Of a stretch of DNA of 64,000 bases, positions 1 through 64,000 are shown in pieces (position 1 is the first letter of the stretch; each line of letters begins with the position of its first letter). Made by a program: the position numbers and the translations under genes. The notes beneath the pieces are model-generated. The model was given only the letters and a program-made list of their open reading frames with translations. It searched no databases and was not told where the DNA came from. The DNA is from Bacilli bacterium (GTDB lineage Bacteria > Bacillota_I > Bacilli_A > RF39 > UBA660): the NCBI GenBank assembly GCA_017409025.1, contig JAFQTN010000001.1, forward strand, positions 71,088 to 135,087, in the 5' to 3' direction.

Positions 1-131
1 GTTATAACATAACTAGTCCTGAAACTATTGTAAAAAATATAGATGATAAACAAGAATATAATAAAATAAAAACAGAAATAAATAAGATATTATTAACTAT
101 AAAAAATGAATCAGAAAAACTAGATAACTAG
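1..131 (+). CDS. 3' end of an unidentified CDS (partial, enters from upstream)
   Basis: Only frame 3 is open from base 3; it ends at TAG 129-131 (..ILLTIKNESEKLDN*) and is followed by a terminator. Confidence 0.4.
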   Translation, partial: YNITSPETIVKNIDDKQEYNKIKTEINKILLTIKNESEKLDN

Positions 132-159
132 GAAAAATTAAATTCCTAGTTATTTTTTT
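126..159 (+). terminator. Rho-independent terminator
   Basis: Stem AACTAGGAA (126-134) / TTCCTAGTT (143-151), then a T-run 153-159. Confidence 0.7.
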
Positions 160-176
160 AATTATTTTATCAAAAT

Positions 177-213
177 AAAAAGTAATTTGGAAAGTTTTTA
201 CGAATAATACTAT
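177..213 (+). promoter_or_regulatory. com-box-like bipartite promoter, copy A
   Basis: AAAAAGTAAT (177-186), 12-nt spacer, TACGAATAATAC (199-210). The same element occurs at 23091, 42851 and 56936. Confidence 0.5.
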
Positions 214-228
214 TGAGGAGGTATAAAA

Positions 229-1083
229 ACGAAAGATAATAAGTTAGAAACAATTACAAATTTATTCGAAGGAAAGGAAATAAGAAGTATCTGGGATAGC
301 AAAAAAGAAGATTATTATTTTAGTGTAGTAGATGTTATATCAGCACTCACTAATAGTCCAGAACCAAGAAAATATTGGTCAGTTATGAAAACTAGGTTAA
401 AAAAAGAGGGTAGTGAAGTGACTACAAAATGTAGTCAGTTGAAAATGTTGTCCCCAGACGGGAAAATGAGATTAAGAGATGTATTAGACACTGAAGGAAT
501 ATTTAGATTGATTGAATCGGTTCCAAGTCCGAATGCTGAACCATTTAAATTATGGCTTGCTAAGTTAGGAAGACAAGAAGTTGATAATATATTCGATCCA
601 TCAAAGGGAATAGATAAAATGATAGATTATTATCTTAAAAAAGGATATACTCTTGAATGGATCGAAGCAAGAATAAAAGCAATTATAAGTAGGAAAAAAT
701 TAACAAAGGTTTGGAATCAATCTGGAATTGAAGATAATATGGAATATGCAATACTAACAAATGAAATCTATAAAGAATGGTCTGGTATGACTGCTAGTGA
801 ATATAAAAATTATAAAGGAATAAGAAAAGAATCTTTAAGAGATAATATGACCGATATTGAGGTTGTGTTAACTGATTTGGGTGAAATTGCTACAAGAGAA
901 TTAACTAAAGAACATAAACCAATTGGTTTAAAAGAAAATAAAAAAATAGCTAAAATGGGTGGTAATGTATCCAAAGTAGCTAGAGATGATATTGAGAAAA
1001 AATTAGGAAAAACAATTATTAGTGACACTAATTCATTAGGATATAAATATGAAAAGGATAACTTTAAAATTGAACATAAATAA
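229..1083 (+). CDS. Bro-N domain protein with DinD-like C-terminal region (antirepressor / DNA-damage-inducible family)
   Basis: The frame is open from 217. Residues upstream of the first ATG (385) read ..FEGKEIRSIWDSKKEDYYFSVVDVISALTNSPEPRKYW, which is typical of Bro-N. ACG at 229 sits 8 nt after GGAGG, where an ATG would be expected. Confidence 0.65.
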   Translation, partial: TKDNKLETITNLFEGKEIRSIWDSKKEDYYFSVVDVISALTNSPEPRKYWSVMKTRLKKEGSEVTTKCSQLKMLSPDGKMRLRDVLDTEGIFRLIESVPSPNAEPFKLWLAKLGRQEVDNIFDPSKGIDKMIDYYLKKGYTLEWIEARIKAIISRKKLTKVWNQSGIEDNMEYAILTNEIYKEWSGMTASEYKNYKGIRKESLRDNMTDIEVVLTDLGEIATRELTKEHKPIGLKENKKIAKMGGNVSKVARDDIEKKLGKTIISDTNSLGYKYEKDNFKIEHK

Positions 1084-1132
1084 TTGACTAATAAGGCTTT
1101 TTTTCTTATAATCTTAAATGGAAGTGATAACT

Positions 1133-2311
1133 ATGGAAAAAATTATCTTAATTAAATACGGAGAACTAACTACTAAAAAAGCAAATCGTAGTCTATTTAT
1201 TAATCGTATCTATGAAAATATGAAAATGTCTTTGGAAGGATATAACGTAAAAATAATTAAAAATAGAGTAAGAATGTTTATTGAAACGGGTAATGAAAAT
1301 ATAGATGAAATTGTAGATATTGTAAAAAATATTTTTGGCATTCATAGTATAGTTATAGCTTATAAAGTTAAAACTAATATTGATACTATTAACTCTTCTG
1401 TTTTAGATATAGCATCTAGTATAGAATTTAATACATTTAAAGTAGAAACTGATAGAGCAGATAAATCATTCCCTATTAATAGTATGGAATTTTCTAGACA
1501 AATAGGTGGATTAATTCTAAAAAATATTCCTAATAAAAAAGTCGATGTTCATAATCCAGATTATTTAATGAAAATAGAAATTAGAGATGATTATACATAT
1601 ATCTATTCAAAAGAAATTAAAGCTTTAGGTGGGTACCCAGTAGGAGTAGCTGGTAAAGGATTATTAATGTTATCAGGTGGAATAGATTCTCCAGTAGCAG
1701 GATATATGGCTATGAAAAGAGGAATAAAATTAGAATGTATTTATTTTGAATCTCCTCCACATACAAGTGTAGCTGCTAAAAATAAAGTAAAAACATTAGT
1801 ATCAAAACTAAACGCTTATCAACCAAATATTAAATTGCATGTAATTAATTTTACCAAAATACAAGAATCTATTTATAAAAATATTGATTCTACTTATATG
1901 ATAACCATAATGAGAAGAATGATGTATCGTATTGCTGAAAAAGTCCTTCGAGAAAGAGATTGTTATGTTTTAATTAATGGTGAATCAGTAGGACAAGTAG
2001 CAAGTCAAACACTAACTAGTATGCAAGTAATTAATAATGTTACAAATATACCAGTAATAAGACCTGTAGCATGCTTAGATAAATTAGAAATAATTGATAT
2101 TGCTAAAAAAATAGATACCTATGAAACATCTATTTTACCATATGAAGATTGTTGTACTATATTTTTACCTAAACATCCTGTAATAAATCCAGAATTAGAA
2201 AAAGCGATTAAATATGAAAACTCATTTGATTATCTTACTTTAATAGAAGAAGCAGTATCTTCTAAAGAAACAATAACTATCAAAAAAGATTATAATAAAT
2301 TTGATATTTAA
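1133..2311 (+). CDS. thiI: tRNA uracil 4-sulfurtransferase ThiI
   Basis: THUMP-like N-terminus and PP-loop LSGGIDSPVAGY. The start could be ATG 1133 or ATG 1118. Confidence 0.9.
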   Translation: MEKIILIKYGELTTKKANRSLFINRIYENMKMSLEGYNVKIIKNRVRMFIETGNENIDEIVDIVKNIFGIHSIVIAYKVKTNIDTINSSVLDIASSIEFNTFKVETDRADKSFPINSMEFSRQIGGLILKNIPNKKVDVHNPDYLMKIEIRDDYTYIYSKEIKALGGYPVGVAGKGLLMLSGGIDSPVAGYMAMKRGIKLECIYFESPPHTSVAAKNKVKTLVSKLNAYQPNIKLHVINFTKIQESIYKNIDSTYMITIMRRMMYRIAEKVLRERDCYVLINGESVGQVASQTLTSMQVINNVTNIPVIRPVACLDKLEIIDIAKKIDTYETSILPYEDCCTIFLPKHPVINPELEKAIKYENSFDYLTLIEEAVSSKETITIKKDYNKFDI

Positions 2312-2369
2312 GTTTGCTATAATTTATTTACTGTTGTATAATTAAATAAATTATAGAAGGAGAGTAATT

Positions 2370-3032
2370 ATGTATTTTAAAGAAAAAGAAGATACTAATA
2401 TAGATAAAGAGTTTGAAAAAAATAAAAAAGTAAGTTTTAATTTTGATTTTAAAAATTTAAATCCTAAATTATTGTTATTTATAGGCGTAGGAATTATTTT
2501 TTTACTTATAGTAATTTTTATAATAACCTCATTAACAAAAAATAATAATGATGATTATACTATTGAATTAGTAGGAGGAGAAAATATTACTATAAATTTA
2601 GGTGACGAATATATTGAACCCGGATATAGTGCATATGATAAAAAAGATAATGATATAACAAATAAAGTAGAAATAACTAGCACGGTTGATACTACCAAAG
2701 CTGGAGAATATGAAGTATTATATTCAGTCGGAAAAACTAATGTAATAAGATATGTTAAAGTAGTAGAAAATATAGATGTAACTTATATCTACTTGCTTGG
2801 TAAAAAAGATATGTATATAGAAATTGGAGAAAAATATACAGAACCAGGATATGAAGTATATGATAGTAAGGAACAAAATTTAACTGAGAAAGTAACTATA
2901 ACAGGAAAAGTTGATGTTACTAAAGTAGGAACATATCGACTAACTTATACCGTAGTCAATTCTAGAAATATAACTACATCAGTAGTAAGAACTGTTATAG
3001 TCGTAGAAAAAGGAAAAAAAACACAAAATTAA
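2370..3032 (+). CDS. Membrane-anchored protein with two Ig-like (DUF5011-type) repeats
   Basis: N-terminal TM helix. Two repeats read G(D/E)xY(I/T)EPGY.(A/V)YD...(N/D)(I/L)T.KV.IT..VD.TK.G.Y.L.Y.V. Confidence 0.55.
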   Translation: MYFKEKEDTNIDKEFEKNKKVSFNFDFKNLNPKLLLFIGVGIIFLLIVIFIITSLTKNNNDDYTIELVGGENITINLGDEYIEPGYSAYDKKDNDITNKVEITSTVDTTKAGEYEVLYSVGKTNVIRYVKVVENIDVTYIYLLGKKDMYIEIGEKYTEPGYEVYDSKEQNLTEKVTITGKVDVTKVGTYRLTYTVVNSRNITTSVVRTVIVVEKGKKTQN

Positions 3033-3062
3033 AAATAAGAAAAAATTACCATATAAATTTTG

Positions 3063-3091
3063 GTATTAAATTTCTAATATTTCACAACCTA
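3063..3091 (+). promoter_or_regulatory. Possible forespore (SigG/SigF-type) promoter of the SASP gene
   Basis: GTATT-N17-CAACCTA fits the G.AT.-N17/18-CA...TA pattern of SigG promoters. Confidence 0.3.
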
Positions 3092-3114
3092 TTAGTGTAG
3101 GAGGTGAAATTATA

Positions 3115-3324
3115 ATGAATAACTCAAATACAAATAAACTAGTTGTTCCAGGAGCTAAGCAAGCTATCGAAAGAATGAAATATGAAATAGCTAACGAATT
3201 TGGTGTTAACTTAGGACCAGATGCAACTTCAAGAGCTAACGGATCAGTAGGTGGAGAAATCACTAAAAGATTAGTAAAATTAGGACAAAATCAATTAAGT
3301 GGTAACTATACTCAAGGTAAATAA
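3115..3324 (+). CDS. Alpha/beta-type small acid-soluble spore protein
   Basis: [47 protein letters not shown] is the canonical SASP signature. Confidence 0.92.
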
Positions 3325-3336
3325 CTATAATTAATA

Positions 3337-3366
3337 AAGGATAGATAAAAATCTATTCTTTTTCTT
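3337..3366 (+). terminator. Rho-independent terminator
   Basis: AAGGATAGAT / ATCTATTCTT stem with a 4-nt loop, then a T-run. Confidence 0.6.
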
Positions 3367-3471
3367 TACATATATGTAAAATAAGTAAATTAATTAAAAA
3401 ACATCTCCTTTACTTGTGTAAAAACTTATAGTATAATACTTTCGTACTAAATTAGAAAAAAGGAGAATATT

Positions 3472-4281
3472 ATGCATACAGTAATACATTCACTAGAAGA
3501 TACTTTAAAATTAATTCCATTTTTATTCATCTCATTCATACTTATGGAATTAATTGAACATAAATTTAATAATAAAAAGAAGTTAAAAAAAATAAATAAA
3601 TTTGGTCCACTAGCAGGAGCAACTTTAGGATTAATTCCACAATGTGGCTTTTCTGTCGTAGCATCAACGTTTTACGTAGCAAGAGTTATCACTCTAGGAA
3701 CTCTTTTTTCAATCTACTTATCTACATCAGATGAAATGTTACCGTTATTAATTGCCAATCAAGTAGGCATAAGTATTATCATAAAAATATTATTTACTAA
3801 ATTTATATTAGGATTATCCTTTGGTATTATTGTAGACTTAATATATAAAAACAAACTAAAAAATAATATAGATGATATTTGTGAAAAAACAAATTGTCAT
3901 TGTGAAAAAGGAATAATTAAATCAAGTATTATTCATACTCTAAAAATATCTTTGTTTATACTGATAATAAATATTATCTTAAACTTTATTATTGATAAAG
4001 ATGTTCTTACAAATTTTATTAGTAATAGTAGAATACTAAGTCCTATTTTATCAAGTATTATTGGCTTAATTCCAAATTGTGCATCAAGTATTGTAATAAC
4101 AGAATTATACATTCAAGAAATAATTCCTTTTGGCAGTTGCATAGCAGGATTATTAACATCATCTGGATTGGGACTATTAGTTTTATTTAAAGAAAATAAA
4201 AATTTAAAAGAAAATATTATTATATTATTGACATTGGTGTTATTCTCAAGTGTTTGTGGAATAGTTTTAAATATTATATAA
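3472..4281 (+). CDS. Polytopic membrane protein, putative metal permease (ArsP_2-like)
   Basis: About 8-10 TM helices, duplicated GLIPQCGFS / GLIPNCASS motifs, and a central Cys/His cluster CEKTNCHCEKG. Confidence 0.4.
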   Translation: MHTVIHSLEDTLKLIPFLFISFILMELIEHKFNNKKKLKKINKFGPLAGATLGLIPQCGFSVVASTFYVARVITLGTLFSIYLSTSDEMLPLLIANQVGISIIIKILFTKFILGLSFGIIVDLIYKNKLKNNIDDICEKTNCHCEKGIIKSSIIHTLKISLFILIINIILNFIIDKDVLTNFISNSRILSPILSSIIGLIPNCASSIVITELYIQEIIPFGSCIAGLLTSSGLGLLVLFKENKNLKENIIILLTLVLFSSVCGIVLNII

Positions 4282-4442
4282 AAAAATAAATAAAAACTTA
4301 AATCTGTCTAATAAATGTAAACAAAAAACAATAAATTTCTAATAAAAATTATATGTGATTAATTAAAATAAAAATACTAAAAAGGTGATTTACAATCATC
4401 TTTTTAAATACCTTAAAAAATTATTTTTTTGTTCTTATAAAC

Positions 4443-4471
4443 TTGTATTTTATTAAGAGATACGATATAAT
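4443..4471 (+). promoter_or_regulatory. SigA-type promoter of the sipW operon
   Basis: TTGTAT (4443-4448), 17-nt spacer, TATAAT (4466-4471). Confidence 0.5.
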
Positions 4472-4502
4472 TAAATAGTATAACAATAAGGGAGTGTTTT
4501 TT

Positions 4503-5162
4503 ATGTCTGCAAATTTAGAAATAGAAAATAGTTTTAATAATATTTTTGGAGTTAAACACTATAATGTAAAAATAATTAAAAAGAAAGAAAATTTCTTTAA
4601 ATATGCAATTAGTGTTCTTTCATATGCATTATTTATTTGGCTACTATTAATAGGAGGTACATTACTACTATATGTAGCAGATATTAAAATAAGGGCAGCC
4701 AAAGGAGATTATTCGGCCCCAGTATTTAATGCTTATGTTGTACTATCTGGTAGTATGTTACCGGAAATTGCTGTAAAAGATATTGTAGTAACCAAAAAAG
4801 TACCTGCAGAAGAATTAGAAATAGGAGATATCATTACGTTTATTTCACCTGATACAAGATATGGAGGAATATCCATAACACATAGAATACTAGATAAAAA
4901 ATATGATGAATCTTTAGGAAGTTATACCTATAGAACAAAAGGTGACAATAATAATGTAGCGGATACTGCCTTAGTACCTAATACTAATATCTTAGGTAAA
5001 GTAATATTAAAAGTACCTAAATTAGGATATATACAAGACTTACTATCAAGCAAAGGCGGATTAATCATAATAGTATTAATACCATGTTTAGTAATCTTAT
5101 CTTATGATATTATGAAGATATTTAAAAATATTGGGAAAAAAACAAAACTAATAAAAGAGTAG
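4503..5162 (+). CDS. sipW: Signal peptidase I, SipW (archaeal/ER) type
   Basis: N-terminal TM helix, SGSMLPEI catalytic-Ser box, ITHRI, TKGDNN, and a C-terminal TM helix. ATG 4503 lies 8 nt after GGGAG. Confidence 0.8.
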   Translation: MSANLEIENSFNNIFGVKHYNVKIIKKKENFFKYAISVLSYALFIWLLLIGGTLLLYVADIKIRAAKGDYSAPVFNAYVVLSGSMLPEIAVKDIVVTKKVPAEELEIGDIITFISPDTRYGGISITHRILDKKYDESLGSYTYRTKGDNNNVADTALVPNTNILGKVILKVPKLGYIQDLLSSKGGLIIIVLIPCLVILSYDIMKIFKNIGKKTKLIKE

Positions 5163-5172
5163 GATGATCTTT

Positions 5173-6837
5173 ATGTCAAAGAAAAAATTAGAGGTTGTAG
5201 AATTAAACAAAAAAGAAGAAAAAATAATTCTCGAAGAAAAACTTAATCCATGGAATTTGTTTTGGAAAAAATACGGACAATTAGTATATTTAACATCATT
5301 AATTCTATCAATAACTATATTAATAATAAGTTTATTTATATTTGTCTCTAATTTGTTCTCATCTGATCATCCAACTATTAAAGAAGTATCAATTGATGTC
5401 GATATAAATTCATCAAGTGTAACATTAGATTCACAATCAGCACTTACTGATGAAACAGCTACAAATACTTTTAACAATAATAGTATCTTCAAAAGTAACG
5501 GTGAAGTATTAGAAGTAAAAACTATTGAAGAAGATTTGTATATTCTTAAATTTTATAGTGATTTTACCGTTATAAAAATAATGAAAAATCAAAATATTGT
5601 TACCAGAATCAATTCCCTAGATGAATATACTTATGGAATAGATGAAAATGGTGTTTTAAATAGTAAAGCAATAATATCAGATACATCAATTATTAGTACT
5701 AAAAATTATCCTTGGGGAAAAGTTAATTTTTATAAAGATGGTTCAGCAGAAATATTTGATTCTAAAATTAATCTCTTTGTTAGAAATTCTAAAGATATAG
5801 AAAAAAATTATATTTCTAATAATAAAGTAAGTTATCTAAAAGAAACTAAAGACATTAATAATATAAAATTAAATTATTATTATGATGGAACTATTGAAGT
5901 AATCAAAGATAATAAAAGTTATTTAGTAAGAAACGAAAATGACTTAGATATAAAAAGTAACAATGTAACATTTAAAAACAACAATGAATCTACTATAAGA
6001 AAAACAATAAACTTATCAGATGGATGCAAAATAGATTATTATACCGATGGTGGAGCAATAATAACTGATGGAGAAAATACAATAAGTGTTAGAAAAAGTA
6101 ATAGTATTATAATAAAAGATAATAAAATATATGAAATTGTTGATAATATATATGTAGAAGTAAGTAATACTAAGGATAATGGAAATGTTACTTACTACAC
6201 TAATGGTGGAGCTGTTATAAAAGATTATAATGGAAAAACATTATATACTCCTGAAAACAGTTATATAAAATATAAAAAAGATAATAGAATATCAAATGTT
6301 ACACATAGTTATGAAAAATTAACAGAACAAAGAACAATAGAAAAGGACAAAATAACAAAATTTGAAACTGTTGCAGTAGTAGAAACAGAAAAATTCATAG
6401 CAATAGTACCAAAAGATAATATTTTATATGATAGTGATGGTTCGCTAAAAGAAATATTAGTAAATGAAATAGAAAATACTGGCAATCCAATAATCATAGA
6501 AAATAATACTAATGAGTTAATTAATTATAGAGTAGTTATTGAAAAGTCAAGTAGAACTAATTTAGATATAGAATATATTAAATATCAATTATCTGTAGGA
6601 GATACTTACATAAGTCCTACAAGATTAGACTCAAAGATATGGAAATATGATAATTTAGCTGATGGACTATCTATAACTGGTACAAACTATATACTACTAG
6701 ATAAAGAATTAGAACCACACGCTAAAGATGAAATAAAATTAATGTTGTGGACAGATTATGAAAAAATTCCAAATTCAATGCAAGATAAATACTTTTATGG
6801 AACAATAAAAGTATATGCATGGAAAGATTTAAAATAA
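5173..6837 (+). CDS. Membrane-anchored repeat protein with C-terminal TasA-like beta-sandwich domain
   Basis: TM helix at about aa 40-65. At least four repeats of Y(Y/K).(D/N)G(G/S/T)A.I.D. The C-terminus IENNTNELINYRVVIEK...IKLMLWTDYEKIPNSMQDKYFYGTIKVYAWK parallels the N-domain of the next protein. Confidence 0.5.
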   Translation: MSKKKLEVVELNKKEEKIILEEKLNPWNLFWKKYGQLVYLTSLILSITILIISLFIFVSNLFSSDHPTIKEVSIDVDINSSSVTLDSQSALTDETATNTFNNNSIFKSNGEVLEVKTIEEDLYILKFYSDFTVIKIMKNQNIVTRINSLDEYTYGIDENGVLNSKAIISDTSIISTKNYPWGKVNFYKDGSAEIFDSKINLFVRNSKDIEKNYISNNKVSYLKETKDINNIKLNYYYDGTIEVIKDNKSYLVRNENDLDIKSNNVTFKNNNESTIRKTINLSDGCKIDYYTDGGAIITDGENTISVRKSNSIIIKDNKIYEIVDNIYVEVSNTKDNGNVTYYTNGGAVIKDYNGKTLYTPENSYIKYKKDNRISNVTHSYEKLTEQRTIEKDKITKFETVAVVETEKFIAIVPKDNILYDSDGSLKEILVNEIENTGNPIIIENNTNELINYRVVIEKSSRTNLDIEYIKYQLSVGDTYISPTRLDSKIWKYDNLADGLSITGTNYILLDKELEPHAKDEIKLMLWTDYEKIPNSMQDKYFYGTIKVYAWKDLK

Positions 6838-6863
6838 ATATATAAGAATAAGAGGTGATACTT

Positions 6864-9140
6864 ATGATAGATTTTGTAAAAGCAAAAAGACATTATATTA
6901 TGGCATTAGCTATAATGTTTGTTGTCGTATCATTAAGTGGAACCACTTATTCTCTTTTCTTTAATGTAGACTCAACAGATAATTTTACTTATAATACTGG
7001 TATTCTAGACTTACAATTTGTTGAAGATGAACAAATAAATATTCAAAATGCTTTTCCAATAATAGATAGTGAAGGCTTAAATTCAACACCATATACACTT
7101 ACTATAAAAAATACTGGTTCTCTACCATATCTATTTGATATAAAAATGTTATCTACAACAGAAGATAATGTTATAGATATGAAATATATTAAAATTCAAG
7201 TAAATAATGATGATGCAGCAACTTTATATGAAAAAAGTAACATTATTGCTTCAAATATAATATTATATCCAGAAGAAGAAAAAACATTTAAAGTAAAAGT
7301 ATGGTTAGATATTAATACTCCAAATGCAGAATTAGGAAAAACATTTATGGCTAAACTTGTAACTAGTGGAGAGGCAATATATAAAACTCTAGATACAAGC
7401 GGAGCTAATCACCCAGATTTAACAGATGATATGATTCCAGTATATTATGATGAAACCACAAAAGAGTGGAAGAAAGCAGACCATAGTAATACAATTAATA
7501 CATATGAATGGTATAACTATGATAATGGAAAATGGGCAAATGTTGTAACAATTAAAAGTGGAAATAAAAAAATATATGATATAACAAGAAATAATAATTT
7601 AAATATAACAGAAACAAGAAACAATAATGGCAATTATATAAGTGATGAATCATCACTAGATATCGGATTATCTAATTATAATTATAATAATATAAGTAAT
7701 ATCTTTAGAATAAAATTTAATGATTTAAACGAAGATAACACATATATTATCTCAAATGGTAAAATAAGTTATTATTACAATAATAAAACAAACAAATTTA
7801 CATTAAAAGTAGGAAATAACACCGTAGAATCTTCTACATATCAACTAGAAGTTGGTAAATGGTATATATTAGGTTATACATACGATACTAATAAAGTATC
7901 ATTCTATATAGACGGAAAAAATATATCTACAAAAAACATATCAGGAAGTATTTATTCAAATAATAGTTTTAAAATAGCTACAGATAATGATCAAACTATA
8001 ATATCAAATCTTGAAGTTGGAGATATCTACATATATAAAAATATTTTAACTGAAGAAAATATAAATAATAATTATAAAAATGAAATAAATATAATTTACA
8101 ATAATCTAGTAGCTGGTTACAATGATTTTGAACCTAAAACACTAAGTGAATATTATGATGGAGAAGACTTTGGTTCAACCATTTTACTAGATGATATTAA
8201 CTCATTCTATGTATGGATACCTAGATATAAATATAAATTGTGGAATGTAACAGGTACCCCAGGAATCGATTCTTATGATGCATATAATAAGGGAATAGAC
8301 ATAATATTTGAAAATAACCAAGAAACATCTGGAGTAATAAAATGTCAAAATAATATTTGTTATAGCGATAATTTATTAATAACAAAAGTAACCAATAATG
8401 ATAATGGAAAATATTATACTCATCCAGCATTTACTACCGAAGAGAAAGAATTAACAGGAATATGGGTAAGTAAATATGAAACATCCACAAGTAGTAAAGA
8501 TTGCAACAGTGAGTCTACATCTGGTTGTCTATCGAATAATCTACAAATAGAATCTAAACCAAATAATACTGCATGGAGAAATAATTACTTATCATATTTT
8601 TATCAAAATATTAAGAAATTTGATACTAATGATAACAATTATAGTGTGATAAAAAATACTGAATGGGGAGCATTAAGCTATTTAACTCATTCTAAATATG
8701 GATTATGTCAAAATAATAAATGCGAGAATATTGGTACAAATAAAACATATATATCAGGCACAGAAATTAAAGATTCAACAACAAATAACATGTATGGTAT
8801 TTTTGACTTAAGTGGTAGTGCCACTGAATTTGTAATGGCTAATTATGCAGATGAATTTAATAATTTAACACTAAATGAGAGTCATTTTGGAAGTACACCA
8901 ATTATCAATAATGACTACGATTTATATCAAAAGAATACTTTTATACTTGGAGATGCTACTAAAGAAATATCACTAAAAGAAGGTATATGGTATAATAATT
9001 ATGCATCTTTTGTAAATGAAACTAATAATTGGTTCATAAGAGGTGGAATAGGTGTAACTGAAAATAATGGAATATTCTACTATAATGGAACGACAGATAC
9101 TAATAGCGAATATATAACAACAAGAATAGTAATAAAATAA
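6864..9140 (+). CDS. SipW-signal TasA-like domain fused to LamG-like and FGE-sulfatase/C-type-lectin-like domains
   Basis: N-terminus ..VVSLSGTTYSLFFNVDSTDNFTYNTGILDLQF..TLTIKNTGSLPYLFDIKM parallels TasA GGGTWAAFNDIKSKDATFASGTLDL..FENNGSLAIKEV. The middle region GKWYILGYTYDTNKVSFYIDG looks LamG-like. The C-terminus has GIWVSKYETS..YGIFDLSGSATEFV..FIRGG. Confidence 0.6.
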   Translation: MIDFVKAKRHYIMALAIMFVVVSLSGTTYSLFFNVDSTDNFTYNTGILDLQFVEDEQINIQNAFPIIDSEGLNSTPYTLTIKNTGSLPYLFDIKMLSTTEDNVIDMKYIKIQVNNDDAATLYEKSNIIASNIILYPEEEKTFKVKVWLDINTPNAELGKTFMAKLVTSGEAIYKTLDTSGANHPDLTDDMIPVYYDETTKEWKKADHSNTINTYEWYNYDNGKWANVVTIKSGNKKIYDITRNNNLNITETRNNNGNYISDESSLDIGLSNYNYNNISNIFRIKFNDLNEDNTYIISNGKISYYYNNKTNKFTLKVGNNTVESSTYQLEVGKWYILGYTYDTNKVSFYIDGKNISTKNISGSIYSNNSFKIATDNDQTIISNLEVGDIYIYKNILTEENINNNYKNEINIIYNNLVAGYNDFEPKTLSEYYDGEDFGSTILLDDINSFYVWIPRYKYKLWNVTGTPGIDSYDAYNKGIDIIFENNQETSGVIKCQNNICYSDNLLITKVTNNDNGKYYTHPAFTTEEKELTGIWVSKYETSTSSKDCNSESTSGCLSNNLQIESKPNNTAWRNNYLSYFYQNIKKFDTNDNNYSVIKNTEWGALSYLTHSKYGLCQNNKCENIGTNKTYISGTEIKDSTTNNMYGIFDLSGSATEFVMANYADEFNNLTLNESHFGSTPIINNDYDLYQKNTFILGDATKEISLKEGIWYNNYASFVNETNNWFIRGGIGVTENNGIFYYNGTTDTNSEYITTRIVIK

Positions 9141-9172
9141 GAAAGTATAACCAAAAATTATACTTTCTTTTT
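9141..9172 (+). terminator. Rho-independent terminator ending the sipW operon
   Basis: GAAAGTATA (9141-9149) / TATACTTTC (9159-9167), then TTTTT. Confidence 0.75.
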
Positions 9173-9234
9173 AATTTAAATTTCTTTTTTTTATATATTA
9201 TGGTATAATAAAAAAAGAATAAAGGGTGATGTAT

Positions 9235-11577
9235 ATGAGTGGACTAGCATCTTATTTTGTAAGAGAACCAAATAAATTAATTCCAGCCAATAAATTCGTT
9301 GTAAGAGGGAAAAACTATAGGTTTTCTGTATTAACACCAAGATTAATTAGACTAGAATATAGTAAAAATGGCGTGTTTGAAGATAGAGCAACTTCTCTAG
9401 TAGTCAACAGAACCTTTAATGATTGTGTATTTTCAGTTAGTTCAGATGAAACAACGCTATATATATCAACCGAATATTTTTCTTTAACTTATATAAAAGA
9501 AAGTCCACTGACATCAAAAACAATCAGAGTAAAAGTAAATGGAACAGATAAAGAATGGACACGAGGACACCAAGATGTTAGAAATTGCGGAAGTCTAAGT
9601 TATTCACTAGATGATTTAAACGATAAATTTAAATTATCAAATGGATTATATTCGATGTCTGGTTATGCGGAGATTGATGATTCTAATAACTTTGTTATAG
9701 ATAAAGACAACTTCATAAAAAGAGAAGGAATAACAGATATATACTTATTTGTATATAGAACTGATTTAGGATTATGCCTACAAGATTATTTTAATTTAAC
9801 CGGATATCCACCAATGATACCAAGATATACCCTAGGATCTTGGTGGTATAAAAATGATAAATATAATATGTATGAAATAGATGAAACACTAAAAAAATTT
9901 CATGATAATCATATTCCAATATCAGTTTTTCTTCTTGGAGATAAATGGCATAATGATGTAGAAAATTATAATTATGATAGAACATTATTTGATGTTAATA
10001 ATATCCAAAAATATTATTCAAATAAGTTGCAAAAATTTGGACTTACAATCAACCCAAGTTTAAAAATTACACCTAATGATCCAATATATAACGAATTAAT
10101 TAAATATATTCCACAAGCAAATAATACTATATCGTTTATACCACTAAACAATAATAGTATAAACTTATATCTAAATTTGGTTGTAAACAATCTAATGAAT
10201 AGTGGAATAAATATATTTAATATAGATTATAATAATAAATCTGATAAAGATAATCTTTTTCTATTAAATCACTATCATTATGTTATATCTAATATGAATA
10301 TAAGAGGAGTAATTTTATCAAGAAATCCAAGAGTAGCTCCGCATAGATATCCAATTATTTATAGTGGTAAAACTAAAGTCAGTTGGAATACGCTAAGATT
10401 TCTTGCATCATACAATAATAGTGCATCTAATTTGGGTGTTAGTTGGCACACACATGCAATTGGAGGATACTACGGTGGAATCGAAGATGATGAATTATAC
10501 TTAAGATATATTCAATTTGGAGTATTTAATCCAATATTTATCCTTGCCAGTGATGCTGGAAAATATTATAAAAGAGAACCATGGAAGTGGAATCAAACAA
10601 TACTAAGTGTAATAAGAGAATATATGCAATTAAGAAATAAATTGGTTCCATATATATATAATGAAAGTTATAATTATCACAAATTTGGAGTTCCATTAAT
10701 TCAACCACTATACTATAAATATCCTAAAATTTATGATGAACCGAACTATGTAAATCAATATTTCTTTGGTAGTAGAATAATGATAAGTCCAATAACTAAA
10801 AGAAAAAATTCAGAAATGAATAGAGTTGTTCAAAGAATATTTATTCCAAACGGCATATGGTATGATTATTCAACTGGTAAAAAATTTATTGGGAATAAAT
10901 ATTATATGAATTTTTATAAAAATGAAGATTATCCAATATTCATAAAAGAAGGTTCTATTATTCCAATGTCATTAGATGATAATACTGACTGTCCTAAAAA
11001 TATGGAAATTCAAATATTTCCGGCAGAAAATGGCTTATATGGAAGTTACGAATTATATGAGGATGATGGTATTAGTTTGAATCCAGGAGAAAATTATTTA
11101 ATAACTAAAATGAACTTAGATAAAGTAGAAAATGGTTATAAATTTACAATTACTCCCAAAGAGGGAAATATGAATATTGATAGTAGAAATTATTTACTTC
11201 GTTTTAGAAATATGAAAAGTCCGCAACATGTAATAGTTAACTATGAAGGACAAATTATAAATAATAAATATGAAATAGAAAAAAATGATTTAATAGTTAA
11301 ATTAGAAAATATTCACGTATATTCTAAAGTTGAAATAAATATAATTGGAACTAATCTAGAAATAGAAACAGAAAGTGTGATAAATGAAGAAATTGAAGGA
11401 ATATTATATGACTTAGAAATAAATACTATCTTAAAATATAAAATAGATGGTATAATATTTAGCGACATTCCAATAAAAAAGAAAAGAATTGCACTAAGAA
11501 AATTAAAAAAAGATAAATTAGAACCAAAATATATTAATATGTTTATTGGTTTATTGGATTTTATTGAAATAAAATAA
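9235..11577 (+). CDS. Glycoside hydrolase family 31-like protein (cytoplasmic)
   Basis: GH31 blocks FNIDYNN, HAIGGYYGG..LYLRYIQFGVFNPIF and REPW are present. There is no signal peptide. See the finding on substituted catalytic residues. Confidence 0.7.
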   Translation: MSGLASYFVREPNKLIPANKFVVRGKNYRFSVLTPRLIRLEYSKNGVFEDRATSLVVNRTFNDCVFSVSSDETTLYISTEYFSLTYIKESPLTSKTIRVKVNGTDKEWTRGHQDVRNCGSLSYSLDDLNDKFKLSNGLYSMSGYAEIDDSNNFVIDKDNFIKREGITDIYLFVYRTDLGLCLQDYFNLTGYPPMIPRYTLGSWWYKNDKYNMYEIDETLKKFHDNHIPISVFLLGDKWHNDVENYNYDRTLFDVNNIQKYYSNKLQKFGLTINPSLKITPNDPIYNELIKYIPQANNTISFIPLNNNSINLYLNLVVNNLMNSGINIFNIDYNNKSDKDNLFLLNHYHYVISNMNIRGVILSRNPRVAPHRYPIIYSGKTKVSWNTLRFLASYNNSASNLGVSWHTHAIGGYYGGIEDDELYLRYIQFGVFNPIFILASDAGKYYKREPWKWNQTILSVIREYMQLRNKLVPYIYNESYNYHKFGVPLIQPLYYKYPKIYDEPNYVNQYFFGSRIMISPITKRKNSEMNRVVQRIFIPNGIWYDYSTGKKFIGNKYYMNFYKNEDYPIFIKEGSIIPMSLDDNTDCPKNMEIQIFPAENGLYGSYELYEDDGISLNPGENYLITKMNLDKVENGYKFTITPKEGNMNIDSRNYLLRFRNMKSPQHVIVNYEGQIINNKYEIEKNDLIVKLENIHVYSKVEINIIGTNLEIETESVINEEIEGILYDLEINTILKYKIDGIIFSDIPIKKKRIALRKLKKDKLEPKYINMFIGLLDFIEIK

Positions 11578-11601
11578 TATACTTAATTAAGGAGATGTAA
11601 C

Positions 11602-12396
11602 ATGATAAAAACAATTATATTAGGAATAATACAAGGTATAGGTGAATTCTTACCAATATCTTCATCTGCTCACTTGATATTAGTTCCATATTTATTCGGA
11701 TGGGAAGGCTCATCAATGGCCTTTGATATTGCCCTTCATTTTGGAACATTAGCAGCAGTTCTGGCTATCTTCTTTAAAGATTGGTGGAACTTATTTATGG
11801 GGGCAGTAAAAAAAATAACTAAAGGAAAAGACTCGTTTGATAATAAGATGTTTTGGTATATGGTAATAGCTACAATACCAGGAGCCTTATTAGGATTCTT
11901 ATTAGATGATATCGTAGAAAATGTATTTAGAGAAAGCATATTATTAATAGCATTATGTCTTGCTATAATGGGAGTACTTATCTATCTTGGAGATAAATGG
12001 GCAGATAAACACTACAAAATTGAAACAGAATTTAAACATATTAGTTTAAAACAAGCATTATGCATTGGTTTATCACAATCCCTTGCAATTATTCCGGGAT
12101 TCTCAAGAAGTGGAACCACTATTTTAACTGCTAGATTAATGGGATTATCAAAAAGTGCAGCAACTAAGTTTACTTTTCTACTATCAGTTCCTATCATAGC
12201 AGGAGCAACCATATTAGAAATAGGTAACTTAGAACTATCTATTGAAACATTTATAGGAGTATTCATTGCCTTTGTAGTAGGAGTATTAACGATTAAATTT
12301 TTACTTAACTACATAAAAAAACACGACTTCTCAGTATTTGCTGTATACAGAGTAATATTCGCAATTATAATATTAGTTAAATACTTTTTCTTTTAA
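11602..12396 (+). CDS. uppP: Undecaprenyl-diphosphate phosphatase
   Basis: GIGEFLPISSSAHL and PGFSRSGTT motifs with 8 TM helices. Confidence 0.92.
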   Translation: MIKTIILGIIQGIGEFLPISSSAHLILVPYLFGWEGSSMAFDIALHFGTLAAVLAIFFKDWWNLFMGAVKKITKGKDSFDNKMFWYMVIATIPGALLGFLLDDIVENVFRESILLIALCLAIMGVLIYLGDKWADKHYKIETEFKHISLKQALCIGLSQSLAIIPGFSRSGTTILTARLMGLSKSAATKFTFLLSVPIIAGATILEIGNLELSIETFIGVFIAFVVGVLTIKFLLNYIKKHDFSVFAVYRVIFAIIILVKYFFF

Positions 12397-12398
12397 AA

Positions 12399-12422
12399 GA
12401 AGACTATAAAGTCTTTTTTTTA
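12399..12422 (+). terminator. Rho-independent terminator
   Basis: AAGACT / AGTCTT hairpin followed by a T-run. Confidence 0.6.
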
Positions 12423-12454
12423 TACTATTTTTATGCTATAATCTAAATTGTTAA

Positions 12455-12529
12455 TGCCCCATAGCCAAGCGGTAAGGCAGTGGACTCTGACTCCATCACC
12501 GCTAGTTCGAATCTAGCTGGGGCAACCAC
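12455..12529 (+). tRNA. tRNA-Gln (anticodon CUG)
   Basis: Cloverleaf TGCCCCA..GTGGA CTCTGAC TCCAT..GTTCGAATC..TGGGGCA-A-CCA, with TGcTATAAT upstream at about 12434-12442. Confidence 0.85.
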
Positions 12530-12548
12530 TTATTAAGGAGTGATTATT

Positions 12549-14201
12549 ATGACACATAAAGATTTAGCAGATTTAATATTTCCACATATTACAAAAACAA
12601 TTGAAGACTATGAAAAAATGTATCCAGAAAGAAATTTACCAGAGGGTGCTATCGTAACTAGATTTGCACCAAGTCCAACAGGATTTGTTCATATGGGAAG
12701 TCTACTTGCATCATTCATAGAAAGAAAAGCAGCAAAAGATACTAACGGAGTATTCTATTTAAGAATTGAAGATACCGACCAAAAAAGAGAAGTAGAAAAT
12801 GGAATTGAAGGTATTGTAACTGACCTTAAAAATTTCAAAATAGATATTGATGAAGGTGCTTTATCAAGAACAGAATCAATAGGTAATTATGGCCCATATA
12901 TCCAAAGTGAAAGAAAAGAGATATATCAAGCATTTATCAAACACTTACTTGAATTAGGTCTTGCTTATCCATGTTTTTGTACAGCAGAAATGTTAGATGA
13001 AACAAGAGAAATGCAAGAAGCAACAAAAGCTAGAATTGGATACTATGGAAGATATGCAGTATGTAGAAATATTAAATTAGAAGATGCTTATAATAGAATT
13101 AAAAATGGCGAAAAATATATCATAAGATTAAAATCACCTGGAGATTTTGAAAAAAAAGTAGTAGTACAAGATGCTGTAAAAGGAAAAATTGAATTTCCAG
13201 AAAATGATTTAGATATTGTTATTATGAAATCAGATGGTCTACCTACATATCATTTTGCTCATTTAGTAGATGATCATTTAATGAGAACAACACATGTAAT
13301 AAGAGGTGACGAATGGGTATCATCATTACCAATTCATGTTCAATTATTTAAAATGTTTGGATTTAATCCACCTAAATATGCTCACTTATCTCCAATAATG
13401 AAACAAGAAGGAGATACAAAAAGAAAGTTATCAAAAAGAAAAGATCCTGAAGCAGCAATGAGTTATTATGCTAAATTAGGTATACCTACTGAAGCAGTTC
13501 ACTTATATTTAATGACAATTGCTAACACTAACTTTGAACAATGGTACGACCAAAATAAAGATAAATCTATTGATGATTTTAAATTTGATTTCAAAAAAAT
13601 ATCAAGTAGTGGAGCATTATTTGATTTAGAAAAATTAATAAACATCTCTAGAAACTATATCAGTTACTTAAAAGCTGAAGACGTATATGATAAAGTATTG
13701 TCTTGGGCGCAAGTTTATGATAATGAATTATCTGAATTATTATCTAAATATAAAGAATATACTATTAGCTTATTCGGTATTGAAAGATATCAAAAGAAAC
13801 CAAGAAAAGATTTTGAATCTTGGTCTACTGTAAAAGATAATATATGGTATATGTATGATGAATTATTTACAAATGTTACATATGATTTTCAGAAAATAAC
13901 AGATAAAGAAGAAATAAAAAATATTCTTGATTTATATATTAATAAATATTATAATGAACTAGATGAGAAAGATACATGGTTTAATAAAATAAAAGAACTT
14001 TGTGACGAACTAGGATATGCATCTAATATGAAAGATTATAAAGAAAATCCTAATAACTACAAAGGAAATATTGCTGATGTATCAACAGTAATAAGAGTAG
14101 TTCTAACTAGTAGTTCAATGACACCAGACTTATATGAACTAATGAAATTACTAGGTATTATTAGAATTAAAGAAAGAATTAATAAATTTATAGAGAATTA
14201 A
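12549..14201 (+). CDS. gltX: Glutamate--tRNA ligase (long form)
   Basis: RFAPSPTGFVHMGS (HIGH region), LRIEDTDQKR and KLSKRK (KMSKS). ATG 12549 follows AAGGAG. Confidence 0.9.
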   Translation: MTHKDLADLIFPHITKTIEDYEKMYPERNLPEGAIVTRFAPSPTGFVHMGSLLASFIERKAAKDTNGVFYLRIEDTDQKREVENGIEGIVTDLKNFKIDIDEGALSRTESIGNYGPYIQSERKEIYQAFIKHLLELGLAYPCFCTAEMLDETREMQEATKARIGYYGRYAVCRNIKLEDAYNRIKNGEKYIIRLKSPGDFEKKVVVQDAVKGKIEFPENDLDIVIMKSDGLPTYHFAHLVDDHLMRTTHVIRGDEWVSSLPIHVQLFKMFGFNPPKYAHLSPIMKQEGDTKRKLSKRKDPEAAMSYYAKLGIPTEAVHLYLMTIANTNFEQWYDQNKDKSIDDFKFDFKKISSSGALFDLEKLINISRNYISYLKAEDVYDKVLSWAQVYDNELSELLSKYKEYTISLFGIERYQKKPRKDFESWSTVKDNIWYMYDELFTNVTYDFQKITDKEEIKNILDLYINKYYNELDEKDTWFNKIKELCDELGYASNMKDYKENPNNYKGNIADVSTVIRVVLTSSSMTPDLYELMKLLGIIRIKERINKFIEN

Positions 14202-14214
14202 TATTCTCTCTCAT

Positions 14215-14291
14215 GGCCCGTTGGTGAAGTGGCTTAACACATAGCCCTCTCAAGGCTACATTCATGGGTTCGAACCCCATACGGGTCACCA
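14215..14291 (+). tRNA. tRNA-Glu (anticodon CUC)
   Basis: GGCCCGT..TAGCC CTCTCAA GGCTA..GGTTCGAACCC..ACGGGTC-A-CCA. Confidence 0.85.
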
Positions 14292-14297
14292 TTATTA
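14241..14297 (+). repeat. Direct repeat, left copy (3' part of tRNA-Glu; att-like)
   Basis: 57 nt matches 16982-17038 at 56 of 57 positions. Confidence 0.8.
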
Positions 14298-14399
14298 AAA
14301 AACAAACTAGAAATTATTTTTTCTAGTTTTTTCTCTACAAAATAAGGCATTAGCAAATGTTGAAATATAAAATTATAACAAACTCTTACATTAATATAT

Positions 14400-14438
14400 T
14401 TTGGACAACTAAAAAAGGTGGCGGAAAAGTGGCGGATT
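14400..14438 (+). repeat. TTTGGACAACTAAAAA..GTGGCGGAAAAGTGGCGGATT box, copy 1
   Basis: A near-identical box lies at 16804-16849. It contains tandem GTGGCG half-sites 11 nt apart. Confidence 0.6.
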
Positions 14439-14488
14439 ATATAAAAAAACATAGAAAATAAGAATTTAGTTAACATTTGTTAAAATAA

Positions 14489-14517
14489 TTGACTCAAATA
14501 AAAATATGTGATATATT
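14489..14517 (+). promoter_or_regulatory. SigA-type promoter (extended -10) upstream of the Abi gene leader
   Basis: TTGACT (14489-14494), 17-nt spacer, TATATT (14512-14517), preceded by TGa. Confidence 0.5.
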
Positions 14518-14524
14518 ACTAAAC

Positions 14525-14566
14525 GAGTGGTGCCAGGGATACATTAGAAGCCCCTGGTCATTTTTT
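14525..14566 (+). ncRNA. Candidate leader/small RNA: GAGUGGUGC + hairpin + UCAUUUUUU (copy 1)
   Basis: It starts about 8 nt after the -10. Stem CCAGGG (14533-14538) / CCCTGG (14552-14557), then a U-run. A second copy lies at 15483. Confidence 0.3.
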
Positions 14567-14611
14567 ATATATTTTAGGGGGAACAATGAAAGAATATAAA
14601 GTAACAAAGAA

Positions 14612-15454
14612 TTGATTAAATATTTAATCTCTAAAAATGTAGTAGTAAAAAATGAACAAGATGTAATTAATAAAATAGAAAAATATACTTACTATTCTAT
14701 TGTCAATAGTTACAAAAATAATTTTAGAGACAGTAATAATAACTACTTACCAAATGTAACATTTGATGAAATATTTGCTTTATATGAATTTGATAAAAAC
14801 CTAAAATATATAATCTTAAAATATGCTTTAGAAATAGAAACAGTCATAAAGTCTTTAATGGCTAATCAAATATCCAAAGTATATGGTCTAAAAGATTACT
14901 TAGATGTAAATAATTTAGATAATAATATTTCATTAAAAACAAAAGAAAATATAATTAACAGGATAAATGATGAAATTGATCATAATTATAGTGTTCATTC
15001 AGCGGTCACTCACTATAAAGATACTTATGGATATATTCCACCATTTGTTTTGATAAAAATATTAACTTTTGGAGTTGCAAGTAGTTATTATGGTTTATTA
15101 AAACAAACGGATAGACAAGCAATAGCCAAATATTTTAAAATATCAGATAAGTTATTAAAACAGATATTAAAAAACCTTACTAGTATTCGTAATATAGCAG
15201 CACATTCAGATAGACTATTCTGTTTTAGAGATAAATATACATTAAGTTTTAAAACAATAGATAAAAATTATATAGTAAATGGTAATTCTACTAATCTATA
15301 TATGATGTTAAAAGCATTAAAACTAGTATTAATACCCAAACTATATACTGAGATGATAAATAGAATTAACAAAGAAATAAATAAATTAGATAAACAATTA
15401 AATTCTATAAGTATAAATGATATTTTAAGAATAATGTGTTATCCAAATGTATAA
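14612..15454 (+). CDS. Abi_2 (AbiD/AbiF-like) abortive-infection family protein, N-terminus frameshifted
   Basis: NYYSIVNSYK-type N-region and IRNIAAHSDRLF motif. A well-placed SD+ATG at 14586 opens a 9-codon ORF in another frame that stops at 14613-14615. Confidence 0.7.
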   Translation: MIKYLISKNVVVKNEQDVINKIEKYTYYSIVNSYKNNFRDSNNNYLPNVTFDEIFALYEFDKNLKYIILKYALEIETVIKSLMANQISKVYGLKDYLDVNNLDNNISLKTKENIINRINDEIDHNYSVHSAVTHYKDTYGYIPPFVLIKILTFGVASSYYGLLKQTDRQAIAKYFKISDKLLKQILKNLTSIRNIAAHSDRLFCFRDKYTLSFKTIDKNYIVNGNSTNLYMMLKALKLVLIPKLYTEMINRINKEINKLDKQLNSISINDILRIMCYPNV

Positions 15455-15482
15455 AATTTAAAGTATATTATATAATATTATT

Positions 15483-15557
15483 GAGTGGTGCTTAGAAAAC
15501 TTTATAAGCTCTAAGTCATTCAAGACCTAGTTTCTTTAATAGATTCTAGGTTTTTTA
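15483..15557 (+). ncRNA. Candidate small RNA: GAGUGGUGC + hairpin + UCAUU (copy 2) with its own terminator
   Basis: TATAAT at 15471-15476. Stem CTTAGA (15491-15496) / TCTAAG (15510-15515). Terminator stem 15523-15530 / 15546-15553, then a T-run. Confidence 0.3.
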
Positions 15558-16092
15558 TTTGAACGGGATAAGATGTTTCCACCATTTTTTTATAAAACTC
15601 CTTATTTTATAAGGAATTTCGCACTAAAAAATGGTGTCAAAACATATTTTGCACTTGCAAAATTGATACCAAATAAAATATTTAGTGATACCAAACCTAA
15701 TGTAAGAACTTGTAAATAAATGGATTATTTTGATACCATACGTGGTATTGACATAAAAAAATACAAGAAAAAAGTTTGAATTTGTTCAAATTTGAATAAT
15801 ATTTATTTTTTCCTAGTATCATTTAGAGTAACATATATAATATATATCGTTTTTAATTTTACCAATTTCATTTTGTGTTAATTAATGTACATTTTCAGGT
15901 ATAGATATCATAATAATAATCAATTGGAAATATTAAACGCATGATTGTATCATATACTTTTCCATTATATTCTAATCATTTATGAAAAAAATCGATGGAA
16001 TTATGTGTAGCTTAGCATGATATATAATTGGAATTTTTTAAAAATTATTGAAAAAACAAATATAATATAATAAATATAAAGGAGGAATAACA

Positions 16093-16743
16093 ATGGCATT
16101 TTTATTTAATAGAAATCCAAAGAATGATTATAGGGGATACTATTATATGGATAGTTATGAATTGCTAAGAACACTAAAAAAATTAAATCCCAAATGGTTA
16201 ACAAACATAAATGAACGAAGTAAAGTTGAACATCCAGAACAGTCAACAATTGATGAGTTAAAAAAAGAATTACTTTTAGTAGAATTGCAACTAGAATCAA
16301 TGTCAAATATAGGAAATGAAATCTTTGTTGATGGTCCACTAACAGGCACGAGAGAAGAACAAATAAAAAAGTTAGAGTTGCAAAAGACTAAGTTAAGACT
16401 TAAAAAACTAATAAAAAAATATTACCAAGAAAATCCAAATTTAGAAATACAATCTATTGATGAATTGACAGAATTGGAAAGTTTAATTCAAGAACTTTTA
16501 GTTGTTGAAATACGATTAGAATCAATGTCAAATGTAGGAAATGAAATCTTTGTTGAAGCTCCACTAACAGGCACGAGAGAAGAACAAGAAAAAAAATGGA
16601 AGTTGCAAAGAAGAAGAAGTGATTTGCTCGAATCAATTGTTGAATCGTTTAAAAAAAATACTGATATGTCAACTATATCATTAGAACAAAAAAGGTTTTT
16701 ATATAGTAAAGAAGAATTTAAAAGCATTAAAAGAAATAGATAA
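16093..16743 (+). CDS. Hypothetical coiled-coil protein with an internal tandem duplication
   Basis: Two units of about 65 aa (..IDEL..L..VE.(Q/R)LESMSN(I/V)GNEIFV(D/E).PLTGTREEQ..) are nearly identical at the DNA level. Confidence 0.5.
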   Translation: MAFLFNRNPKNDYRGYYYMDSYELLRTLKKLNPKWLTNINERSKVEHPEQSTIDELKKELLLVELQLESMSNIGNEIFVDGPLTGTREEQIKKLELQKTKLRLKKLIKKYYQENPNLEIQSIDELTELESLIQELLVVEIRLESMSNVGNEIFVEAPLTGTREEQEKKWKLQRRRSDLLESIVESFKKNTDMSTISLEQKRFLYSKEEFKSIKRNR

Positions 16744-16803
16744 GTATAATTAAATAACAACATATAGTCGAACAAGTATAAAAATTAGTTTTTATAATAA
16801 AAA

Positions 16804-16849
16804 TTTGGACAACTAAAAACTAAAAAAAGTGGCGAAAAAGTGGCGGATT
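16804..16849 (+). repeat. TTTGGACAACTAAAAA..GTGGCGAAAAAGTGGCGGATT box, copy 2
   Basis: Matches 14400-14438 apart from a 7-nt insertion and one substitution. Confidence 0.6.
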
Positions 16850-16981
16850 TGTTTAAAATGCCCAAAAAATAGTTAAAAAAATCACAAAAAAAAGTTTTTT
16901 AAAAAAAATATCGTTATTTCAAAGAATTTAAAGCAATTTCAAAGGTTTTTAAATAAATGTAAGTTGCGTATAATATTAATA

Positions 16982-17038
16982 ATAGCTCTCTCAAGGCTAC
17001 ATTCATGGGTTCGAACCCCATACGGGTCACCATTATTA
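16982..17038 (+). repeat. Direct repeat, right copy (orphan 3' half of tRNA-Glu; att-like)
   Basis: ATAGCTCTCTCAAGGCTACATTCATGGGTTCGAACCCCATACGGGTCACCATTATTA. There is no acceptor 5' strand or D-arm upstream. Confidence 0.8.
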
Positions 17039-17077
17039 GAAAATAAAAAAAGCTACTTATAAAGTAACTTTTTTTCA

Positions 17078-17587
17078 TTATCTAGTCATTAATAATAACA
17101 TAAAAACATAAGTATATTTGAATCTATAATTGAATTTACATCCAAACCCTCTAACAAGTTCTTTAAATCCAACAACTTTATCAACTAAATTAACTAAAAC
17201 ACTTTCTTTATATTTAGGAATTGCCAAATAAATAGGGAACATATGACTTACAATAATATCTTTTTCCAAATCATTTATATCAAAATTATTCATTGATGTA
17301 TTTAGTGCTTTCTTAGGATGAGTAAAAGTATCTAAGAATTTTCTTTTAGTATTTCTCTCATCACCATCTAAGAAAAAGTCGTGTAATAATCCACCACGAG
17401 CAACACTAACATAATCCATTTTAAGTTTTTTAGCAATTCTATATGAATAATAAGAAATCTTAATAGAGTGTTCCATTCTACTAATTCCATGATGTTCTAT
17501 ATTATAAATTTTCTTAAATTCTACATTTCTAAATATATCTTTAACAATTTTTTTATACTCTTTATCTTTTTTGACAGTATATAACAT
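17078..17587 (-). CDS. HD-domain phosphohydrolase
   Basis: HGISRMEHS ... GGLLHDFF (H..HD motif). Confidence 0.7.
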   Translation of the reverse strand: MLYTVKKDKEYKKIVKDIFRNVEFKKIYNIEHHGISRMEHSIKISYYSYRIAKKLKMDYVSVARGGLLHDFFLDGDERNTKRKFLDTFTHPKKALNTSMNNFDINDLEKDIIVSHMFPIYLAIPKYKESVLVNLVDKVVGFKELVRGFGCKFNYRFKYTYVFMLLLMTR

Positions 17588-17745
17588 ACAGCACCTCTAA
17601 ATCATTTTATTCTTTTCCACGAAACTAAGTTTACTACAAATATATTATTTTGTCAAATAAACTATATATTATTTAGAAAAATGATATGTAAAATCTATAA
17701 AAAAGTTATATCTTATGGTATAATTAACCTAAAGGTTGTGATTAT

Positions 17746-18318
17746 ATGAAAGAACCGCTACTTTATAGAATTTTAATACCTTTAAATAAGTTGTTTATAC
17801 ACATATTTAAACCAACTTATATTAATAAATCAAATATTCCTAAAATAGGTAGAATAATTTTAGCTGGTAATCATACATCTAAATTAGATCCACTATTGCT
17901 AATGTCTTCTACAAATAGATGTATTCACTTTTTAGCGAAAATAGAACTATTTAAAGGAGTAAAAAAATTCTTTTTCAAAAATCTAGGTATTATTCCTGTA
18001 GATAGAAAAAGAAAAAATCCAGAAGCAATAAATCTTGCTAATGAATATTTGTTAGATAATAAAGTAATAGGTATTTTTCCTGAATCAACAATAAATAAAA
18101 CCAAAGAAACGATAATGCCATTTAAATATGGAGCAGTATCAATGGCTTATAAAACAGATAGTGTAATAGTTCCATTTGCGATAACTAAAAAATATAAATT
18201 TCTAAAAAAATCAGTATGTATTGTCTTTGGAGAACCATATAAAGTAAGTGGTATTGTTGAAAAAGATAATCAAATATTAGAAAATAAAGTAATAGAATTA
18301 ATAAGGAGGAACCAGTGA
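17746..18318 (+). CDS. 1-acyl-sn-glycerol-3-phosphate acyltransferase family, paralog 1
   Basis: NHTSKLD (NHxxxxD) and FPESTINK blocks. Confidence 0.8.
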   Translation: MKEPLLYRILIPLNKLFIHIFKPTYINKSNIPKIGRIILAGNHTSKLDPLLLMSSTNRCIHFLAKIELFKGVKKFFFKNLGIIPVDRKRKNPEAINLANEYLLDNKVIGIFPESTINKTKETIMPFKYGAVSMAYKTDSVIVPFAITKKYKFLKKSVCIVFGEPYKVSGIVEKDNQILENKVIELIRRNQ

Positions 18319-18896
18319 AAGAAAAATATAAAAAGACATATACAGTTTTAAAAACAATATTAAAAATTCCATTTAAATTATGGTATAATCCTAAAATAAT
18401 AGGTGCAAATAATATCCCTCAAAAAGGAGCGCTTATAGTTTGCGCCAACCATAAACATATAATGGATCAATGTCCAATATTAATATCAACTAAAAGAATG
18501 GTCCACTATATGGCAAAAAAAGAATATTTTGATGGAAAATTTGCATGGTTCTTCAAAGTAAGTGGTTGCATTCCTGTAAATAGAAGTATAAAAGATACTG
18601 AGGCAAAAGAAAGAGCCCTAAAATTATTAAAAGAAGGATACGCTGTTGGTTTATTCCCAGAAGGAACTCGTAACAAAACTGATGAAGTTTTATTACCTTT
18701 TAAATATGGAGCAGTATCAATGGCAAAAAAAACAGATGCATATATCTTACCCGTAGGAATAAGTGGAGAATATAAATTCAGAAGCGACAATTTAATAGTA
18801 AAAATTGGAAAACCATTTAAAATAAATAACATGGAATTAGAAGAAGCAAATAATTTATTAAAAGATAAAATTCTTGAATTAATAGAAAACAAATAA
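18315..18896 (+). CDS. 1-acyl-sn-glycerol-3-phosphate acyltransferase family, paralog 2
   Basis: NHKHIMD and FPEGTRNK blocks. The GTG start overlaps the upstream stop (GTGA). Confidence 0.8.
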   Translation: MKEKYKKTYTVLKTILKIPFKLWYNPKIIGANNIPQKGALIVCANHKHIMDQCPILISTKRMVHYMAKKEYFDGKFAWFFKVSGCIPVNRSIKDTEAKERALKLLKEGYAVGLFPEGTRNKTDEVLLPFKYGAVSMAKKTDAYILPVGISGEYKFRSDNLIVKIGKPFKINNMELEEANNLLKDKILELIENK

Positions 18897-18921
18897 AGAT
18901 ATCGAAGGATGTGATGATATT

Positions 18922-20067
18922 TTGGAAAGAAAAAAAGTACTAATCACATATGCAACATATGGATCAGGACATAAAACAGTAGCCAATTATATATATGACT
19001 ATTTAAAAAAATATAGTGATTATGAAATAAAAATAATTGATTTAATGGACTATGAAAATATTGTTGGCTTAATAAGTAAAAAAGCATTCGAACAAAACTT
19101 TAAATCTAAAGCAAGTAGTATTTTTTTCAGTATAATATATACTTTATTTGATACAAAAACTACAACAATTCCATATAGGCAAATAACTAAAGCTGTATTT
19201 AATAATAAAAAGTTAACAAACGATATTATTTCCTTCAATCCTGATTTATTAATATCATCACATTTTTTTGGAAACATCATATTAGGTATGTTAAATAAGA
19301 AAAAATTAACTAATAGTAAAATAATTAGTATTATAACAGACTATAAATCTCACAAGATGTGGCTAAAAGATGAAAAATCAATTGATGCATTAATTGTAAG
19401 TAATGATATTGTAAAAAATGAATTAATCAAAAATAAAATCGATAGTGAAAAAATATATTCGTTTGGAATACCTATTAAAGAAGATTTTTCAAAAATTGAA
19501 AATATAAAAGAAACAAAACAAAAATACAAAGTAGATAATGACAAAAAAACATTTTTATTTTTTGCCGGTGGTTCTGCTGGCTCATCATTTTCGTATAAAT
19601 ATTTTAAAAAATTACTTGAAGCAGAATATGATATAAATATTATCTATGTGTGCGGAAAAAATGAAAAACTAAAAAATAAAGCAGATAAAATAATAAAAAA
19701 ACATCAATATAAAAATGCATACACACTAGGATTTTCCAAAGAAGTAAATAAACTTCTTTCAATAAGTGATGTAGTCATAACAAAACCTGGTGGATTAAGT
19801 ATAACAGAGTGCCTAGAAATGAAAAAACCAATGTTATTAATCTCGGGAAATGGTGGACAAGAAATATATAATGCAAAGTTTGTATGTAAACACGGTTATG
19901 GCATGAATTGTTTAACTAGCAGACATCTAGTAAAAAATGTCGAAAAAATATTAAAAACAAAAACATTATTATTTTCAATGGGAAATAAATTAAAAAAATA
20001 CAATGACAATAAATCAGTAGAAAAAATATATAATTTATCAAAAAAAATTTTGAAAAATAAAGTATAA
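18922..20067 (+). CDS. Diacylglycerol glycosyltransferase (UgtP / MGDG-synthase-like, GT28)
   Basis: N-terminal YGSGHK motif and C-terminal [14 protein letters not shown] start; no in-frame ATG upstream. Confidence 0.7.
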
Positions 20068-20081
20068 ATAAGGAGATAAAA

Positions 20082-21293
20082 ATGGATAAAAGAATTATAG
20101 AAATATTAGAAAAAGAAACAGAAAGACAAAAAAATAATATAGAATTAATAGCTAGTGAAAACTATGTCTCAAAAGAAGTAATGAAATTACAAGGAAGCAT
20201 CTTCACAAATAAATATGCAGAAGGTTACCCATCAAAAAGGTATTATGGTGGCTGTGAATATGTAGACATGGTTGAAAATCTAGCAATTGAATACTTACAA
20301 AAAATATTTGGATGCAAATATGCTAATGTTCAACCACACTCCGGTTCAAGTGCCAACATGGCTGTATATCGTTCACTACTAAACCCAAAAGATAAAGTAA
20401 TGGGAATGAACTTAAGCCATGGTGGACACCTTACACATGGTCACAAGTTAAGTTTTAGTGGTCAAGATTATGAAATTATATCATATGATCTAGATCCAGA
20501 AACAGAATTAATTAACTATGATGCCCTAAAAGAATTGGTATTAAAAGAAAAGCCTAAAATGATAATTGCTGGGGCAAGTGCTTATTCAAGAGAAATAGAC
20601 TTTAAAAAGTTTAGAGAAATAGCTGATCTAGTAGATGCTTACTTAATGGTAGATATGGCTCACATAGCAGGACTAGTTGCAGCAGATCTTCATCAAAATC
20701 CAGTACCATATGCCCACGTTGTAACATCTACTACACACAAAACATTAAGAGGACCTAGAGGTGGAATAATTTTAACTAATGATGAAGAAATTATCAAGAA
20801 AATAAATAAAACAATATTCCCAGGAATCCAAGGGGGCCCATTAATGCACGTAATTGCTGCTAAAGCTCAATGTTTTTACGAAGCATTACAACCTTCATTC
20901 AGAGAATATGCAAATCAAGTTATTAAAAATGCAAAAGCCCTGTGCGAAACACTAAAAGAAGAAGGTTTTAGAATAGTATCAGAAAAAACAGAAAATCATC
21001 TTATACTAGTAGATGTAAAAAGTAATCTAGGAATAACAGGAAAAGAAGCAGAAATTGCTCTAGACAAAATTAATATTACAGCAAATAAAAATACTATTCC
21101 GAATGAAACAGAACCAGCAAACATAACTTCAGGAATTAGATTAGGTACACCAGCAATGACAACAAGAGGATTCACTGAAGAAGACTTTGTCAAAGTAGGA
21201 AGAATCATATCACAATGCCTAAAAAATATTGATAATGAAGAAATTCAAGAAAAATTGAGAAAAGAAGTTTTAGAATTAACAAAGAATCGTTAA
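20082..21293 (+). CDS. glyA: Serine hydroxymethyltransferase
   Basis: LIASENY.., GGHLTHG and [14 protein letters not shown] (PLP lysine). Confidence 0.95.
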
Positions 21294-21357
21294 TTCTTTT
21301 TCTTTACATAAAAATAAATTTATATTATAATTTATATAAGATAGGGTAGTGTGATAT

Positions 21358-23010
21358 ATGATGAAAAAATATTTGAAATATATATGCGTATTATTTATCA
21401 ATCTAGTAATATTAACAACACCAACAATCATAAAAGCAGACGGAATTACCCTAAGTAAGAGTAAAATAACAATAGGTATTGGTTCATCAGAAATATTAAA
21501 ATACACGCTCAAAGAAGGGGTAAATAACTCTAATATAATATGGAAAAGTAGTAATTCTAGTGTTGCGACAGTACAAAATGGGAGAGTGACAGGATTATCT
21601 GAAGGAACTACCATTATAACTGCAATAGTAGGAAGTCAACAATCAACATGTAAAGTAACTGTAACATCAAATTTTGTAGCAGTAAGTGGCATAAAATTAA
21701 ACAAATCTAGCTTAAGTATACTGATAGGTTCATCAGAAACACTCACAAAAATAATTAGTCCATCTAATGCGACTAATCAAGATGTTACTTGGAGTAGTAG
21801 TAATCCAAGCGTTGCAACAGTACAAAATGGCAAAGTAACAGCAAAAAAAGTAGGAACAACTATTATAACAGCATCATCATCTGGATATAATGCCACATGT
21901 AAAGTAACAGTTATAGATACAGTAGCATTGAAAAAAATATCCCTAAATAAAACAAGTTTAACAATAAAAGAAAAAGCGACAGAACAATTAAAAATAACAT
22001 ATACCCCAAGTAATGCTACAAATAAAAAAGTAACATGGAAAAGTAGTAACAATAATGTTGTAACTGTTTCTTCAACTGGTAAAATAACGGGTGTAACTTC
22101 TGGAACAGCCACTATAACAGCAATATCAAATGATGGAGGATATGCAGCTACATGTAAGGTAACAGTAGAAGCAATTTCTAAAAACGTAACAAATGTATCA
22201 TTGGATAAAAAAGAATTGAAACTAACCACAGGTGATACCCAAACATTAAAAGTAACTATAAATCCAAGCTATGCTGAAAATAAAAATGTTATTTGGAGTA
22301 GTAGTGATGAAAGCATTGCTAAAGTAGAAAATGGTACAATTAAAGCACTATCTCCAGGAACAGCTGAAATAAAAGTAATAACAGAGGACGGAAATAAAGA
22401 AGCATTATGTAAAGTAACTGTAGCATCTCCTCCAATAAAAGGAATTTCATTTGCTGAAGAATCGCAAACAGTTTATGTTCGTAGTGAAACTATTTTAACA
22501 CCACTTGCTGATCCAGAAAATGCCTTTTTAGAAAATGCTATTTGGACAAGTAGTAATGAAGAAATAGCAACAGTAACAGAAGGTGTAGTTAAGGCTCTTT
22601 CTTTAGGAGAAACTACTATAACTGTATCAAATCAAGATAATAGTTTAAATGCATCTATTAATATAATTGTTATTAATAAACCAAAAGAAAAATTAAATAT
22701 AACAATTGATGGATATGATTTGAAATTTAATCCTGATGTTAAAGATTATACTCTAGAAATAGGAACAGAAAGTTCATTAACAATTAATACTAACGTAAGC
22801 AAAGAAAAAGTAACTATAAATGGTAATAAAAATTTAAAAAATGGCAGTATAATAACTATAACAATAACTGATGAAGAAAAAGCAATTTATGTAATAAATA
22901 TAAAGAAAAAAGGAAATTATACTATATATTTTATTGCTGCAATATCAGTTCTACTGCTTATAAATTTAATAAGAATATTAATAAAAAATAAAAAGAAATC
23001 AGAAGAATAA
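21358..23010 (+). CDS. Surface protein with about six Big_2 Ig-like repeats, a cadherin-like domain and a C-terminal TM anchor
   Basis: Repeats W.SSN..VATV.NG.VT....G...ITA.....A.CKVTV, then DGYDLKFNPDVKDYTLEI and a terminal hydrophobic helix + KKKK. Confidence 0.7.
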   Translation: MMKKYLKYICVLFINLVILTTPTIIKADGITLSKSKITIGIGSSEILKYTLKEGVNNSNIIWKSSNSSVATVQNGRVTGLSEGTTIITAIVGSQQSTCKVTVTSNFVAVSGIKLNKSSLSILIGSSETLTKIISPSNATNQDVTWSSSNPSVATVQNGKVTAKKVGTTIITASSSGYNATCKVTVIDTVALKKISLNKTSLTIKEKATEQLKITYTPSNATNKKVTWKSSNNNVVTVSSTGKITGVTSGTATITAISNDGGYAATCKVTVEAISKNVTNVSLDKKELKLTTGDTQTLKVTINPSYAENKNVIWSSSDESIAKVENGTIKALSPGTAEIKVITEDGNKEALCKVTVASPPIKGISFAEESQTVYVRSETILTPLADPENAFLENAIWTSSNEEIATVTEGVVKALSLGETTITVSNQDNSLNASINIIVINKPKEKLNITIDGYDLKFNPDVKDYTLEIGTESSLTINTNVSKEKVTINGNKNLKNGSIITITITDEEKAIYVINIKKKGNYTIYFIAAISVLLLINLIRILIKNKKKSEE

Positions 23011-23090
23011 AGTAAGTTTTATATAGCTTACTTTTTTCTTGACAAAAATTATATTAACTCCTTGTTGAAAATAAAAAAATTTCAAAATAA

Positions 23091-23127
23091 AAAAAGTAAT
23101 TTAAAAAGTTTTTACGAATAATACTAT
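23091..23127 (+). promoter_or_regulatory. com-box-like bipartite promoter, copy B (comEA-comEC)
   Basis: AAAAAGTAAT (23091-23100), 12-nt spacer, TACGAATAATAC (23113-23124). Confidence 0.55.
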
Positions 23128-23152
23128 TGAAGGACCAATAAAGGAGGTAAAT

Positions 23153-23833
23153 ATGAAATTAATTAGAAAACTAAAATATCCAATAACCATAATCTTATTT
23201 ATATTAATAATTCTCTATGTAATCTATATAAAGAATAATTTAAATAATTCTAAATATGAAAATATAGTTATAGAAAATGATATTTTAAAAGAAGAAACTG
23301 ATGTAAAAGATGAAGAAGATATTATTAAATATAATGTTGATATAAAAGGAGCTATAAAAAATCCCGGAGTATATCAAGTAGACAGTAATTTAACAGTTAA
23401 TGATGTTATTGATATAGCTGGTGGATTAACAAAAGATGCTGATACTTCAGTAATAAATTTAGCAAAGAAAATCACTGATGAAATGGTTATAATTATTTAT
23501 ACTAAAGAAGAAGTAAAAAATTCTAATATTGTAGATACTGTAATAAAAGTAGTTGAAAAAGAATGTGTATGTCCTAATATACAAAATGATGGATGTTTAA
23601 ATACTGAAATAAAAGATAATATTACAAATAGTGAAAATAATAATTTAGTAAATATTAATACAGCTACTAAAGAAGAATTACAAACTATTAAAGGCATTGG
23701 AGAAAGTAAAGCAGATAGTATTATTAAATATAGAGAACAAAATGGTAATTTTAAAACAATTGAAGATATAAAAAATGTTGAAGGTATAGGAGATACATTA
23801 TACGAGACTATTAAAATATATCTTACAACATAG
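23153..23833 (+). CDS. comEA: Competence protein ComEA (DNA receptor)
   Basis: TM helix, SLBB-like IKGAIKNPGVY, and C-terminal HhH VNINTATKEELQTIKGIGESKADSIIKYRE. Confidence 0.85.
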   Translation: MKLIRKLKYPITIILFILIILYVIYIKNNLNNSKYENIVIENDILKEETDVKDEEDIIKYNVDIKGAIKNPGVYQVDSNLTVNDVIDIAGGLTKDADTSVINLAKKITDEMVIIIYTKEEVKNSNIVDTVIKVVEKECVCPNIQNDGCLNTEIKDNITNSENNNLVNINTATKEELQTIKGIGESKADSIIKYREQNGNFKTIEDIKNVEGIGDTLYETIKIYLTT

Positions 23834-24032
23834 ATATTATATAAAAATAACAACTATATTTTTTTTAATAATAATTATAATATTCACTATCGTATATAAA
23901 AAAGAAAGTATTTATAATGGAAATGAAACAGAAATAGAAGGAATAGTATATAAAAAGAAACAAACTAAAAATAAATTAACACTATATATAAAAGCAAAAG
24001 AAAAAATAGTTATAAATTACTACTCTGAAGAA

Positions 24033-25850
24033 GTGATAAATATTAATTTAGGTGATGAAATAAAAGTAACTGGTACTCTAAAAGTACCACCTAGTAACAC
24101 AATACCTAATCTATTTAATTATAAAAAATATTTATATTATAATGATATATACTATACAGTAACAGCTACCAGTATTGAAAAGACATCAAATAACACTAAT
24201 ATAATATATTATATAAAAGATACAATTTCTTCTAGAATAGATAAAATATATAAATCAAATGAATATATCAAAATATTTCTACTAGGAGATACTTCTTTAT
24301 TAGATGAAAACATTAATGAAAGTTATAGACAAAATGGAATATCTCATTTATTTTCAATATCCGGTATGCATATAAGTCTATTCGCATCAATTATTTTATA
24401 TATCTTAAAAAGAATATCCTATAATAACTATTATAATTATGGAATAGTTATCTTATTTTTATTCGTATATACATTATTAGTTGGTCCTTCACCATCTGTT
24501 ATAAGAAGTTTAATAATGTATATCATATTCTCAATAAATAAAGTGTTTAATTTAAAAACTAAAAACATTGACATAATGTGTTTAGTATTAATTATAATGT
24601 TATTAATTAATCCATATTATTTATATAATATTTCATTTCAATATTCATATTTAATTTCTTTTACTTTAATATTGTTTAGTAACAAAATAAAAAATATCAA
24701 GAATAAAATTAATAAAAGTTTGTATATCTCATTTGTTTCATTTTTAGTATCTTTCCCTATATGTATATATAATTTTTATCAAGTAAATATTATTTCAATA
24801 TTCCTAAATTTATTAGTGATTCCTCTAGTGAATATTTTTATTTTTCCACTTTCATTAATAAGTTTCATTATCCCAAAAATAAGTTATATACTATCTTTAT
24901 TTACAAATATTCTTCAAAGTATATCATTATTTATATATAACAATGATTTTGGAGTAATCATATTCCCTAAATCCAGTATCTTACTAGTGATAATATACTA
25001 TATATTTATATATTCTTACTTATATAACAAAAAGATAATTTTAATTTATCTACTTATGTTTGCACATAAATTTTATAATTATATAGATACTTCAATGGAA
25101 GTAATTTCATTAGATGTAGGCCAAGGAGATTCTGTGTTAATTAAGTACCCATATAATGAGGCAAATATTTTAATAGATACCGGGGGAATATCAAATAGCG
25201 ATTACAGTATAACTATAAATAAAACAACTCCATATTTAAAAAGTGTTGGAATAACGCACATAGACTACCTAATTATTACACATGGCGACTACGATCATAT
25301 GGGTGAAGCAATTAATTTAGTAGAAAACTTTAAGGTAGAGAAAGTAATCTTTAATTGCGGTCAGTTTAATAATTTAGAAAAAGATCTAATTAAAGTTTTG
25401 AATAAAAAGAAAATCCCATATTATTCTTGTATTAAAGAATTAAATATAGATGATAATAAATTATACTTTTTAAATAATAAAGAATATAGTAACGAGAATG
25501 ATAATTCATCAGTAATTTATACTGAACTAAATAAGCGTAAATTTCTATTTATGGGAGATGCAGGAATAGAGGTTGAAGAAGACTTAATTGAAAAATATAA
25601 CTTGCAAGATATTGATATTTTAAAAGTAGGACATCACGGAAGCAAGACAAGTTCTTCAAAAGAATTTATTAATGAAATTAATCCGAAATATTCAATTATA
25701 AGTGTAGGAAAAAATAATAGATATGGTCATCCGAATGATAGTGTATTAGAAAATTTAGATAATTCAAAAATATATAGGACAGATCAAGATGGAAGTATTA
25801 TGTTTGAGATTAAGAATAATAAACTAAAAGTTGAGACGAGTGTACCATAG
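24033..25850 (+). CDS. comEC: DNA internalization competence protein ComEC/Rec2 (with C-terminal metallo-beta-lactamase domain)
   Basis: Competence domain ..YRQNGISHLFSISGMHI.. and MBL LDVGQGDS..HGDYDH..VGHHGS. The first canonical start is GTG 24033, but the frame is open from 23790. Confidence 0.85.
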   Translation: MININLGDEIKVTGTLKVPPSNTIPNLFNYKKYLYYNDIYYTVTATSIEKTSNNTNIIYYIKDTISSRIDKIYKSNEYIKIFLLGDTSLLDENINESYRQNGISHLFSISGMHISLFASIILYILKRISYNNYYNYGIVILFLFVYTLLVGPSPSVIRSLIMYIIFSINKVFNLKTKNIDIMCLVLIIMLLINPYYLYNISFQYSYLISFTLILFSNKIKNIKNKINKSLYISFVSFLVSFPICIYNFYQVNIISIFLNLLVIPLVNIFIFPLSLISFIIPKISYILSLFTNILQSISLFIYNNDFGVIIFPKSSILLVIIYYIFIYSYLYNKKIILIYLLMFAHKFYNYIDTSMEVISLDVGQGDSVLIKYPYNEANILIDTGGISNSDYSITINKTTPYLKSVGITHIDYLIITHGDYDHMGEAINLVENFKVEKVIFNCGQFNNLEKDLIKVLNKKKIPYYSCIKELNIDDNKLYFLNNKEYSNENDNSSVIYTELNKRKFLFMGDAGIEVEEDLIEKYNLQDIDILKVGHHGSKTSSSKEFINEINPKYSIISVGKNNRYGHPNDSVLENLDNSKIYRTDQDGSIMFEIKNNKLKVETSVP

Positions 25851-25863
25851 AAAGGACAATTAT

Positions 25864-26697
25864 ATGAATGAGATAAAAAAATATACTGAAAAAATGCTTG
25901 AAGAGATAAAGCATATAGATAGAAATGGTAACGAATATTGGGAAGCAAGAGAATTGCAACCTATTTTAGAATATTCTCAATGGAGAAGATTTGAAAATGC
26001 AATAGATAAAGCTAAAATAGTATGCAAGAATTCAAAAGTAAATGTCGATGACCATTTTGCCAATGTCGGCAAAATGGTTCAAATAGGTTCAAAAACCAGG
26101 AGAGAATTAACAGACTATAAGTTATCAGGATATGCTTGTTATCTAATAGTTCAAAACGCCGATTCCAGAAAATATTGTATTGCTTTAGGACAAACTTACT
26201 TTGCTATTCAAACTAGAAAACAAGAATTAAATGAAAAAGAATATAATGAGCTTACGGAAGATGAAAAAAGATTTTATCAAAGAAATTTAACTAGAAAAGG
26301 AAATTATTCTTTGAATATTGCTGCAAAGAATGCTGGAGTTAAAAATTTTGATAAATTCCATAATTCAGGATGTAAAGATTTATATAATGGTGAAACAGCA
26401 AATGATATCGCCAAAAGAAAAAATCTGAGATATAGAGAAGATATATTAAACAATATTGGGAGTGATGAACTAATTGCAAATTTATTTAGAATTTATCAAG
26501 CAGAACAAAAATTAAGGAATGAAAATGTTAAGTTAGAAAATGAAGCAAATAAAACTCATTATGAGGTTGGAAAAGAAATTAGAAATACTATTAAGAAACT
26601 CGGTGTAACGATGCCAGAAAATCTTCCAACACCAGATAAAAGTTTAAAAGAATTGGAAAAGGAGAATAAAAATCAATTGCTTAATAAAAAGATGTGA
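25864..26697 (+). CDS. dinD: DNA-damage-inducible protein D (DinD)-like
   Basis: EYWEARELQPILEYSQWRRFENAI..LSGYACYLIVQNADSRK..GQTYFAIQTRKQEL matches E. coli DinD as recalled. ATG 25864 follows GAAAGGA. Confidence 0.7.
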   Translation: MNEIKKYTEKMLEEIKHIDRNGNEYWEARELQPILEYSQWRRFENAIDKAKIVCKNSKVNVDDHFANVGKMVQIGSKTRRELTDYKLSGYACYLIVQNADSRKYCIALGQTYFAIQTRKQELNEKEYNELTEDEKRFYQRNLTRKGNYSLNIAAKNAGVKNFDKFHNSGCKDLYNGETANDIAKRKNLRYREDILNNIGSDELIANLFRIYQAEQKLRNENVKLENEANKTHYEVGKEIRNTIKKLGVTMPENLPTPDKSLKELEKENKNQLLNKKM

Positions 26698-26724
26698 TAT
26701 AATCTTAATAGGAGATGAAATAAT

Positions 26725-27066
26725 ATGAATATTCAAATCAATAGAGTAAAAATTTTTGTTACAGTGCCTTGTGAAAATACAAAAGATGTAAGAAACGCAG
26801 TTTGTAAAGCTGGTGCTGGTATAATAGGAGAATATGAATATTGCACAACATCAGTTAAATCTATTGGAACTTTTATACCAAGTAGCAATGCTAACCCTTA
26901 TGTTGGTGAAAGTAATAAATTAGAAATAGTTGAAGAAGATAAATTAGAATTTATATGTGACGTTAATAAAGCAAAATATGTAATTAGCGAATTAAGAAAA
27001 GTACATCCTTATGAAGAACCGGCAATAGATATTGTTCCACTAATAGATGAAAATACATTAATATAA
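26725..27066 (+). CDS. Stand-alone NIF3/YqfO-insert-like (PII-like fold) protein
   Basis: AGAGIIGEYEYCT..GTFIPSSNANPYVGE...VHPYEEPAIDI parallels the C-terminal insert of B. subtilis YqfO. Confidence 0.5.
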   Translation: MNIQINRVKIFVTVPCENTKDVRNAVCKAGAGIIGEYEYCTTSVKSIGTFIPSSNANPYVGESNKLEIVEEDKLEFICDVNKAKYVISELRKVHPYEEPAIDIVPLIDENTLI

Positions 27067-27305
27067 TAAAATTAGAATTTTAAGAATTATCAAAACGATA
27101 GTTCTTTTTTCTTAGAAATAGCGAATTGAAAACATAACAATAGTTAACATGAGAAAATTATGTGCATATATATGAAGTAATTAACTCAATTAAAAAATTT
27201 TAAATCATAGAAAATTAAAATTAATTATAGTAAATTATTAAAAATAATAATCAAAAAAATTCCAAAACAATGTAAACATTTTTAATTATAGTGCATAATA
27301 TATAT

Positions 27306-27375
27306 TGTGCCGTAAGTTCGCAGGACTTGCGTTTATATAGATGAGAGCTAACTTAATTTGTTAGCTCTTTTTTTG
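27306..27375 (+). ncRNA. Candidate ~70-nt small RNA or orphan leader upstream of spoIIGA
   Basis: Weak promoter TGTAAA-N17-CATAAT (27271-27299). Hairpin CGTAAGT/ACTTGCG (27311-27331). Terminator AGAGCTAAC/GTTAGCTCT (27344-27368) + T6. Confidence 0.25.
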
Positions 27376-27420
27376 ACATATTACTATTTTTAAAAGATAT
27401 ATACTAATGATGGTGATTAT

Positions 27421-28182
27421 ATGGTCTATGTTGATCTATTGGTTATTCAAAATGTGATATATAATTACGTAATACTCTTAGGAGTAAGTATCTTGTTAAC
27501 AAGAATAACCAACCTAAAAAAAATATTTCTCTCTTCGGTCGTGGGAACAATTCCTATAATTTTTCTATTCTTAAATACAAGTAGTCAAATAAATCTTTTA
27601 ATATCATTAATGTTTTCTATTATTATGTCCATAATAGCATTCCAATATAAAGATATAATTTACACTCTAAAAAATATCTTTTATATGTATACAACAAGTA
27701 TTTTCATCGCAGGTTCAATCTACTTAATAAATACAAGTCTTCTTCCTACTATAAATAATCATTTAGTAAATGTAATAATACTAATTTTAATATCTCCAGT
27801 AATAACTTTGATTTATATAAAAAGTATAAATAAATATAAATCTAACTATTCTAATTATTATAAAGTAGACATATATTTAAAAGAATCAAAAAAACTAAAT
27901 CTAACAGCATTTTTAGACACAGGAAACAAACTAATAGATCCATATAAACAAAGACCAATCATTTTAATAAAAAAATCTCTAATAGATGTAGAAAAACAAA
28001 AAATAATTTTAGTTCCATATAATACCGTTAATAATAGTGGCCTATTAAAATGTATTGTTCCAGAAAAAATATATATTGATCATATAGGTTTTAAAAAGAA
28101 TTTTCTAATAGGTTTAATGGATGAAGTGAATATTGAAGGAGTAGACTGTATACTAAATACAAAATTATTAGAAAGGATATAA
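27421..28182 (+). CDS. spoIIGA: Sigma-E processing peptidase SpoIIGA
   Basis: Five N-terminal TM helices, FLDTGNKLIDP aspartic-protease motif, and position directly upstream of sigE. Confidence 0.85.
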   Translation: MVYVDLLVIQNVIYNYVILLGVSILLTRITNLKKIFLSSVVGTIPIIFLFLNTSSQINLLISLMFSIIMSIIAFQYKDIIYTLKNIFYMYTTSIFIAGSIYLINTSLLPTINNHLVNVIILILISPVITLIYIKSINKYKSNYSNYYKVDIYLKESKKLNLTAFLDTGNKLIDPYKQRPIILIKKSLIDVEKQKIILVPYNTVNNSGLLKCIVPEKIYIDHIGFKKNFLIGLMDEVNIEGVDCILNTKLLERI

Positions 28183-28183
28183 A

Positions 28184-28873
28184 ATGAATTTAATCAAAAA
28201 AATATTTATAAATTTAATGAAGAAGTACAGTTGTTTATTATTCGTAGGTAGTACAGATATTTTACCAGAACCATTAAGTAAAGAAGAAGAAATAAAATAT
28301 GTTGAATTATCTATGAATAATGATCAGGCAGCAAGAAATAAATTAATTGAACATAATTTAAGACTAGTAGTATTTTTAGCTAAAAAGTATGATAATACCA
28401 GTACGGATTTAGAAGATCTTGTATCAATTGGAACAATTGGTTTAATTAAAGCAGTAAATACCTATAGACTAGATAAAAATATAAAATTAGCGACATATGC
28501 ATCAAGGTGTATAGATAATGAAATACTAATGTATTTAAGAAAAACAAAAAGAAAAAGAACTGAAATAAGTTTTGAAGATAGTCTAAGTTATGATGCAGAT
28601 GGAAATGAACTTCATCTAGAAGATGTTCTAGGAACTGAATCAGACATAGTAACAAAAGGATTGGATGACGAATTAGATAAAAGCATGATGTTAGAGGAAA
28701 TTGAAAAACTAACTCCACGTGATAAAGAAATAATAGAATTAAGATATGGATTAAATGGAAAAAGAGAAATGACTCAAAAAGATGTTGCATCACTATTAGG
28801 GATAAGTCAATCATATATATCCAGAATAGAAAAGAAAGTAATAAAAAAACTAAAATCTATAATTAGAAATTAA
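28184..28873 (+). CDS. sigE: Sporulation sigma factor SigE (pro-sigma E)
   Basis: Pro-sequence + LPEPLSKEEE.., NLRLVVFLAKKY, and region 4 QKDVASLLGISQSYISRIEKK. Confidence 0.9.
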   Translation: MNLIKKIFINLMKKYSCLLFVGSTDILPEPLSKEEEIKYVELSMNNDQAARNKLIEHNLRLVVFLAKKYDNTSTDLEDLVSIGTIGLIKAVNTYRLDKNIKLATYASRCIDNEILMYLRKTKRKRTEISFEDSLSYDADGNELHLEDVLGTESDIVTKGLDDELDKSMMLEEIEKLTPRDKEIIELRYGLNGKREMTQKDVASLLGISQSYISRIEKKVIKKLKSIIRN

Positions 28874-28891
28874 CTATATATTAATGTTGAT

Positions 28892-28931
28892 AAGCATTTT
28901 TTAGATATTTTATATCTAAAAAATGCTTTTA
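28892..28931 (+). terminator. Terminator after sigE
   Basis: 17-bp stem AAGCATTTTTTAGATAT / ATATCTAAAAAATGCTT. Confidence 0.6.
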
Positions 28932-28940
28932 TATTTAATA

Positions 28941-28970
28941 AAAAAACTAGAAAATTATTTTTTCTAGTAA
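28941..28970 (-). terminator. Terminator of gpsA (minus strand)
   Basis: CTAGAAAA/TTTTCTAG stem flanked by an A-run on + (a T-run on -). It nearly duplicates the hairpin at about 14306-14332. Confidence 0.6.
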
Positions 28971-28987
28971 CATAATAAACTTAAAAT

Positions 28988-29971
28988 TTATTTTTTTAAG
29001 TAATCTTCAAGAAGTTTAGGATTTTTCCCCTTATAAACTATATCATATATTATGTTTATAATAGGCATCTTCTTCTTTTTATTATGAATTAAATCATATA
29101 TTGATTTTAAAGTATATAACCCTTCGATAGTAGTATTATTTTTATATTCATCTATAATATTTTTATCTGTTTTTTCACCAATCATCTTACCAAAAGAATA
29201 ATTTCTACTTTTAACAGAATTACAAGTAAGTAACAAGTCACCAATACCAGCATAAGTTAAAATTGTTTTTTTATTACCCCCCATATCATAAATTAATTCA
29301 ACAATATCATTTAATGCTTTTGTAATAAACATACTTTTAGTAGACTCAGGACAACCCATACCATCAATTATTCCACTAGCAATAGCTATAACATTTTTAA
29401 TAGCTCCATACATTTCGACTCCAAAAATATCAGTTGTAGGAATTAACTTTAAATAATCGTTTTGAAGGTTTTTTATCATAATTTGTATAGTAGATTTGTT
29501 TTTACTAGCCAAGGAAAGTCCTAAAGGTATTTTTTTAATCATATCAACTGCAAAAGTACCACCAGAAATAACACAAATCTTCTTTGTATGAATATGCTTT
29601 TTAATAATATTAGCGATAAATAAACAACTTCCTTGCTCAATTCCTTTACTAGCAATACAAATGTGTTGATTTTTTTTATAGTATTTTTTTATTTCCAAAA
29701 TAATGTTAGTAACATACTTAACAGGAATGGCAATAACAATAACATTAGCATTAGAAATAGCTTCTTCCAAATTTGTAGTAAACGTAATTTTATCACTGAT
29801 TTTATAATCAGGTAAAACTTTTTTATTACATCTTTCTTTATCTAATATTTCTTTCTCTTCATTAGACTTAGTCCACATCGTTATATTGCAATTATTTTCT
29901 AAAAACATAGAAGATAGAGCTATTCCATAAGCACCAGCACCCAATATAGTTATATTCATTTTATTCATCAA
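28988..29971 (-). CDS. gpsA: NAD(P)H-dependent glycerol-3-phosphate dehydrogenase
   Basis: ILGAGAYGIAL Rossmann motif and ..KNVIAIASGI.DG...G.N. Confidence 0.9.
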   Translation of the reverse strand: MMNKMNITILGAGAYGIALSSMFLENNCNITMWTKSNEEKEILDKERCNKKVLPDYKISDKITFTTNLEEAISNANVIVIAIPVKYVTNIILEIKKYYKKNQHICIASKGIEQGSCLFIANIIKKHIHTKKICVISGGTFAVDMIKKIPLGLSLASKNKSTIQIMIKNLQNDYLKLIPTTDIFGVEMYGAIKNVIAIASGIIDGMGCPESTKSMFITKALNDIVELIYDMGGNKKTILTYAGIGDLLLTCNSVKSRNYSFGKMIGEKTDKNIIDEYKNNTTIEGLYTLKSIYDLIHNKKKKMPIINIIYDIVYKGKNPKLLEDYLKK

Positions 29972-30305
29972 TCCTTATCTTAGTATTTTTTTCTATATCA
30001 AAAAAATTTACTGGTAATTCTATAGTCTTATTTACATTCTTTTTAGGTAAAATAATTCTATTTTTAGCTAAATCATTATAATAATATAAAATAACATTAT
30101 TTTTGTCACACATAATTACATCAATATTCTTTTTCATAAAAAAAGTATGAATACTATTACAATTATTAAATAAAAGAGCATAATCAATCTTTTTTTTTAA
30201 CATAAAACCTCTAAACCTTGAAAAAAAAGTTTTACACTCAACTATACGAATTTTTTTATCATTATAAATAAGTTTCATATCATCACCATATAGTAATTGT
30301 ATCAA
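29961..30305 (-). CDS. DUF192-family protein
   Basis: ..FFSRFRGFMLKK..NCNSIHTFFMKKNIDVI pattern. Confidence 0.45.
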   Translation of the reverse strand: MIQLLYGDDMKLIYNDKKIRIVECKTFFSRFRGFMLKKKIDYALLFNNCNSIHTFFMKKNIDVIMCDKNNVILYYYNDLAKNRIILPKKNVNKTIELPVNFFDIEKNTKIRIDE

Positions 30306-30378
30306 AAAAAAATATATATTTCAACTCAACAACTAGTAAATTGTTTTTTTCTATGTTATACTAAAAATAGGTGATAAA

Positions 30379-32091
30379 ATGGCACGAAAACAAAAGAAAA
30401 AGAATAAAAAAATAAACTATAAGAAAGTCTTTTTAGCCGTAATAACTCTAGTATTAATAATCTTGTTAATTTGTTCAACACTAAAATTTGTAGAAAATAA
30501 AATAGGATTTAAAGATTTTTATATTTCCTCTGATACTAATGAAGTTGTTCTTTATACATATGATAAAGAAAATGAATTAATGACAGATATTGATATTATA
30601 TATAGAGGTCAAAAAATAAAATCTAATGAACAAACAACCTCTATAGGCGATATAACATATATAGAAATAATGTTAAATGATGAAGAAAAATACTATGTAA
30701 AAGAGGGAACTCTTGTAACATCAGAAGAAGATATTGTTAAAGAAACTACAATGTATGTAAGAACATCAGTTACAGTTTATAAAAACGAAATAGATTCTAA
30801 AATAGCATCATTTATTAAAAAAGGAAACAAATTAGAAGTATTAGATTATGATTACGTAGATGAAGAGGGAAACGTCAATATGTATCAAGTAAAAAATGCT
30901 GACATAGAAGGTTGGGTATATTCTAAATATTTAGTATCAACAGAAGAAGAGGCAAAAGCCAATTATAATGAAAATGGTGTATATGATATTCATAAAGACA
31001 GAAAATATAGTAGAGAATTATATGGAGGAAAAGCATCTACCTTAGATTATTATCCCGTAGAAAAAGTAGAGTTTAAAGATAACCTTCTTCTAAAAAATGC
31101 TAAATCGATGTACTTAAATGGTAGTTCAAATGTCATTTCTAAAGTTGATGATTATATAAAAATAGCTACAACTTCAGGTGCTAATGCTATTGTCGTGGAT
31201 ATAAAAGATGGAGCATTAGCATATCCATCAGAAATTGCTAAAGAGTATTCGATGACCGCATATAACAGTGCTATGAATAAATTAGAAACATATAAATCAG
31301 CCATTCAAAAAATTAAAGATGCAGGAATTTATGTAATTGGAAGAATTGTAGCATTTAATGACTCCCACTATGGAAAAGATCATCCAGAAGATTGTATAAA
31401 ATCATCAGCATCATATAGATTATGGCCATCAGCTTTCAGTAGAAATGCTTGGGAATACAATGTGGAACTTGCAAAAGAGGCTGTTGAGGTAATGGGATTT
31501 AATGAAATTCAATTTGATTACGTTAGATTTCCGGAAGATGCCTATAACATGTCAAAAAGTTCTAGCACAGATTTCAAAAATAAATATAACGAAGAAAAGG
31601 CTGAAGCAGTTCAAAATTTTTTAATATATGCAACAGATGAAATTCATAAAAAAAATGCCTATGTATCAGTAGATGTATTTGGAGAATGTTCTAGCACATA
31701 CGTAACTTCTTATGGGCAATATTGGCCAGCTATTTCAAATGTTGTAGATGTTATAAGTTCAATGCCATATACAGACCATTTTACAAACTACGGAGACAAC
31801 AGTAAAAGTGAGTACTGGACAAATCCATATAAAACAGTAAATAACTGGGCAAAAGGAGCTGCTGAAAGACAAAAAGAAATTCCCACTCCAGCTATACCTA
31901 GGACTTGGATTACTGCATATGATACACCGTATTGGAATCCAAATGTAATTTATGATGCAAACAAAATAAGTGACCAAGCTAGGGCATTGGTAGATGCAGG
32001 GTTAACTGGTGGTTTTATAACATGGCATTCAGCGTCAAATTTGAATAAATATAATCAAATTAAATCAGCATTTGGAAAAGAATATACATAA
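30379..32091 (+). CDS. Membrane-anchored putative glycoside hydrolase (DUF4015/GHL-type TIM barrel) with SH3-like domain
   Basis: TM helix, ..IEGWVYSKYL, and FNEIQFDYVRFPED motif. Confidence 0.55.
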   Translation: MARKQKKKNKKINYKKVFLAVITLVLIILLICSTLKFVENKIGFKDFYISSDTNEVVLYTYDKENELMTDIDIIYRGQKIKSNEQTTSIGDITYIEIMLNDEEKYYVKEGTLVTSEEDIVKETTMYVRTSVTVYKNEIDSKIASFIKKGNKLEVLDYDYVDEEGNVNMYQVKNADIEGWVYSKYLVSTEEEAKANYNENGVYDIHKDRKYSRELYGGKASTLDYYPVEKVEFKDNLLLKNAKSMYLNGSSNVISKVDDYIKIATTSGANAIVVDIKDGALAYPSEIAKEYSMTAYNSAMNKLETYKSAIQKIKDAGIYVIGRIVAFNDSHYGKDHPEDCIKSSASYRLWPSAFSRNAWEYNVELAKEAVEVMGFNEIQFDYVRFPEDAYNMSKSSSTDFKNKYNEEKAEAVQNFLIYATDEIHKKNAYVSVDVFGECSSTYVTSYGQYWPAISNVVDVISSMPYTDHFTNYGDNSKSEYWTNPYKTVNNWAKGAAERQKEIPTPAIPRTWITAYDTPYWNPNVIYDANKISDQARALVDAGLTGGFITWHSASNLNKYNQIKSAFGKEYT

Positions 32092-32101
32092 AGGAGAAAA
32101 A

Positions 32102-32374
32102 ATGGATATAGAAGTAAATAATAAAAAATATGAATTAATAAAAAATTATAAAGACGCATTTGATAAAGAAGAATTTTTAATAAAATGCACAGATTATTTT
32201 TATGATTACGACTACATAGTCGGAGATATTGCTTATGGTAAATTAAGATTAAAAGGATTTTATGATGAAAAATCAAAAAAAGTTAATAAAATAAATAATT
32301 TTAAAAATATAGATAATTATTTGAAGAAAAACTGTGCAGTAGATTGTAAATATTATATTGTAAAAAAATGTTAA
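32102..32374 (+). CDS. YutD-like protein (DUF1027)
   Basis: YDYIVGDIAYGKLRLKGFYD and C-terminal NCAVDCKYYIVKK resemble B. subtilis YutD. Confidence 0.55.
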   Translation: MDIEVNNKKYELIKNYKDAFDKEEFLIKCTDYFYDYDYIVGDIAYGKLRLKGFYDEKSKKVNKINNFKNIDNYLKKNCAVDCKYYIVKKC

Positions 32375-32507
32375 ATATCTTCTTAATAATATAAAAAGTC
32401 AAATAAAAAGCAAATGTTGTAAATAAAAACAAAAAAAATAATAATTTTTCTTGAAAAAAAATAATAAATATGATAACATTACATTATACAGATAGGAGGA
32501 GTAAACC

Positions 32508-33113
32508 TTGGACAAGAAAAAATTAATAGGAACAATTATAGGAGTAACTTTATTTGTGGTGCTAGTAGCAGGTGCGACATTCGCGTGGTTAACATTTAGT
32601 GCAACAATAACAAATGGAAATTATGTTTATCAAACAAAAAATTTCGTAATTAACTATGAAAGAGGAGATCAAAGTTTAGGAGGAAATCTTCCAAGTTTGA
32701 CAACCGCTACAGCAGCTACTGCCACAGAAACAGTAGTATCAGCTTTTAGAGATGCAGGAACACCAAATGGTATATTATATCTAAAAGTAACTAGTAGCGA
32801 TAGCAACATAACTAAAGGTGGGGCTGTTAGATACGCAGTATGTAGTGGAACAGAAAGCGAATCAGATTGTACAGGTAATTTATTATCCGGAGAAACAGGA
32901 GTATTATCTACTGGTTCAATAACAAATGTAGGAGAAACAATAATGTATCAAACTGCAGATCCAGATTTAAATGAAGCTGGAGAAGGTGTTGGTATTCCAA
33001 CAGTAAAAACATATTATTGGATATATTTTTGGATGAACCCTTCAAATTTAACAAATGCAATGATTTCTGAAACATACGAAGGTTATGTACATGCATCAGC
33101 AGAACAAAGATAG
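32508..33113 (+). CDS. SipW-type signal peptide protein, TasA/camelysin-like (paralog 1)
   Basis: N-terminus MDKKKLIGTIIGVTLFVVLVAGATFAWLTF. C-terminus TYYWIYFWMNPSNLTNAMISETYEGYVHASAEQ (compare TasA ..NKYQGNSIKLQFSFEATQ). TTG start after AGGAGGAG. Confidence 0.55.
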   Translation: MDKKKLIGTIIGVTLFVVLVAGATFAWLTFSATITNGNYVYQTKNFVINYERGDQSLGGNLPSLTTATAATATETVVSAFRDAGTPNGILYLKVTSSDSNITKGGAVRYAVCSGTESESDCTGNLLSGETGVLSTGSITNVGETIMYQTADPDLNEAGEGVGIPTVKTYYWIYFWMNPSNLTNAMISETYEGYVHASAEQR

Positions 33114-33372
33114 TATTAAATAAATCTTAATAATATCAAAAAAGTAAATTATTATTTAAGAATTTAGAAAGAGTAATTTACTACAAAAATTAATAAATTT
33201 TAAAATATCTTAAAGATAATAATTTCAAATTTTTCTTAACAATAATAAGTTAATGAATTGATAAAAAGTTAAGGCAACACAGTTTGAATATTATATATAA
33301 GAATTTTAAAATTTTTTTATTAACATAAAATATAATGTAAAAATAATTAAAAAGAAAGAAATGATATATACT

Positions 33373-34107
33373 ATGAAAAAACAAAAAAAAGTAACAATAG
33401 CTAATGTTTTTCTTATTGTAGCAATATTTCTAATAATAGGTGGCGGAACATTTGCGTTTTGGACATGGGTAAACCCAGAAGAAGAAAAGACGAATATAAT
33501 ATTTAAAACACCAGGCATAGAAGAAATGAAAAGTAAATTGTATGCTAATTTAGAGGGCTCTGGGAATATGGAAGTTACAGATTTGAAACCATCATTATGT
33601 AACGGGGATAATGCCATAAAAAAAACAATAGTAATTAATTACTTAAATCAAACAAAACAAACTGCAACAGTATCTGCAACGTTAGAAGTACCAAGTGAGT
33701 TATTTATTTTACCAGTAAAAGAAATAACTGAAAACAACGAATTGACAGAACAAATATTGATTCCAACGCAAGAAAATTTACAAGAATTAAAATTTGCATT
33801 AACAACAGAGTCTACTTCATGTGATGATGGCATCGTTACAGATATTGATGGCAACGAAATTAAAGGAAATTTCTCGCAGTTAGTATTTGATACTCAGACA
33901 AAAAAAAATGAACAACTTACATTGTTTACTCATAATTTTACAGCACCATCTAATATGTCGGTAGAAGATACAAAGATATATTATTTATGGATATGGTTAG
34001 ATTTAGACTATACTCACACAAATATAGGAAATAGAAACGACGATCCAATGCAAGGAATAAGATTTATAACCCAATGGTCAGGAGAAATAGCACAAAATAA
34101 TACATAA
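33373..34107 (+). CDS. SipW-type signal peptide protein, TasA/camelysin-like (paralog 2)
   Basis: N-terminus MKKQKKVTIANVFLIVAIFLIIGGGTFAFWTW (TasA has GGGTWAAF). C-terminus IYYLWIWLDLDYTHTNIGNRNDDPMQGIRFITQWSGEIAQ. An alternative ATG lies at 33361. Confidence 0.6.
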   Translation: MKKQKKVTIANVFLIVAIFLIIGGGTFAFWTWVNPEEEKTNIIFKTPGIEEMKSKLYANLEGSGNMEVTDLKPSLCNGDNAIKKTIVINYLNQTKQTATVSATLEVPSELFILPVKEITENNELTEQILIPTQENLQELKFALTTESTSCDDGIVTDIDGNEIKGNFSQLVFDTQTKKNEQLTLFTHNFTAPSNMSVEDTKIYYLWIWLDLDYTHTNIGNRNDDPMQGIRFITQWSGEIAQNNT

Positions 34108-34159
34108 TAAAAAGAGTTATAATGAAGTTATCTATATGATTTCTTCAAATTAACTCTTT

Positions 34160-34573
34160 TTATATAAAAAAGTTTGGATAATTAGTATTTGATATATCAT
34201 TATTTTTTTCTGTTTCTTGATTATTAAATGTAGCATTTTCAGTATGGTCATATTTATTGCTACTTGCTATTAAATTATTATTTTTCCTATTAGCAGAATT
34301 ACTAGTAGTCTCACTACCAAAAACTTTTGCAATTTTTAACATGCTTTTCATATTGTTAATCATAGGTCCTGCTTGCCTAACAAGCGGAATAGTTTGATTT
34401 ACTACATTTAGTGTTTTATTAGCACCATTTAACAAACCACTCCAATTAAAAGTTCGTAATGCATTACTAATTTTGCCAAACAAACCAAAATTTCTAGTAG
34501 GTAAGTAACTAGCTCTTATCATAGGTGTCATATTACTAACCATTCTAGGTACAAAAAATATTCCTGGATTCAT
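34160..34573 (-). CDS. VrrA/YqfQ-family protein
   Basis: GLLNGANKTLNVVNQTIPLVRQAGPMINNMKSMLKIAKVF parallels YqfQ ..TQKVLNTAQQIGPMVQQYGPLVRN.PAMWKLY. ATG 34573 follows GGAAGGGA. Confidence 0.5.
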   Translation of the reverse strand: MNPGIFFVPRMVSNMTPMIRASYLPTRNFGLFGKISNALRTFNWSGLLNGANKTLNVVNQTIPLVRQAGPMINNMKSMLKIAKVFGSETTSNSANRKNNNLIASSNKYDHTENATFNNQETEKNNDISNTNYPNFFI

Positions 34574-34681
34574 AAAATATCCCTTCCTAAAATAATATAT
34601 GTAAATAATCAAAAAAAGTTTAAAAAAAAAAACATTTATGATACAATTATATTAGTAAAATAAAAAGGTGGCGATTAAATA

Positions 34682-36019
34682 ATGAATAATAATCAAAATA
34701 TAAATAATTTTAATCAATCTAATAATAATCAAATGATAAATAATCAGCCAGTAAAAAAGACTGTTAAAACAAATGATGAAAATCAGAATGAAAAACCTAA
34801 ATTAAAAAGATTTAAATACAAAGTTAAAGATCAATCAGGTCAAATAATAGAGAGTTATTTTGATGCTGAAACTCAATTAGATGTTCAATCATTCTTACTA
34901 AATAAAGGATATGAAGTAATGTCAATTACAGAAGACAAATTATCCACAAGTTTAGGTTTAACTTTAATGTCAACATCAAAAAAGATGTCATCTAAAGATT
35001 TAAACTTCTTTTTAACACAATTATCTACATATATAAAATCAGGTATTCCTTTAGTAGAGTCTATGGAAATATTAAGTAGACAAGCAAAAAGTAAATCGCT
35101 TCAAATGTTATATAGAAAAATAGTATTTGAATTAAATAAAGGAACCACTTTTAGCATTTGTCTTGAAAAACAAGGAAAGGTTTTTCCTAAAATGCTAATA
35201 AATATGTTGAAAACATCAGAAATGACCGGTGATTTAACAGGAGTTTTAGACGACATGGCAGCATACTATAAAAGACAAGATAGTAATAGAAAAGAAATTA
35301 TAAATGCCATGACATATCCATCGGTATTATTGATATTTGCAGTAGCAGTTTTAACATTCATTATAACATATGTGGTACCATCATTTACTGATATGTATGA
35401 TTCTGCTGGAGCCTCACTTCCTAAAATTACCCAAGTTATTATGAATATCAGTGATTTTGTTATTCAAAACTGGTACTACATACTATTAGTGATAATAGTT
35501 ATTGCGGTAATTCTAAGTTTATTATACAAAGGATTAAAATCAGCTAAATACATGATGCAATCTTTTGTAATGCATATTCCAGTAGTAAGCGACATTATAA
35601 AATATAATCAATTAGTAACCTTTACTAGTACATTTTCAACATTAATAAAACATGATGTATTTATAACTGATAGTATGGATATTTTAAGCAGAATAACTGA
35701 AAATGAAATCTATAAAAAAATAATAGATGATTCTATAAAGAATTTAAGTAAAGGAAACGGAGTATCCGTAGCATTTAAAGGTCATTGGGCATTTCCTGCT
35801 ACGGCATATGAAATGTTAGTAACTGGAGAAAAAACAGGAAGACTTGGAGAAATGATGGAACATGTTGCGGCGTACTACCAAGAGGAACAAAGTAACTTAG
35901 TTTCTAGAATGAAAAGTTTAATAGAACCAATCATGATTGTTATGTTAGCAGTTATAGCTGGTGTCATTTTATTGGCAGTAGTAGTTCCTATGTTTGATAT
36001 TTATAGTACAATAATATAA
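34682..36019 (+). CDS. Type II secretion / type IV pilus platform protein (PilC/GspF/ComGB family)
   Basis: Two T2SSF repeats (LSTYIKSGIPLVESMEIL.. and FSTLIKHDVFITDSMDIL..) with 3 TM helices. There is an Asn/Gln-rich N-terminal extension. Confidence 0.85.
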   Translation: MNNNQNINNFNQSNNNQMINNQPVKKTVKTNDENQNEKPKLKRFKYKVKDQSGQIIESYFDAETQLDVQSFLLNKGYEVMSITEDKLSTSLGLTLMSTSKKMSSKDLNFFLTQLSTYIKSGIPLVESMEILSRQAKSKSLQMLYRKIVFELNKGTTFSICLEKQGKVFPKMLINMLKTSEMTGDLTGVLDDMAAYYKRQDSNRKEIINAMTYPSVLLIFAVAVLTFIITYVVPSFTDMYDSAGASLPKITQVIMNISDFVIQNWYYILLVIIVIAVILSLLYKGLKSAKYMMQSFVMHIPVVSDIIKYNQLVTFTSTFSTLIKHDVFITDSMDILSRITENEIYKKIIDDSIKNLSKGNGVSVAFKGHWAFPATAYEMLVTGEKTGRLGEMMEHVAAYYQEEQSNLVSRMKSLIEPIMIVMLAVIAGVILLAVVVPMFDIYSTII

Positions 36020-36030
36020 AGGAGTTAACT

Positions 36031-36795
36031 ATGGAGAAGTTATATTTAATTATATTTTTTATTTTTGGAAGTATAATGGGTTCTTTTTACCATGTCATAG
36101 CCACTAGATTATCTAATGGGTTATCAATAGTTAAACCCGCTTCTCATTGTGAAAAATGTAAACATCAATTAAAATGGTATGAATTAATACCGATAATATC
36201 ATATCTAATGCAATTTGGAAAATGTAGAAAGTGTAAAACAAAATTACCATTAAGTTATTTTTTGATAGAATTATGCACAGGAATTTTATTTGCAGTTTGT
36301 TATCATGTATTTGATACCCCACTAGAAATTGCAATATCTATAATATTTGTATCAAGTTTAGTAATCATAATAATAAGTGATATAGAGTATATGATAATTT
36401 TAGATGAAGTATTAATTGTGGCTATATTATCGATAATAGTTTTGGACATTATAGATATAGGTCTATATCAAACATCAATTAAAATATTGTATGGAGCAGG
36501 CTCATTTATTACCATGTTATTAATAAAAAAATTAGGTGATATAATATTTAAACAGGAATCTTTAGGTGGTGGGGACATTAAGTTAATGTTTCTAATTGGA
36601 TTAGTCATTGGATATGAAATGGCAATTTGCAATATTTTCTTTGCTACATTCATTGCATTTCCAATAGCATTATTTCTATTAATATCAAAGAAAGATAACA
36701 TAATTCCCTTCGGACCATTCTTAAGTATGTCTGCAATAATTTTATACATATGGGGTATTAATTTTACAGATATAATAAACTTTATAATATCATAA
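36031..36795 (+). CDS. Prepilin peptidase (A24 family; PilD/ComC-like)
   Basis: N-terminal CEKC..CRKC zinc motif and GGGDIKLM catalytic-Asp box; polytopic. Confidence 0.85.
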   Translation: MEKLYLIIFFIFGSIMGSFYHVIATRLSNGLSIVKPASHCEKCKHQLKWYELIPIISYLMQFGKCRKCKTKLPLSYFLIELCTGILFAVCYHVFDTPLEIAISIIFVSSLVIIIISDIEYMIILDEVLIVAILSIIVLDIIDIGLYQTSIKILYGAGSFITMLLIKKLGDIIFKQESLGGGDIKLMFLIGLVIGYEMAICNIFFATFIAFPIALFLLISKKDNIIPFGPFLSMSAIILYIWGINFTDIINFIIS

Positions 36796-36821
36796 TAGTT
36801 CAAATTTTGAACTATTTTTTC
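36796..36821 (+). terminator. Terminator after the pilC-pilD pair
   Basis: TAGTTCAAA / TTTGAACTA stem followed by T6. Confidence 0.7.
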
Positions 36822-36900
36822 TATGTAAAAAACAATTTAAAAACTTGATTAGCACGTATAATTATGTTATTATTGATATAGAATAAGAAAGAGGATCAAT

Positions 36901-37377
36901 ATGAGTAAGAATAAAATAATAATAGTCTTATTAATAATGTTATCAATTGGTATTGTTTCATTGTATACAACATTTGGTTATGAAGAAGTAAATACAGTTA
37001 AAGAACAATCTAATTCTGATTATAAATTAATATATTCTCTAAAAGAAGAATTTAATAAAGAAATTGTACTAAATGCCAATGAGGAAAAATTTATTGATAT
37101 AACACTTAAAAATACGTATGAAAATACAATAAAATATGGTATGTACTATTATTTAATAAATCCTACTAGTCTGCCAGATAATGTAGAAATAACATTAGCG
37201 GAAGGCTCTGAAAACTCATTAGAAGATGTAATAAAACCACAAGAAACAAAAACAGTATCAATAAGAATTACAAATAATTCTGAATATACTATCAACCTAA
37301 TTGTTGGTGCACTAATTGGTTATGAACGCGGTAATGTAGAAGAGTTAATAACAGATGGAGAAGTTTTAATAAAATAA
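36901..37377 (+). CDS. Small secreted/anchored protein, probable TasA-like family member (paralog 3, divergent)
   Basis: N-terminus MSKNKIIIVLLIMLSIGIVSLYTTFGYEE. Beta-rich body ..FIDITLKNTYENTIKY..TKTVSIRITNNSEYTINLIVGA. It ends 13 nt before gap. Confidence 0.4.
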   Translation: MSKNKIIIVLLIMLSIGIVSLYTTFGYEEVNTVKEQSNSDYKLIYSLKEEFNKEIVLNANEEKFIDITLKNTYENTIKYGMYYYLINPTSLPDNVEITLAEGSENSLEDVIKPQETKTVSIRITNNSEYTINLIVGALIGYERGNVEELITDGEVLIK

Positions 37378-37390
37378 GAAGGAGAATAAA

Positions 37391-38383
37391 ATGAAAAGAA
37401 TAGCAATTAATGGATTTGGAAGAATAGGAAGATTAGTTTTTAGAATTATTGATGCAAGAGATGATATGGAAGTAATAGCTATAAATGATCTATCATCAGC
37501 AGAAGAACTAGCATACTTATTAAAGTACGATACTAATCATAGAAGATATACTGAAAATGTAGAATTCGACGAAGAAAATATTATAGTAAATGGTAAAAAA
37601 ATAAGGGTATACAAGGAATTAGAACCTGCTAATTTACCATGGAAAGAGTTAGAAATAGATACTGTTTTAGAATGCACAGGCAAATTTACTAGTAAAGAAA
37701 AAGCTATAGCACACATTGAAGCAGGATCTAAAAAGGTATTAATATCAGCACCAGGGAAAGGTGAAATGAAAACAATAGTATATAATGTAAATGATGAAAT
37801 ACTAACAGAGAAAGATACTATTGTGTCGGCAGCATCATGTACAACAAACTGCCTAGCACCAGTATTAAAAGTGTTAGATGCTAATTTTAAAGTAATAAAA
37901 GGAAATATGACAACAATTCATGCTTATACTAATGACCAAGTAACTTTAGATGTGACACATAAAAAAGGTATATTAGAAAGAAGAGGAAGAGCCTGCGCAA
38001 TGAACATGGTGCCAACATCAACTGGAGCAGCTAAGGCAATTGGAAAAGTTTTACCTACATTAGAAGGAAAAATTTTAGGAAGTTCTATAAGAGTTCCCGT
38101 ATCAGATGGATCACTTATTGATCTAGTTGTAGAACTAAAGAAAAAAGTTACAAAAGAAGAAATAAATAAAAAATTTAAAGAAAACGTTAATGAAACATTA
38201 AATTATACTGAAGACCCAATTGTATCATCAGACATTATATCTTCAACCTATGGAGCAACAGTAGATGGTAATTTAACAAATGTAATTGAAGTAAATAAAC
38301 ATCAATTAGTTCATATAGTAGCATGGTACGATAATGAAATGGGATATTCTTGTCAAATGGTAAGAACACTAGCAAAAATGTAA
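37391..38383 (+). CDS. gap: Type I glyceraldehyde-3-phosphate dehydrogenase
   Basis: INGFGRIGR, ASCTTNCLAP and WYDNEMGYS. Confidence 0.95.
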   Translation: MKRIAINGFGRIGRLVFRIIDARDDMEVIAINDLSSAEELAYLLKYDTNHRRYTENVEFDEENIIVNGKKIRVYKELEPANLPWKELEIDTVLECTGKFTSKEKAIAHIEAGSKKVLISAPGKGEMKTIVYNVNDEILTEKDTIVSAASCTTNCLAPVLKVLDANFKVIKGNMTTIHAYTNDQVTLDVTHKKGILERRGRACAMNMVPTSTGAAKAIGKVLPTLEGKILGSSIRVPVSDGSLIDLVVELKKKVTKEEINKKFKENVNETLNYTEDPIVSSDIISSTYGATVDGNLTNVIEVNKHQLVHIVAWYDNEMGYSCQMVRTLAKM

Positions 38384-38385
38384 CA

Positions 38386-38440
38386 AAGAGCAAAAGCTCT
38401 TTTTCTTTTAAACAAAAAGCTCTTTTTCTTTTAAAATATA
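38386..38440 (+). terminator. Terminator after gap, with tandemly duplicated 3' arm
   Basis: AGAGCAAAAGCTCTTTTTCTTTTA, then AAACAAAAAGCTCTTTTTCTTTTA. The first 24 nt are identical to 56216-56239. Confidence 0.6.
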
Positions 38441-38505
38441 ATATTGATATTATTTAAAACTTATGTTATTATTATAATAGGTAAAAATATAGGTAAGGTG
38501 ATAGC

Positions 38506-39075
38506 ATGGATTTTAAAAAACTAATAATAATTTTAAGTGTCACAGTATCTATAATGTTTGGAGTTCTACTAGGAATAAGTTATGGTTGGTATGCTTATTC
38601 AAATGCAGAATCAAATATAAATGCAAGCACATTAAAAACTGCACCAACAATAGTTTTTGCTCAAACAGAATATATTGAATCAACCCAAAATATGCCAATA
38701 TATGATAGTGATAGATATAAATACGCGAACAAAAATAGCTTTACAGTAACATTAGGAGAAAATCTAATTGAGTATGAAACCGGATTAGAAATTCTATTAA
38801 ATGATATAAACATTTCAAATGAACTTAAAATAGAAAATTATAAATATGAATTACTACAAAACAAAAAGATAATAAGTAGTGGAAATTTTAGTAATCTAGG
38901 TGATATTAAAACAATAAAATTATTACCAATGACAATTATGAAACCTGAAAATTATCCATATACATATGTATATGAACTATATATTTGGTTAAGCGAAGAT
39001 GAAACAGACCAAAATAGTCTAATGAATAAAACTTTTGGTGCAAAGATAGATGTAAATAGTGCAACAAAAAAATAG
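38506..39075 (+). CDS. SipW-type signal peptide protein, TasA/camelysin-like (paralog 4)
   Basis: N-terminus MDFKKLIIILSVTVSIMFGVLLGISYGWYAYSNAE. C-terminus YVYELYIWLSEDETDQNSLMNKTFGAKIDVNSA. Confidence 0.5.
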   Translation: MDFKKLIIILSVTVSIMFGVLLGISYGWYAYSNAESNINASTLKTAPTIVFAQTEYIESTQNMPIYDSDRYKYANKNSFTVTLGENLIEYETGLEILLNDINISNELKIENYKYELLQNKKIISSGNFSNLGDIKTIKLLPMTIMKPENYPYTYVYELYIWLSEDETDQNSLMNKTFGAKIDVNSATKK

Positions 39076-39090
39076 AAAGAAGGCAGTAAA

Positions 39091-39663
39091 GTGAAAAAAA
39101 CAATAGTGTATATTATGATTGCTTTTTTATTGGCAATTACAGTAGTTGGTGTAACTTATGCTTATTATGGTGTAATAATTAATCCAAAAGAAGATTCACT
39201 CACAACAAATGCCCACAAATTTGAAGTTATTTATACTGGCGGCACAGATATTGGGGGAGAATTAGAATTAGTAAATACTAAAGAGGAAGGTAAAAATACC
39301 ACTGTAAATATCAAAATTGCTGAAGGTAGTGTTGAAGCACTAGCAAATATATATATTCATATAGACCAAATGACAGACAATCTAGCATCAAATGCATTAA
39401 GATGGGAAGTTTATAGAAATAATGAAGAACAAAATATCAAAGCCGGAAATTTTATGTATTGTGTGTCAGGAAATATCAAAAAGAAATGTGAAAGTGGAGA
39501 CAAATTATATCTTATAAATGATTATAAATTAACAACTGATGATACCTCTTTTACAGTATATATATGGTTAGATGGAAATTTGGCAACAAATGATATACTA
39601 GGTGGATTTTTTCAAGGATATATTGGAGCAGAAACAGAAACCTTTACCGGTAATTTAGGATAA
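39091..39663 (+). CDS. SipW-type signal peptide protein, TasA/camelysin-like (paralog 5)
   Basis: N-terminus MKKTIVYIMIAFLLAITVVGVTYAYYGVI. C-terminus SFTVYIWLDGNLATNDILGGFFQGYIGAETE. GTG start after GAAGG. Confidence 0.55.
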   Translation: MKKTIVYIMIAFLLAITVVGVTYAYYGVIINPKEDSLTTNAHKFEVIYTGGTDIGGELELVNTKEEGKNTTVNIKIAEGSVEALANIYIHIDQMTDNLASNALRWEVYRNNEEQNIKAGNFMYCVSGNIKKKCESGDKLYLINDYKLTTDDTSFTVYIWLDGNLATNDILGGFFQGYIGAETETFTGNLG

Positions 39664-39718
39664 CTCATAAAGAGTTATTTTTTTTGTCTAAAAAAATATA
39701 ATGTAATAGGTGATAATA

Positions 39719-40843
39719 ATGAAAATAATAATTGATCCTTATCGTGGAGGAAGTGATACTGGAAAAGAAATAGACGGACAATATGAAAAAAATATTCTTT
39801 TAAATATATCAAAATATATGTCAGAAAAATTTAATAACTTAGGTATAACCAACGAATTAGTAAGAAATAATGATATATCATTAACAGATGAGGAAAGAAC
39901 TAGTATTATCAACGAAATAAAAGATAAAAATGATATAGTTATACAAAATAGATTGTCCGATGATAATGAATTTGATATCATTTATCCACTTAGAAACAGC
40001 GATTCACTTCCTAGCCTTATATCAACTTCATTGGAAGCAAGAGGAATAAACGTAGATAAATACTATCAAAGAAGATTACCCACAAATACTACATTGGATT
40101 ATTATTCAGTAATTAGAAATACAAATCCTAATGAAGTTTTAATCATTGAATATTTAGATCCTACAAACTATCAAAATACGGTAGATATTATCGTAGATAG
40201 TATTGATAAGTATATTAAAAAAAGTAACACATATATAGTAAAAAAAGGAGACTCGCTGTATCAAATAGCTATAAAATATAATACAACTGTAGAAAAATTA
40301 AAGAAATTAAATAATATAACAAGTAATTCACTAAGTATTGGTCAAGTATTAAAAATTCCTGTTGGAGAAACAGAAAGTATAGAAGAAAATTCATATACAG
40401 TTCAAAAAGGAGATTCGTTATATCAAATAGCTATAAAATATAATACAAGCGTAGACGAATTAAAAAAGATAAATAATTTATCAAGTAATATTCTAAGTAT
40501 AGGGCAAAAACTAATACTTCCAACAAAAAAAGAAGAATCAACAGAATATGACTATTATACAGTACAAAAAGGAGATTCATTATATCAAATATCAAAAAAA
40601 TATAATATAACTGTAGATGAATTAAAAAAATTAAATAATATAACAAGTAATTTACTAAGCATAGGAGAAAAGTTAAAAGTACCCAAAACAGAGCTAGGAT
40701 ATATAATGTATACAGTACAAAAAGGAGATTCATTATATCAAATATCAAAAAAATATAACGTAACAGTTAACGACATAAAAAGTTTAAACAATATAACAAG
40801 TAATGTATTAAGTATTGGTCAAGAACTAAAAATACCTAGGTGA
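39719..40843 (+). CDS. Amidase_3-like domain (degenerate metal site) + four LysM repeats
   Basis: IDPYRGGSD / IVIQNRLS / VLIIEYLDPTN replace DPGHGG / SIHxNA / ALIEVGF. There are four copies of Y.V.KGDSLYQI..KYN..V..LK..NN..SN.LSIGQ.L.(I/V)P. Confidence 0.7.
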   Translation: MKIIIDPYRGGSDTGKEIDGQYEKNILLNISKYMSEKFNNLGITNELVRNNDISLTDEERTSIINEIKDKNDIVIQNRLSDDNEFDIIYPLRNSDSLPSLISTSLEARGINVDKYYQRRLPTNTTLDYYSVIRNTNPNEVLIIEYLDPTNYQNTVDIIVDSIDKYIKKSNTYIVKKGDSLYQIAIKYNTTVEKLKKLNNITSNSLSIGQVLKIPVGETESIEENSYTVQKGDSLYQIAIKYNTSVDELKKINNLSSNILSIGQKLILPTKKEESTEYDYYTVQKGDSLYQISKKYNITVDELKKLNNITSNLLSIGEKLKVPKTELGYIMYTVQKGDSLYQISKKYNVTVNDIKSLNNITSNVLSIGQELKIPR

Positions 40844-40952
40844 ATATTTAATGCCTTAATGAATATAATTAAGTATCACTACATGTGATAGAAAGAACAC
40901 AAGCGTTTGTGTTTTTTTCTATATAATGATATAATTTATCTGAGGTATATGT

Positions 40953-41609
40953 ATGAAAAAAATAATAAAATATTTAATATTTTCAGTATTAGTAGTAATA
41001 ATTTTAGTTTTAACAATAAATTTATACATAATTTTAGTTACTAAATCTAAAATAAAAACAATTGATAAAATAAATGATAAAGATATAGATTGTATCATTG
41101 TGCTAGGTGCCGGAATTAGAGGAGATAATCCTAGTCCAATGTTAGAAGATCGCTTATTAACTAGTGTTGATTTATATATTCAAAATATTTCAAATAAAAT
41201 TATTGTTAGTGGTGATCATGGACAAATCAATTATGATGAAGTTAATGTTATGAAAAATTACTTAATAGAAAAAGATATTCCTAGTGAAAATATTTTTATG
41301 GACCATGCGGGATTTTCAACATATGACAGTATCTATCGCGCAAAAGAAATATTTAAGGCAAAAAAGGTAGTTATTATAACTCAAAAATATCATTTGTATA
41401 GAGCTTTATATATTGCCAAAGAATTAGACTTAGAATCATATGGTGTAATTGCCAACAAAAGACCATATGCAAACCAATTGATAAGGGATATTAGAGAAAT
41501 AGCAGCAAGAATTAAAGATTTTATTAAATGTATATTTAAACCTAAAGCTAAATATTTGGGCGAAACAATATCAGTAAGTGGTAATGGAGATATAACTAAC
41601 GATAAATAA
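40953..41609 (+). CDS. SanA/YdcF (DUF218) family protein
   Basis: TM helix + DCIIVLGAGIRGDNPSPMLEDRL..VSGDHG..YDEVNVMKNYL. Confidence 0.65.
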   Translation: MKKIIKYLIFSVLVVIILVLTINLYIILVTKSKIKTIDKINDKDIDCIIVLGAGIRGDNPSPMLEDRLLTSVDLYIQNISNKIIVSGDHGQINYDEVNVMKNYLIEKDIPSENIFMDHAGFSTYDSIYRAKEIFKAKKVVIITQKYHLYRALYIAKELDLESYGVIANKRPYANQLIRDIREIAARIKDFIKCIFKPKAKYLGETISVSGNGDITNDK

Positions 41610-41777
41610 TAAATATTCATAACATCATAAATACAAATTTATAAAAATTATTTACAATAAGTAGATATTAATCTGCTTTTTAATTTTAATAAATTTTAAA
41701 ATTTCTCCATAAATATACAAAAAGTTTACTATTAGTTAAAAAATATGTTATAATATATTGCGTTTGGGAGTGGTAGT

Positions 41778-42803
41778 GTGAAAACGGATGATTTTGATTA
41801 TAATTTACCAGAAGAATTAATTGCACAAACGCCTTTAGTTAAAAGAGATGACTCTAAACTAATGGTTTTAGATAAACAAACTGGTGATATTAAACATGAA
41901 GTATTTCATAACATAATTAATTATTTAGAAAAAGATGATATTTTAGTTTTGAATGATACCAAAGTAATGCCTGCTAGAATAATTGGTGAAAAAGAAGATA
42001 CCAAAGCAGTTATAGAACTTTTATTACTGAAAAATTTAGAAAAAGATAGTTGGGAATGTTTAGCAAAACCGGCAAAGCGAATTAAAGTGGGAACTACAAT
42101 AAGCTTTGGAAATGGTTTGTTAAAAGCAATATGTATTGGTATAGGTGAAGAAGGCATCAGAATGCTGAAATTTGAGTATGATGGAATTTTCTATGAAATT
42201 TTAGACAAACTTGGAAGCATGCCATTGCCACCATATATTAAGGAAAAATTAAAGGATAAAGATAGATATCAAACCGTATATGCAAAAAATATTGGTTCAG
42301 CAGCATCTCCGACTGCAGGTTTGCATTTTACTAAAGAATTGTTGTCAAAAATAGAAAATAAAGGAATAAAAATATGTTATATAACATTACATGTAGGGCT
42401 TGGGACTTTTAGACCAGTTAATGTTGAAGATGTTAAAACGCATAAAATGCATAGTGAATTTTATAGTATGAATAAGGAAGTCGCTGAAATTCTAAATAAC
42501 GCAAAAAAAGAAGAAAAAAGAATAGTATCAGTCGGAACAACAACAACAAGAACATTAGAAACAATAATGACAAAGTATAAAACATTCAAAGAAATTTCTG
42601 GATGGACTGACATTTTTATATATCCTGGATATGAATTTAAAGCAATAGACGCACAGATAACAAATTTCCATCTTCCAAAATCGACACTAATCATGCTAGT
42701 ATCTGCTTTCGCCACTAAAGAGATAATTATAAATGCCTACAATGAAGCGGTAAAAAATAAATATCGATTCTTCTCATTTGGTGATTCCATGTTAATAAAA
42801 TAA
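41778..42803 (+). CDS. queA: S-adenosylmethionine:tRNA ribosyltransferase-isomerase
   Basis: [20 protein letters not shown] and AGLHFT. GTG start after GGGAG. Confidence 0.93.
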
Positions 42804-42850
42804 ACAATAAGTGTAAAATTTGTGTCAAATTAACAAAAAGTTAAATAAAT

Positions 42851-42887
42851 AAAAAGTAATCTACAAGTTTTTTAGGAATATTACTAT
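42851..42887 (+). promoter_or_regulatory. com-box-like bipartite promoter, copy C (dnaG-sigA-trmK)
   Basis: AAAAAGTAAT (42851-42860), 12-nt spacer, TAGGAATATTAC (42873-42884). Confidence 0.4.
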
Positions 42888-42899
42888 TGGAGGGACAAA

Positions 42900-44630
42900 A
42901 TGAATATTACCAACGAACTAATAAATGAAATCAGAAATAAAATTGATATTGTTGAAATTGTATCTAATTATGTCCCACTTACACAAAGAGGTAAAAATTA
43001 TTTTGGTGTATGCCCATTTCATGATGACCATTCGCCTAGTATGAGTGTCTCAAGGGAAAAACAAATATATACATGCTTTTCATGTGGAGCTACAGGAAAT
43101 GTATTTACATTCGTATCAGAATATGAACATATTAATTTCTATGAAGCGGTTAAACTACTAGGAAATAAAATAGGTTACAACTTAGGAATTTCTAAGGTTA
43201 CAAAAAGTAGTGAAGATAAATCGCTAGAAATATATGATTCGGCATGCAAATTTTATCAAAATAATCTGAATACAGCACTAGGAAAAAATGCTTATGAATA
43301 TTTAGAAAAAAGAAAAATAGATAAAGAAACAATTAAAAAGTTTAAAATTGGTTTATCTTTATCCAAGGTGTCATTAACAGATTATCTACTTAATAAAAAA
43401 GTTTCTCTAAAGGAATTAATATCTTTAGGAATAAGCAACGAAAATGGTAGCGATTTATTTATAAATAGAATAATCTTCCCATTATATGATTTACAGGGAA
43501 ATGTCGTAGCATTTTCTGGTAGAATTTATAACACTAAAGATTCAAGTAAATATATAAATACTAAAGAAACAAAAATCTTTAAGAAAGGTAATTTATTATA
43601 TAATTACCATCAAGCCAAAGACATTTTAAAGAAGAGTGAATCAATCATTGTAATGGAAGGATTTATGGATGTAATAAGAGCATCTACAATAGGAATCGAT
43701 AATTGCGTGGCAACAATGGGGACAGCTTTTACTAAACAACATGCAAATTTATTAAGAAAAATGACAGATAATATTGTATTATGTTTTGATGGTGATGAAG
43801 CAGGAGCAGAAGCAACAACAAGTGCTATTGAAATTTTAAAAGAAATAAATGTAACACCAAAAGTAATAAGATTAGAGGAAAATTTAGACCCCGATGAATA
43901 TATTCTAAAATATGGTGCAGCTAGTTTTAAAGCAAAAATAAATAACACTGAAAGTGCCATTGAATTCTTAATGAAACTACATAGATCAAATAAAAATTTA
44001 AAAGATTTAAATGATGTTTCAAAATATATAGATGAATCATTAAAAGAACTTATAAATACTAATGATGAAATTCTAGTAGAACTAACACTAAAAAAAATGG
44101 TAGCAGAATTTAATATAGAGTATGATACATTAAAAAAGAAATATGATTTTCTAATTAAAGAAAAAAATAAAGAAAACAAAAGAGATAATGTATACGAAGT
44201 AAAGCCAAAAACTAAATATGATAAATATAGTAAAGCAGCAAGAACATTGATTCATTACATGATAAAAAATCAATCAATTATTGATTTAGTAGAATCTAAA
44301 ATAACATATTTTAAAGAAGATGAAATTAGAATCTTATCAAATGAAATAATATATTATTATCATAAATATGGAATTTTCAATATAGCTGATTTTATTAGTT
44401 ATATATCTAATAAAGACGAAATATTAAAAACATTTAATGAAATTATAAATATGGATTTGAAAGAAAAATATAGTAAAGAAGAAATAGAGGACTATATAAA
44501 AGTAATTAACTCATATCCAATAAATAAAAAAACAGATGAATTAAATCAAAAATTAAAAGAAGAAAAAGATCCGATAAAACAAGCAAAAATACTATCAGAA
44601 ATTTTAATATTAAAGGGAGTGAAACAATGA
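42900..44630 (+). CDS. dnaG: DNA primase
   Basis: Zinc finger [18 protein letters not shown] and [21 protein letters not shown]. Confidence 0.95.
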
Positions 44631-45730
44631 TAGAAGAAATAAAAACATATGAAGATAGAAAAATAGAACTAATTCAAAAAGGAAAAGAAACTGGATATAT
44701 TACATATGAACAATTAGCGACATCTCTAAAAGGGTTGGATTTAGATAGTGATTCTCTAGATGACTTATATAATAGTTTAATGGAAGCTAATATTCAAGTA
44801 GTAACCGATGAGGAATTAGCAGGAACCGAAGAAGATGAAAATCCAGCAGATGGTGGAATAGAAGATTTATTAAAAGATGACAGTCTAGCTAAAGAATTAA
44901 CAATTAATGATCCAGTTAGAATGTATTTAAAAGAAATAGGTAAGATAAGTCTTTTAACCCTAGAAGAAGAAACAGAATTATCAGCAAGAATTGTAGCTGG
45001 AGATGAAGATGCTAAAAACAAATTAGCTGAATCAAATTTAAGATTAGTAGTATCAATTGCTAAAAGATATGTTGGAAGAGGAATGCTTTTTTTAGACTTA
45101 ATCCAAGAAGGAAATATTGGATTAATGAAAGCAGTGGAAAAATTTGATGCAGAAAAAGGATATAAATTCTCAACATATGCTACATGGTGGATAAGACAAG
45201 CCATAACAAGAGCAATTGCTGATCAAGCAAGAACCATCAGAGTACCAGTTCACATGGTTGAAACAATCAATCGATTGTCAAGATTTCAAAGACAACTGAC
45301 TCTAGAATTAAATAGAGAACCAACAGAAGAAGAATTAGCTAAAAAAATGCACTTATCATTAGAAAAAGTAAGAGAAGTAATAAAAATTGCTCAAGAACCA
45401 GTTTCTTTAGAAACACCAATTGGTGAAGAAGATGACTCACACTTAGGAGATTTTGTAAAAGACGAAAGAACTATGTCACCGGAAGAATACACTGTTCACG
45501 AATTGTTAAAAGATGAAATTTCTGATGTATTACTAACTTTGACAGAAAGAGAAGAACAAGTATTAAGACTTAGATTCGGATTAGATGATGGCTGCTGCAA
45601 AACACTTGAAGAAGTAGGGCAAATGTTTGGGGTAACAAGAGAAAGAATAAGACAAATTGAAGCAAAGGCCTTAAGAAAATTACGTCATCCATCAAGAAGT
45701 AGAAAATTAAAGGATTTCTTAAATGATTAA
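44627..45730 (+). CDS. sigA: Primary sigma factor SigA/RpoD
   Basis: [28 protein letters not shown] and region 4 [23 protein letters not shown] overlap with dnaG. Confidence 0.95.
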
Positions 45731-46385
45731 ACTATCAACAAGACTAGAAGCAATTTCTAGTCTTGTTCCAAATAAGAGTAAAGTAATTGATGTTGGATGT
45801 GATCATGGACTTTTAGATATCTATTTGTATCAAAAAAAAATAAGTGATAAAATAATCGCTTCAGATATTAATGAGAATGCCTTAAAAAATGCTAAAGAAA
45901 ATATTGAAAAAAATAAATTAGAAAAACTAATTGAAACCAGACTAGGCAATGGCTTGGATACATTATATGAAACTGACGAAATAGATACAATTATTATATC
46001 TGGAATGGGTGCACATACTGCCGTAGATATTTTAAAAAATAATCTGCAAAAATTAGAAAAAATTAAGACAATTATAATACAAAGTAATACTAAATTAGAA
46101 TTTTTAAGAAAAGAAATAATAAAAATAAATTATTTAATTGAAGACGAAATTTTAATCGAAGATAATAAAAAAATATATACAATTATTAAATTTCGAAAAG
46201 GAAAGAAAAAATATTCTAAAAAAGAATTATATTTTGGTCCAATACTATTAAAAAAGAATACTAAGTTATTCCAAAATAACAATAAATTAGAATTAGAAAA
46301 ACTATATCTATTGCTAAAATTATTACCTAAAAATAAAATAATAGACAGATATAAAATAAAAAAGAAGATAAGTATGTATGAATAA
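45723..46385 (+). CDS. trmK: tRNA (adenine22-N1)-methyltransferase TrmK
   Basis: [13 protein letters not shown]...[15 protein letters not shown], plus the conserved position after sigA. Confidence 0.8.
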
Positions 46386-46419
46386 ATATACAATTGATAT
46401 CTTCTTTTTTTTATAAAAG

Positions 46420-46445
46420 AAAAAAGTAACATATAGTTACTTCGA
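46420..46445 (-). terminator. Terminator of the minus-strand tRNA operon
   Basis: AAGTAAC/GTTACTT hairpin, followed on the minus strand by a T-run. Confidence 0.55.
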
Positions 46446-46454
46446 CATACAAGA

Positions 46455-46530
46455 TGGTGTCCCGTATGCGATTCGAACGCATGACCCTTTGATTAAAAGT
46501 CAAATGCTCTACCGGCTGAGCTAACGGAAC
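46455..46530 (-). tRNA. tRNA-Lys (UUU)
   Basis: Reverse complement GTTCCGT..TTTGA CTTTTAA TCAAA..GTTCGAATC..ACGGGAC-A-CCA. Confidence 0.85.
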
Positions 46531-46539
46531 ATAAATAAT

Positions 46540-46614
46540 TGGTTGCCTCGGCTAGACTCGAACTAGCGAATGTCACAGTCAAAGTGTGATGCCTTACCGC
46601 TTGGCTACGAGGCA
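46540..46614 (-). tRNA. tRNA-Gln (UUG)
   Basis: Reverse complement TGCCTCG..TCACA CTTTGAC TGTGA..GTTCGAGTC..CGAGGCA-A-CCA. Confidence 0.85.
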
Positions 46615-46637
46615 ATGTAATTCTAACCAAAACAAAG

Positions 46638-46721
46638 TGGTGGAGGGAGATGGATTTGAACCATCGAACCCGAAAGAACAGATTTACAGTCTGCCGCGTT
46701 TGACCACTTCGCTATCCCTCC
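46638..46721 (-). tRNA. tRNA-Tyr (GUA), long variable arm
   Basis: Reverse complement GGAGGGA..GCAGA CTGTAAA TCTGT + variable arm..GGTTCAAATCC..TCCCTCC-A-CCA. Confidence 0.85.
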
Positions 46722-46731
46722 AAAAAAAAGA

Positions 46732-46807
<76 letters not shown>

Positions 46808-46815
46808 AAAATCGA

Positions 46816-46892
46816 TGGTGGGCGATATAGGACTCGAACCTATGACCCCCTGCTTGTAAGGCAGATGCTCTAACCAACTGAGCTAATCGCCC
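46816..46892 (-). tRNA. tRNA-Val (UAC)
   Basis: Reverse complement GGGCGAT..CTGCC TTACAAG GCAG(G)..GGTTCGAGTCC..ATCGCCC-A-CCA. Confidence 0.85.
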
Positions 46893-46935
46893 ATCGATTA
46901 AATCAGATACAACTTATGTCGCACTGACAATTAAT

Positions 46936-46964
46936 AATATATCACTTGTTTCAATTTATGTCAA
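46936..46964 (-). promoter_or_regulatory. SigA-type promoter of the Val-Thr-Tyr-Gln-Lys tRNA operon
   Basis: On the minus strand: TTGACA (46964-46959), 17-nt spacer, TATATT (46941-46936). Confidence 0.45.
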
Positions 46965-46973
46965 CACTTTTTT

Positions 46974-47333
46974 TTACATTTTATCCATAATTTCTTTAAT
47001 TTTTTCGTTGATCCATAAATCTAAATGTTCTTTCAATGGTTCAAATCCATTTGAAAAATTGTCTTCACTACTGATAATCTTCCCATCATTTCTATAATCG
47101 ATATTTTTAATACTAAGTTTAAATTTATTATTTTCCACATCAACATCGACAACTTGAGCATATATTTTATCTTTTATTTTAATATAATCGTTAATATTTT
47201 TTACATAACCACTAGATATCTCAGAAATATGAATAAGACCATCATATTTATCATTTATCAATACAAATGCTCCATATTTTTGAATACCTGTAACTGTAAC
47301 TTTAATTATATCATTAACTTTAATATCATCCAT
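46974..47333 (-). CDS. S1 RNA-binding domain protein (YugI / general stress protein 13-like)
   Basis: VTVTGIQKYGAFVLINDKYDGLIHISEISSGYVKNINDYIKIKDKIYAQVVDVD. Confidence 0.75.
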   Translation of the reverse strand: MDDIKVNDIIKVTVTGIQKYGAFVLINDKYDGLIHISEISSGYVKNINDYIKIKDKIYAQVVDVDVENNKFKLSIKNIDYRNDGKIISSEDNFSNGFEPLKEHLDLWINEKIKEIMDKM

Positions 47334-47436
47334 TATTCTTCCTCTTTTCTCAAAGTATTATAACATTAAATTAATGAAATTCCTATATTTAGTTGAAAAA
47401 AATTGAAAAAAACATTATACTTGATATGGTGATTAT

Positions 47437-47682
47437 ATGGGAAAGAAAGAAAACATAAATATTGAAGAAAAAATTAGCGAAGTATTAAACAAAATAAGAC
47501 CATACCTACAAAATGATGGTGGAAATGTAGAATTTCTAAGATATGAAAATGGAGTAGCATATGTTAGATTAACTGGCGCATGTAGCAATTGTCCATTAGC
47601 AGATCATACGCTAGAAAGTGGAATTGAAACAGCACTAATAAATGAAATACCTGAAATTATAAAAGTAGTAAACGAAGATTAA
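47437..47682 (+). CDS. NifU C-terminal-domain Fe-S assembly protein (YutI-like)
   Basis: IRPYLQNDGGNVEFLRYENGVAYVRLTGACSNCP. Confidence 0.8.
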   Translation: MGKKENINIEEKISEVLNKIRPYLQNDGGNVEFLRYENGVAYVRLTGACSNCPLADHTLESGIETALINEIPEIIKVVNED

Positions 47683-48578
47683 TTTCTTCTTTTTTTTAGC
47701 CATTCAATTTCATATACATCATAATTATCCTTAAAAAAACATATTACTTTACTCAAATATTCCTCGTATTCATCCAACCTAGAAATTACATCTAGGATTA
47801 TTTTTTCTTCTTTATTATCAATTAAAATATCTTCGTACATATCAAAATAAAAACTTGGATACAATAATCTTGATATAAGTAAATTAACATCCGTTAAAGA
47901 TAAAGAATTATTACGTAAATATATGACTAATTCATTAAAAATATTATAATTATTATTAAAAAAAGAATTCTTTATATATTCAGCAATATCTCTAACTTTA
48001 TAATCAAATATTATATTCAATGGATTATATAAAGCTTCAACCGTATCACGCCACCTAATAGTTTTATGACTAATAACATATTTATAATTATTATCTGTAA
48101 TGATAGAATTAAAATAACTAATAGCGTTTTCAGCCATTCCAACAAAATAATTAAAACTATCAACGATTAACGGATATTTTTTACCATTTTCATTTATTAA
48201 ATCCTCCAAATAATCAATTTTATTACTCCATAACATTCCCCAATTAACATTAATTTTTTCTATCATCAAAGAATTAGATATAAAAGATATCTCTTCTAGA
48301 GAAATAGGTTTGTTGATATTAACAAATATTTTAAGCAATATGTAATCAATATCATTATAAATACTAATAACTTCACCATTCATATTAACAATAATTTCAC
48401 TCATCAAAGTATTACCAACTAATTTTTTATTAATCTCATATAGAGATTTAGTGTTAATGTTACTATCAACAATATATAATCTATAAACATAACCATTATA
48501 AATAAAAGAATAATATTTATTACCATATATAACTTTATCAACTTTAATACCATAGAAGTACTCAATAAAATTATTCAT
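47679..48578 (-). CDS. Possible CotS/YutH-family spore-coat kinase-like protein
   Basis: The call rests only on size, N-terminal pattern (YGI..........F...G..YRLY) and the neighbouring yutI-like gene. Confidence 0.35.
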   Translation of the reverse strand: MNNFIEYFYGIKVDKVIYGNKYYSFIYNGYVYRLYIVDSNINTKSLYEINKKLVGNTLMSEIIVNMNGEVISIYNDIDYILLKIFVNINKPISLEEISFISNSLMIEKINVNWGMLWSNKIDYLEDLINENGKKYPLIVDSFNYFVGMAENAISYFNSIITDNNYKYVISHKTIRWRDTVEALYNPLNIIFDYKVRDIAEYIKNSFFNNNYNIFNELVIYLRNNSLSLTDVNLLISRLLYPSFYFDMYEDILIDNKEEKIILDVISRLDEYEEYLSKVICFFKDNYDVYEIEWLKKRRN

Positions 48579-48682
48579 TAAACCAAACCTCCATCATATA
48601 AATATAACAAAAGTAAAAACATCTACTAAAGTTTATGCAACATTTACAAAATAATGTAAAAATTACTAAAGTGTTAAAATGT

Positions 48683-48712
48683 TTGACAAAATATTTTTTT
48701 TTCGTATATAAT
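48683..48712 (+). promoter_or_regulatory. SigA-type promoter of topA
   Basis: TTGACA (48683-48688), 18-nt spacer, TATAAT (48707-48712). Confidence 0.5.
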
Positions 48713-48732
48713 GGGAAGGAAAGGACGGACAT

Positions 48733-50754
48733 ATGACAAAAAAACTAGTAATTGTGGAATCTCCAAGTAAAAGCAAAACTATTGAAAAATATTTGGGAAC
48801 AGATTATAAAGTAGTATCTTCACTTGGACATATAAGAGACCTAGCAACAACCGGAAAATATGGTTTTGGAATAGATATAGAAAATGGATTTATACCAAAT
48901 TATGAAATTATTAAAGGTAAAAAGAAATTAGTAACATCATTAAAAAAAGATGTTAAAGATTCAAATTTCGTGTACTTAGCGACCGACCCAGATAGGGAAG
49001 GAGAAGCAATATCGTGGCATTTATTTGATGCCTTAGGATTAGATAAAAAGAAATATAAAAGAATTGTCTTCAACGAAATTACTAAAGATGTTATCCTATC
49101 TAGTTTTGATAAAGCCAGAGAAATAGATGACAATCTAGTAAGATCACAAGAGACTAGAAGAATGTTAGATAGGATTATTGGATTTAGACTAAGTAAATTA
49201 ATGCAATCAAAAACTGGTGGAAAATCAGCAGGACGTGTTCAAAGTGTTGCCCTGAAATTAATCGTAGATAGAGAAAGAGAAATTGAGGCATTTATTCCAG
49301 AAGACTATTATGAAATAGATGCTATATTTAATAATTTTGAAGCAAAATTGGACTCATATAATAATATGAAAATTGAAATAAAAACTGAAGAAGAAGCTAA
49401 AGATATTATTAGTAAATTATCTGATCTATTTAAAATTAAATCTATTGAAAAACAAATTAAAAATAAAAAGGCAAAAGCACCTCATATAACATCTACATTA
49501 CAACAAGAAGCATCAAGTAAATTAAACTTTACAAGTAAAAAAACAATGATGATAGCACAAAAATTATATGAAGGAATTACTTTAAAAGATGAAACAGTAG
49601 GTCTTATTACATATATGAGGACTGACTCAATCAGATTATCTGATGAATTTATAAAAAGAACTTATGGTTACATCAAAGAAAATTATGGTGAAAAGTATTT
49701 AGGATATGTTAAAAAAAGTAAGAAAACTGAAAATGTTCAAGATGCACACGAAGCTATTAGACCTACAAGTATAAATAGAACACCAGAATCAATAAAAGAA
49801 TACTTATCTAATGATGAGTATAAATTATATAAAATGATTTACTATAGAGCATTAGCTTCCTTAATGAAAGATGCAGAAGTAGAAGCAACTACAATTATTT
49901 TAGATAATAATAATTATCAATTTAAAACAACTGGTAGTGTATTGAAATTTGATGGTTATTTAAAGGTATATAGTGAATATGAAGACAGTAAAGATACAAT
50001 TTTACCATCTTTTGAAGAAAATCAAGAATTAAAATCAAACGAAATTAATTATACAAAACATACAACCAAACCACCAGCAAGATATACAGAAAGTAAACTT
50101 ATTAAAGAAATGGAAATATTAGGAATAGGTCGACCTTCTACATACGCTACAACTATTGGAATCTTATCTGAAAGAGGTTATGTAAAAGTAATTGAGAAAA
50201 AATTTCATCCAACTGAAGTTGGTATAGAAACAACTGATAAACTTCAAGAATACTTCAAAGATATAATCAATGTTGACTACACTAAAGAAATGGAAGATGA
50301 TTTAGATAAGATAGCTGATGGAAATTTAATCTGGACGAATTTGCTAAATAGATTTTATAACGAATTTGAACCTAAAGTGAAAGAAGCGTTCAGCAATATG
50401 GAAAAGAAACAAGCAGAAGTTACTGGAGAAATGTGTCCAAATTGTAAAAGTCCACTTGTAATCAAAAGAAGTAGATATGGAGAATTTACTGCATGTTCAA
50501 ATTATCCAGAATGTAAATATATAAAAACAGAGAAAGAACCCCAAAAAGAAATAATGGATTGCCCAACATGTGGTGGCAAAATAATTGAAAAGAAGACAAG
50601 AAAAGGAAAAATATTTTATGGATGTAATAATTACCCAAAATGTGATTTTGCTACATGGGATAAACCAACTGGAGAAATATGTCCGAATTGTTCAAAACCT
50701 TTAGTAGAAACAAAAGATAAAATAAAATGTTCAAAATGTGAATACGAAAGATAG
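48733..50754 (+). CDS. topA: DNA topoisomerase I
   Basis: TOPRIM LVIVESPSKSKTIEKYLG, active-site ITYMRTDS, and three C-terminal C4 zinc ribbons. Confidence 0.95.
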   Translation: MTKKLVIVESPSKSKTIEKYLGTDYKVVSSLGHIRDLATTGKYGFGIDIENGFIPNYEIIKGKKKLVTSLKKDVKDSNFVYLATDPDREGEAISWHLFDALGLDKKKYKRIVFNEITKDVILSSFDKAREIDDNLVRSQETRRMLDRIIGFRLSKLMQSKTGGKSAGRVQSVALKLIVDREREIEAFIPEDYYEIDAIFNNFEAKLDSYNNMKIEIKTEEEAKDIISKLSDLFKIKSIEKQIKNKKAKAPHITSTLQQEASSKLNFTSKKTMMIAQKLYEGITLKDETVGLITYMRTDSIRLSDEFIKRTYGYIKENYGEKYLGYVKKSKKTENVQDAHEAIRPTSINRTPESIKEYLSNDEYKLYKMIYYRALASLMKDAEVEATTIILDNNNYQFKTTGSVLKFDGYLKVYSEYEDSKDTILPSFEENQELKSNEINYTKHTTKPPARYTESKLIKEMEILGIGRPSTYATTIGILSERGYVKVIEKKFHPTEVGIETTDKLQEYFKDIINVDYTKEMEDDLDKIADGNLIWTNLLNRFYNEFEPKVKEAFSNMEKKQAEVTGEMCPNCKSPLVIKRSRYGEFTACSNYPECKYIKTEKEPQKEIMDCPTCGGKIIEKKTRKGKIFYGCNNYPKCDFATWDKPTGEICPNCSKPLVETKDKIKCSKCEYER

Positions 50755-50857
50755 TAAACTTACAGTGAACTGTCTTTTCTTATACCAAAATTTAATAATA
50801 AATAACATTTTTTATAAATATGCTATCGCCATTTAAAATAAAAAAGAAGGAGAAAAG

Positions 50858-51595
50858 ATGAACGAAACAATAGAGAAATTAAAGAAAGAATTTGATAGAA
50901 TTTCCAAAAAAGGATACATAAAAGGAATATATAATAATTTTGCATCAATAGGACGAACATTTGAAAACGAGTTGAACCTTCCTAGGAATATCATGGAAAT
51001 ACCAGATTACAATGGAATTGAGATAAAAACTAGAAGGACATATAGCAAAAGTAAAATAACATTATTTAATGCAGTTCCTGATGGAGAAGAGAAACTTGAA
51101 GTGGAAAGAATAAAAAAAACCTATGGTTATCCTTATAAGAAAGATAGAAGATATAATGCATTATATGTGAGTGTATATGCAAACAAAAAAGAATTTGGTG
51201 GAGTAAAGTATCAATATAAACTTGATGTAGATCGAGAAGCCCAAAAAATATATTTATGTATTTATGACAGATATAATAATTTAATTGAACGAAAAGTATA
51301 CTGGTCGTTTATATATATAGAAAGTAAAATTATGTTAAAATTACAAATTTTAGCAATTGTTAATGCTTGGCCAAAGAACATAGAAGGTTGGAATTATTTT
51401 AACTACTATAAAATAGATTTTTATAAATTAAAGAATTTTGAAACTTTTCTAAAATTAATTGAAGATGGAATCATAAGAATTACATTAAAAGTAGATATAT
51501 ATTTAGATGAAAAAAACTATGGAAAAACTTATGACCATGGCTGTGGATTTTCTATATCAGAAAATGACATAACCAAATTATATGATAAAATATAA
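50858..51595 (+). CDS. PD-(D/E)XK nuclease, BcnI/MvaI-like restriction endonuclease family
   Basis: KKGYIKG..IGRTFENEL....EIPDYNGIEIKTRR..ITLFNAVP..YGY and YDHGCGFSIS parallel BcnI (NKGYL..GQILERQFG..LGDLGEFELKGMR..LTLFHKKP..FGY; HDRGPHLRIP) as recalled. 245 aa. Confidence 0.55.
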   Translation: MNETIEKLKKEFDRISKKGYIKGIYNNFASIGRTFENELNLPRNIMEIPDYNGIEIKTRRTYSKSKITLFNAVPDGEEKLEVERIKKTYGYPYKKDRRYNALYVSVYANKKEFGGVKYQYKLDVDREAQKIYLCIYDRYNNLIERKVYWSFIYIESKIMLKLQILAIVNAWPKNIEGWNYFNYYKIDFYKLKNFETFLKLIEDGIIRITLKVDIYLDEKNYGKTYDHGCGFSISENDITKLYDKI

Positions 51596-51625
51596 TAATC
51601 TTAATAAAAATTTTAAATAATAAAA

Positions 51626-51648
51626 AAAGCCTTGAAAATCAAGGCTTT
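51626..51648. terminator. Bidirectional terminator (nuclease gene / minus-strand tRNA pair)
   Basis: AAAGCCTTGA AAA TCAAGGCTTT with an A-run upstream and T's downstream. Confidence 0.6.
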
Positions 51649-51658
51649 AATTTCTAAC

Positions 51659-51735
51659 TGGTCGGGAAGACAGGATTTGAACCTGCAACCCCTTGGTCCC
51701 AAACCAAATGCTCTACCAAGTTGAGCCACTTCCCG
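51659..51735 (-). tRNA. tRNA-Pro (UGG)
   Basis: Reverse complement CGGGAAG..TTTGG TTTGGGA CCAAG..GGTTCAAATCC..CTTCCCG-A-CCA. Confidence 0.85.
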
Positions 51736-51740
51736 AAAAA

Positions 51741-51817
51741 TGGTGGAGAATGAGGGACTCGAACCCTTGACCCCCACGGTGCAAGCGTGGTGCTCTAGCC
51801 AACTGAGCTAATTCCCC
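51741..51817 (-). tRNA. tRNA-Ala (UGC)
   Basis: Reverse complement GGGGAAT (G3:U70)..CCACG CTTGCAC CGTGG..GGTTCGAGTCC..ATTCTCC-A-CCA. Confidence 0.85.
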
Positions 51818-51928
51818 AACAACAATTAAAATTATATATTAAAAATATTCACTTGTCAACGAAAAAATGCATTTTTTTATAAAAAAAATAAAAATATATG
51901 ATATAATCTTTTTACGAGGTGTATAAAT

Positions 51929-53350
51929 ATGAATGGAAATAAGGCAATAACAAAAAGAGATGTAGACTTTGCTAAATGGTATACAGACGTTGTAACTGCA
52001 GCTAATTTAGCAAGATATTCAAATGTAAAAGGATGTATCATTTATGAAGCAAACGGAACCGCTATCTGGGAAAAAATTAAAGAAGTTCTAGATAAAAAAT
52101 TTAAAGAAACAGGACATGAAAACGTTACAATGCCGATGTTAATTCCAGAGTCTTTATTAAGAAAAGAAAGTGAATTAGTCAAAGGATTTGCTCCAGAAGT
52201 TGCATGGGTAACTCAGGGAGGAAGCAAAGAATTAGAAGAAAGACTTTGTATAAGACCTACCAGTGAAACATTATTTAGTGATTATTACCATGAAGTTGTT
52301 AAATCCTATAAAGACCTACCATTAAAATATAATCAATGGTGCAATGTAATGAGATGGGAAAAAGAAGCAAGACCATTCTTAAGAGGTAGAGAATTCTTCT
52401 GGCAAGAAGGACATACTGTTCACGCTACAAAAGAAGAAGCTGAAGCTGAAACAAAAGGAATGTTAGAAGTATACAAAGACTTCTTTGAACAATATTTAGC
52501 TATTCCTGTATTAACAGGAAGAAAAACAGAAAAAGAAAAATTTGCAGGAGCTGATTATACCCTAACAGTAGAATCACTTATGTATAATGGAGTGTCACTT
52601 CAATCAGGAACAACACATTATTTTGGACAAAAATTCTCTAAAGCATACGATATCAAATTTGTAACTAAAGAAAATACATTTGAATACGCATACCAAACTT
52701 CATGGGGAGTATCAAATCGTATGATAGGTGCCCTAATAATGGTACATGGTGACGACAGTGGATTGATATTACCACCAAGAATAGCACCTAAGCAAGTAGC
52801 TATAATTAAAGCAACAACAGATGATGAAACTAACCAATTAGCAGAAGAATTAAATAAAAAATTATTAAATGCAAATATTTCTTCATATATTGATTCATCG
52901 GATAAATCCTTCGGATTCAAACTAGCGGAAGCCGAAGTAAATGGTATCCCAGTAAGAATTGAATTAGGAAAAAGAGATATTGCTAACAAAGTAATTACAG
53001 TATCAAGAAGAGATACCCTAGAAAAAGAACAAATTGAATTTGATATAGATATCGTCGAATACATAAATAATCTTATGGAAAATATTCAAACCAACTTATA
53101 TGAAAGAGCTAAAACAAGAAGAGATTCAATGACATATCATGCAAAAACACTAGATGAAATCAAAAAAATTATGGATACTCAACCAGGATTTATCTATGCA
53201 CCATGGTGTGGTGAAGAAGAGTGTGAGTTGAAAATGAAAGAAATTAAAGGATTAAAATCAAGATGTATTACTGAAAATAACGAAAAAGAAACTTGTCCAG
53301 TATGTGGTAAAAAATCTAAACATATTGTTGTTTGGGGTATCCAATATTAA
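51929..53350 (+). CDS. proS: Proline--tRNA ligase (archaeal/eukaryote-like type with C-terminal Zn domain)
   Basis: FAKWYTDVV.., class II motifs RPTSET and FWQEGHT, and C-terminal CGEEEC..CPVCG. Confidence 0.93.
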   Translation: MNGNKAITKRDVDFAKWYTDVVTAANLARYSNVKGCIIYEANGTAIWEKIKEVLDKKFKETGHENVTMPMLIPESLLRKESELVKGFAPEVAWVTQGGSKELEERLCIRPTSETLFSDYYHEVVKSYKDLPLKYNQWCNVMRWEKEARPFLRGREFFWQEGHTVHATKEEAEAETKGMLEVYKDFFEQYLAIPVLTGRKTEKEKFAGADYTLTVESLMYNGVSLQSGTTHYFGQKFSKAYDIKFVTKENTFEYAYQTSWGVSNRMIGALIMVHGDDSGLILPPRIAPKQVAIIKATTDDETNQLAEELNKKLLNANISSYIDSSDKSFGFKLAEAEVNGIPVRIELGKRDIANKVITVSRRDTLEKEQIEFDIDIVEYINNLMENIQTNLYERAKTRRDSMTYHAKTLDEIKKIMDTQPGFIYAPWCGEEECELKMKEIKGLKSRCITENNEKETCPVCGKKSKHIVVWGIQY

Positions 53351-53389
53351 AAAGTTATGATATAATAACAACTAACAAGAGGAGGAAAT

Positions 53390-53602
53390 ATGGAAATAGC
53401 AGTTATAATTGTATCAATATTATTAATCGCAATTGTATTATTACAAAGCGGTAAAGCGGAAAGTGCTAATATAATTCAAGGTGGTTCATCTGAATTATTT
53501 CAAAACAGAAAAGAAAGAGGACTAGAATTAGTTATAAGTAGATTAACATTTATCCTAGGTTTTACTTTCTTCGTATTATGCACATTCATATCATTTATGT
53601 AA
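53390..53602 (+). CDS. secG: Preprotein translocase subunit SecG
   Basis: 70 aa with two TM helices; LLQSGKAES..GGSSELF. Confidence 0.75.
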   Translation: MEIAVIIVSILLIAIVLLQSGKAESANIIQGGSSELFQNRKERGLELVISRLTFILGFTFFVLCTFISFM

Positions 53603-53608
53603 TATAAT

Positions 53609-53633
53609 AGCAGGCATTGGGTCTGCTTTTTTA
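53609..53633 (+). terminator. Rho-independent terminator
   Basis: AGCAGGC/GTCTGCT stem + T6. Confidence 0.6.
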
Positions 53634-53747
53634 ATAAAAAAAACAAAATTATGGGAAATTGTCATATATTATATAATGAAGTTGAAAAACAGCCCAAAAT
53701 TTGGTATTATTGACTAGTAAAAATGAAAGGATGAAGATGATTATAAA

Positions 53748-56216
53748 ATGTTAGAATTAAAAAAAATAACCAAAATATATCAAACTGGTGAATTTAAACA
53801 AACTGCATTGAATAATATTACAATTAATTTTAGAAATAATGAGTTTGTATCAATTCTAGGTCCTTCTGGGAGTGGAAAAACAACACTTCTTAATATAATT
53901 GGTGGCCTAGATAAATATACTAGTGGTGATTTAATAATAAATGAACTTTCTACTAAGGAGTTTAAAGATGGAGACTGGGATATTTTTCGTAACCATAGAG
54001 TAGGTTTCGTTTTCCAAAGCTATAATCTAATAACACACCAAACTATTCTGTCGAATGTCGAATTAGCTCTAACCTTATCTGGAGTTAATAAAGAAGAAAG
54101 AACAAAAAAAGCGAAAGAAGCCTTAAAAAAAGTAGGATTAATTGATCACATTCATAAAAAACCAAATCAATTATCAGGTGGTCAAATGCAAAGAGTAGCC
54201 ATTGCTAGAGCACTAGTTAACGATCCAGAAATACTTCTTGCTGACGAACCGACCGGAGCACTTGACACTGATACTAGTAAGGAAATAATGAAGTTATTAA
54301 AAGACATTGCTAAAAAGAAATTAGTAATAATGGTTACCCATAACCAAGAACTAGCAGAAAAATATTCAACTAGAATTATAAGTATAAAAGATGGAGAAAT
54401 TACTAATGATACAGACGAATACGATGGCAAAAACGATACACAACAAGAAGAGAAAATTAGAAAACAAAAAACTAAGAAAACAAGTATGAATTTTAAAACA
54501 GCTCTAAGTTTAAGTTTAAATAATCTACTAACAAAAAAGGGAAGAACATTATTAACTGCATTCGCTGGTAGTATTGGAATTATCGGTATTGCTTTGATTT
54601 TATCACTATCAACAGGAGTAGATAACTATATTGCTAGAGTTCAAGAAGATACATTAACTAGCTATCCCTTAACAATAGAACAAGCAACAGCTGATATGTC
54701 TAGTTTGATGCTAGACTTAGCTAATCAAAATCAAAGGGAAGAACATACAGATAATAAAATATATTCAAACGATTTAATGACAAGTTTAGTAGAAACAATG
54801 TCTAGCCAAATTAAAACAAATAATTTAAAAGAATTTAAAAAATATTTAGAAGAAAATCCAGACAATCTATCTGAATATGTAAACGATATAAAATATAGTT
54901 ATAGTCTTGATTTACAAATATACAGCAAAGATACTTCAAAAATAACCAAATTAAACCCATCTACTGTATTTTCATCATTTGGATTTGCATCACAACAAGG
55001 TACGACAAGTCAAATAAACAACACGATGGGAAATAGAATTAATGTATTCAACGAACTATCCGAAAATACTACACTAATCAAAAACACATATGATATCTTA
55101 GCAGGAAGATTACCAGAAAAAAAAGATGAAGTAATCTTAATCGTAGATAGTTACGGAGAAATTAGTGACTATGCTTTATATGCTATTGGTTTAAAAGATC
55201 AAGCAGAATTAACAGAAATGACTACAAAAATAATGAAAGGTGAAGAACTTGAAGAGCCTAAACAAACAAGTTATACATACGATGAATTAGTGGGAGTGGA
55301 ATTTAAATTAGTATTAAATACAGATTATTATGAAAAACAAAATGGCGTCTGGATGGATAAATCAACAGATGAAGAATATATAAAAGAAATAATAAATAAT
55401 GGGCTAACTTTGAAAGTTGTAGGTATAATAAAACCAAACGAAGAATCGACAAACCAAACGAGTGGTGAAATTGGTTATACTAAAGAATTAACAGAATACG
55501 TAATAACTAAAATTAATGATTCACAAATAGCAAAAGAACAGCTTGCCAATAAAGATAAAAATATATTAACAAATATTCCATTTAGCCAATTATCAACATA
55601 TGAAATGTCATTATTATCACTAGGCATAGTAGATTTAGAAAACCCATCATCAATTAATATTTATCCAAAAGATTTTACTTCAAAAGATTCAATAATTAAA
55701 ATAATAGATAATTATAATGAAGAAAAAGAAGAAAATAATGAAAAAGAATCGGTTATTACATATACTGACTACGTAGGAATACTAATGTCAAGCATAACAA
55801 CTATTGTCGATGTAATAAGCTATGTATTAATCGCTTTCGTAAGTATTTCATTAATAGTATCTTCAATAATGATTGGTGTAATTACATATATATCAGTTTT
55901 AGAAAGAACTAAAGAAATTGGTATATTAAGAGCAATCGGAGCTAGAAAAAAAGATATTTCAAGAGTATTTAATGCAGAAACATTTATAATCGGTTTAGCA
56001 TCAGGAATATTAGGAATAACCATAACAATTTTACTAAATATTCCTATAAATATTATTATTGAAAACTTATCTGGAATCAAAAATGTATCAACACTACCAA
56101 TAATAGGAGCTATAATACTAGTAATCATAAGTGTATTTCTAACAGTAATAGCAGGCTTAATTCCATCTAGATATGCAAGCAAGAAAGATCCGGTAGTGGC
56201 ATTACGTTCAGAATAA
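53748..56216 (+). CDS. Fused ABC transporter ATPase + FtsX/MacB-type permease
   Basis: Walker A GPSGSGKTT, LSGGQMQR and Walker B LLADEPTGALD. The C-terminus has an FtsX-like 4-TM domain and a large extracytoplasmic loop. Confidence 0.85.
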   Translation: MLELKKITKIYQTGEFKQTALNNITINFRNNEFVSILGPSGSGKTTLLNIIGGLDKYTSGDLIINELSTKEFKDGDWDIFRNHRVGFVFQSYNLITHQTILSNVELALTLSGVNKEERTKKAKEALKKVGLIDHIHKKPNQLSGGQMQRVAIARALVNDPEILLADEPTGALDTDTSKEIMKLLKDIAKKKLVIMVTHNQELAEKYSTRIISIKDGEITNDTDEYDGKNDTQQEEKIRKQKTKKTSMNFKTALSLSLNNLLTKKGRTLLTAFAGSIGIIGIALILSLSTGVDNYIARVQEDTLTSYPLTIEQATADMSSLMLDLANQNQREEHTDNKIYSNDLMTSLVETMSSQIKTNNLKEFKKYLEENPDNLSEYVNDIKYSYSLDLQIYSKDTSKITKLNPSTVFSSFGFASQQGTTSQINNTMGNRINVFNELSENTTLIKNTYDILAGRLPEKKDEVILIVDSYGEISDYALYAIGLKDQAELTEMTTKIMKGEELEEPKQTSYTYDELVGVEFKLVLNTDYYEKQNGVWMDKSTDEEYIKEIINNGLTLKVVGIIKPNEESTNQTSGEIGYTKELTEYVITKINDSQIAKEQLANKDKNILTNIPFSQLSTYEMSLLSLGIVDLENPSSINIYPKDFTSKDSIIKIIDNYNEEKEENNEKESVITYTDYVGILMSSITTIVDVISYVLIAFVSISLIVSSIMIGVITYISVLERTKEIGILRAIGARKKDISRVFNAETFIIGLASGILGITITILLNIPINIIIENLSGIKNVSTLPIIGAIILVIISVFLTVIAGLIPSRYASKKDPVVALRSE

Positions 56217-56240
56217 GAGCAAAAGCTCTTTTTCTTTTAT
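56214..56240 (+). terminator. Rho-independent terminator (sequence shared with 38388-38411)
   Basis: AGAGC AAA GCTCT + TTTTCTTTT. Confidence 0.65.
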
Positions 56241-56289
56241 TTAAAATATGGTACAATATTATCACAGAGTTAAAAGGAGAAGTAAAAAG

Positions 56290-56871
56290 ATGAAAAAGAA
56301 ATTAATGTTAATAATCTCAATAATATTTATATGTCTATTAGCAGGATGTACAAAAGAAACAGAAGAAACAGATGCACAAAAGTTTGCTAAAGAGTATTCA
56401 ACACTAACTGAAGATAATTATTTTGTATATAGAAAAAATGAAGAAATAGTGAAAATTTTAGAACATGGTACAGGAGTTATATACCTAGGTTTTCCAGAAT
56501 GCCCTTGGTGCCAAGCGTATGTTCCAATGTTAAATGAAGTAGCAGATATTGAAGGATTAGAAAAAATATATTATTACAATATTTTAGAAGATAGAAAAAA
56601 TAATACTGAAACATATCAAAAAATAGTAAATATAACAAAAGAATATCTACAATATGATGAAGAAGGAAATAAAAGAATATATGTTCCAGCAGTAATTGTT
56701 GTATCAGATGGAGAAATTATAGGTTTTGATGATGAGACATCTTATGATACAAAGGGATATGATTCACCAGAAGATTATTGGAAAGAAGAAGAACAATCAG
56801 AATTGAAAAAAAGACTAACAAAAATGATAAGTGAAATAATAGACAATAAATGTACAGATTGTAATAAATAA
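56290..56871 (+). CDS. Thioredoxin-fold lipoprotein
   Basis: Lipobox LLAGC after MKKKLMLIISIIFIC, plus CPWC redox motif (GFPECPWCQAY). Confidence 0.6.
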   Translation: MKKKLMLIISIIFICLLAGCTKETEETDAQKFAKEYSTLTEDNYFVYRKNEEIVKILEHGTGVIYLGFPECPWCQAYVPMLNEVADIEGLEKIYYYNILEDRKNNTETYQKIVNITKEYLQYDEEGNKRIYVPAVIVVSDGEIIGFDDETSYDTKGYDSPEDYWKEEEQSELKKRLTKMISEIIDNKCTDCNK

Positions 56872-56880
56872 ATTTTATAA

Positions 56881-56910
56881 ACACCTAGTTTAAACTGGGT
56901 GTTTTTTTTA
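56881..56910 (+). terminator. Rho-independent terminator
   Basis: ACACCTAGT/ACTGGGTGT stem + T8. Confidence 0.7.
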
Positions 56911-56935
56911 TAATCATTGTTAATAATTAAAACAA

Positions 56936-56973
56936 AAAAAGTAAAATATATAACATCTTACGAATAATACTTA
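56936..56973 (+). promoter_or_regulatory. com-box-like bipartite promoter, copy D
   Basis: AAAAAGTAAA (56936-56945), 13-nt spacer, TACGAATAATAC (56959-56970). Confidence 0.4.
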
Positions 56974-56992
56974 TGAAGAATCATAGAAAGGA

Positions 56993-58063
56993 GTGAAAAA
57001 AATAAAAAAGATAATATTGATATTGTTATTTAGCTTATTACCTATTGTTCAAGTTAATGCTTCCGAATATCCAGAAATAACAGAAGATGTTGAAATAAGA
57101 TATAAATGGTATAAAGAAATAGTAACAGGAGATTACTATTCCAAAAAAGATATTAAAGAAGGCGATTTAGTAAATGAAAACAATATAAAGTATGGAAGAA
57201 TTAATGATTTTTACGAATCACAATATTGTGAATTATCCGAAGAATATTATAAGTTAGAAAAGCAACTTATGAAAGTTTATAAAAAGGTTGAAAATGTAAG
57301 ATATATTTTATTTGAAGATTTCAATTATGAAGATAATATAAAGATTTATCAGAGTAATCAAGAGATAAATTTTGAAATACTTAGTAATGAAAATAATAAA
57401 TTAAAAATAGATTTAAAGAAAAGATATATGAGTGAAAAACTCCTATTTATTATAGAAAATGCAAAAAACTATAAAATAAGCTTTTATACAGATAAAAACT
57501 TAGTAAATTATATTATATCAAAAGAAATAAATGAAGAGAAAATATTCTCTCCAGATAAAACATGGATAACAGAAAGGACAACCTATGTAAATTACCATAC
57601 ATATGAGAGTTTAGAAAATAGTGATTTGACAACCAAAACATCAGAATATTATAGATGTAGATATAGAGAAATCTATGTTTACAAATATGAAATAAAAAAA
57701 GAATATTATGATGATAATTATCATTTAAATGTAGAAGGATATATAAAAGATGTTAATGACTATAAAATTTTCTACAAGGGAATACCTATAACAAATACAA
57801 TTGAAATTACTAAAGAAAAAATTGTTAAAGAACCAAAGTATATTTATATTGAAAATGAGAGTATAACAAAAGAAAATGATTCTTCAAAAAATGAAACTAC
57901 TTGTTTGCCAGAAATAAAAACAGAAGTAAAAAGAGAAATAGTAGAAAAAGAGATTTTTAAAATACCTAAAAAAATATATATAATTATTATTTTAATGATT
58001 ATGACAATTATTATTTTAATAATAAATATAATAAAAAATATGTCGCACAAAAATATTAACTAG
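56993..58063 (+). CDS. Hypothetical secreted protein with C-terminal TM anchor
   Basis: Signal peptide ..LLPIVQVNA/SE and a C-terminal helix IYIIIILMIMTIIILIINII. No recognisable domain. The GTG start abuts the SD, so the start is uncertain. Confidence 0.45.
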   Translation: MKKIKKIILILLFSLLPIVQVNASEYPEITEDVEIRYKWYKEIVTGDYYSKKDIKEGDLVNENNIKYGRINDFYESQYCELSEEYYKLEKQLMKVYKKVENVRYILFEDFNYEDNIKIYQSNQEINFEILSNENNKLKIDLKKRYMSEKLLFIIENAKNYKISFYTDKNLVNYIISKEINEEKIFSPDKTWITERTTYVNYHTYESLENSDLTTKTSEYYRCRYREIYVYKYEIKKEYYDDNYHLNVEGYIKDVNDYKIFYKGIPITNTIEITKEKIVKEPKYIYIENESITKENDSSKNETTCLPEIKTEVKREIVEKEIFKIPKKIYIIIILMIMTIIILIINIIKNMSHKNIN

Positions 58064-58126
58064 TATTGTCGAATTCGTATAAAAAATAAATAATATATGC
58101 TAAATTAAATTAGAAAGAGGAAAAAC

Positions 58127-58441
58127 ATGTTGAAAATAAATTTTGAATTTAGAAAAGGTATATTCTTCATAAGATTAATAGGAAACCTGAACAATAAAAA
58201 TTATAAAGAAAAAGAAAATATGTTGAAAGATTTAATCATAGAAAACAAATTCAAATATATAGTCATAAACACTAACTATTTGAAAAATATAGATTTAGAT
58301 GGTTTGAATTATCTATTAGAAATATTCTACATTACTAAATCAAACGAAAGTAATCTAATCATATGTGATAAAAATAATATTTTTAAAAGGTTATTAAATA
58401 AGAGTATTCCAAGTATAAAAGAGGAAATAGAAGTTCTATAA
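58127..58441 (+). CDS. STAS-domain anti-sigma-factor antagonist (SpoIIAA-like), Ser-to-Asp variant
   Basis: 104 aa. KYIVINTNYLKNIDLDGLNYLL aligns to SpoIIAA HIVLNLEDLSFMDSSGLGVIL. Confidence 0.55.
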   Translation: MLKINFEFRKGIFFIRLIGNLNNKNYKEKENMLKDLIIENKFKYIVINTNYLKNIDLDGLNYLLEIFYITKSNESNLIICDKNNIFKRLLNKSIPSIKEEIEVL

Positions 58442-58451
58442 AGGAGAAAAA

Positions 58452-59108
58452 ATGGATAATTTGGGAGAAATAATAGTTGCAAATGAGGGATTAATTTATA
58501 AAATAATAAATAAATATAGAAATTATTTTGAAATAGAAGATTTATATCAAGTAGCTGTAATGGGACTAATAAAAGCGAGTAAAAATTATAATAGTGAATA
58601 CGGTGCAAAATTCACATCATATGCTTACCCATTTATATTAGGTGAAGTAATAAAATACATAAATGAATTTAGAAATATTAAAATAAATAAAGATGTAGCA
58701 AAACTATATACAAAAATACTAAAAGCAATTGAGATTCTTTCTCAAAAATTAATGAAAATGCCATCCAATTATGAATTATCTTTATTTTTAGAAATTGATG
58801 AATCACTAATTGAAGAAGTTTTAATGGCAAATACAACAGTTGAAAGTCTAGATAGAATAATAAGCCAAGATGGTAAAGATTTAGAATTATACAACAAATA
58901 TGGTTATTGTGATCATGGAATAGAAAACTATCCACTAATATCAGAATTAGAAAAATTACCACCATTAGAAAGAGCAATAATCCAAGCAAGATATTATGAA
59001 AATATGTCGCAAAGAGAAACTGGAATTACACTAGGTATGTATCAAGTTGAAGTATCACGTAGAGAAAAGAGGATTCTTGAAAAGTTAAAGGATAATATTG
59101 CAGCATAA
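58452..59108 (+). CDS. Group-3 sigma factor of the SigF/SigG/SigB type
   Basis: DLYQVAVMGLIKASKNY, FTSYAYPFILGEVIKYINEFRNIKINKDVAKLY, and region 4 SQRETGITLGMYQVEVSRREKR. Confidence 0.75.
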   Translation: MDNLGEIIVANEGLIYKIINKYRNYFEIEDLYQVAVMGLIKASKNYNSEYGAKFTSYAYPFILGEVIKYINEFRNIKINKDVAKLYTKILKAIEILSQKLMKMPSNYELSLFLEIDESLIEEVLMANTTVESLDRIISQDGKDLELYNKYGYCDHGIENYPLISELEKLPPLERAIIQARYYENMSQRETGITLGMYQVEVSRREKRILEKLKDNIAA

Positions 59109-59343
59109 ACCAGAAACTAAGAGAAATATATATATAATAATTTCCCAGAATATAAAAAAATACCGTAGACTACAAAAAATTACTCAAAAAGAATTAGCCA
59201 AAAAATGCGGATATTCATATGCATACATAAGAAGAATAGAAGGACCAAATTGTCCGAAAAATTTTTCTATATTAACTATTTGTAATATATGCGACGCTCT
59301 AAATATTGAAGTTAGTTCAATATTTGAAAATAATGACATATAA
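59098..59343 (+). CDS. XRE-family helix-turn-helix protein
   Basis: IKKYRRLQKITQKELAKKCGYSYAYIRRIE. It overlaps the sigma gene end by 11 nt. Confidence 0.6.
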   Translation: MQHKPETKRNIYIIISQNIKKYRRLQKITQKELAKKCGYSYAYIRRIEGPNCPKNFSILTICNICDALNIEVSSIFENNDI

Positions 59344-59349
59344 TAAAAT

Positions 59350-59589
59350 ATGAAATTAATAAGCAAATTAGATAGATATTTAGAAAATAAAAATTATGAA
59401 CTCATTATCAAAGAAAATAAAATTAACATAATAAATTTTCAAGAAATAATAGATTTCTCCGTTAACAAGATTTCTTTAAGATGTGACAACAAAATAATTA
59501 ATATTGAAGGTAAGAATTTAATAATAGCAAAAATGTTAGATGAGGAAATATTAATAACAGGTATAATTACTAATATAAGAATAAACTAA
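59350..59589 (+). CDS. yqfC: Sporulation protein YqfC (YabP family)
   Basis: 79 aa with the YabP-like pattern ..INF.EIIDFS.NKISL....K.I.IEGKNL.I..M.DEEILI.G.I..I, followed by yqfD. Confidence 0.65.
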   Translation: MKLISKLDRYLENKNYELIIKENKINIINFQEIIDFSVNKISLRCDNKIINIEGKNLIIAKMLDEEILITGIITNIRIN

Positions 59590-59621
59590 AAGCAAAGTAC
59601 ATAAAATTTTATAGGTGTACT

Positions 59622-60797
59622 ATGAATAATAATTATATAAAAGTTTTAATTGAAGGTAAAAATGTTAATAATTATATAAAATGGTTAATAAATCAAAGAA
59701 TAAATATAATTAATCTAAATGTAGTTAAACATAATGAATTAGAAATTATAATAAACTACAAAGATTATAAATTATTAAAAAAATACTCAAAAACATATAA
59801 GATAAAAATTATTAAAAAATATGGTACTTTAAAGTTAATTGAATTAATGAAAAGAAACTTATTCATTATTCTTTGGCTTGTTTTAGCAATAGCATTTTTG
59901 TATTTTCTTTCCAATATAATTTTTTCAGTAGAAATAGTATATAATGATAAAGAAATGATTGAAAATATAGAAAAAGAACTAAAAAAATATGGGATAGAAA
60001 AATACAAACAAAAAAAAGAATATACTTATTTAAGTAAAATCAAAGAAGAAATACTAAAAAATAATAAAGATACAATAGAATGGATAGAAATTATTGAAGA
60101 TGGAACTAAATACATAGTAAGGTTGGTTGAAAGAAAAAAAGAAGAATTCATTAAAGAATATGAGTATCAATCAATTTCCACAACAAAAGATGCTATTATA
60201 ACAAGTATTAAAGCTACCTCAGGTGAAAAGATAAAAGAAATAAATGAATATGTTAAAGCAGATGATATTATAGTTAGTGGTATAATTACTAAACCAGATA
60301 GTTCATTAGTATATACAAAGGCTAAAGCTACAATTTATGGAGAAGTATGGTATGAAATTAATATTGAGTATCCATATGTATATAAGGAAGAAAAAGTTAA
60401 TGGAAAAAGTAAAGATGTTTATGTAATTAATTTTTTAAGTAAAAAGATTCCAATTTTCTCATATAAAAAATATAAAAATTTCAAAGTTGAAACAAATAAT
60501 ATAATAGAAAGCAATATATTACCTATAAGTATTTCAAAAGAAAAACAATATGAAGTAATTGTAAAAGAAGAAATATATACCTGGGAAGAAGCTATATCAA
60601 ATGCTATAGATTTAGCAAAGAAAAAACTTCTAGAGAATAATAATAAAATAATCAACATAAAGAAGGTAGAAATACTAGATAAGCAAACTATTGATTCAAA
60701 AATAAAACTAAATCTATTTATATCAGTTGAAGAAGATATAACAAAAATAGTAGAGGTGAAAAAAGAAGAAACCAAAGAAAAAGATTTACAAAACTAG
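59622..60797 (+). CDS. yqfD: Sporulation protein YqfD
   Basis: About 390 aa with one central TM helix (LFIILWLVLAIAFLYFLSNIIFSV), the layout of YqfD, and the conserved yqfC-yqfD pairing. Confidence 0.7.
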   Translation: MNNNYIKVLIEGKNVNNYIKWLINQRINIINLNVVKHNELEIIINYKDYKLLKKYSKTYKIKIIKKYGTLKLIELMKRNLFIILWLVLAIAFLYFLSNIIFSVEIVYNDKEMIENIEKELKKYGIEKYKQKKEYTYLSKIKEEILKNNKDTIEWIEIIEDGTKYIVRLVERKKEEFIKEYEYQSISTTKDAIITSIKATSGEKIKEINEYVKADDIIVSGIITKPDSSLVYTKAKATIYGEVWYEINIEYPYVYKEEKVNGKSKDVYVINFLSKKIPIFSYKKYKNFKVETNNIIESNILPISISKEKQYEVIVKEEIYTWEEAISNAIDLAKKKLLENNNKIINIKKVEILDKQTIDSKIKLNLFISVEEDITKIVEVKKEETKEKDLQN

Positions 60798-60836
60798 ATA
60801 ATTAATATATAATTATACTAGAATGGAGTGGAAAAT

Positions 60837-61220
60837 ATGATACAAACACAAACAATAGATATAGAACATGTTAGAAAAGTTTTGCAAAATTGTCCTCACT
60901 TCGATAAAATAGTTAATTATGAATATCCATATGGCGATACACTATCAAAAAAATTAATAGACTGGTATCGTGAATTAATATTTTCGGCAAATGGAGATAA
61001 CGAAAAACAATTAATGTTAATAAATGCATTAGATAGAAGCTTGTACTTATACATAAAAGATAATAAATATAAAAGAGGAATAAGAAAAATTATAACAGAT
61101 GAAGAATTAACATTTGAAGATAAGAATCTAATAAAGGATGTAATCAAGAAGTTAATAGAGTTCACAAGTAGTTACGAAAAAAAAGAAGTACTAGAATTTA
61201 ATACTACAAAATGGTTATAA
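60837..61220 (+). CDS. Hypothetical protein
   Basis: ORF with an SD (GGAG) before ATG 60837. No recognisable motif. Confidence 0.35.
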   Translation: MIQTQTIDIEHVRKVLQNCPHFDKIVNYEYPYGDTLSKKLIDWYRELIFSANGDNEKQLMLINALDRSLYLYIKDNKYKRGIRKIITDEELTFEDKNLIKDVIKKLIEFTSSYEKKEVLEFNTTKWL

Positions 61221-61303
61221 ATTACTTCTTTTTTTTCTGAAATTTTGATATAAACTTTACAAATTAATTTGTTTTTTGCTATAATCTAAATGGAGGAAAT
61301 AAC

Positions 61304-61819
61304 ATGGGAAGAGAATTAAGAAGAAAACAAGCAAAAAGAGAAAGAAAAAGTTTACAAAAAGAAGTTGTATCAGAAGAAAATCAAATAAAAAAACTTATAA
61401 AAATAACACTATTAATAGTTTTTATAGTATGTGTGATATATTTAATAGCAGCTTTGTTTATAACAAAAGAAGTAAATTGGTTTGATAAAGAGGATAAAAG
61501 TGAAACATTAGTAACAAATACTATCTTAGCTTCAGAAACATTTAAACAAAAAGAAGAAGAATATTATGTATATTTTTATGACTATAGTGAAGAAGATAGC
61601 GAAATAACATCAGCCGTAAGTAGCAAACTATCAACAAAAAAAGTTTATAAAGTAGATACTAGTTCTGCATTAAATAATAATTATGTGTCAGAAGAAAGTA
61701 ATAAATCTGCAAAAAAATTAGAAGACTTAAAAGTAAAAGCATCAACTGTTATTAAAATTTCAGGCGAAGAAATAGTTGAATACTATGAAGACAAAGAAAT
61801 AGTTAATAATCTAAAATAA
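61304..61819 (+). CDS. Hypothetical membrane-anchored protein
   Basis: Basic N-terminus and one TM helix (ITLLIVFIVCVIYLIAALFI). The extracytoplasmic domain has no clear motif. Confidence 0.4.
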   Translation: MGRELRRKQAKRERKSLQKEVVSEENQIKKLIKITLLIVFIVCVIYLIAALFITKEVNWFDKEDKSETLVTNTILASETFKQKEEEYYVYFYDYSEEDSEITSAVSSKLSTKKVYKVDTSSALNNNYVSEESNKSAKKLEDLKVKASTVIKISGEEIVEYYEDKEIVNNLK

Positions 61820-61822
61820 AAA

Positions 61823-61852
61823 TACAAGTAAAAAATACTTGTTTTTTTAAAG
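61823..61852 (+). terminator. Rho-independent terminator
   Basis: ACAAGTA AAAAA TACTTGT + T7. Confidence 0.65.
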
Positions 61853-61874
61853 GTTTTATGATATCATTTATAAA

Positions 61875-61944
61875 TGAATTATTTAATCCGCTGCAAATTT
61901 GCATGTTTGCACGATTAATGTAAAAAAAGGAGAGTGAATTTACG
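61875..61944 (+). promoter_or_regulatory. rplS 5' leader with hairpin (possible L19 autoregulatory leader)
   Basis: Putative promoter TTGTTT-N17-TATCAT (61839-61867). Palindrome TGCAAATTTGCA lies in the leader. The resemblance to the Bacilli L19 leader is only positional. Confidence 0.25.
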
Positions 61945-62301
61945 ATGGCTAAAAACTTAATCGAAAAGATTACTAAAAAGCAAATTAATCCAAATATTCC
62001 AGAATTTAGAATAGGTGACACAGTTTGCGTAGATTGCAAAATCATCGAAGAAAAAGGTGGAAAATCAAAAGAAAGAATTCAAAAATTCGAAGGAATAGTA
62101 ATCTCAAGAAAAGGAAAAGGAGCAACAGAAACATTTACAGTAAGAAAAGTATCTTCTGGTGTAGGTGTTGAAAGAACGTTCCCAGTAAATAGTCCAAATA
62201 TTGCTTTAATTACTGTTGTTAAGAAAGGTAAAGTTAGAAGAGCTAAATTATATTTCTTAAGAGCAAGAGAAAGCCAATATAAGATTAAAGAAAGAAGATA
62301 A
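61945..62301 (+). CDS. rplS: 50S ribosomal protein L19
   Basis: [24 protein letters not shown]...[21 protein letters not shown]. Confidence 0.95.
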
Positions 62302-62336
62302 AATTAAGAATATTGTTTTTCTTGTATGGAGGAAAA

Positions 62337-62834
62337 GTGAAAAAATTAGTAAAAGAATTGATTCCGTATATAGTAATTATAATTGTGGTAATTTTATTAA
62401 GAACATTTATAGTTACCCCAGTAATTGTTGTAGGTGATTCAATGGTTCCTACTTTAGAAGATAATCAGATTTTGTTATTGAATAAATTAGATTATAAACT
62501 AAATGAAATTGAAAGATATGATATCGTGGTTGTTGAAGTAGCGAAAAGTGAAATAATCAAAAGGGTAATCGGATTACCAGGAGAAAATATTGAATATAGA
62601 AACAACAAACTATATATAAATGGACACGAAGAAGAAACTACTTATAATTTTGACACTGAAGATTTTACGTTAAAAAGCATATGTAATTGTGATAAAATTC
62701 CACAAGATAAATATTTAGTTCTAGGAGATAACCGAATGGTATCATCCGATAGTAGAATTATTGGACTAATTGACAAAGAAGACATCCTAGGAAGTACAAA
62801 GTTGAGCCTTTGGCCAATAAAAACAGTCAAATAA
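62337..62834 (+). CDS. lepB: Signal peptidase I (S26, LepB type)
   Basis: GDSMVPTL, IKRVIGLPGE and LGDNRMVSSDSR. GTG 62337 follows GGAGG. Confidence 0.9.
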   Translation: MKKLVKELIPYIVIIIVVILLRTFIVTPVIVVGDSMVPTLEDNQILLLNKLDYKLNEIERYDIVVVEVAKSEIIKRVIGLPGENIEYRNNKLYINGHEEETTYNFDTEDFTLKSICNCDKIPQDKYLVLGDNRMVSSDSRIIGLIDKEDILGSTKLSLWPIKTVK

Positions 62835-62846
62835 AGAGGTGGTTTT

Positions 62847-63683
62847 ATGTCAATAAATTGGTATCCAGGACACATGGCAAAGACCAAAAGAGAAATAAAA
62901 GAAAATATAGATTTAATTGATATAGTTTATGAAGTAATAGATGCAAGAATCCCTAAATCATCTAAAAATAAAGATGTGGATGCTCTAATAAAAAATAAAC
63001 CAAGAATATTAATCATGACGAAATATGATCTTTGCGATGAAGATAATACTAATAAATGGAAAAAATATTATGAGTCACAAGGATATAAAGTTGTTTTATT
63101 AGATTTAATAAACAAACCAAACATGCAACCAATTTTAGAAGAAACCACTAAAATTCTAAAAGAACTTAATGAAAAAAGAAAATCAAAAGGGTTAAAAGAA
63201 AGAAAAGCTAGAGCTTTAATTCTAGGAATACCTAATGTAGGTAAATCAACACTAATAAATAGACTAGTAGGAAAAAAAACAACTAATGTTGGAAATAAAC
63301 CGGGAATAACTAAAAAATTAGAATGGATTAGAATTAATAATCAAATTGAATTATTAGATACTCCAGGTATTTTGTGGCCAAGATTAGATAATCAAATCGT
63401 AGCACTAAATCTTGCTTCTATGACAGCAATCAAAGAAGAAATCTTAGATTTAGAAGAAGTTGCTATACATATAATAAATACAATGATTAAATTGTATCCT
63501 AGTCAAATAAAAGAAAGATATAACATTGATTCTGAAAAAGATATTGTAGAAATTCTAGATAAAATTGGTAAAAAAATTGGTGCCGTAAGAAATAACGAAA
63601 CCGATTATGAAAAGGTATATACTACAGTTTTAAAAGATTTAAGAGAAGGTTATTTAGGAAGAGTAACTTTTGATAGGCAATAA
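62847..63683 (+). CDS. rbgA: Ribosome biogenesis GTPase A (YlqF)
   Basis: INWYPGHMAK, circularly permuted G motifs MTKYDL .. GIPNVGKST .. DTPG. Confidence 0.9.
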   Translation: MSINWYPGHMAKTKREIKENIDLIDIVYEVIDARIPKSSKNKDVDALIKNKPRILIMTKYDLCDEDNTNKWKKYYESQGYKVVLLDLINKPNMQPILEETTKILKELNEKRKSKGLKERKARALILGIPNVGKSTLINRLVGKKTTNVGNKPGITKKLEWIRINNQIELLDTPGILWPRLDNQIVALNLASMTAIKEEILDLEEVAIHIINTMIKLYPSQIKERYNIDSEKDIVEILDKIGKKIGAVRNNETDYEKVYTTVLKDLREGYLGRVTFDRQ

Positions 63684-63701
63684 AATTAAGTAGGTGTTAA
63701 A

Positions 63702-64000
63702 ATGCAAATAGATATAACAAAGTTATTAAATGGCTACACTGATAATATACAAATAAATGAAAAAGTATATATAACTGAAATATTATTAGAAACTTCTCTA
63801 ATAGATGAATTAAAAGATGTTAACTTAAATGGTGATATTACATTAGATGAAGATAATAATTTAAATTTAACTGGAAAACTATATGGCGTTATGATTCTAA
63901 AAGATGATATAACTTTAGAACCAGTTGAATATAAATTTGAAACAGAACTAGAAGAAATAATAGAAAAAAATAAAAATATTTTAGATATTACAGATGTTTT
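63702..64000 (+). CDS. DUF177 (YceD-like) protein, 5' part (runs off the window)
   Basis: N-terminal pattern MQIDITKLL......I.......... L.G.I.L......L.L.G.L.. typical of YceD-family proteins. The call is tentative. Confidence 0.45.
   Translation, partial: MQIDITKLLNGYTDNIQINEKVYITEILLETSLIDELKDVNLNGDITLDEDNNLNLTGKLYGVMILKDDITLEPVEYKFETELEEIIEKNKNILDITDV

What the first reader, a model, noticed from the sequence alone, without database searches (positions are those of the whole stretch)
177..222. Four copies of a bipartite com-box-like promoter (AAAAAGTAAT-N12-TACGAATAATAC)
The same ~37-nt element sits just upstream of four + strand transcription units.
- 177-213: Bro-N/DinD-like gene.
- 23091-23127: comEA-comEC.
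- 42851-42887: dnaG-sigA-trmK (core reads TAGGAATA).
- 56936-56973: secreted hypothetical 56993-58063 (spacer 13).

The conserved blocks are AAAAAGTAA(T/A), a T-run, then TACGAATAATAC, followed within about 5-25 nt by a Shine-Dalgarno. TACGAATA is the core of the streptococcal ComX (SigX) cin-box/com-box. It also resembles the GAAT -10 of SigH-type sigma factors that drive late competence genes, and comEA-comEC is a classic target.

Inference: the element marks a competence-type alternative-sigma regulon in this organism, including genes not normally linked to competence. No ComX/SigH-like sigma gene lies in this window.
Basis: partly seen in the sequence, partly recalled or inferred. Interest (0 to 1): 0.62.

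Follow-up and report, generated by a model that had tools for sequence, protein, structure and literature searches.

The report
SigH-type competence promoter, four copies
Four genes or operons in this uncultured, spore-forming gut bacterium (DNA-uptake genes comEA-comEC, primase and main sigma factor dnaG-sigA, and two others) carry the same special promoter, which closely matches those read by the SigH/ComX family of alternative sigma factors; this is a known kind of control, found here in a lineage where it had not been described.

Summary
All four copies lie where stated. All are on the + strand and intergenic, just 5' of a gene. About 0.02 matches are expected per window by chance. They score 31.8-34.5 bits against 13.8 for the next candidate.

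Relatives fetched through ComEC, the neighbouring sigma and RadC show a promoter-type footprint. AAGTAA, GAAT and a downstream TG are almost invariant (1 of 36 core columns varies). The spacer and T-run change freely (36 of 48; p = 3e-12).

The element reads AAAGTAAWW-N11/12-nnnGAAT. That is the SigH promoter of Listeria (AAAGGAWTT-N11-GGCGAAT) with one -35 base changed. Its -10 half equals the streptococcal SigX box (T-run + TACGAATA).

The targets match known SigH/SigX regulons:
- comEA-comEC and dnaG-sigA, as in Listeria;
- radC, in 4 of 4 relatives;
- in relatives, also a YhcG-type nuclease gene and a double-glycine-leader peptide gene.

The element is not an RNA structure, a Spo0A box or a sigma-70-type promoter.

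Not shown: the sigma gene itself, any transcription start, and the status of comG, comF, dprA, ssb and coiA.

Verdict: a new member of a known kind, moderate interest.

The parts
177..218 (+). Site 1: promoter element (AAAAAGTAAT 177-186, spacer, TTTTACGAATAATAC 196-210, tail TATTGAGG 211-218) before the Bro-N gene
   Evidence: 34.5 bits; terminator 122-155 just upstream
217..1083 (+). Bro-N domain protein gene. The frame is open from 217, with no ATG/GTG/TTG before 385.
   Evidence: PF02498; phrog_15286, 7e-108
23091..23132 (+). Site 2: promoter element before comEA
   Evidence: 34.5 bits; conserved in L018, L019, L020, L021, L054; hairpin and U-run upstream
23153..23833 (+). comEA
   Evidence: SLBB + HHH_3
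23790..25850 (+). comEC. The frame is open from 23790 and overlaps the comEA end. The first canonical start is at 24033.
   Evidence: (P0002, 685 aa)
25831..26697 (+). DinD-type (Bro-N) gene directly after comEC, probably co-transcribed
   Evidence: NF008573, 326 bits, above cutoff; present after comEC in L018-L020
42851..42892 (+). Site 3: promoter element before dnaG-sigA-trmK (core TAGGAATATTAC). No terminator upstream, so read-through from queA is possible.
   Evidence: (31.8 bits); orthologous copy in L047
42900..46385 (+). dnaG (42900-44630), sigA/rpoD (44627-45730), trmK (45723-46385)
56936..56978 (+). Site 4: promoter element (spacer one base longer) before the secreted-protein gene
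   Evidence: 32.7 bits; conserved in L142, L143, L144; terminator 56879-56904 upstream
56993..58063 (+). Secreted, C-terminally anchored protein of a lineage-restricted family; function unknown
   Evidence: no family hit; 84 representatives; confident all-beta model; no PDB match
58127..59108 (+). STAS gene (58127-58441) and SigB/F/G-type sigma gene (58452-59108). They have their own conserved upstream region with TGTCGAA-type boxes (58041-58047, 58067-58073). Possibly also read through from site 4.

Best explanation
The element is the promoter of a small regulon read by an alternative sigma factor of the SigH/ComX family, encoded outside this window.

Proposed mechanism:
- Region 4 of the sigma would contact AAAGTAAWW, the lineage's version of the SigH -35 AAAGGAWWW.
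- Region 2 would contact nnnGAAT 11-12 nt downstream.
- A T-run precedes the -10, as in streptococcal SigX boxes.
- Transcription would start about 8-11 nt after GAAT, inside the conserved T(A/T)(A/T)TG(A/G)AG block. This gives very short leaders of about 10-25 nt.

When the sigma is active, the cell would co-induce several units:
- DNA uptake: comEA-comEC, with a DinD-type gene.
- radC.
- Bro-N/DinD-like and YhcG-type DNA-handling genes.
- A double-glycine-leader peptide gene.
- A secreted envelope protein gene next to the STAS-sigF-like operon.
- An extra promoter for dnaG-sigA-trmK.

Shown: the repeat, its statistics, its position and orientation, the footprint in relatives, the match to published SigH/SigX promoters, and the gene content.

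Inferred: that it is a promoter, which sigma reads it, where transcription starts, and that the genes are co-induced.
For: 1. Statistics: four co-oriented intergenic copies against about 0.02 expected; a discrete score class.

2. Footprint, using only sites retrieved through proteins. The groups are 5 comEA, 4 secreted-protein and 3 radC sites. One of 36 core columns (AAGTAA, GAAT, TG) varies, against 36 of 48 spacer and T-run columns (Fisher p = 2.8e-12; alignments). The spacer also changes length (9 or 10 nt) while the boxes stay.

3. Match to known promoters:
- Listeria SigH promoters are AAAGGAWTT, an 11-nt spacer, then GGCGAAT (PMC4754846). The window has AAAGTAATT, 11 nt, then TACGAAT.
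- C. difficile SigH promoters have the same layout, for example GAAAAAGGTATCTACAATATACAGAGCGAAT (PMC7438776).
- The streptococcal SigX box is a T-run abutting TACGAATA about 20 nt before the ATG (PMC6001120).

4. Regulon content matches:
- An operon ending in dnaG-rpoD, and comEABC, are SigH-dependent in Listeria.
- sigA2, one of the two sigA genes, and spoIIAA are SigH-dependent in C. difficile.
- comEA and radC are SigX core genes.
- radC carries the motif in 4 of 4 relatives (L087, L145, L146, L147).

5. The element is a separate class from the housekeeping promoter. The pilC/prepilin-peptidase operon has a conserved extended -10 (TGATACAAT) and no motif. No sigma-70-type match coincides with the motif in a consistent register.

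6. The lineage sporulates (SpoIIGA, SigE, YqfD, YabP-like, SirA). SigH is general in such Bacillota (established knowledge).
Against: - No SigH/ComX-family gene could be looked for. The fetch from genomes and the genome search were closed, and the genome is absent from the genome collection scanned.
- No RNA run holds this organism, so no transcription start is known.
- The -35 has T where every characterised SigH promoter I could read has the second G of AGGA. This holds in all 20 sites examined.
- The invariant T(A/T)(A/T)TG(A/G)AG block after the -10 is not part of any SigH or SigX description I found. It could be an operator.
- comG, comF, dprA, ssb, coiA and recA could not be examined.
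- The pilC/prepilin-peptidase operon lacks the motif.
- Some sites in relatives (L034, L047, L054, L069, L087, L097) were found with a pattern that fixes the core, so they say nothing about core conservation.
Confidence: 0.72

Rival explanations
1. The motif is read by the SigB/F/G-type sigma encoded 1.4 kb downstream of site 4 (58452-59108). In this reading site 4 is the autoregulated promoter of a secreted protein-STAS-sigma operon, and the other sites are its regulon.
For: - Alternative sigma operons are often autoregulated.
- No terminator is evident between the secreted-protein gene and the STAS gene.
- The gene order and the motif are conserved together in L142-L144.
- The sigma is an unusual SigF-like protein without a SpoIIAB kinase gene.
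Against: - The motif fits the SigH/SigX consensus. By my knowledge of the SigF (GCATR...GGnRAnAnTW), SigG and SigB (GTTTAA...GGGWAW) consensus sequences, it does not fit those.
- The STAS-sigma pair has its own strongly conserved upstream region with two TGTCGAA-type boxes. This suggests a separate, Spo0A-type control.
- The sigma sits in a sporulation gene cluster (YabP-like, YqfD), as expected for a forespore sigma.
Confidence: 0.1
2. The conserved blocks are the binding site of a transcription activator or repressor (ComK-like, a response regulator, or an XRE protein) at a weak housekeeping promoter whose -10 is the AATAAT inside GAATAATAC.
For: - AATAAT resembles TATAAT.
- The invariant T(A/T)(A/T)TG(A/G)AG block and the frequent AAAGT in the spacer are not explained by a sigma alone.
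- An A-rich block followed by a T-rich block superficially recalls ComK AT-boxes.
Against: - With a 17-nt spacer the -35 would be AAGTAA, which matches TTGACA at 2 of 6 positions.
- The scanner finds no sigma-70-type site in register with the motif.
- The invariant G of GAAT has no role in a sigma-70 -10.
- The AATAAT part is the less conserved part in relatives (GAATGTAAT, GAATATACC, GAATATAAC).
- AAAA-N5-TTTT boxes are not kept in site 4 or its orthologues (by inspection).
Confidence: 0.08
3. The element is not regulatory DNA. It would be a structured RNA leader, a Spo0A binding site, or a recently copied promoter cassette without shared control.
For: - Sites 1 and 2 are nearly identical over about 50 nt, including most of the spacer.
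- TTACGAA is one base away from the Spo0A box TGNCGAA.
Against: - The element folds no better than shuffled sequence (z from -0.3 to +0.75).
- RNAalifold finds 0 pairs in 12 sequences.
- Rfam finds nothing at the sites.
- The C required by a Spo0A box is not conserved in relatives, while GAAT is.
- Orthologous sites in diverged relatives keep the boxes while the spacers differ. This is selection, not recent copying.
Confidence: 0.03

Closest known systems
SigH-dependent promoters of Listeria monocytogenes (comEABC, comGA-G, coiA, LMRG_00908-dnaG-rpoD, lytG; PMC4754846)
   Same: - Two-block layout: a 9-nt A-rich -35 (AAAGGAWTT there, AAAGTAAWW here), an 11-nt spacer, and a -10 ending in CGAAT/GAAT.
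- The same pair of targets, comEA-comEC and a dnaG-rpoD operon.
- Boxes are conserved while the spacer is polymorphic among relatives.
   Different: - The second G of AGGA is T in every copy here.
- A T-run precedes the -10, and an invariant T(A/T)(A/T)TG(A/G)AG block follows it.
- Leaders are very short.
- The host is a sporulating, uncultured lineage of 25.6% G+C.
- The sigma gene was not seen.
Streptococcal SigX (ComX) box, also called cin-box or com-box (T-run + TACGAATA; PMC6001120)
   Same: - Three window copies carry TTTT(A/-)TACGAATA exactly, about 20-35 nt before the start codon.
- comEA and radC are members.
- A small double-glycine-leader peptide gene carries the motif in a relative, as Cib-like bacteriocin genes do in streptococci.
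   Different: - Streptococcal boxes have no conserved -35. Here AAAAAGTAA is invariant at fixed distance.
- In relatives only GAAT, not (T)ACGAATA, is conserved.
- ComX proteins are known from Lactobacillales, and this lineage sporulates.
Sporulation/transition-state SigH (Spo0H) promoters of Bacillus subtilis and Clostridioides difficile (PMC7438776; B. subtilis consensus RnAGGAwWW-N11-12-RnnGAATww and sigA operon P3 from my own knowledge)
   Same: - The consensus and spacing.
- A sigA operon as target.
- A site next to a spoIIA-like (STAS-sigF-like) operon.
- The lineage carries sporulation genes.
   Different: - In B. subtilis the DNA-uptake genes depend on ComK, not SigH.
- No spo0A, spoVG or ftsZ targets could be examined here.

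Membership tests
SigH-dependent promoter (Bacillus/Listeria/Clostridioides type) | -35 element RnAGGAwWW / AAAGGAWTT | tested here: inconclusive
   AAAGTAAWW matches 8 of 9 positions, but the second G of AGGA is T in all 20 sites (consensus).
SigH-dependent promoter (Bacillus/Listeria/Clostridioides type) | 11-12 nt between the 9-nt -35 and the 7-nt -10 | tested here: met
   The distance from GTAA to GAAT is 16 or 17 nt in all 17 aligned sites, which equals a spacer of 11 or 12 nt.
SigH-dependent promoter (Bacillus/Listeria/Clostridioides type) | -10 element ending in GAAT | tested here: met
   GAAT is invariant in all sites, including those retrieved through proteins.
SigH-dependent promoter (Bacillus/Listeria/Clostridioides type) | Targets overlap known SigH regulons | tested here: met
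   comEA-comEC and dnaG-sigA are targets here. For comparison: comEABC and dnaG-rpoD in Listeria; sigA2 and spoIIAA in C. difficile.
SigH-dependent promoter (Bacillus/Listeria/Clostridioides type) | A SigH-family sigma gene in the same genome | not testable with these tools
The genome is absent from genome contigs. The window holds only SigA, SigE and a SigB/F/G-type sigma.
SigH-dependent promoter (Bacillus/Listeria/Clostridioides type) | Sigma-dependent transcription start a few bases downstream of the -10 | not testable with these tools
   No RNA run holds the organism.
Streptococcal SigX/ComX box (cin-box) | TACGAATA octamer (CGAATA kept in variants) | tested here: not met
   The octamer is exact in 3 of 4 window sites. 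Site 3 and relatives have GGAATA, TGGAAT or ATGAATG, so only GAAT is conserved (for the streptococcal variants).
Streptococcal SigX/ComX box (cin-box) | T-run immediately upstream of the box | tested here: met
   TTTT(A) or TCTT precedes the box in most sites.
Streptococcal SigX/ComX box (cin-box) | No conserved -35 element | tested here: not met
   AAAAAGTAA is invariant at fixed distance.
Streptococcal SigX/ComX box (cin-box) | Precedes the late competence genes (comE, comG, comF, dprA, ssbB, coiA, radC, cinA) | tested here: inconclusive
   Met for comEA-comEC and radC. The pilC/prepilin-peptidase operon lacks it. comG, comF, dprA, ssb and coiA could not be located.
Spo0A box | TGNCGAA heptamer | tested here: not met
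   TTACGAA is one base off, and the C is not conserved in relatives. True TGTCGAA boxes exist elsewhere, upstream of the STAS gene.
Structured RNA leader or riboswitch | Conserved secondary structure with covariation | tested here: not met
   z-scores from -0.3 to +0.75; 0 consensus pairs; no Rfam match.

The most novel reading that the evidence does not exclude
In this sporulating, uncultured gut Bacilli lineage a single SigH-type sigma would run both roles that are split in model organisms. One is the transition-state or sporulation-entry role: the sigA operon, and a unit next to the STAS-sigF-like operon. The other is the competence role: comEA-comEC, radC, DNA-handling genes and a double-glycine-leader peptide.

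Its promoter would be an evolutionary intermediate that joins a SigH-type -35 to the streptococcal SigX-box -10 with its T-run.

A second control layer may exist, because several regulon genes (comEC, the Bro-N gene, the secreted-protein gene) seem to start at non-canonical codons.
Probability: 0.22. Interest if true: 0.6.

Novelty: new member of a known kind. Interest (0 to 1): 0.4.

Why it matters
It gives a concrete, testable promoter model (AAAAAGTAAW-N9/10-TTTTAnGAATAWTAC-TWWTGRAG) for a hidden competence-type regulon. The host is an abundant, uncultured, spore-forming group of ruminant and other gut Bacilli.

With a whole genome, the model should list the lineage's full set of co-induced genes. 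It should also point to the sigma factor that could be expressed artificially to make such bacteria transformable, as was done for Staphylococcus aureus (PMC3486894).

It also shows that the pairing of comE with dnaG-sigA under SigH, known from Listeria, extends to a distant sporulating lineage. The motif combines features of SigH and ComX promoters, which bears on how the two sigma families are related.

Tried and rejected
- Whole-genome scan for the motif and for a SigH/ComX gene: not possible, because the fetch from genomes and the genome search were closed.
- My first window scan used a wrong spacer and found nothing; corrected.
- Genome-contig scan with AAAGTAA-N13/14-TACGAATAATAC: 17 chance-like hits in unrelated taxa. 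L006, L010 and L014 lie in coding DNA or have no gene downstream. The window's own copies were not returned, so this genome is not in that collection.
114 of 120 hits look like chance; 6 were usable.
- RNA runs: none. DNA runs only.
- Read laying on the comEC start region placed only fragments of related organisms and did not settle the start codon.
- Walking out of the window failed twice, because neither protein is on record.
- Earlier notes by place (relatives) returned nothing. Notes on this genome mention no sigH, comG, comF, dprA or ssb.
- Rejected readings: RNA structure; Spo0A box; sigma-70-type promoter; ComK AT-boxes (by inspection).
- The two Bro-N proteins are not close paralogues (BLASTP E = 1.4). 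They share only the Pfam domain and a weak phrog_8036 match.
- Function of the site 4 protein: a confident model but no PDB fold match (best TM about 0.1).
- The Britton 2002 paper on the B. subtilis SigH regulon is not held under the PMC id I tried, which I gave from memory. That consensus is therefore cited from my own knowledge.

Full report
**Observation.**
- Each consists of AAAAAGTAA(T/A), then 9 or 10 variable bases, then a T-run joined to (T)A(C/G)GAATA(A/T)TAC.
- The pattern AAGTAA-N13/14-TA[CG]GAATA occurs four times on the + strand and never on the - strand. About 0.02 are expected in a window of this composition, 25.6% G+C.
- With a two-block weight matrix the four sites score 31.8-34.5 bits and the next independent position 13.8 bits. 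There is no continuum of weaker copies.
- All four are intergenic and point at the next gene.
- Sites 1, 2 and 4 follow directly on terminator hairpins, so they head independent transcription units.
- Site 3 follows queA without a terminator. Read-through could therefore supply the vegetative expression that dnaG-sigA needs.

**Genes behind the sites.**
- Site 1: a Bro-N protein (phrog_15286).
- Site 2: comEA, comEC and a DinD equivalog that follows comEC directly.
- Site 3: dnaG, sigA (RpoD equivalog) and trmK.
- Site 4: a secreted, C-terminally anchored protein without family assignment. It is followed by a STAS gene, a 218-aa SigB/F/G-type sigma gene, an XRE gene, a YabP/YqfC-like gene and yqfD.
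- The window also holds spoIIGA-sigE. The organism therefore belongs to a sporulating lineage. Earlier notes describe it as an uncultured low-GC gut member of the Bacilli.

**Access to the rest of the genome.** My single scan of the genome collection returned only 17 chance-like hits in unrelated taxa and not the window's own copies, so this genome is not in that collection. I therefore worked through relatives.

**Footprinting.** ComEC has many relatives of 67-82% identity in gut metagenomes.
- Four comEA-comEC loci (L018-L021) keep AAAAAGTAA and GAAT at the same distance. The spacer is rewritten, and the bases before GAAT vary (ACGAAT, TGGAAT, CGGAAT, ATGAAT).
- The sigma gene downstream of site 4 is 78-90% conserved. 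Three loci (L142-L144) keep the gene order and the motif before the secreted-protein gene, again with free spacers of 9 or 10 nt.
- Counting only sites retrieved through proteins, 1 of 36 core columns varies against 36 of 48 spacer and T-run columns (p = 2.8e-12).
- This is the pattern expected of a promoter. It is the same test the Listeria SigH study applied.

**More members of the regulon.**
It was mostly noise, but six low-GC contigs carry the full extended motif with a ribosome-binding site.
- Two of these are the dnaG and comEA orthologues.
- The others precede radC (Pfam UPF0758_N), a YhcG/DUF1016 PDDEXK nuclease gene, a 44-aa peptide gene with a double-glycine leader (MNILNDIDLFNIVGG|ASSS...), and one gene that runs off the contig. 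The YhcG family is the same family that replaces the DinD gene after comEC in L021.
- RadC homologues fetched independently show the motif in all three further loci (L145 23.8 bits, L146 30.3 bits, L147 a weaker but recognisable copy).
- The pilC/prepilin-peptidase operon of the window has no motif. It has a conserved extended -10 promoter, TGATACAAT, which shows what the housekeeping promoter of this lineage looks like.

**Comparison with known promoters.**
- In Listeria monocytogenes the SigH-dependent units are LMRG_00908-dnaG-rpoD, comEABC, comGA-G, coiA, lytG and one more. Their promoters are AAAGGAWTT, 11 nt, then GGCGAAT (PMC4754846).
- The window's AAAGTAATT, 11 nt, TACGAAT differs by one -35 base. 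It drives the same pair, comE and dnaG-sigA.
- C. difficile SigH promoters have the same layout. They drive spoIIAA, spo0A and one of the two sigA genes, sigA2 (PMC7438776).
- The streptococcal SigX box is a T-run abutting TACGAATA about 20 nt before the ATG of comEA, radC, coiA, dprA, ssbB, comGA, comFA and Cib-like bacteriocin genes (PMC6001120). The -10 half of three window copies is identical to it.
- The element thus joins a SigH-type -35 to a SigX-box-type -10. For membership, spacing, GAAT and targets are met. The -35 is one base off in every copy. The sigma gene and the transcription start could not be tested.

**Rivals.**
- RNA element: excluded. Folding is no better than shuffled sequence, there are no consensus pairs and no Rfam hit.
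- Spo0A box: excluded, because its required C is not conserved. Real TGTCGAA boxes lie upstream of the STAS gene and are conserved in four genomes.
- Sigma-70-type promoter: not supported.
- The adjacent SigB/F/G-type sigma as reader: this remains the most serious rival (about 0.1). The motif does not resemble SigF, SigG or SigB promoters, and the STAS-sigma pair has its own conserved control region.
- A further lead is the 'hypervariable sigma' noted elsewhere in this genome. I could not read it. Competence sigmas of this family are known to evolve fast (my knowledge).

**Verdict.** It is a new member of a known kind of regulon in an uncultured sporulating lineage. My confidence that a SigH/ComX-family sigma reads it is about 0.7, and about 0.9 that it is a dedicated promoter class of some alternative sigma or regulator. 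Interest is moderate (0.4). What is missing is the sigma gene, a transcription start and the whole-genome list of sites.

Noticed in passing
window 23790-24032 (comEC 5' part) and 217-384 (Bro-N gene 5' part); L142 8490-8606: Of 55 long ORFs in the window, the two with the longest in-frame stretch before any ATG/GTG/TTG are comEC (81 codons, with a conserved N-terminus including a membrane helix) and the site 1 Bro-N gene (56 codons). Both lie in motif-driven units. L019 has GTG where the window has GAG followed by ATA, and L054 has GAG-ATT. The site 4 gene orthologue in L142 has no canonical start before its signal peptide, only an ATA 7 nt after GGAG. This could be ATA/ATT initiation or start-codon decay.
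   Followed up: partly
window 58041-58047 and 58067-58073; L142, L143, L144 upstream of the STAS gene: Two TGTCG(A/C)A boxes about 20 nt apart (Spo0A-box consensus TGNCGAA) lie just upstream of the STAS-sigma genes and are conserved in four genomes. They suggest Spo0A-type control of this SpoIIAB-less sigF-like operon.
   Followed up: partly
window 56993-58063: The secreted protein behind site 4 belongs to a small lineage-restricted family (84 representatives among 1.84 billion). The model has a confident all-beta ectodomain (pLDDT above 90 for residues 33-265), two invariant cysteines, a disordered linker and a C-terminal membrane helix. No PDB fold match was found (best TM about 0.1).
   Followed up: partly
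window 211-218, 23125-23132, 42885-42892, 56971-56978 and all related sites: A block T(A/T)(A/T)TG(A/G)AG directly after GAATAWTAC is kept in all 17 aligned sites, across unrelated genes. In several sites it runs straight into the Shine-Dalgarno sequence. It is not part of published SigH or SigX descriptions that I read. It may be the start region of the transcript or an operator.
   Followed up: no
L021 12083-15364 compared with window 25831-26697: The position directly after comEC is variable. It holds a DinD/Bro-N gene in the window and in L018-L020. In L021 it holds two YhcG/DUF1016 PDDEXK nuclease genes plus other genes. A YhcG gene with its own copy of the motif occurs in L069.
   Followed up: partly
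L034 84-236 (- strand): A 44-aa peptide gene with a double-glycine leader (MNILNDIDLFNIVGG|ASSS...) carries the full motif in a relative. It could be a bacteriocin or a pheromone precursor. No processing transporter lies on the short contig.
   Followed up: no
window 34613-34681; L018-L020: The pilC (T2SSF)/prepilin-peptidase operon has a conserved extended -10 promoter (TGATACAAT) and no competence-type motif. It gives a reference for the lineage's housekeeping promoter.
   Followed up: yes

Follow-up and report, generated by a model that had tools for sequence, protein, structure and literature searches.

Donor-strand fibres of the TasA type are familiar as scaffolds of biofilms, where they are built of small subunits. 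The locus described here lies in a stretch of 64,000 nucleotides (the window, meaning the whole of the DNA analysed) and raises the question of what a SipW-type signal peptidase gene and two following genes for large proteins make together, given that one of the proteins (P3) begins with a TasA-like module and continues into a lectin-like domain, and that the other (P2) is predicted to be anchored in the membrane. We lean towards the view that the products of this cassette form a small TasA-superfamily system for fibre building or surface display, assembled by donor-strand exchange, with P3 as the tip adhesin, P2 as the anchor and acceptor, and SipW as the processing enzyme.

Three open reading frames lie on the forward strand in the order sipW, P2, P3, with intergenic gaps of 10 nt (sipW/P2) and 26 nt (P2/P3), at the positions given in a first-pass annotation of this DNA:

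4443..4471, forward strand: putative sigma-70 promoter read from the sequence, with −35 TTGTAT (4443-4448), a 17-nt spacer and −10 TATAAT (4466-4471)
4488..4494, forward strand: ribosome-binding site AAGGGAG, 8 nt upstream of ATG 4503, with AATAAGGGAGTG conserved across orthologous loci
4503..5162, forward strand: sipW, encoding an archaeal/ER-type signal peptidase I of 219 aa, identified by a TIGR02228 match and motifs
5173..6837, forward strand: P2, 554 aa, with a charged cytoplasmic N-terminus, one membrane helix, a repeat stalk and a C-terminal beta-sandwich
6864..9140, forward strand: P3, a modular secreted protein of 758 aa, with an N-module, a LamG domain and a C-terminal domain
9139..9174, forward strand: intrinsic terminator, a 12-bp hairpin (9139-9169) followed by TTTTT

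The first-pass annotation had described three genes bracketed by one promoter and one terminator, and the genes, their sizes and the hairpin are real; its lengths of 555 and 759 aa include the stop codon, and the proteins have 554 aa (P2) and 758 aa (P3). The promoter at 4443-4471 stands in part. Its −35 box matches the consensus at only 3 of 6 positions and therefore fails the promoter scan's own rule, and promoter-like matches of such quality occur at chance level in DNA of 25% GC (51 found, 48 expected). Nevertheless, TTG, TATAAT and the ribosome-binding blocks are nearly the sole conserved columns in an alignment of 13 orthologous upstream regions. Hence, the promoter is weak by itself yet conserved across 13 loci. 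The terminator hairpin has a predicted ΔG of −10.2 kcal/mol (z = −4.84), and a hairpin followed by a T-run is found downstream of the P3 stop codon in at least 9 of 12 orthologous loci. Moreover, the order sipW-P2-P3 is identical in every one of the 12 complete orthologous loci despite differences in the flanking genes, and the three genes form one conserved operon. All of the orthologous loci come from MAGs of gut Bacilli/"Tenericutes", and paralogues of the P3 N-module found elsewhere stand alone, without sipW or P2.

The sipW reading frame can open at GTG 4494; ATG 4503 was chosen as the start because it lies 8 nt after AAGGGAG and because orthologues are 219 aa long. The product has two membrane segments (aa 31-63 and 179-208) and carries the motifs SGSM (aa 82-85), THR (aa 127-129) and GDNN (aa 147-150). 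The SipW-type family is marked by such Ser/His/Asp-type motifs (SGSM, xHR, GDNN), as opposed to the Ser/Lys dyad of LepB-type enzymes. The model for archaeal/ER-type signal peptidase I, TIGR02228, matches at 101.7 bits and passes its cutoff of 51.85, which bears out the SipW-type assignment made earlier. Two other models stay below their cutoffs, at 23.4 bits (cutoff 47) for the bacterial-type TIGR02227 and at 92.3 bits (cutoff 190) for NF046067, the equivalog model of Bacillus SipW. Judged by these motifs and profile scores, the product is of the same enzyme type as Bacillus SipW, without an orthologue-level match. It could alternatively be the general signal peptidase of its host organism.

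The link to TasA is found at the N-terminus of P3. The protein has more than 900 homologues, and the best 120 of them all share its architecture:

6864..6953, forward strand: P3 signal peptide (aa 1-30), with a predicted SipW-type cleavage site, T28-Y29-S30↓L31-F32, taken from the hhalign column map
6954..7379, forward strand: P3 TasA-like N-module (aa 31-172), a putative donor strand (aa 31-46) followed by an eight-strand beta-sandwich
7431..8171, forward strand: P3 LamG/concanavalin-A-like lectin domain (aa 190-436), Pfam Laminin_G_3
8172..9137, forward strand: P3 C-terminal 'cargo' domain (aa 437-758), weakly FGE-sulfatase-like

When the P3 N-terminus (aa 1-185) was compared with a TasA-family profile, hhalign returned a match of 93.8% (E = 1.7e-7, 80 columns) that spans the signal, the cleavage site, the donor strand and the first strands, in the same register as an alignment previously made by eye. 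In this match P3 T28-Y29-S30↓L31-F32 falls on TasA T25-W26-A27↓A28-F29, behind a short hydrophobic region, and S23, L24, T28, Y29, S30, L31 and F32 are invariant in 35 P3 orthologues. The hydrophobic residues of the TasA donor strand, F29, I32 and F39 (PMC9674648), map onto P3 F32, V35 and Y43; P3 Asn34 is not conserved. With the signal peptide removed, the match of the N-module to TasA weakens to 50.7% (E = 1.6e-4). The C-terminal halves of the P3 module and TasA do not align (hhalign E = 0.11), and a last-strand motif supposedly shared by the two (N.YQG..F.F.A.Q) was unsupported by hhalign (E = 0.11 and 0.053).

Searches with curated models give lower scores. PF12389 is the top family for the P3 N-module at 16.0 bits (E = 0.011), below its cutoff of 22.5, and does not match full-length P3. 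Among 37 representatives of the module, PF12389 is the top Pfam family in 18 and the NCBIfam TasA model (NF046066) is the top family in 8, and the curated TasA/CalY/camelysin cutoffs (PF12389, NF046066) are reached by neither P2 nor P3. TIGR04088, the model for SipW-dependent-type signal peptides (cutoff 19 bits), matches neither P3 nor P2 and finds 4 of the 37 representatives (best E = 0.12); the SipW-type signal motif of P3 aligns with TasA by hhalign only. PDB sequence searches with single sequences and three profiles returned neither TasA nor a relative, and pairwise BLAST of the window proteins against one another and of P3 against TasA stayed at noise level. The module core also has weak matches to the generic Ig-like families FixG_C, WxLIP_PGBD and DUF7507. 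A weak match to NF046003, the DxFTY family, was set aside since the motif is not conserved and the orthologue consensus is FNY. In the AF2 model, the sandwich of eight strands at aa 47-172 is confident (pLDDT ~80-90), and aa 26-46 are unpacked (pLDDT < 50). Taken together, profile comparison, and profile comparison only, indicates homology between the start of P3 and TasA across the signal, the donor strand and the first strands; the TasA module proposed earlier for P3 thus stands for its N-terminal half, and not for its C-terminal half or at curated thresholds.

Behind the module, P3 carries domains of another kind. Laminin_G_3 (PF13385) matches at 37.3 bits (E = 3.7e-9) and passes its cutoff of 27.6, LamG being the sole family found when full-length P2 and P3 were scanned against Pfam and NCBIfam. 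The domain is modeled at pLDDT > 90, and Foldseek with full-length P3 finds pentraxin, LamG and trans-sialidase lectin domains (E = 4e-9 to 1e-6); these LamG matches fill the list and mask the small module. The C-terminal domain, a second putative binding domain for which the AF2 model is poor, resembles PF03781, always under the cutoff, in 11 of the 35 orthologues and in 14 of 19 diverse members (best E 0.004-0.009), and its profile finds 5vf4, an uncharacterised protein, among PDB sequences (E = 0.0011). It is heavily expanded in related MAGs, with 375 related stretches in genomes and dozens of copies per MAG. Furthermore, 12 ORFs in related MAGs place this domain behind type IV prepilin leaders, and the five that were checked all pass the PF07963 cutoff; the domain sits on genuine pilin leaders and therefore behaves as filament-borne cargo. 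With its N-module, LamG and C-terminal domain, P3 resembles a tip adhesin or an anchor more than a plain fibre subunit, as the first-pass annotation had suggested.

P2 matches no Pfam or NCBIfam family, and its AF2 model (mean pLDDT 82.6) suggests a membrane-anchored stalk:

5272..5367, forward strand: P2 membrane anchor (aa 34-65), hydropathy peak 2.74 over ~26 residues, helix at 26-62 in the AF2 model
5470..6462, forward strand: P2 stalk (aa 100-430), ~six tandem beta-hairpin repeats of ~55 aa with a recurring YYxDG motif
6478..6819, forward strand: C-terminal beta-sandwich of P2 (aa 436-549), paralogous to P3 aa 75-169, the core of the P3 module

P2 had been described as a repeat protein, and rightly so: a self-alignment of aa 100-432 by hhalign shows off-diagonal matches shifted by ~56 aa (98%, E = 1e-13), and the stalk shows a regular strand pattern in the AF2 model. 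Foldseek with the full-length P2 model returned only low-TM propeller and phage-tail matches, small modules being invisible at full length, and matches to influenza HA2 in the PDB sequence search (E ~0.01) were dismissed as compositional chance. A TasA-like domain had also been placed at the C-terminus. This domain is related to the P3 module core (hhalign 96.2%, E = 2.1e-9), was found among the window ORFs by hmmsearch with the family HMM (E = 1.7e-5) and is predicted by AF2 to form a seven-strand sandwich at aa 438-554; it lacks the signal, donor strand and first strands of the P3 module, and its comparison with the TasA profile gives no direct signal (hhalign E = 0.16). Hence, the kinship with the P3 module holds, and kinship with TasA itself is not demonstrable. 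P2 carries no signal motif of the SipW type: a T-Y-S/A-type cleavage motif is absent after the membrane helix, and TIGR04088 gives no match. A short conserved strand, IKEVSID, directly follows the helix, and a family-HMM search found no match between the segment after the helix and the donor-strand region of the module.

The N-module belongs to a large family (2,773 clusters at 50% identity) in which it is always N-terminal and fused to varied adhesin-type domains, including LRR/BspA, DUF285, the Listeria-Bacteroides repeat, LamG, ALK-type glycine-rich and others. Its genes lie singly, scattered through related genomes. Five small paralogues had been reported 23 kb downstream of the operon; four of them match the P3-type module and one went undetected. 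Small proteins of this region are encoded at 32508-33113, 33361-34107, 38506-39075 and 39091-39663. They are not linked to the sipW-P2-P3 cassette, and one small protein (33361-34107) scores 12.3 bits with TIGR04088, below the cutoff of 19. Genes for PilC and PilD sit among these small paralogues. Their position prompted a comparison of the small proteins with type IV pilins, which was rejected: none has a G-F-T-L-I-E leader, and all of the hydrophobic regions end in T/S-aromatic-A/G instead.

From these observations we infer donor-strand assembly along the following lines. SipW would cut P3 after Ser30 and free its N-terminal strand, so that mature P3 would start with LFFNVD. This strand would enter the incomplete P2 sandwich, with or without a short shaft of small subunits in between, for which the four detectable paralogues 23 kb downstream are candidates. 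The lectin-like head of P3 would then be held at the tip of the membrane-anchored P2 stalk, where, in the gut, it may attach to a glycan or to some other ligand on a surface. A broader reading, which we regard as doubtful, is that SipW and P2 form a sortase-free general surface dock, such that any protein with an N-module could plug its donor strand into the sandwich at the P2 tip; one anchor would then present an exchangeable adhesin repertoire across a widespread clade of gut Bacilli that are so far uncultured.

Other explanations have to be weighed against the tip-adhesin reading. It is unlikely, in our judgment, that there is no donor-strand assembly here, with P3 starting in a standard Sec signal or a membrane anchor and a generic Ig-like spacer behind it, the peptidase being the housekeeping enzyme of this lineage and the two large proteins simply co-expressed surface proteins. 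Such a view accommodates the fact that every TasA-family match lies below curated thresholds, the weak resemblance of the module core to FixG_C, WxLIP_PGBD and DUF7507, and the module paralogues that occur elsewhere without sipW or P2. Against it stand the invariant cleavage-site and putative donor-strand residues, in register with TasA, and the ranking of TasA as top family in two independent libraries; the trio is kept in 12 of 12 loci despite changing flanks, and a module copy without a donor strand, as in P2, is hard to explain as a spacer.

Still less probable is a fibre in which P3 itself, cleaved by SipW, polymerises head-to-tail through donor strands and is decorated with lectin domains, with P2 as a TapA-like nucleator and cell anchor. 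P3 does have a donor strand plus a complete sandwich, TasA and BsaA polymerise in just this way, and the P2 strand IKEVSID could serve as a donor. Against this, no known shaft subunit of the TasA superfamily resembles an 87-kDa protein with two large domains at its C-terminal end, the donor-strand region of the module finds no match in the P2 segment behind the helix, and published tip proteins (TafC) have the layout of P3, a pilin-like domain followed by LamG. Finally, we give very little credence to P3 being a secreted enzyme rather than an adhesin, for example an oxidase of the FGE/SUMF type or an enzyme that modifies glycans, beside an unrelated membrane protein P2. The similarity of the C-terminal domain to PF03781 is weak and consistent, yet no member reaches the cutoff, the best PDB relative is uncharacterised, and a domain that each MAG carries dozens of times, after leaders of the pilin or TasA-like kind, fits variable ligand-binding modules of the surface and does not fit an enzyme.

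If the tip-adhesin reading is correct, TasA chemistry would be what holds large lectin-like heads on a membrane stalk in common uncultured gut Bacilli, offering a concrete, testable adhesion system in organisms without genetics. In addition, the 2,773-cluster family is not annotated as TasA-related, and its common N-terminal module is missed by current Pfam and NCBIfam models.

Comparison with known systems brings out several parallels. The first-pass annotation had called it a tapA-sipW-tasA-like operon. As in that Bacillus subtilis operon, a dedicated archaeal-type signal peptidase adjoins its substrates, the T-aromatic-small↓x-F cleavage motif and the donor strand are in register, and an accessory protein is encoded within the operon. 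In contrast to tapA-sipW-tasA, the cassette is sipW-first (sipW, P2, P3) and has no TapA homologue, P2 belonging to no Pfam or NCBIfam family and being membrane-anchored with an acceptor-like copy of the module; the module of P3 is ~140 aa long, N-terminal and fused to ~580 aa of lectin-like domains, and aligns with TasA only in its N-terminal half. The comparison is therefore better drawn with the sipW-bsa operon of Clostridium perfringens and with archaeal tafi loci. A further parallel is offered by FimH-type chaperone-usher tip adhesins, which combine a pilin-type beta-sandwich with a lectin domain and join their fibre by strand complementation. FimH shares this two-part design with P3, but its lectin domain is N-terminal, its pilin domain is acceptor-only, and it needs a chaperone, an usher and a diderm envelope. 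In Streptococcus sanguinis, the modular type IV pilins PilB and PilC likewise fuse a filament handle to an adhesin or lectin module (PMC8179133, PMC9934059), as do the true type IV pilin leaders that carry the P3 C-terminal domain in related MAGs; P3 itself has a TasA-like donor-strand module as its handle, in place of a pilin alpha-helix.

The C. perfringens operon, sipW-bsaA-bsaB-bsaC (PMC11580942), also has sipW in first place, and its products include remote homologues of TasA and a third protein that is large. Its BsaA fibres are membrane-anchored and type IV pilus genes are implicated in their secretion, PilC and PilD being found among the small paralogues here; on the other hand, BsaC belongs to the von Willebrand A (vWA) proteins, and BsaA is a plain subunit in which an isopeptide bond of an N-E-K triad acts as a lock. 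Haloarchaeal tafi comprise a signal peptidase (TafD), a tip (TafC) with an N-terminal pilin-like beta-sandwich and a laminin-G-like domain, shaft pilins (TafA/TafE), and an anchor (TafF) that joins a single membrane helix to a jelly-roll domain proposed to accept the last donor strand (PMC11821415, PMC12337348). Set against these published descriptions, the cassette likewise has a peptidase, a putative tip protein with a pilin-like module and LamG (P3) and an anchor consisting of a helix and a module copy (P2). Tafi occur in archaea, depend mostly on Tat and have the genes of their shaft pilins within the locus, whereas the cassette is bacterial and Sec-type, has no shaft gene in the operon, and adds a 330-aa repeat stalk to its P2 anchor and an FGE-like domain to its P3 tip. 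Should the proposed assembly hold, bacteria would have a counterpart to the arrangement of tip, shaft and anchor that has been proposed for tafi in archaea.

The cassette comprises three closely packed open reading frames on a common strand, which confirms the three-gene observation of the first-pass annotation:

4503-5162, + strand, sipW, signal peptidase gene (ORF call)
5173-6837, + strand, P2, 554-aa repeat protein (ORF call)
6864-9140, + strand, P3, 758-aa multidomain protein (ORF call)

The proposed promoter upstream of sipW has a perfect -10 box and a 3/6 -35 box, and judged alone in a consensus scan it does not rise above the chance level for the AT-rich DNA of the window. When the 140 nt before sipW were aligned between the window and 12 orthologous loci (loci from related MAGs carrying sipW-P2-P3), the blocks TTG, TATAAT and AATAAGGGAGTG were nearly the sole conserved columns. 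A terminator hairpin at 9139-9169 (-10.2 kcal/mol, z = -4.8) is followed by a T-run, and a different hairpin with a T-run occurs at the matching position in most orthologous loci. The earlier proposal of one promoter and one terminator is thus backed by recurrence across loci, but not, for the promoter, by the consensus scan. A glycosidase gene follows:

9201-9209, extended -10 box TGgTATAAT, own promoter element of the GH31 gene
9226-11577, GH31 glycosidase gene, next after the cassette (family scan)

Because the gene lies 3' of the cassette in one related locus (L001) and is absent there in another (L002), we regard it as a neighbour outside the operon.

The sipW-P2-P3 order is kept in 12/12 complete loci examined, with flanks partly or wholly different. 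Full-length homologues number in the hundreds for P2 and likewise for P3; the organisms carrying the loci are labelled in the source records as MAGs of uncultured Bacilli, Tenericutes or Clostridiales, with a gut origin indicated by several of the names (Hadza human stool, rumen RUG bins, rabbit 'Lapin' bins). P2 and P3 themselves have identical database entries, the hypothetical proteins IJE89_00455 and IJE89_00460 from a MAG named "Bacilli bacterium". The neighbourhood (window GC 25%) is chromosomal, and holds GpsA and a LysM amidase in addition to the following:

2370-3032, upstream of the cassette, protein of 220 aa that combines a membrane segment at its N-terminus with two Ig-like domains of the bacterial surface type (PF16403, E=2e-39)
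3115-3324, small acid-soluble spore protein (SASP) gene
23153-25850, ComEA and ComEC
27421-28873, SpoIIGA, then a sigma-70-family factor gene, by position probably sigma-E

The SASP gene and the SpoIIGA-sigma factor pair show that the lineage forms spores and has a cell wall; several related MAGs are labeled Tenericutes despite this gene content.

The peptidase passes the archaeal/ER-type signal peptidase I model TIGR02228 (101.7 bits, cutoff 51.85), falls below the Bacillus SipW equivalog model (92.3 bits vs cutoff 190) and fails the cutoff of the bacterial-type model. With its SGSM, THR and GDNN motifs and two membrane segments, it is by sequence a SipW-type enzyme, as first annotated, and not an equivalog-level orthologue of Bacillus SipW.

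The link to TasA runs through the N-terminal module of P3. An orthologue-based profile covering P3 aa 1-185 was run on 1.84 billion cluster representatives and matched 2,773 clusters at E<=1e-3; among the matches listed the module is always N-terminal, in proteins of 150-1,129 aa whose C-terminal parts include LRR/BspA, DUF285, Listeria-Bacteroides repeats, LamG, an ALK-type glycine-rich domain and DUF6273, among others. Scanned alone, 18/37 module representatives had PF12389 (TasA/camelysin) as top Pfam family (best E=2.8e-5) and 8/37 had the NCBIfam TasA model as top match; for the P3 module, PF12389 was the sole Pfam match, below cutoff (E=0.011, 16 bits, cutoff 22.5). Against a TasA-family alignment seeded with B. 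subtilis TasA (seed 99% identical to the database entry), hhalign gave 93.8% probability (E=1.7e-7, 80 columns), in the same register as the earlier by-eye alignment. TasA T25-W26-A27|A28-F29 falls on P3 T28-Y29-S30|L31-F32, and G42-x-L-D-L on G46-x-L-D-L; the donor-strand residues F29, I32 and F39 (PMC9674648) fall on F32, V35 and Y43. The paired P3 residues are invariant in 35 orthologues, except V35 (mostly A, V or S). Removing the signal peptide lowered the match to 50.7% (E=1.6e-4), and hhalign did not align the C-terminal halves of module and TasA. PDB sequence searches with the module found no TasA relative, and pairwise BLAST of P3 with TasA gave no match. AF2 predicts a confident eight-strand sandwich at P3 aa 47-172, with aa 26-46 left unpacked; this is how a donor strand not in use would appear, but it is not proof. 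All 10 module-family representatives looked up were nameless, and the only names given to P3 homologues are 'hypothetical' and 'LamG-like'. Separately, a 60-aa piece (window 6864-7043) matched NF046003, 'DxFTY motif-containing membrane protein', weakly at P3 aa 7-47 (E=0.0018), with D-N-F-T-Y in P3 and mostly F-N-Y in orthologues; the short name of that model has the ending 'plasm', which perhaps stands for Mycoplasma-type, and the match may hint at a leader common to P3 and mollicute membrane proteins.

LamG (aa 274-400) is the only P3 domain found by curated libraries in a full-length scan, and was confirmed by AF2 (pLDDT >90) and by Foldseek matches to pentraxin, LamG and lectin domains (E down to 4e-9). 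The C-terminal cargo domain (aa 437-758) gave a poor AF2 model and a weak, consistent FGE-sulfatase similarity (14/19 diverse members; profile vs PDB 5vf4, E=0.0011). The domain is heavily expanded: the genome collection holds 375 related stretches, and single MAGs have at least 8 loci; examples from L014-L082 are:

L046:3404-4981, cargo-domain locus
L071:5267-7270, cargo-domain locus
L050:199-3114, cargo-domain locus
L040:2968-4623, cargo-domain locus

Of 54 untruncated ORFs in which the domain occurs, 12 open with a leader of the type IV prepilin kind (KGFTLIELLAVI...), five of which were checked and passed the PF07963 cutoff, and at least 19 have a TasA-type motif, S/T-Y/F-A-x-F/L/Y, ending the hydrophobic region at their start. 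One cargo thus sits on two different filament handles, and this sharing is the best indirect evidence from which we infer a pilin-like handle role for the TasA-like module. The arrangement parallels the modular pilins of Streptococcus sanguinis (PMC8179133, PMC9934059). Some of the cargo proteins with a pilin leader (L071, L050) also contain PF16403.

P2, which matches no curated family, has a charged N-terminus, a 26-residue membrane helix at aa 34-65, no T-Y-S-type motif behind it, and some six ~55-aa repeats in tandem (AF2 mean pLDDT 82.6). Recurrent PDB matches of aa 307-440 (~6091-6492) to influenza haemagglutinin HA2 chains (E ~0.01-0.02) were judged compositional chance. The last 115 residues of P2, annotated as TasA-like, are related to the module core (P3 aa 75-169; hhalign 96.2%, E=2.1e-9) and match the diverse module HMM among all window ORFs (E=1.7e-5), but show no direct TasA signal (E=0.16). 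Nothing in P2 corresponds to P3 aa 31-74, where the donor strand and first strands lie, and its link to TasA is therefore only transitive, via the P3 module.

Downstream, four of the five smaller paralogues proposed earlier are, behind P3 and P2, the best window matches to the module HMM; the fifth was undetected among window ORFs:

32508-33113, small protein, E=7e-5
33361-34107, small protein, E=4e-3
34682-36019, PilC/T2SS-F gene
36031-36795, prepilin peptidase gene
36901-37377, small protein, no match
37391-38383, glyceraldehyde-3-phosphate-dehydrogenase-like gene (by eye), wedged between the small secreted proteins at 36901-37377 and 38506-39075
38506-39075, small protein, E=3e-4
39091-39663, small protein, E=6e-3

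All five end their hydrophobic region in T/S-aromatic-A/G, a signal motif of the TasA type. No ATPase or G-F-T-L-I-E pilin gene lies near the PilC and prepilin peptidase pair; type IV pilus genes are needed for secretion of C. perfringens Bsa matrix proteins (PMC11580942).

The earlier interpretation is therefore partly supported. We lean slightly towards a reading in which P3 is a tip adhesin of modular build, P2 serves as both acceptor and membrane anchor, and SipW would cleave P3 and free its donor strand; the strand would then insert into P2, and P3 would bind a ligand. Module paralogues elsewhere stand alone among housekeeping genes, so a single SipW-P2 pair might serve many cargos, an arrangement we consider rather improbable. 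The reading of P3 as tip and P2 as anchor draws on two known systems. By published descriptions, the cassette parts fit the layout proposed for haloarchaeal tafi, in which TafD is the signal peptidase, TafC the proposed tip (N-terminal pilin-like sandwich plus laminin-G-like domain) and TafF the proposed anchor, with a membrane helix and a jelly-roll domain taking the last donor strand (PMC11821415, PMC12337348). The cassette also resembles sipW-bsaA-bsaB-bsaC of C. perfringens, an operon that gives fibres anchored in the membrane (PMC11580942). Judged by sequence, it appears to be a variant TasA-superfamily donor-strand system of an uncultured gut lineage.

Follow-up and report, generated by a model that had tools for sequence, protein, structure and literature searches.

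Near the start of the window (the whole 64-kb stretch of DNA analyzed here) lies a gene for a SipW-type (ER/archaeal-type) signal peptidase I (4494..5162; this and all other genes are on the + strand unless stated otherwise), which matches TIGR02228 (3.5e-29) and the SipW model NF046067 (2.7e-26) and has readable SGSMLP and THR boxes. Immediately 3' of it are an ORF for a 557-aa membrane-anchored protein (G1, 5164..6837) and a gene for a 761-aa protein (G2, 6855..9140). Far downstream, the five ORFs of a preliminary description of this DNA were all found to exist: A (32508..33113, TTG start), B (33373..34107, with an alternative ORF start at 33361), C (36901..37377), D (38506..39075), and E (39091..39663, GTG start), the last of which served as the reference for the family profile and the structure model. 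B and C are separated by a YqfQ-like gene on the - strand (34160..34612; Pfam YqfQ, 1.8e-9), which is outside the paralog family, a PilC/GspF-type platform protein (34682..36019; T2SSF, 9.2e-51 in two stretches; GspF, 7.8e-83 over the full length, model positions 1-401), and a PilD-type A24 prepilin peptidase (36031..36795; A24_N_bact, 5.5e-31; Peptidase_A24, 6.4e-11). Between C and D are the housekeeping gene GAPDH (37391..38383; Gp_dh_N and Gp_dh_C matched in orthologs), a terminator-like hairpin (38385-38402), and a promoter-like site 5' of D (38444-38472). E is followed by a gene for a protein with an Amidase_3-like domain (3.1e-9) and four LysM repeats (1.9e-64 in four stretches; 39710..40843). 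Direct reading of its N-terminus gives DPYRGG, where DPGHGG is usual in the Amidase_3 family, and this neighbor is probably catalytically inactive. Profile matches to Pfam and NCBIfam models thus confirmed the earlier identification of PilC, PilD, the amidase/LysM protein, and the upstream SipW-type peptidase. The run from A to E is broken by yqfQ and GAPDH and comprises at least three transcription units with housekeeping genes in between. Most paralogs are distant from sipW and dispersed among housekeeping genes.

The N-termini of A-E share a basic head, a 17-19-residue hydrophobic core, and T-[FYW]-[AG] followed by an aromatic residue. All of the N-terminal strings quoted in the preliminary description are present, and the motif is kept within each protein's own ortholog set. 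Its geometry equals that of the verified TasA cleavage site, GGGTWA|A. With TIGR04088, 22 of 33 E orthologs match at E<1 (best 2.7e-4), and orthologs of A and B match at E 0.003-0.005 (0.003 for an A ortholog); among the window copies none reaches the cut-off, and only B matches (E 0.15). The proposed assignment of the predicted A-E signals to the SipW-cognate class is supported at the level of the motif, below the curated threshold. The peptidase encoded at 4494-5162 is the presumed processing enzyme of the family, one member of which, G2, is located beside the SipW-type gene in the window.

Comparison of full-length profiles by hhalign gave probabilities of 99.3% for A-E, 98.6% for D-E, 97.8% for B-E, and 97.0% for B-D; after removal of the signals, values of 98.0% (A-E), 96.8% (D-E), and 83.8% (B-D) were obtained. 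The N-terminal domain of G2 (residues about 1-175; 6855-7379), which carries the family module and precedes a Laminin_G_3/ConA-like lectin domain (residues 277-403, 3.7e-9) and a further C-terminal region, scored 98.3% against B, 96.4% against E, and 95.0% against D. The C-terminal motif [YF]x[IVL][YW][IFL]W[LM][DSN]..N..G..[IV]..A was found in four of the five small proteins (A, B, D, and E), as described earlier, and also closes the N-terminal domain of G2. By profile comparison, A, B, D, E, and this domain of G2 are one family of highly diverged paralogs, within which B has a longer module. The claimed likeness to both giant proteins of the sipW operon holds for the N-terminal domain of G2; G1 has a C-terminal strand pair that resembles the family motif, matches no Pfam or NCBIfam model, and reached only 0.1-12.5% against A-E, such that homology was not established. 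The claim of five diverged paralogs stands for A, B, D, and E and fails for C, whose hhalign probability against these four proteins is below 20% at full length and below 1% with signals trimmed. The N-terminus of C resembles a signal (SLYTTFG|Y), and in the AF2 model (pLDDT 72.4) a disordered linker leads from there to a small Ig-like beta-sandwich, which Foldseek matched only to generic GOLD/MSP/PapD-like folds. C has 234 homologs (61-100% identity to the query among the 120 matches listed), is conserved on par with PilC and PilD, and sits between PilD, which ends about 105 bp before it, and GAPDH, which starts 13 bp after it. We regard C as a distinct small Ig-like protein, predicted to be secreted or anchored, with no detectable homology to the four paralogs.

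The AF2 model of E (pLDDT 81.8) has a helix at residues 2-24, a disordered segment at 26-40, and a beta-sandwich at 46-182. In Foldseek, this model drew weak matches (TM about 0.3), most of them to generic CBM or jelly-roll folds; an archaeal TasA-like bundling pilin (7ueg_A) ranked sixth (prob 0.99, E 7e-3), and TasA was absent from the top 50. The fold comparison suggested in the preliminary description thus returned a beta-sandwich and no match to TasA itself at these ranks. With the signals removed, each of A-E gave less than 1% in hhalign against a 28-sequence TasA family profile. Pfam Peptidase_M73 was matched by only 4 of 33 orthologs (best E 0.012), the BsaA and TapA models matched mainly over the signal region and far under their cut-offs, and matches to TIGR04090 (BsaA) were under the cut-off and confined to the signal (profile positions 4-42 of 241). 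Membership of A-E in the TasA/Peptidase_M73 family is not supported by the mature-domain comparison or the weak, generic structural matches, and the earlier description of these proteins as TasA-like was not borne out. The segment after the putative cleavage site is poorly conserved across the E family, which is unusual for a donor strand.

E has 43 homologs, and the family search with E retrieved 1019 cluster representatives at E<=1e-3, for which no Pfam or NCBIfam family model exists. Many of these representatives are 400-1845 aa long and begin with the module, to which Flg_new, Gly_rich_2, Big_13, or DUF285 domains are appended; fusions to Laminin_G_3 and dockerin domains were also found. 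Between the window and locus L003, identity is 44% for A, 33% for B, and 44% for E, compared with 90% for SigA, 82% for GAPDH, and 77% for PilC. Such fast divergence of A, B, and E is expected of exposed proteins. The A/B site holds 0 to 3 copies, depending on the locus, and L014 has five tandem copies. This is an uncharacterized SipW-class surface-protein family, with four fast-evolving beta-sandwich paralogs in the window.

With regard to the neighboring pair, PilC has an Asn-rich N-terminal extension, and PilD contains CxxC...CxxC and GGGDIK motifs and is apparently intact. As noted earlier, no T2SS-E-type ATPase and no canonical G|FTLxE prepilin is present anywhere in the 64-kb window, and PilD has no evident substrate within it. 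No ATPase, PilM/N/O, or class III prepilin was found within 8-10 kb of the locus in any clade relative, and canonical type IV pilus operons appear only at PilC identities of <=31%. All loci of sufficient length with PilC identity >=60% have the order [A/B]-yqfQ-PilC-PilD-C-GAPDH-D-E, including L037, L039, and L048, whose upstream genes differ, and adjacency of PilC-PilD and paralogs is unbroken across dozens of contigs of this clade. Since most or all other genes are collinear there as well (fully so from gpsA to sigA in L003-L007), this adjacency carries little information. At 55% PilC identity (L041-L043), no family member is located within 8 kb of PilC; the neighborhood is conserved in many relatives and lost at this identity. 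D-E and A-like clusters without PilC are present in L009-L015, beside tuf-GAPDH or an F1-like ATPase cluster. In L052 (PilC 44%), one family member is found 2.7 kb away, and in L067 a SipW-like gene is situated beside a type IV pilus cluster. A joint function of PilC-PilD and the paralogs, and with it a hybrid fiber machine, is unsupported. The single multi-subunit system that had been proposed does not agree with at least three transcription units and the loss of adjacency at 55% PilC identity.

As a whole, we consider it fairly probable that the proteins A, B, D, and E, together with the N-terminal domain of G2, represent a large family, so far without annotation, whose members are secreted or surface proteins of uncultured gut Bacilli, and that C and PilC-PilD are separate from it. 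We infer cleavage, surface location, and donor-strand polymerization of the family modules as follows. Each member would carry a Sec signal peptide of SipW-cognate class and be exported, whereupon the SipW-type peptidase would cleave it behind T-[FYW]-[AG]. The mature protein would consist of a flexible N-terminal segment of about 15-20 residues and a beta-sandwich of about 140 residues that closes with the conserved W-[LM]-[DSN]...G...A strand pair. On the model of TasA, BsaA, and AbpA, this flexible stretch would most likely serve as a donor strand that links modules into homo- or heteropolymeric surface fibers, into which the module would insert large members with lectin, Ig-like, Flg_new, DUF285, or dockerin domains. 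PilC-PilD would be an orphan pair belonging to a machine of type IV pilus or competence type, with the ATPase and pilins encoded elsewhere, and its interleaving with the paralogs would reflect a clade-specific gene order and no shared machine. Such independence is suggested by the splitting of the run by yqfQ, GAPDH, and the terminator, by the clusters lacking PilC, and by the loss at 55% identity.

An unlikely reading, which nevertheless deserves some weight, is that the signals are uncleaved anchors: the helix would stay in the membrane, and the sandwich would be a membrane-proximal stalk by which the small proteins, and likewise the large adhesin-like fusions, are tethered to the cell surface, and fibers would not form. 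The N-terminal position of the module in many large multidomain surface proteins is what an anchor would show, the linker past the helix is disordered and variable like a tether, the window copies score under the TIGR04088 cut-off, and BsaA oligomers have been reported to be membrane-anchored (PMC11580942). The invariant T-[FYW]-[AG]-aromatic after the hydrophobic core, however, corresponds to the proven TasA cleavage site, and a gene for a dedicated SipW-type peptidase is present, directly downstream of which lies a family member.

Less probable still is pilus-assisted export or assembly, in which PilC-PilD would combine with an ATPase and pilin from an unlinked site into a piston resembling that of type II secretion, helping SipW-processed proteins, or C specifically, to cross the wall and assemble, so that the interleaving would be functional. 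This reading can draw on the gene order kept around PilC-PilD even where upstream genes differ, the close spacing and equal conservation of C, the family member retained in L052, the SipW-like gene adjoining the pilus cluster in L067, and the precedent of SipW-dependent BsaC and BsaA in Clostridium perfringens (PMC11580942); it is weakened by the lack of an ATPase or prepilin within 8-10 kb of any clade locus, the general collinearity of the clade, the paralog clusters elsewhere in L009-L015, the disappearance of adjacency at 55%, and the division of the run into separate transcription units. It is highly improbable that A-E are unusual type IV (pseudo)pilins cut by the adjacent PilD, comparable to the set of five pilins ComGC-GG. 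A-E are indeed five small proteins that start with hydrophobic helices and lie beside PilC/PilD, and KKLIG|TIIGV is conserved at the N-terminus of the A family, but this reading is already contradicted by the sequence features of A-E. As candidate class III prepilins they were rejected: Gly precedes the helix only in A (B, C, D, and E have no Gly/Ala between the basic head and the helix), and Glu at +5 occurs in none. Moreover, the conserved motif follows the helix instead of preceding it, the AF2 models show an all-beta sandwich for the globular part and no alpha-beta pilin fold, and the module is also found in genomic settings that lack PilD.

Compared with type IV pilus, Com pseudopilus, and type II secretion systems, the locus has an adjacent full-length PilC/GspF and an intact-looking A24 peptidase, whereas an assembly ATPase, PilM/N/O, and a class III prepilin are absent from the window and from the surrounding 8-10 kb in every clade relative. 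The preliminary description knew of no link between TasA-type proteins and type IV pilus components; such a precedent exists in C. perfringens, where multi-paralog TasA/BsaA operons, a functional connection of the sipW-bsaA-bsaB-bsaC operon to type IV pilus genes, and pilus-assisted export of SipW-dependent proteins have been reported (PMC11580942). Like the TasA-superfamily-like proteins of that system (PMC11580942; PMC7395162), the present family is putatively SipW-dependent and highly divergent, with several paralogs per genome, and a donor-strand mechanism is proposed for both. The C. perfringens connection, to PilA, PilB, PilC, PilD, and PilMNO, is genetic and functional and involves complete pilus genes sited elsewhere, whereas only PilC and PilD are present in the window and the link is positional. 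Among fiber-forming structures, the archaeal bundling pilin AbpA (PDB 7UEG; PMC9245690) matches the E model best, although weakly (E 7e-3, TM 0.32-0.34, 13% identity). As proposed for E, it is a jelly-roll subunit that is processed by signal peptidase I and has a donor strand at its N-terminus, and its relation to TasA is also seen only with sensitive methods; it differs in being archaeal and in lacking a dedicated SipW and fusions to large adhesin domains. Finally, the family shares with tapA-sipW-tasA of Bacillus subtilis (TasA/CalY/camelysin; PF12389, Peptidase_M73) the signal class (T-aromatic-small, then aromatic), a dedicated SipW-type peptidase gene with family members directly downstream, and a predicted architecture in which the signal is followed by a flexible N-terminal segment and then by a beta-sandwich. 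Near the C-terminus, an N..G..x-h-x-h-A-[ET]-[QE]-like strand lies in the same register, in an alignment that is not significant, and the mature domain has no significant sequence or profile similarity to TasA. In contrast to the B. subtilis operon, most paralogs here are far from sipW, and the module is often fused to large C-terminal surface domains.

The window, with a G+C content of about 25%, is ordinary chromosome and carries spoIIGA-sigE, comEA, comEC, gpsA, yutD, yqfQ, gap, queA, dnaG, sigA, trmK and topA. Related sequences were found in metagenome assemblies, from human gut among other sources, under the labels uncultured Bacilli, Clostridiales or Clostridium sp. CAG:302. Five small plus-strand ORFs reported as a cluster in the preliminary description, A (32508-33113), B (33373-34107), C (36901-37377), D (38506-39075) and E (39091-39663), were all found, as were the N-terminal strings quoted for them; a hypothetical protein from a "Bacilli bacterium" assembled from metagenomic data matches E at 100% identity. 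The ORFs are thus real, but the description had left out two interruptions of the run, one by the minus-strand gene yqfQ (34160-34612; Pfam YqfQ, 1.8e-9) and the other by a GAPDH gene (37391-38383). Judging from gene spacing and scans for consensus sites, the plus-strand genes seem to fall into at least three units, namely A-B, PilC-PilD-C-GAPDH and D-E, with a terminator-like hairpin after GAPDH (38385-38402) and a promoter-like site preceding D-E (38444-38472). Only 13 bp separate C from GAPDH, and the hairpin comes after the pair (36901-38402); the same GAPDH also lies between tuf and D-E in three loci of relatives (L009-L011), so that a glycolytic enzyme is persistently linked with these secreted proteins. 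The protein at 39710-40843 has an Amidase_3-like domain and four LysM repeats. Active Amidase_3 members usually have DPGHGG, in which the His is a Zn ligand; this protein starts IIDPYRGG, and since the same substitution recurs in orthologs (e.g. in locus L039), its earlier designation as a pseudo-amidase looks right.

Orthologs of each small protein were taken from syntenic loci, and the profiles were compared pairwise by hhalign, both at full length and with the signal removed. The respective probabilities were 99.3% and 98.0% for A-E, 98.6% and 96.8% for D-E, 97.8% and 58.5% for B-E, and 97.0% and 83.8% for B-D. The N-terminal portion (approximately 175 residues, here G2N) of G2, a large protein (6855-9140, 761 aa) encoded beside the sipW-type gene, scored 98.3% against B, 96.4% against E and 95.0% against D, and belongs to the same family. 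C had no detectable relation to A, B, D or E (below 20% at full length and below 1% after signal trimming). Therefore, the five paralogs originally proposed become four plus G2N. These profile statistics rule out a chance cluster. A C-terminal domain was also thought to be shared with both large proteins of the sipW-type operon; this holds for G2, in which the motif closes the N-terminal domain, but the C-terminus of the other, G1 (5164-6837), aligned in register with the family motif without significance by hhalign, which limits the claim to G2.

With regard to export, the gene at 4494-5162 encodes a SipW-type (ER/archaeal-type) signal peptidase I (TIGR02228, 3.5e-29, 101.7 bits against a cut-off of 51.85); it also matched the Bacillus SipW equivalog model at 2.7e-26, yet under the cut-off of that model. 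All ortholog sets share a basic head, a hydrophobic core of 17-19 residues, T/S-[FYW]-[AG] and then an aromatic residue. Mature TasA starts at A28, right after GGGTWA (PDB 8AUR, 5OF1), which is the same geometry as that of the family motif and core length. TIGR04088, the model for SipW-cognate signals, was matched by 22 of the 33 E orthologs at E<1 (best 2.7e-4), whereas A and B orthologs reached 17.0-17.7 bits, below the cut-off of 19, and among the copies in the window only B was matched (E-value 0.15). These matches and the presence of the SipW-type gene support, at the level of the sequence motif, the assignment of the family to the SipW-cognate signal class, as had been proposed, albeit with scores below the TIGR04088 cut-off, and we infer that the signals are cleaved. 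The mature N-terminus of G2 (6855-7000), DNFTYNTGILDLQF, is near the TasA/CalY consensus N.FAAGTLDL; the same N-terminal region weakly matched the Mollicutes 'DxFTY motif-containing membrane protein' model NF046003 (E-value 0.12).

For the mature domains, the label "TasA-like" was not supported. No Pfam model was matched at E≤1 by any of the five small proteins. PF12389 (Peptidase_M73) was matched by four of 33 E orthologs (best E-value 0.012), and two A-like proteins of the CAG:302 locus L015 reached 18.4 and 16.2 bits (cut-off 22.5), their best stretches being residues 5-58 and 9-78, that is, the signal end. When aligned at full length with a TasA/CalY reference alignment of 28 sequences by hhalign, the E family gave 85% (E-value 5.8e-6), but over columns 1-85 only, signal included; once signals were trimmed, every family from A to E fell below 1%. 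G2N gave only 6% against TasA. These sub-cut-off HMM scores and trimmed comparisons do not support membership of the five proteins in Peptidase_M73. Likewise, the BsaA model TIGR04090 had no match beyond the signal: six of 33 E orthologs covered just profile positions 4-42 of 241, the best at 1.6e-4 and 21.5 bits against a cut-off of 60. A search of PDB sequences with the E-family profile returned nothing at E≤10.

The AlphaFold2 model of E (33-sequence alignment, pLDDT 81.8) comprises a helix (residues 2-24), a disordered segment (26-40) and an 11-strand beta-sandwich (46-182). In this model, the disordered segment past the putative cleavage site is compatible with, though not diagnostic of, donor-strand polymerisation. 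Foldseek found no PDB match to the model at E≤0.001; the top matches were generic CBM or jelly-roll domains with TM of about 0.3. Archaeal AbpA (7ueg_A) ranked sixth, a weak hit (E-value 7.3e-3, prob 0.99, TM 0.32-0.34), and TasA was absent from the top 50. Even between TasA and AbpA, kinship emerges only when profiles or structures are compared by the most sensitive methods (PMC9245690). The model of C (30-sequence alignment, pLDDT 72.4) has the same layout as E with a smaller sandwich, and matched only generic Ig-like folds (GOLD/MSP/PapD-like).

Exhaustive searching with the E-family profile yielded 1019 cluster representatives at E≤1e-3, including 312 at E≤1e-10. Many of them are 400-1845 aa long and begin with the module. 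Of nine long members sampled, seven had identifiable domains towards the C-terminus (Flg_new repeats, Gly_rich_2, Big_13 or DUF285), and G2 contains a Laminin_G_3 domain. This N-terminal position in large multidomain proteins indicates that the module is a general export, attachment or polymerisation unit of surface proteins. In a more distant relative (L008, 4304-5296), the ortholog of B has about 90 extra C-terminal residues matching Dockerin_1 (1.6e-5), which suggests attachment to a cohesin-bearing scaffold. The module evolves fast: between the window and locus L003, identities are 44% for A, 33% for B, 44% for E, 55% for C and 63% for D, compared with 77% for PilC, 78% for PilD, 82% for GAPDH and 90% for SigA. 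The copy number at the A/B site varies from 0 to 3 across loci, five tandem A-like genes occur in L014, and the paralog loci appear to be hot spots at which family members are gained and lost. Large proteins (618-1031 aa) with an N-terminal B-like module were also observed inserted within the paralog run (L001:4646-9262 and L006:1833-3689), the former adjoining a Bro-N-like gene. No relevant paper on the family turned up in a literature search covering Erysipelotrichia, Coprobacillaceae or Mollicutes.

Both pilus-type components named in the preliminary description are real: PilC (34682-36019) matched T2SSF at 9.2e-51 and GspF at 7.8e-83 over the whole model, and PilD (36031-36795) has both A24 domains (A24_N_bact 5.5e-31, Peptidase_A24 6.4e-11). 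All PilC orthologs in the clade, i.e. relatives with PilC at least 60% identical, start with an Asn/Gln-rich low-complexity extension of variable length (about 40 residues in the window, 34682-34810). The reported lack of a secretion ATPase and of a canonical pilin was borne out, as no T2SS-E-type assembly ATPase (PilB/GspE/ComGA) was found among the ORFs of the 64-kb window and no N-terminal match to class III prepilins (basic leader, G, FTLxE, helix) in its six-frame translation. Moreover, the Walker A motif GxTGSGK[ST] was absent from every locus of the clade (864 kb scanned), and none of these loci has an ATPase or prepilin within 8-10 kb of PilC. Given their good conservation and apparently intact sequences, PilC and PilD presumably work for a pilus or competence machine whose genes lie elsewhere; the window does carry comEA and comEC.

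A survey of 76 loci (864 kb) by family HMMs and BLAST showed that, where PilC is at least 60% identical and the locus long enough, the order is always [0-3 A/B]-yqfQ(-)-PilC-PilD-C-GAPDH-D-E, an adjacency confined to this range of identity. At 55% identity (L041-L043), PilC-PilD has no family member within 8 kb, and at 44% (L052) a single G2N-like gene lies 2.7 kb off, beyond lepA. PilC proteins of at most 31% identity belong to canonical operons that also encode PilB, PilT, pilins and PilMNO. Conversely, D-E follows rpsL-rpsG-fusA-tuf-GAPDH without PilC in L009-L011, and two paralog clusters lacking PilC occur in Clostridium sp. CAG:302 and its relatives, one of them directly downstream of an F1-like ATPase cluster. 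The latter directly precedes three tandem A-like paralogs with SipW-type signals in CAG:302 and a related MAG (L015:65-6758 and L013:69-4575) and has the order alpha-like, beta-like, 175-aa protein, gamma-like (PF00231, 1.8e-21) and 278-aa protein, an arrangement that differs from the canonical atp operon and is reminiscent of the additional F1-like ATPase clusters in Mollicutes. In L067 (PilC 29%), a SipW-like peptidase gene (9513-10256; 37% identical to that of the window, E-value 1.9e-20) lies right after a PilD-PilC-PilMNO-pilin cluster.

Taken together, we consider it likely, though far from certain, that the locus holds members of a large family, so far without annotation, of secreted beta-sandwich modules of the SipW class, which probably serve as subunits for fibres or surface display, and that these lie beside an unrelated orphan PilC-PilD pair. 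That the N-terminal helices stay in place as uncleaved membrane anchors is unlikely. We see hardly any chance that the proteins are atypical pilins: their conserved motif lies after the helix and all five lack Glu at +5, and because B, C, D and E in addition have no Gly/Ala between head and helix, these four are not PilD substrates. The prepilin reading was rejected on these sequence features. Spore-appendage or other sporulation-specific roles were considered, given the neighbours yqfQ, yutH and sigE and the additional annotation of TasA as spore coat-associated protein N, and were not adopted.

As for the pilus components, their participation in export of the family is decidedly unlikely: a precedent in C. 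perfringens (PMC11580942) keeps such a link possible, but in L003-L007, the best sampled loci, all genes from gpsA to sigA are collinear, as are most flanking genes in the other loci with PilC at least 60% identical, and the adjacency therefore says little on function. It is very unlikely that PilC-PilD, devoid of a nearby ATPase or pilin, and a co-transcribed Ig-like C have been recruited to the export or assembly of SipW-processed fibre subunits, thereby physically uniting a TasA-type donor-strand fibre with a reduced type IV pilus platform in one hybrid system.

If the favoured mechanism of SipW-class secreted subunits is true, it would represent a major, so far invisible route to surface fibres in uncultured gut and rumen Bacilli, by which a family of about 1,000 clusters at 50% identity, for which neither Pfam nor NCBIfam has a model, displays adhesin, lectin and dockerin domains at the surface. 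That hosts or phages exert pressure on the family is suggested by its fast divergence and changing copy numbers. In annotation work, a SipW-class signal can be recognised although the mature domain has diverged past TasA models, and pilC-pilD adjacency within a collinear clade should not be taken for a functional system.

With such a mechanism, the SipW/TasA-type donor-strand principle would also reach far outside Bacillus and Clostridium. BsaA/TasA proteins assemble by donor-strand exchange and form a family of about 2,172 very divergent members, often with several paralogs per operon (PMC11580942). The preliminary description was not aware of any system combining TasA-type proteins with type IV pilus components; this is contradicted by C. 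perfringens, in which BsaC, a product of the sipW-bsaA-bsaB-bsaC operon, depends on PilA3, PilB2, PilC1, PilD and PilMNO to be secreted efficiently, and several pilus genes also affect the secretion of BsaA oligomers (Kivimaki et al., PMC11580942). Thus, the concept of such a combination is no longer new, and it is C. perfringens that makes a functional link conceivable in these Bacilli.
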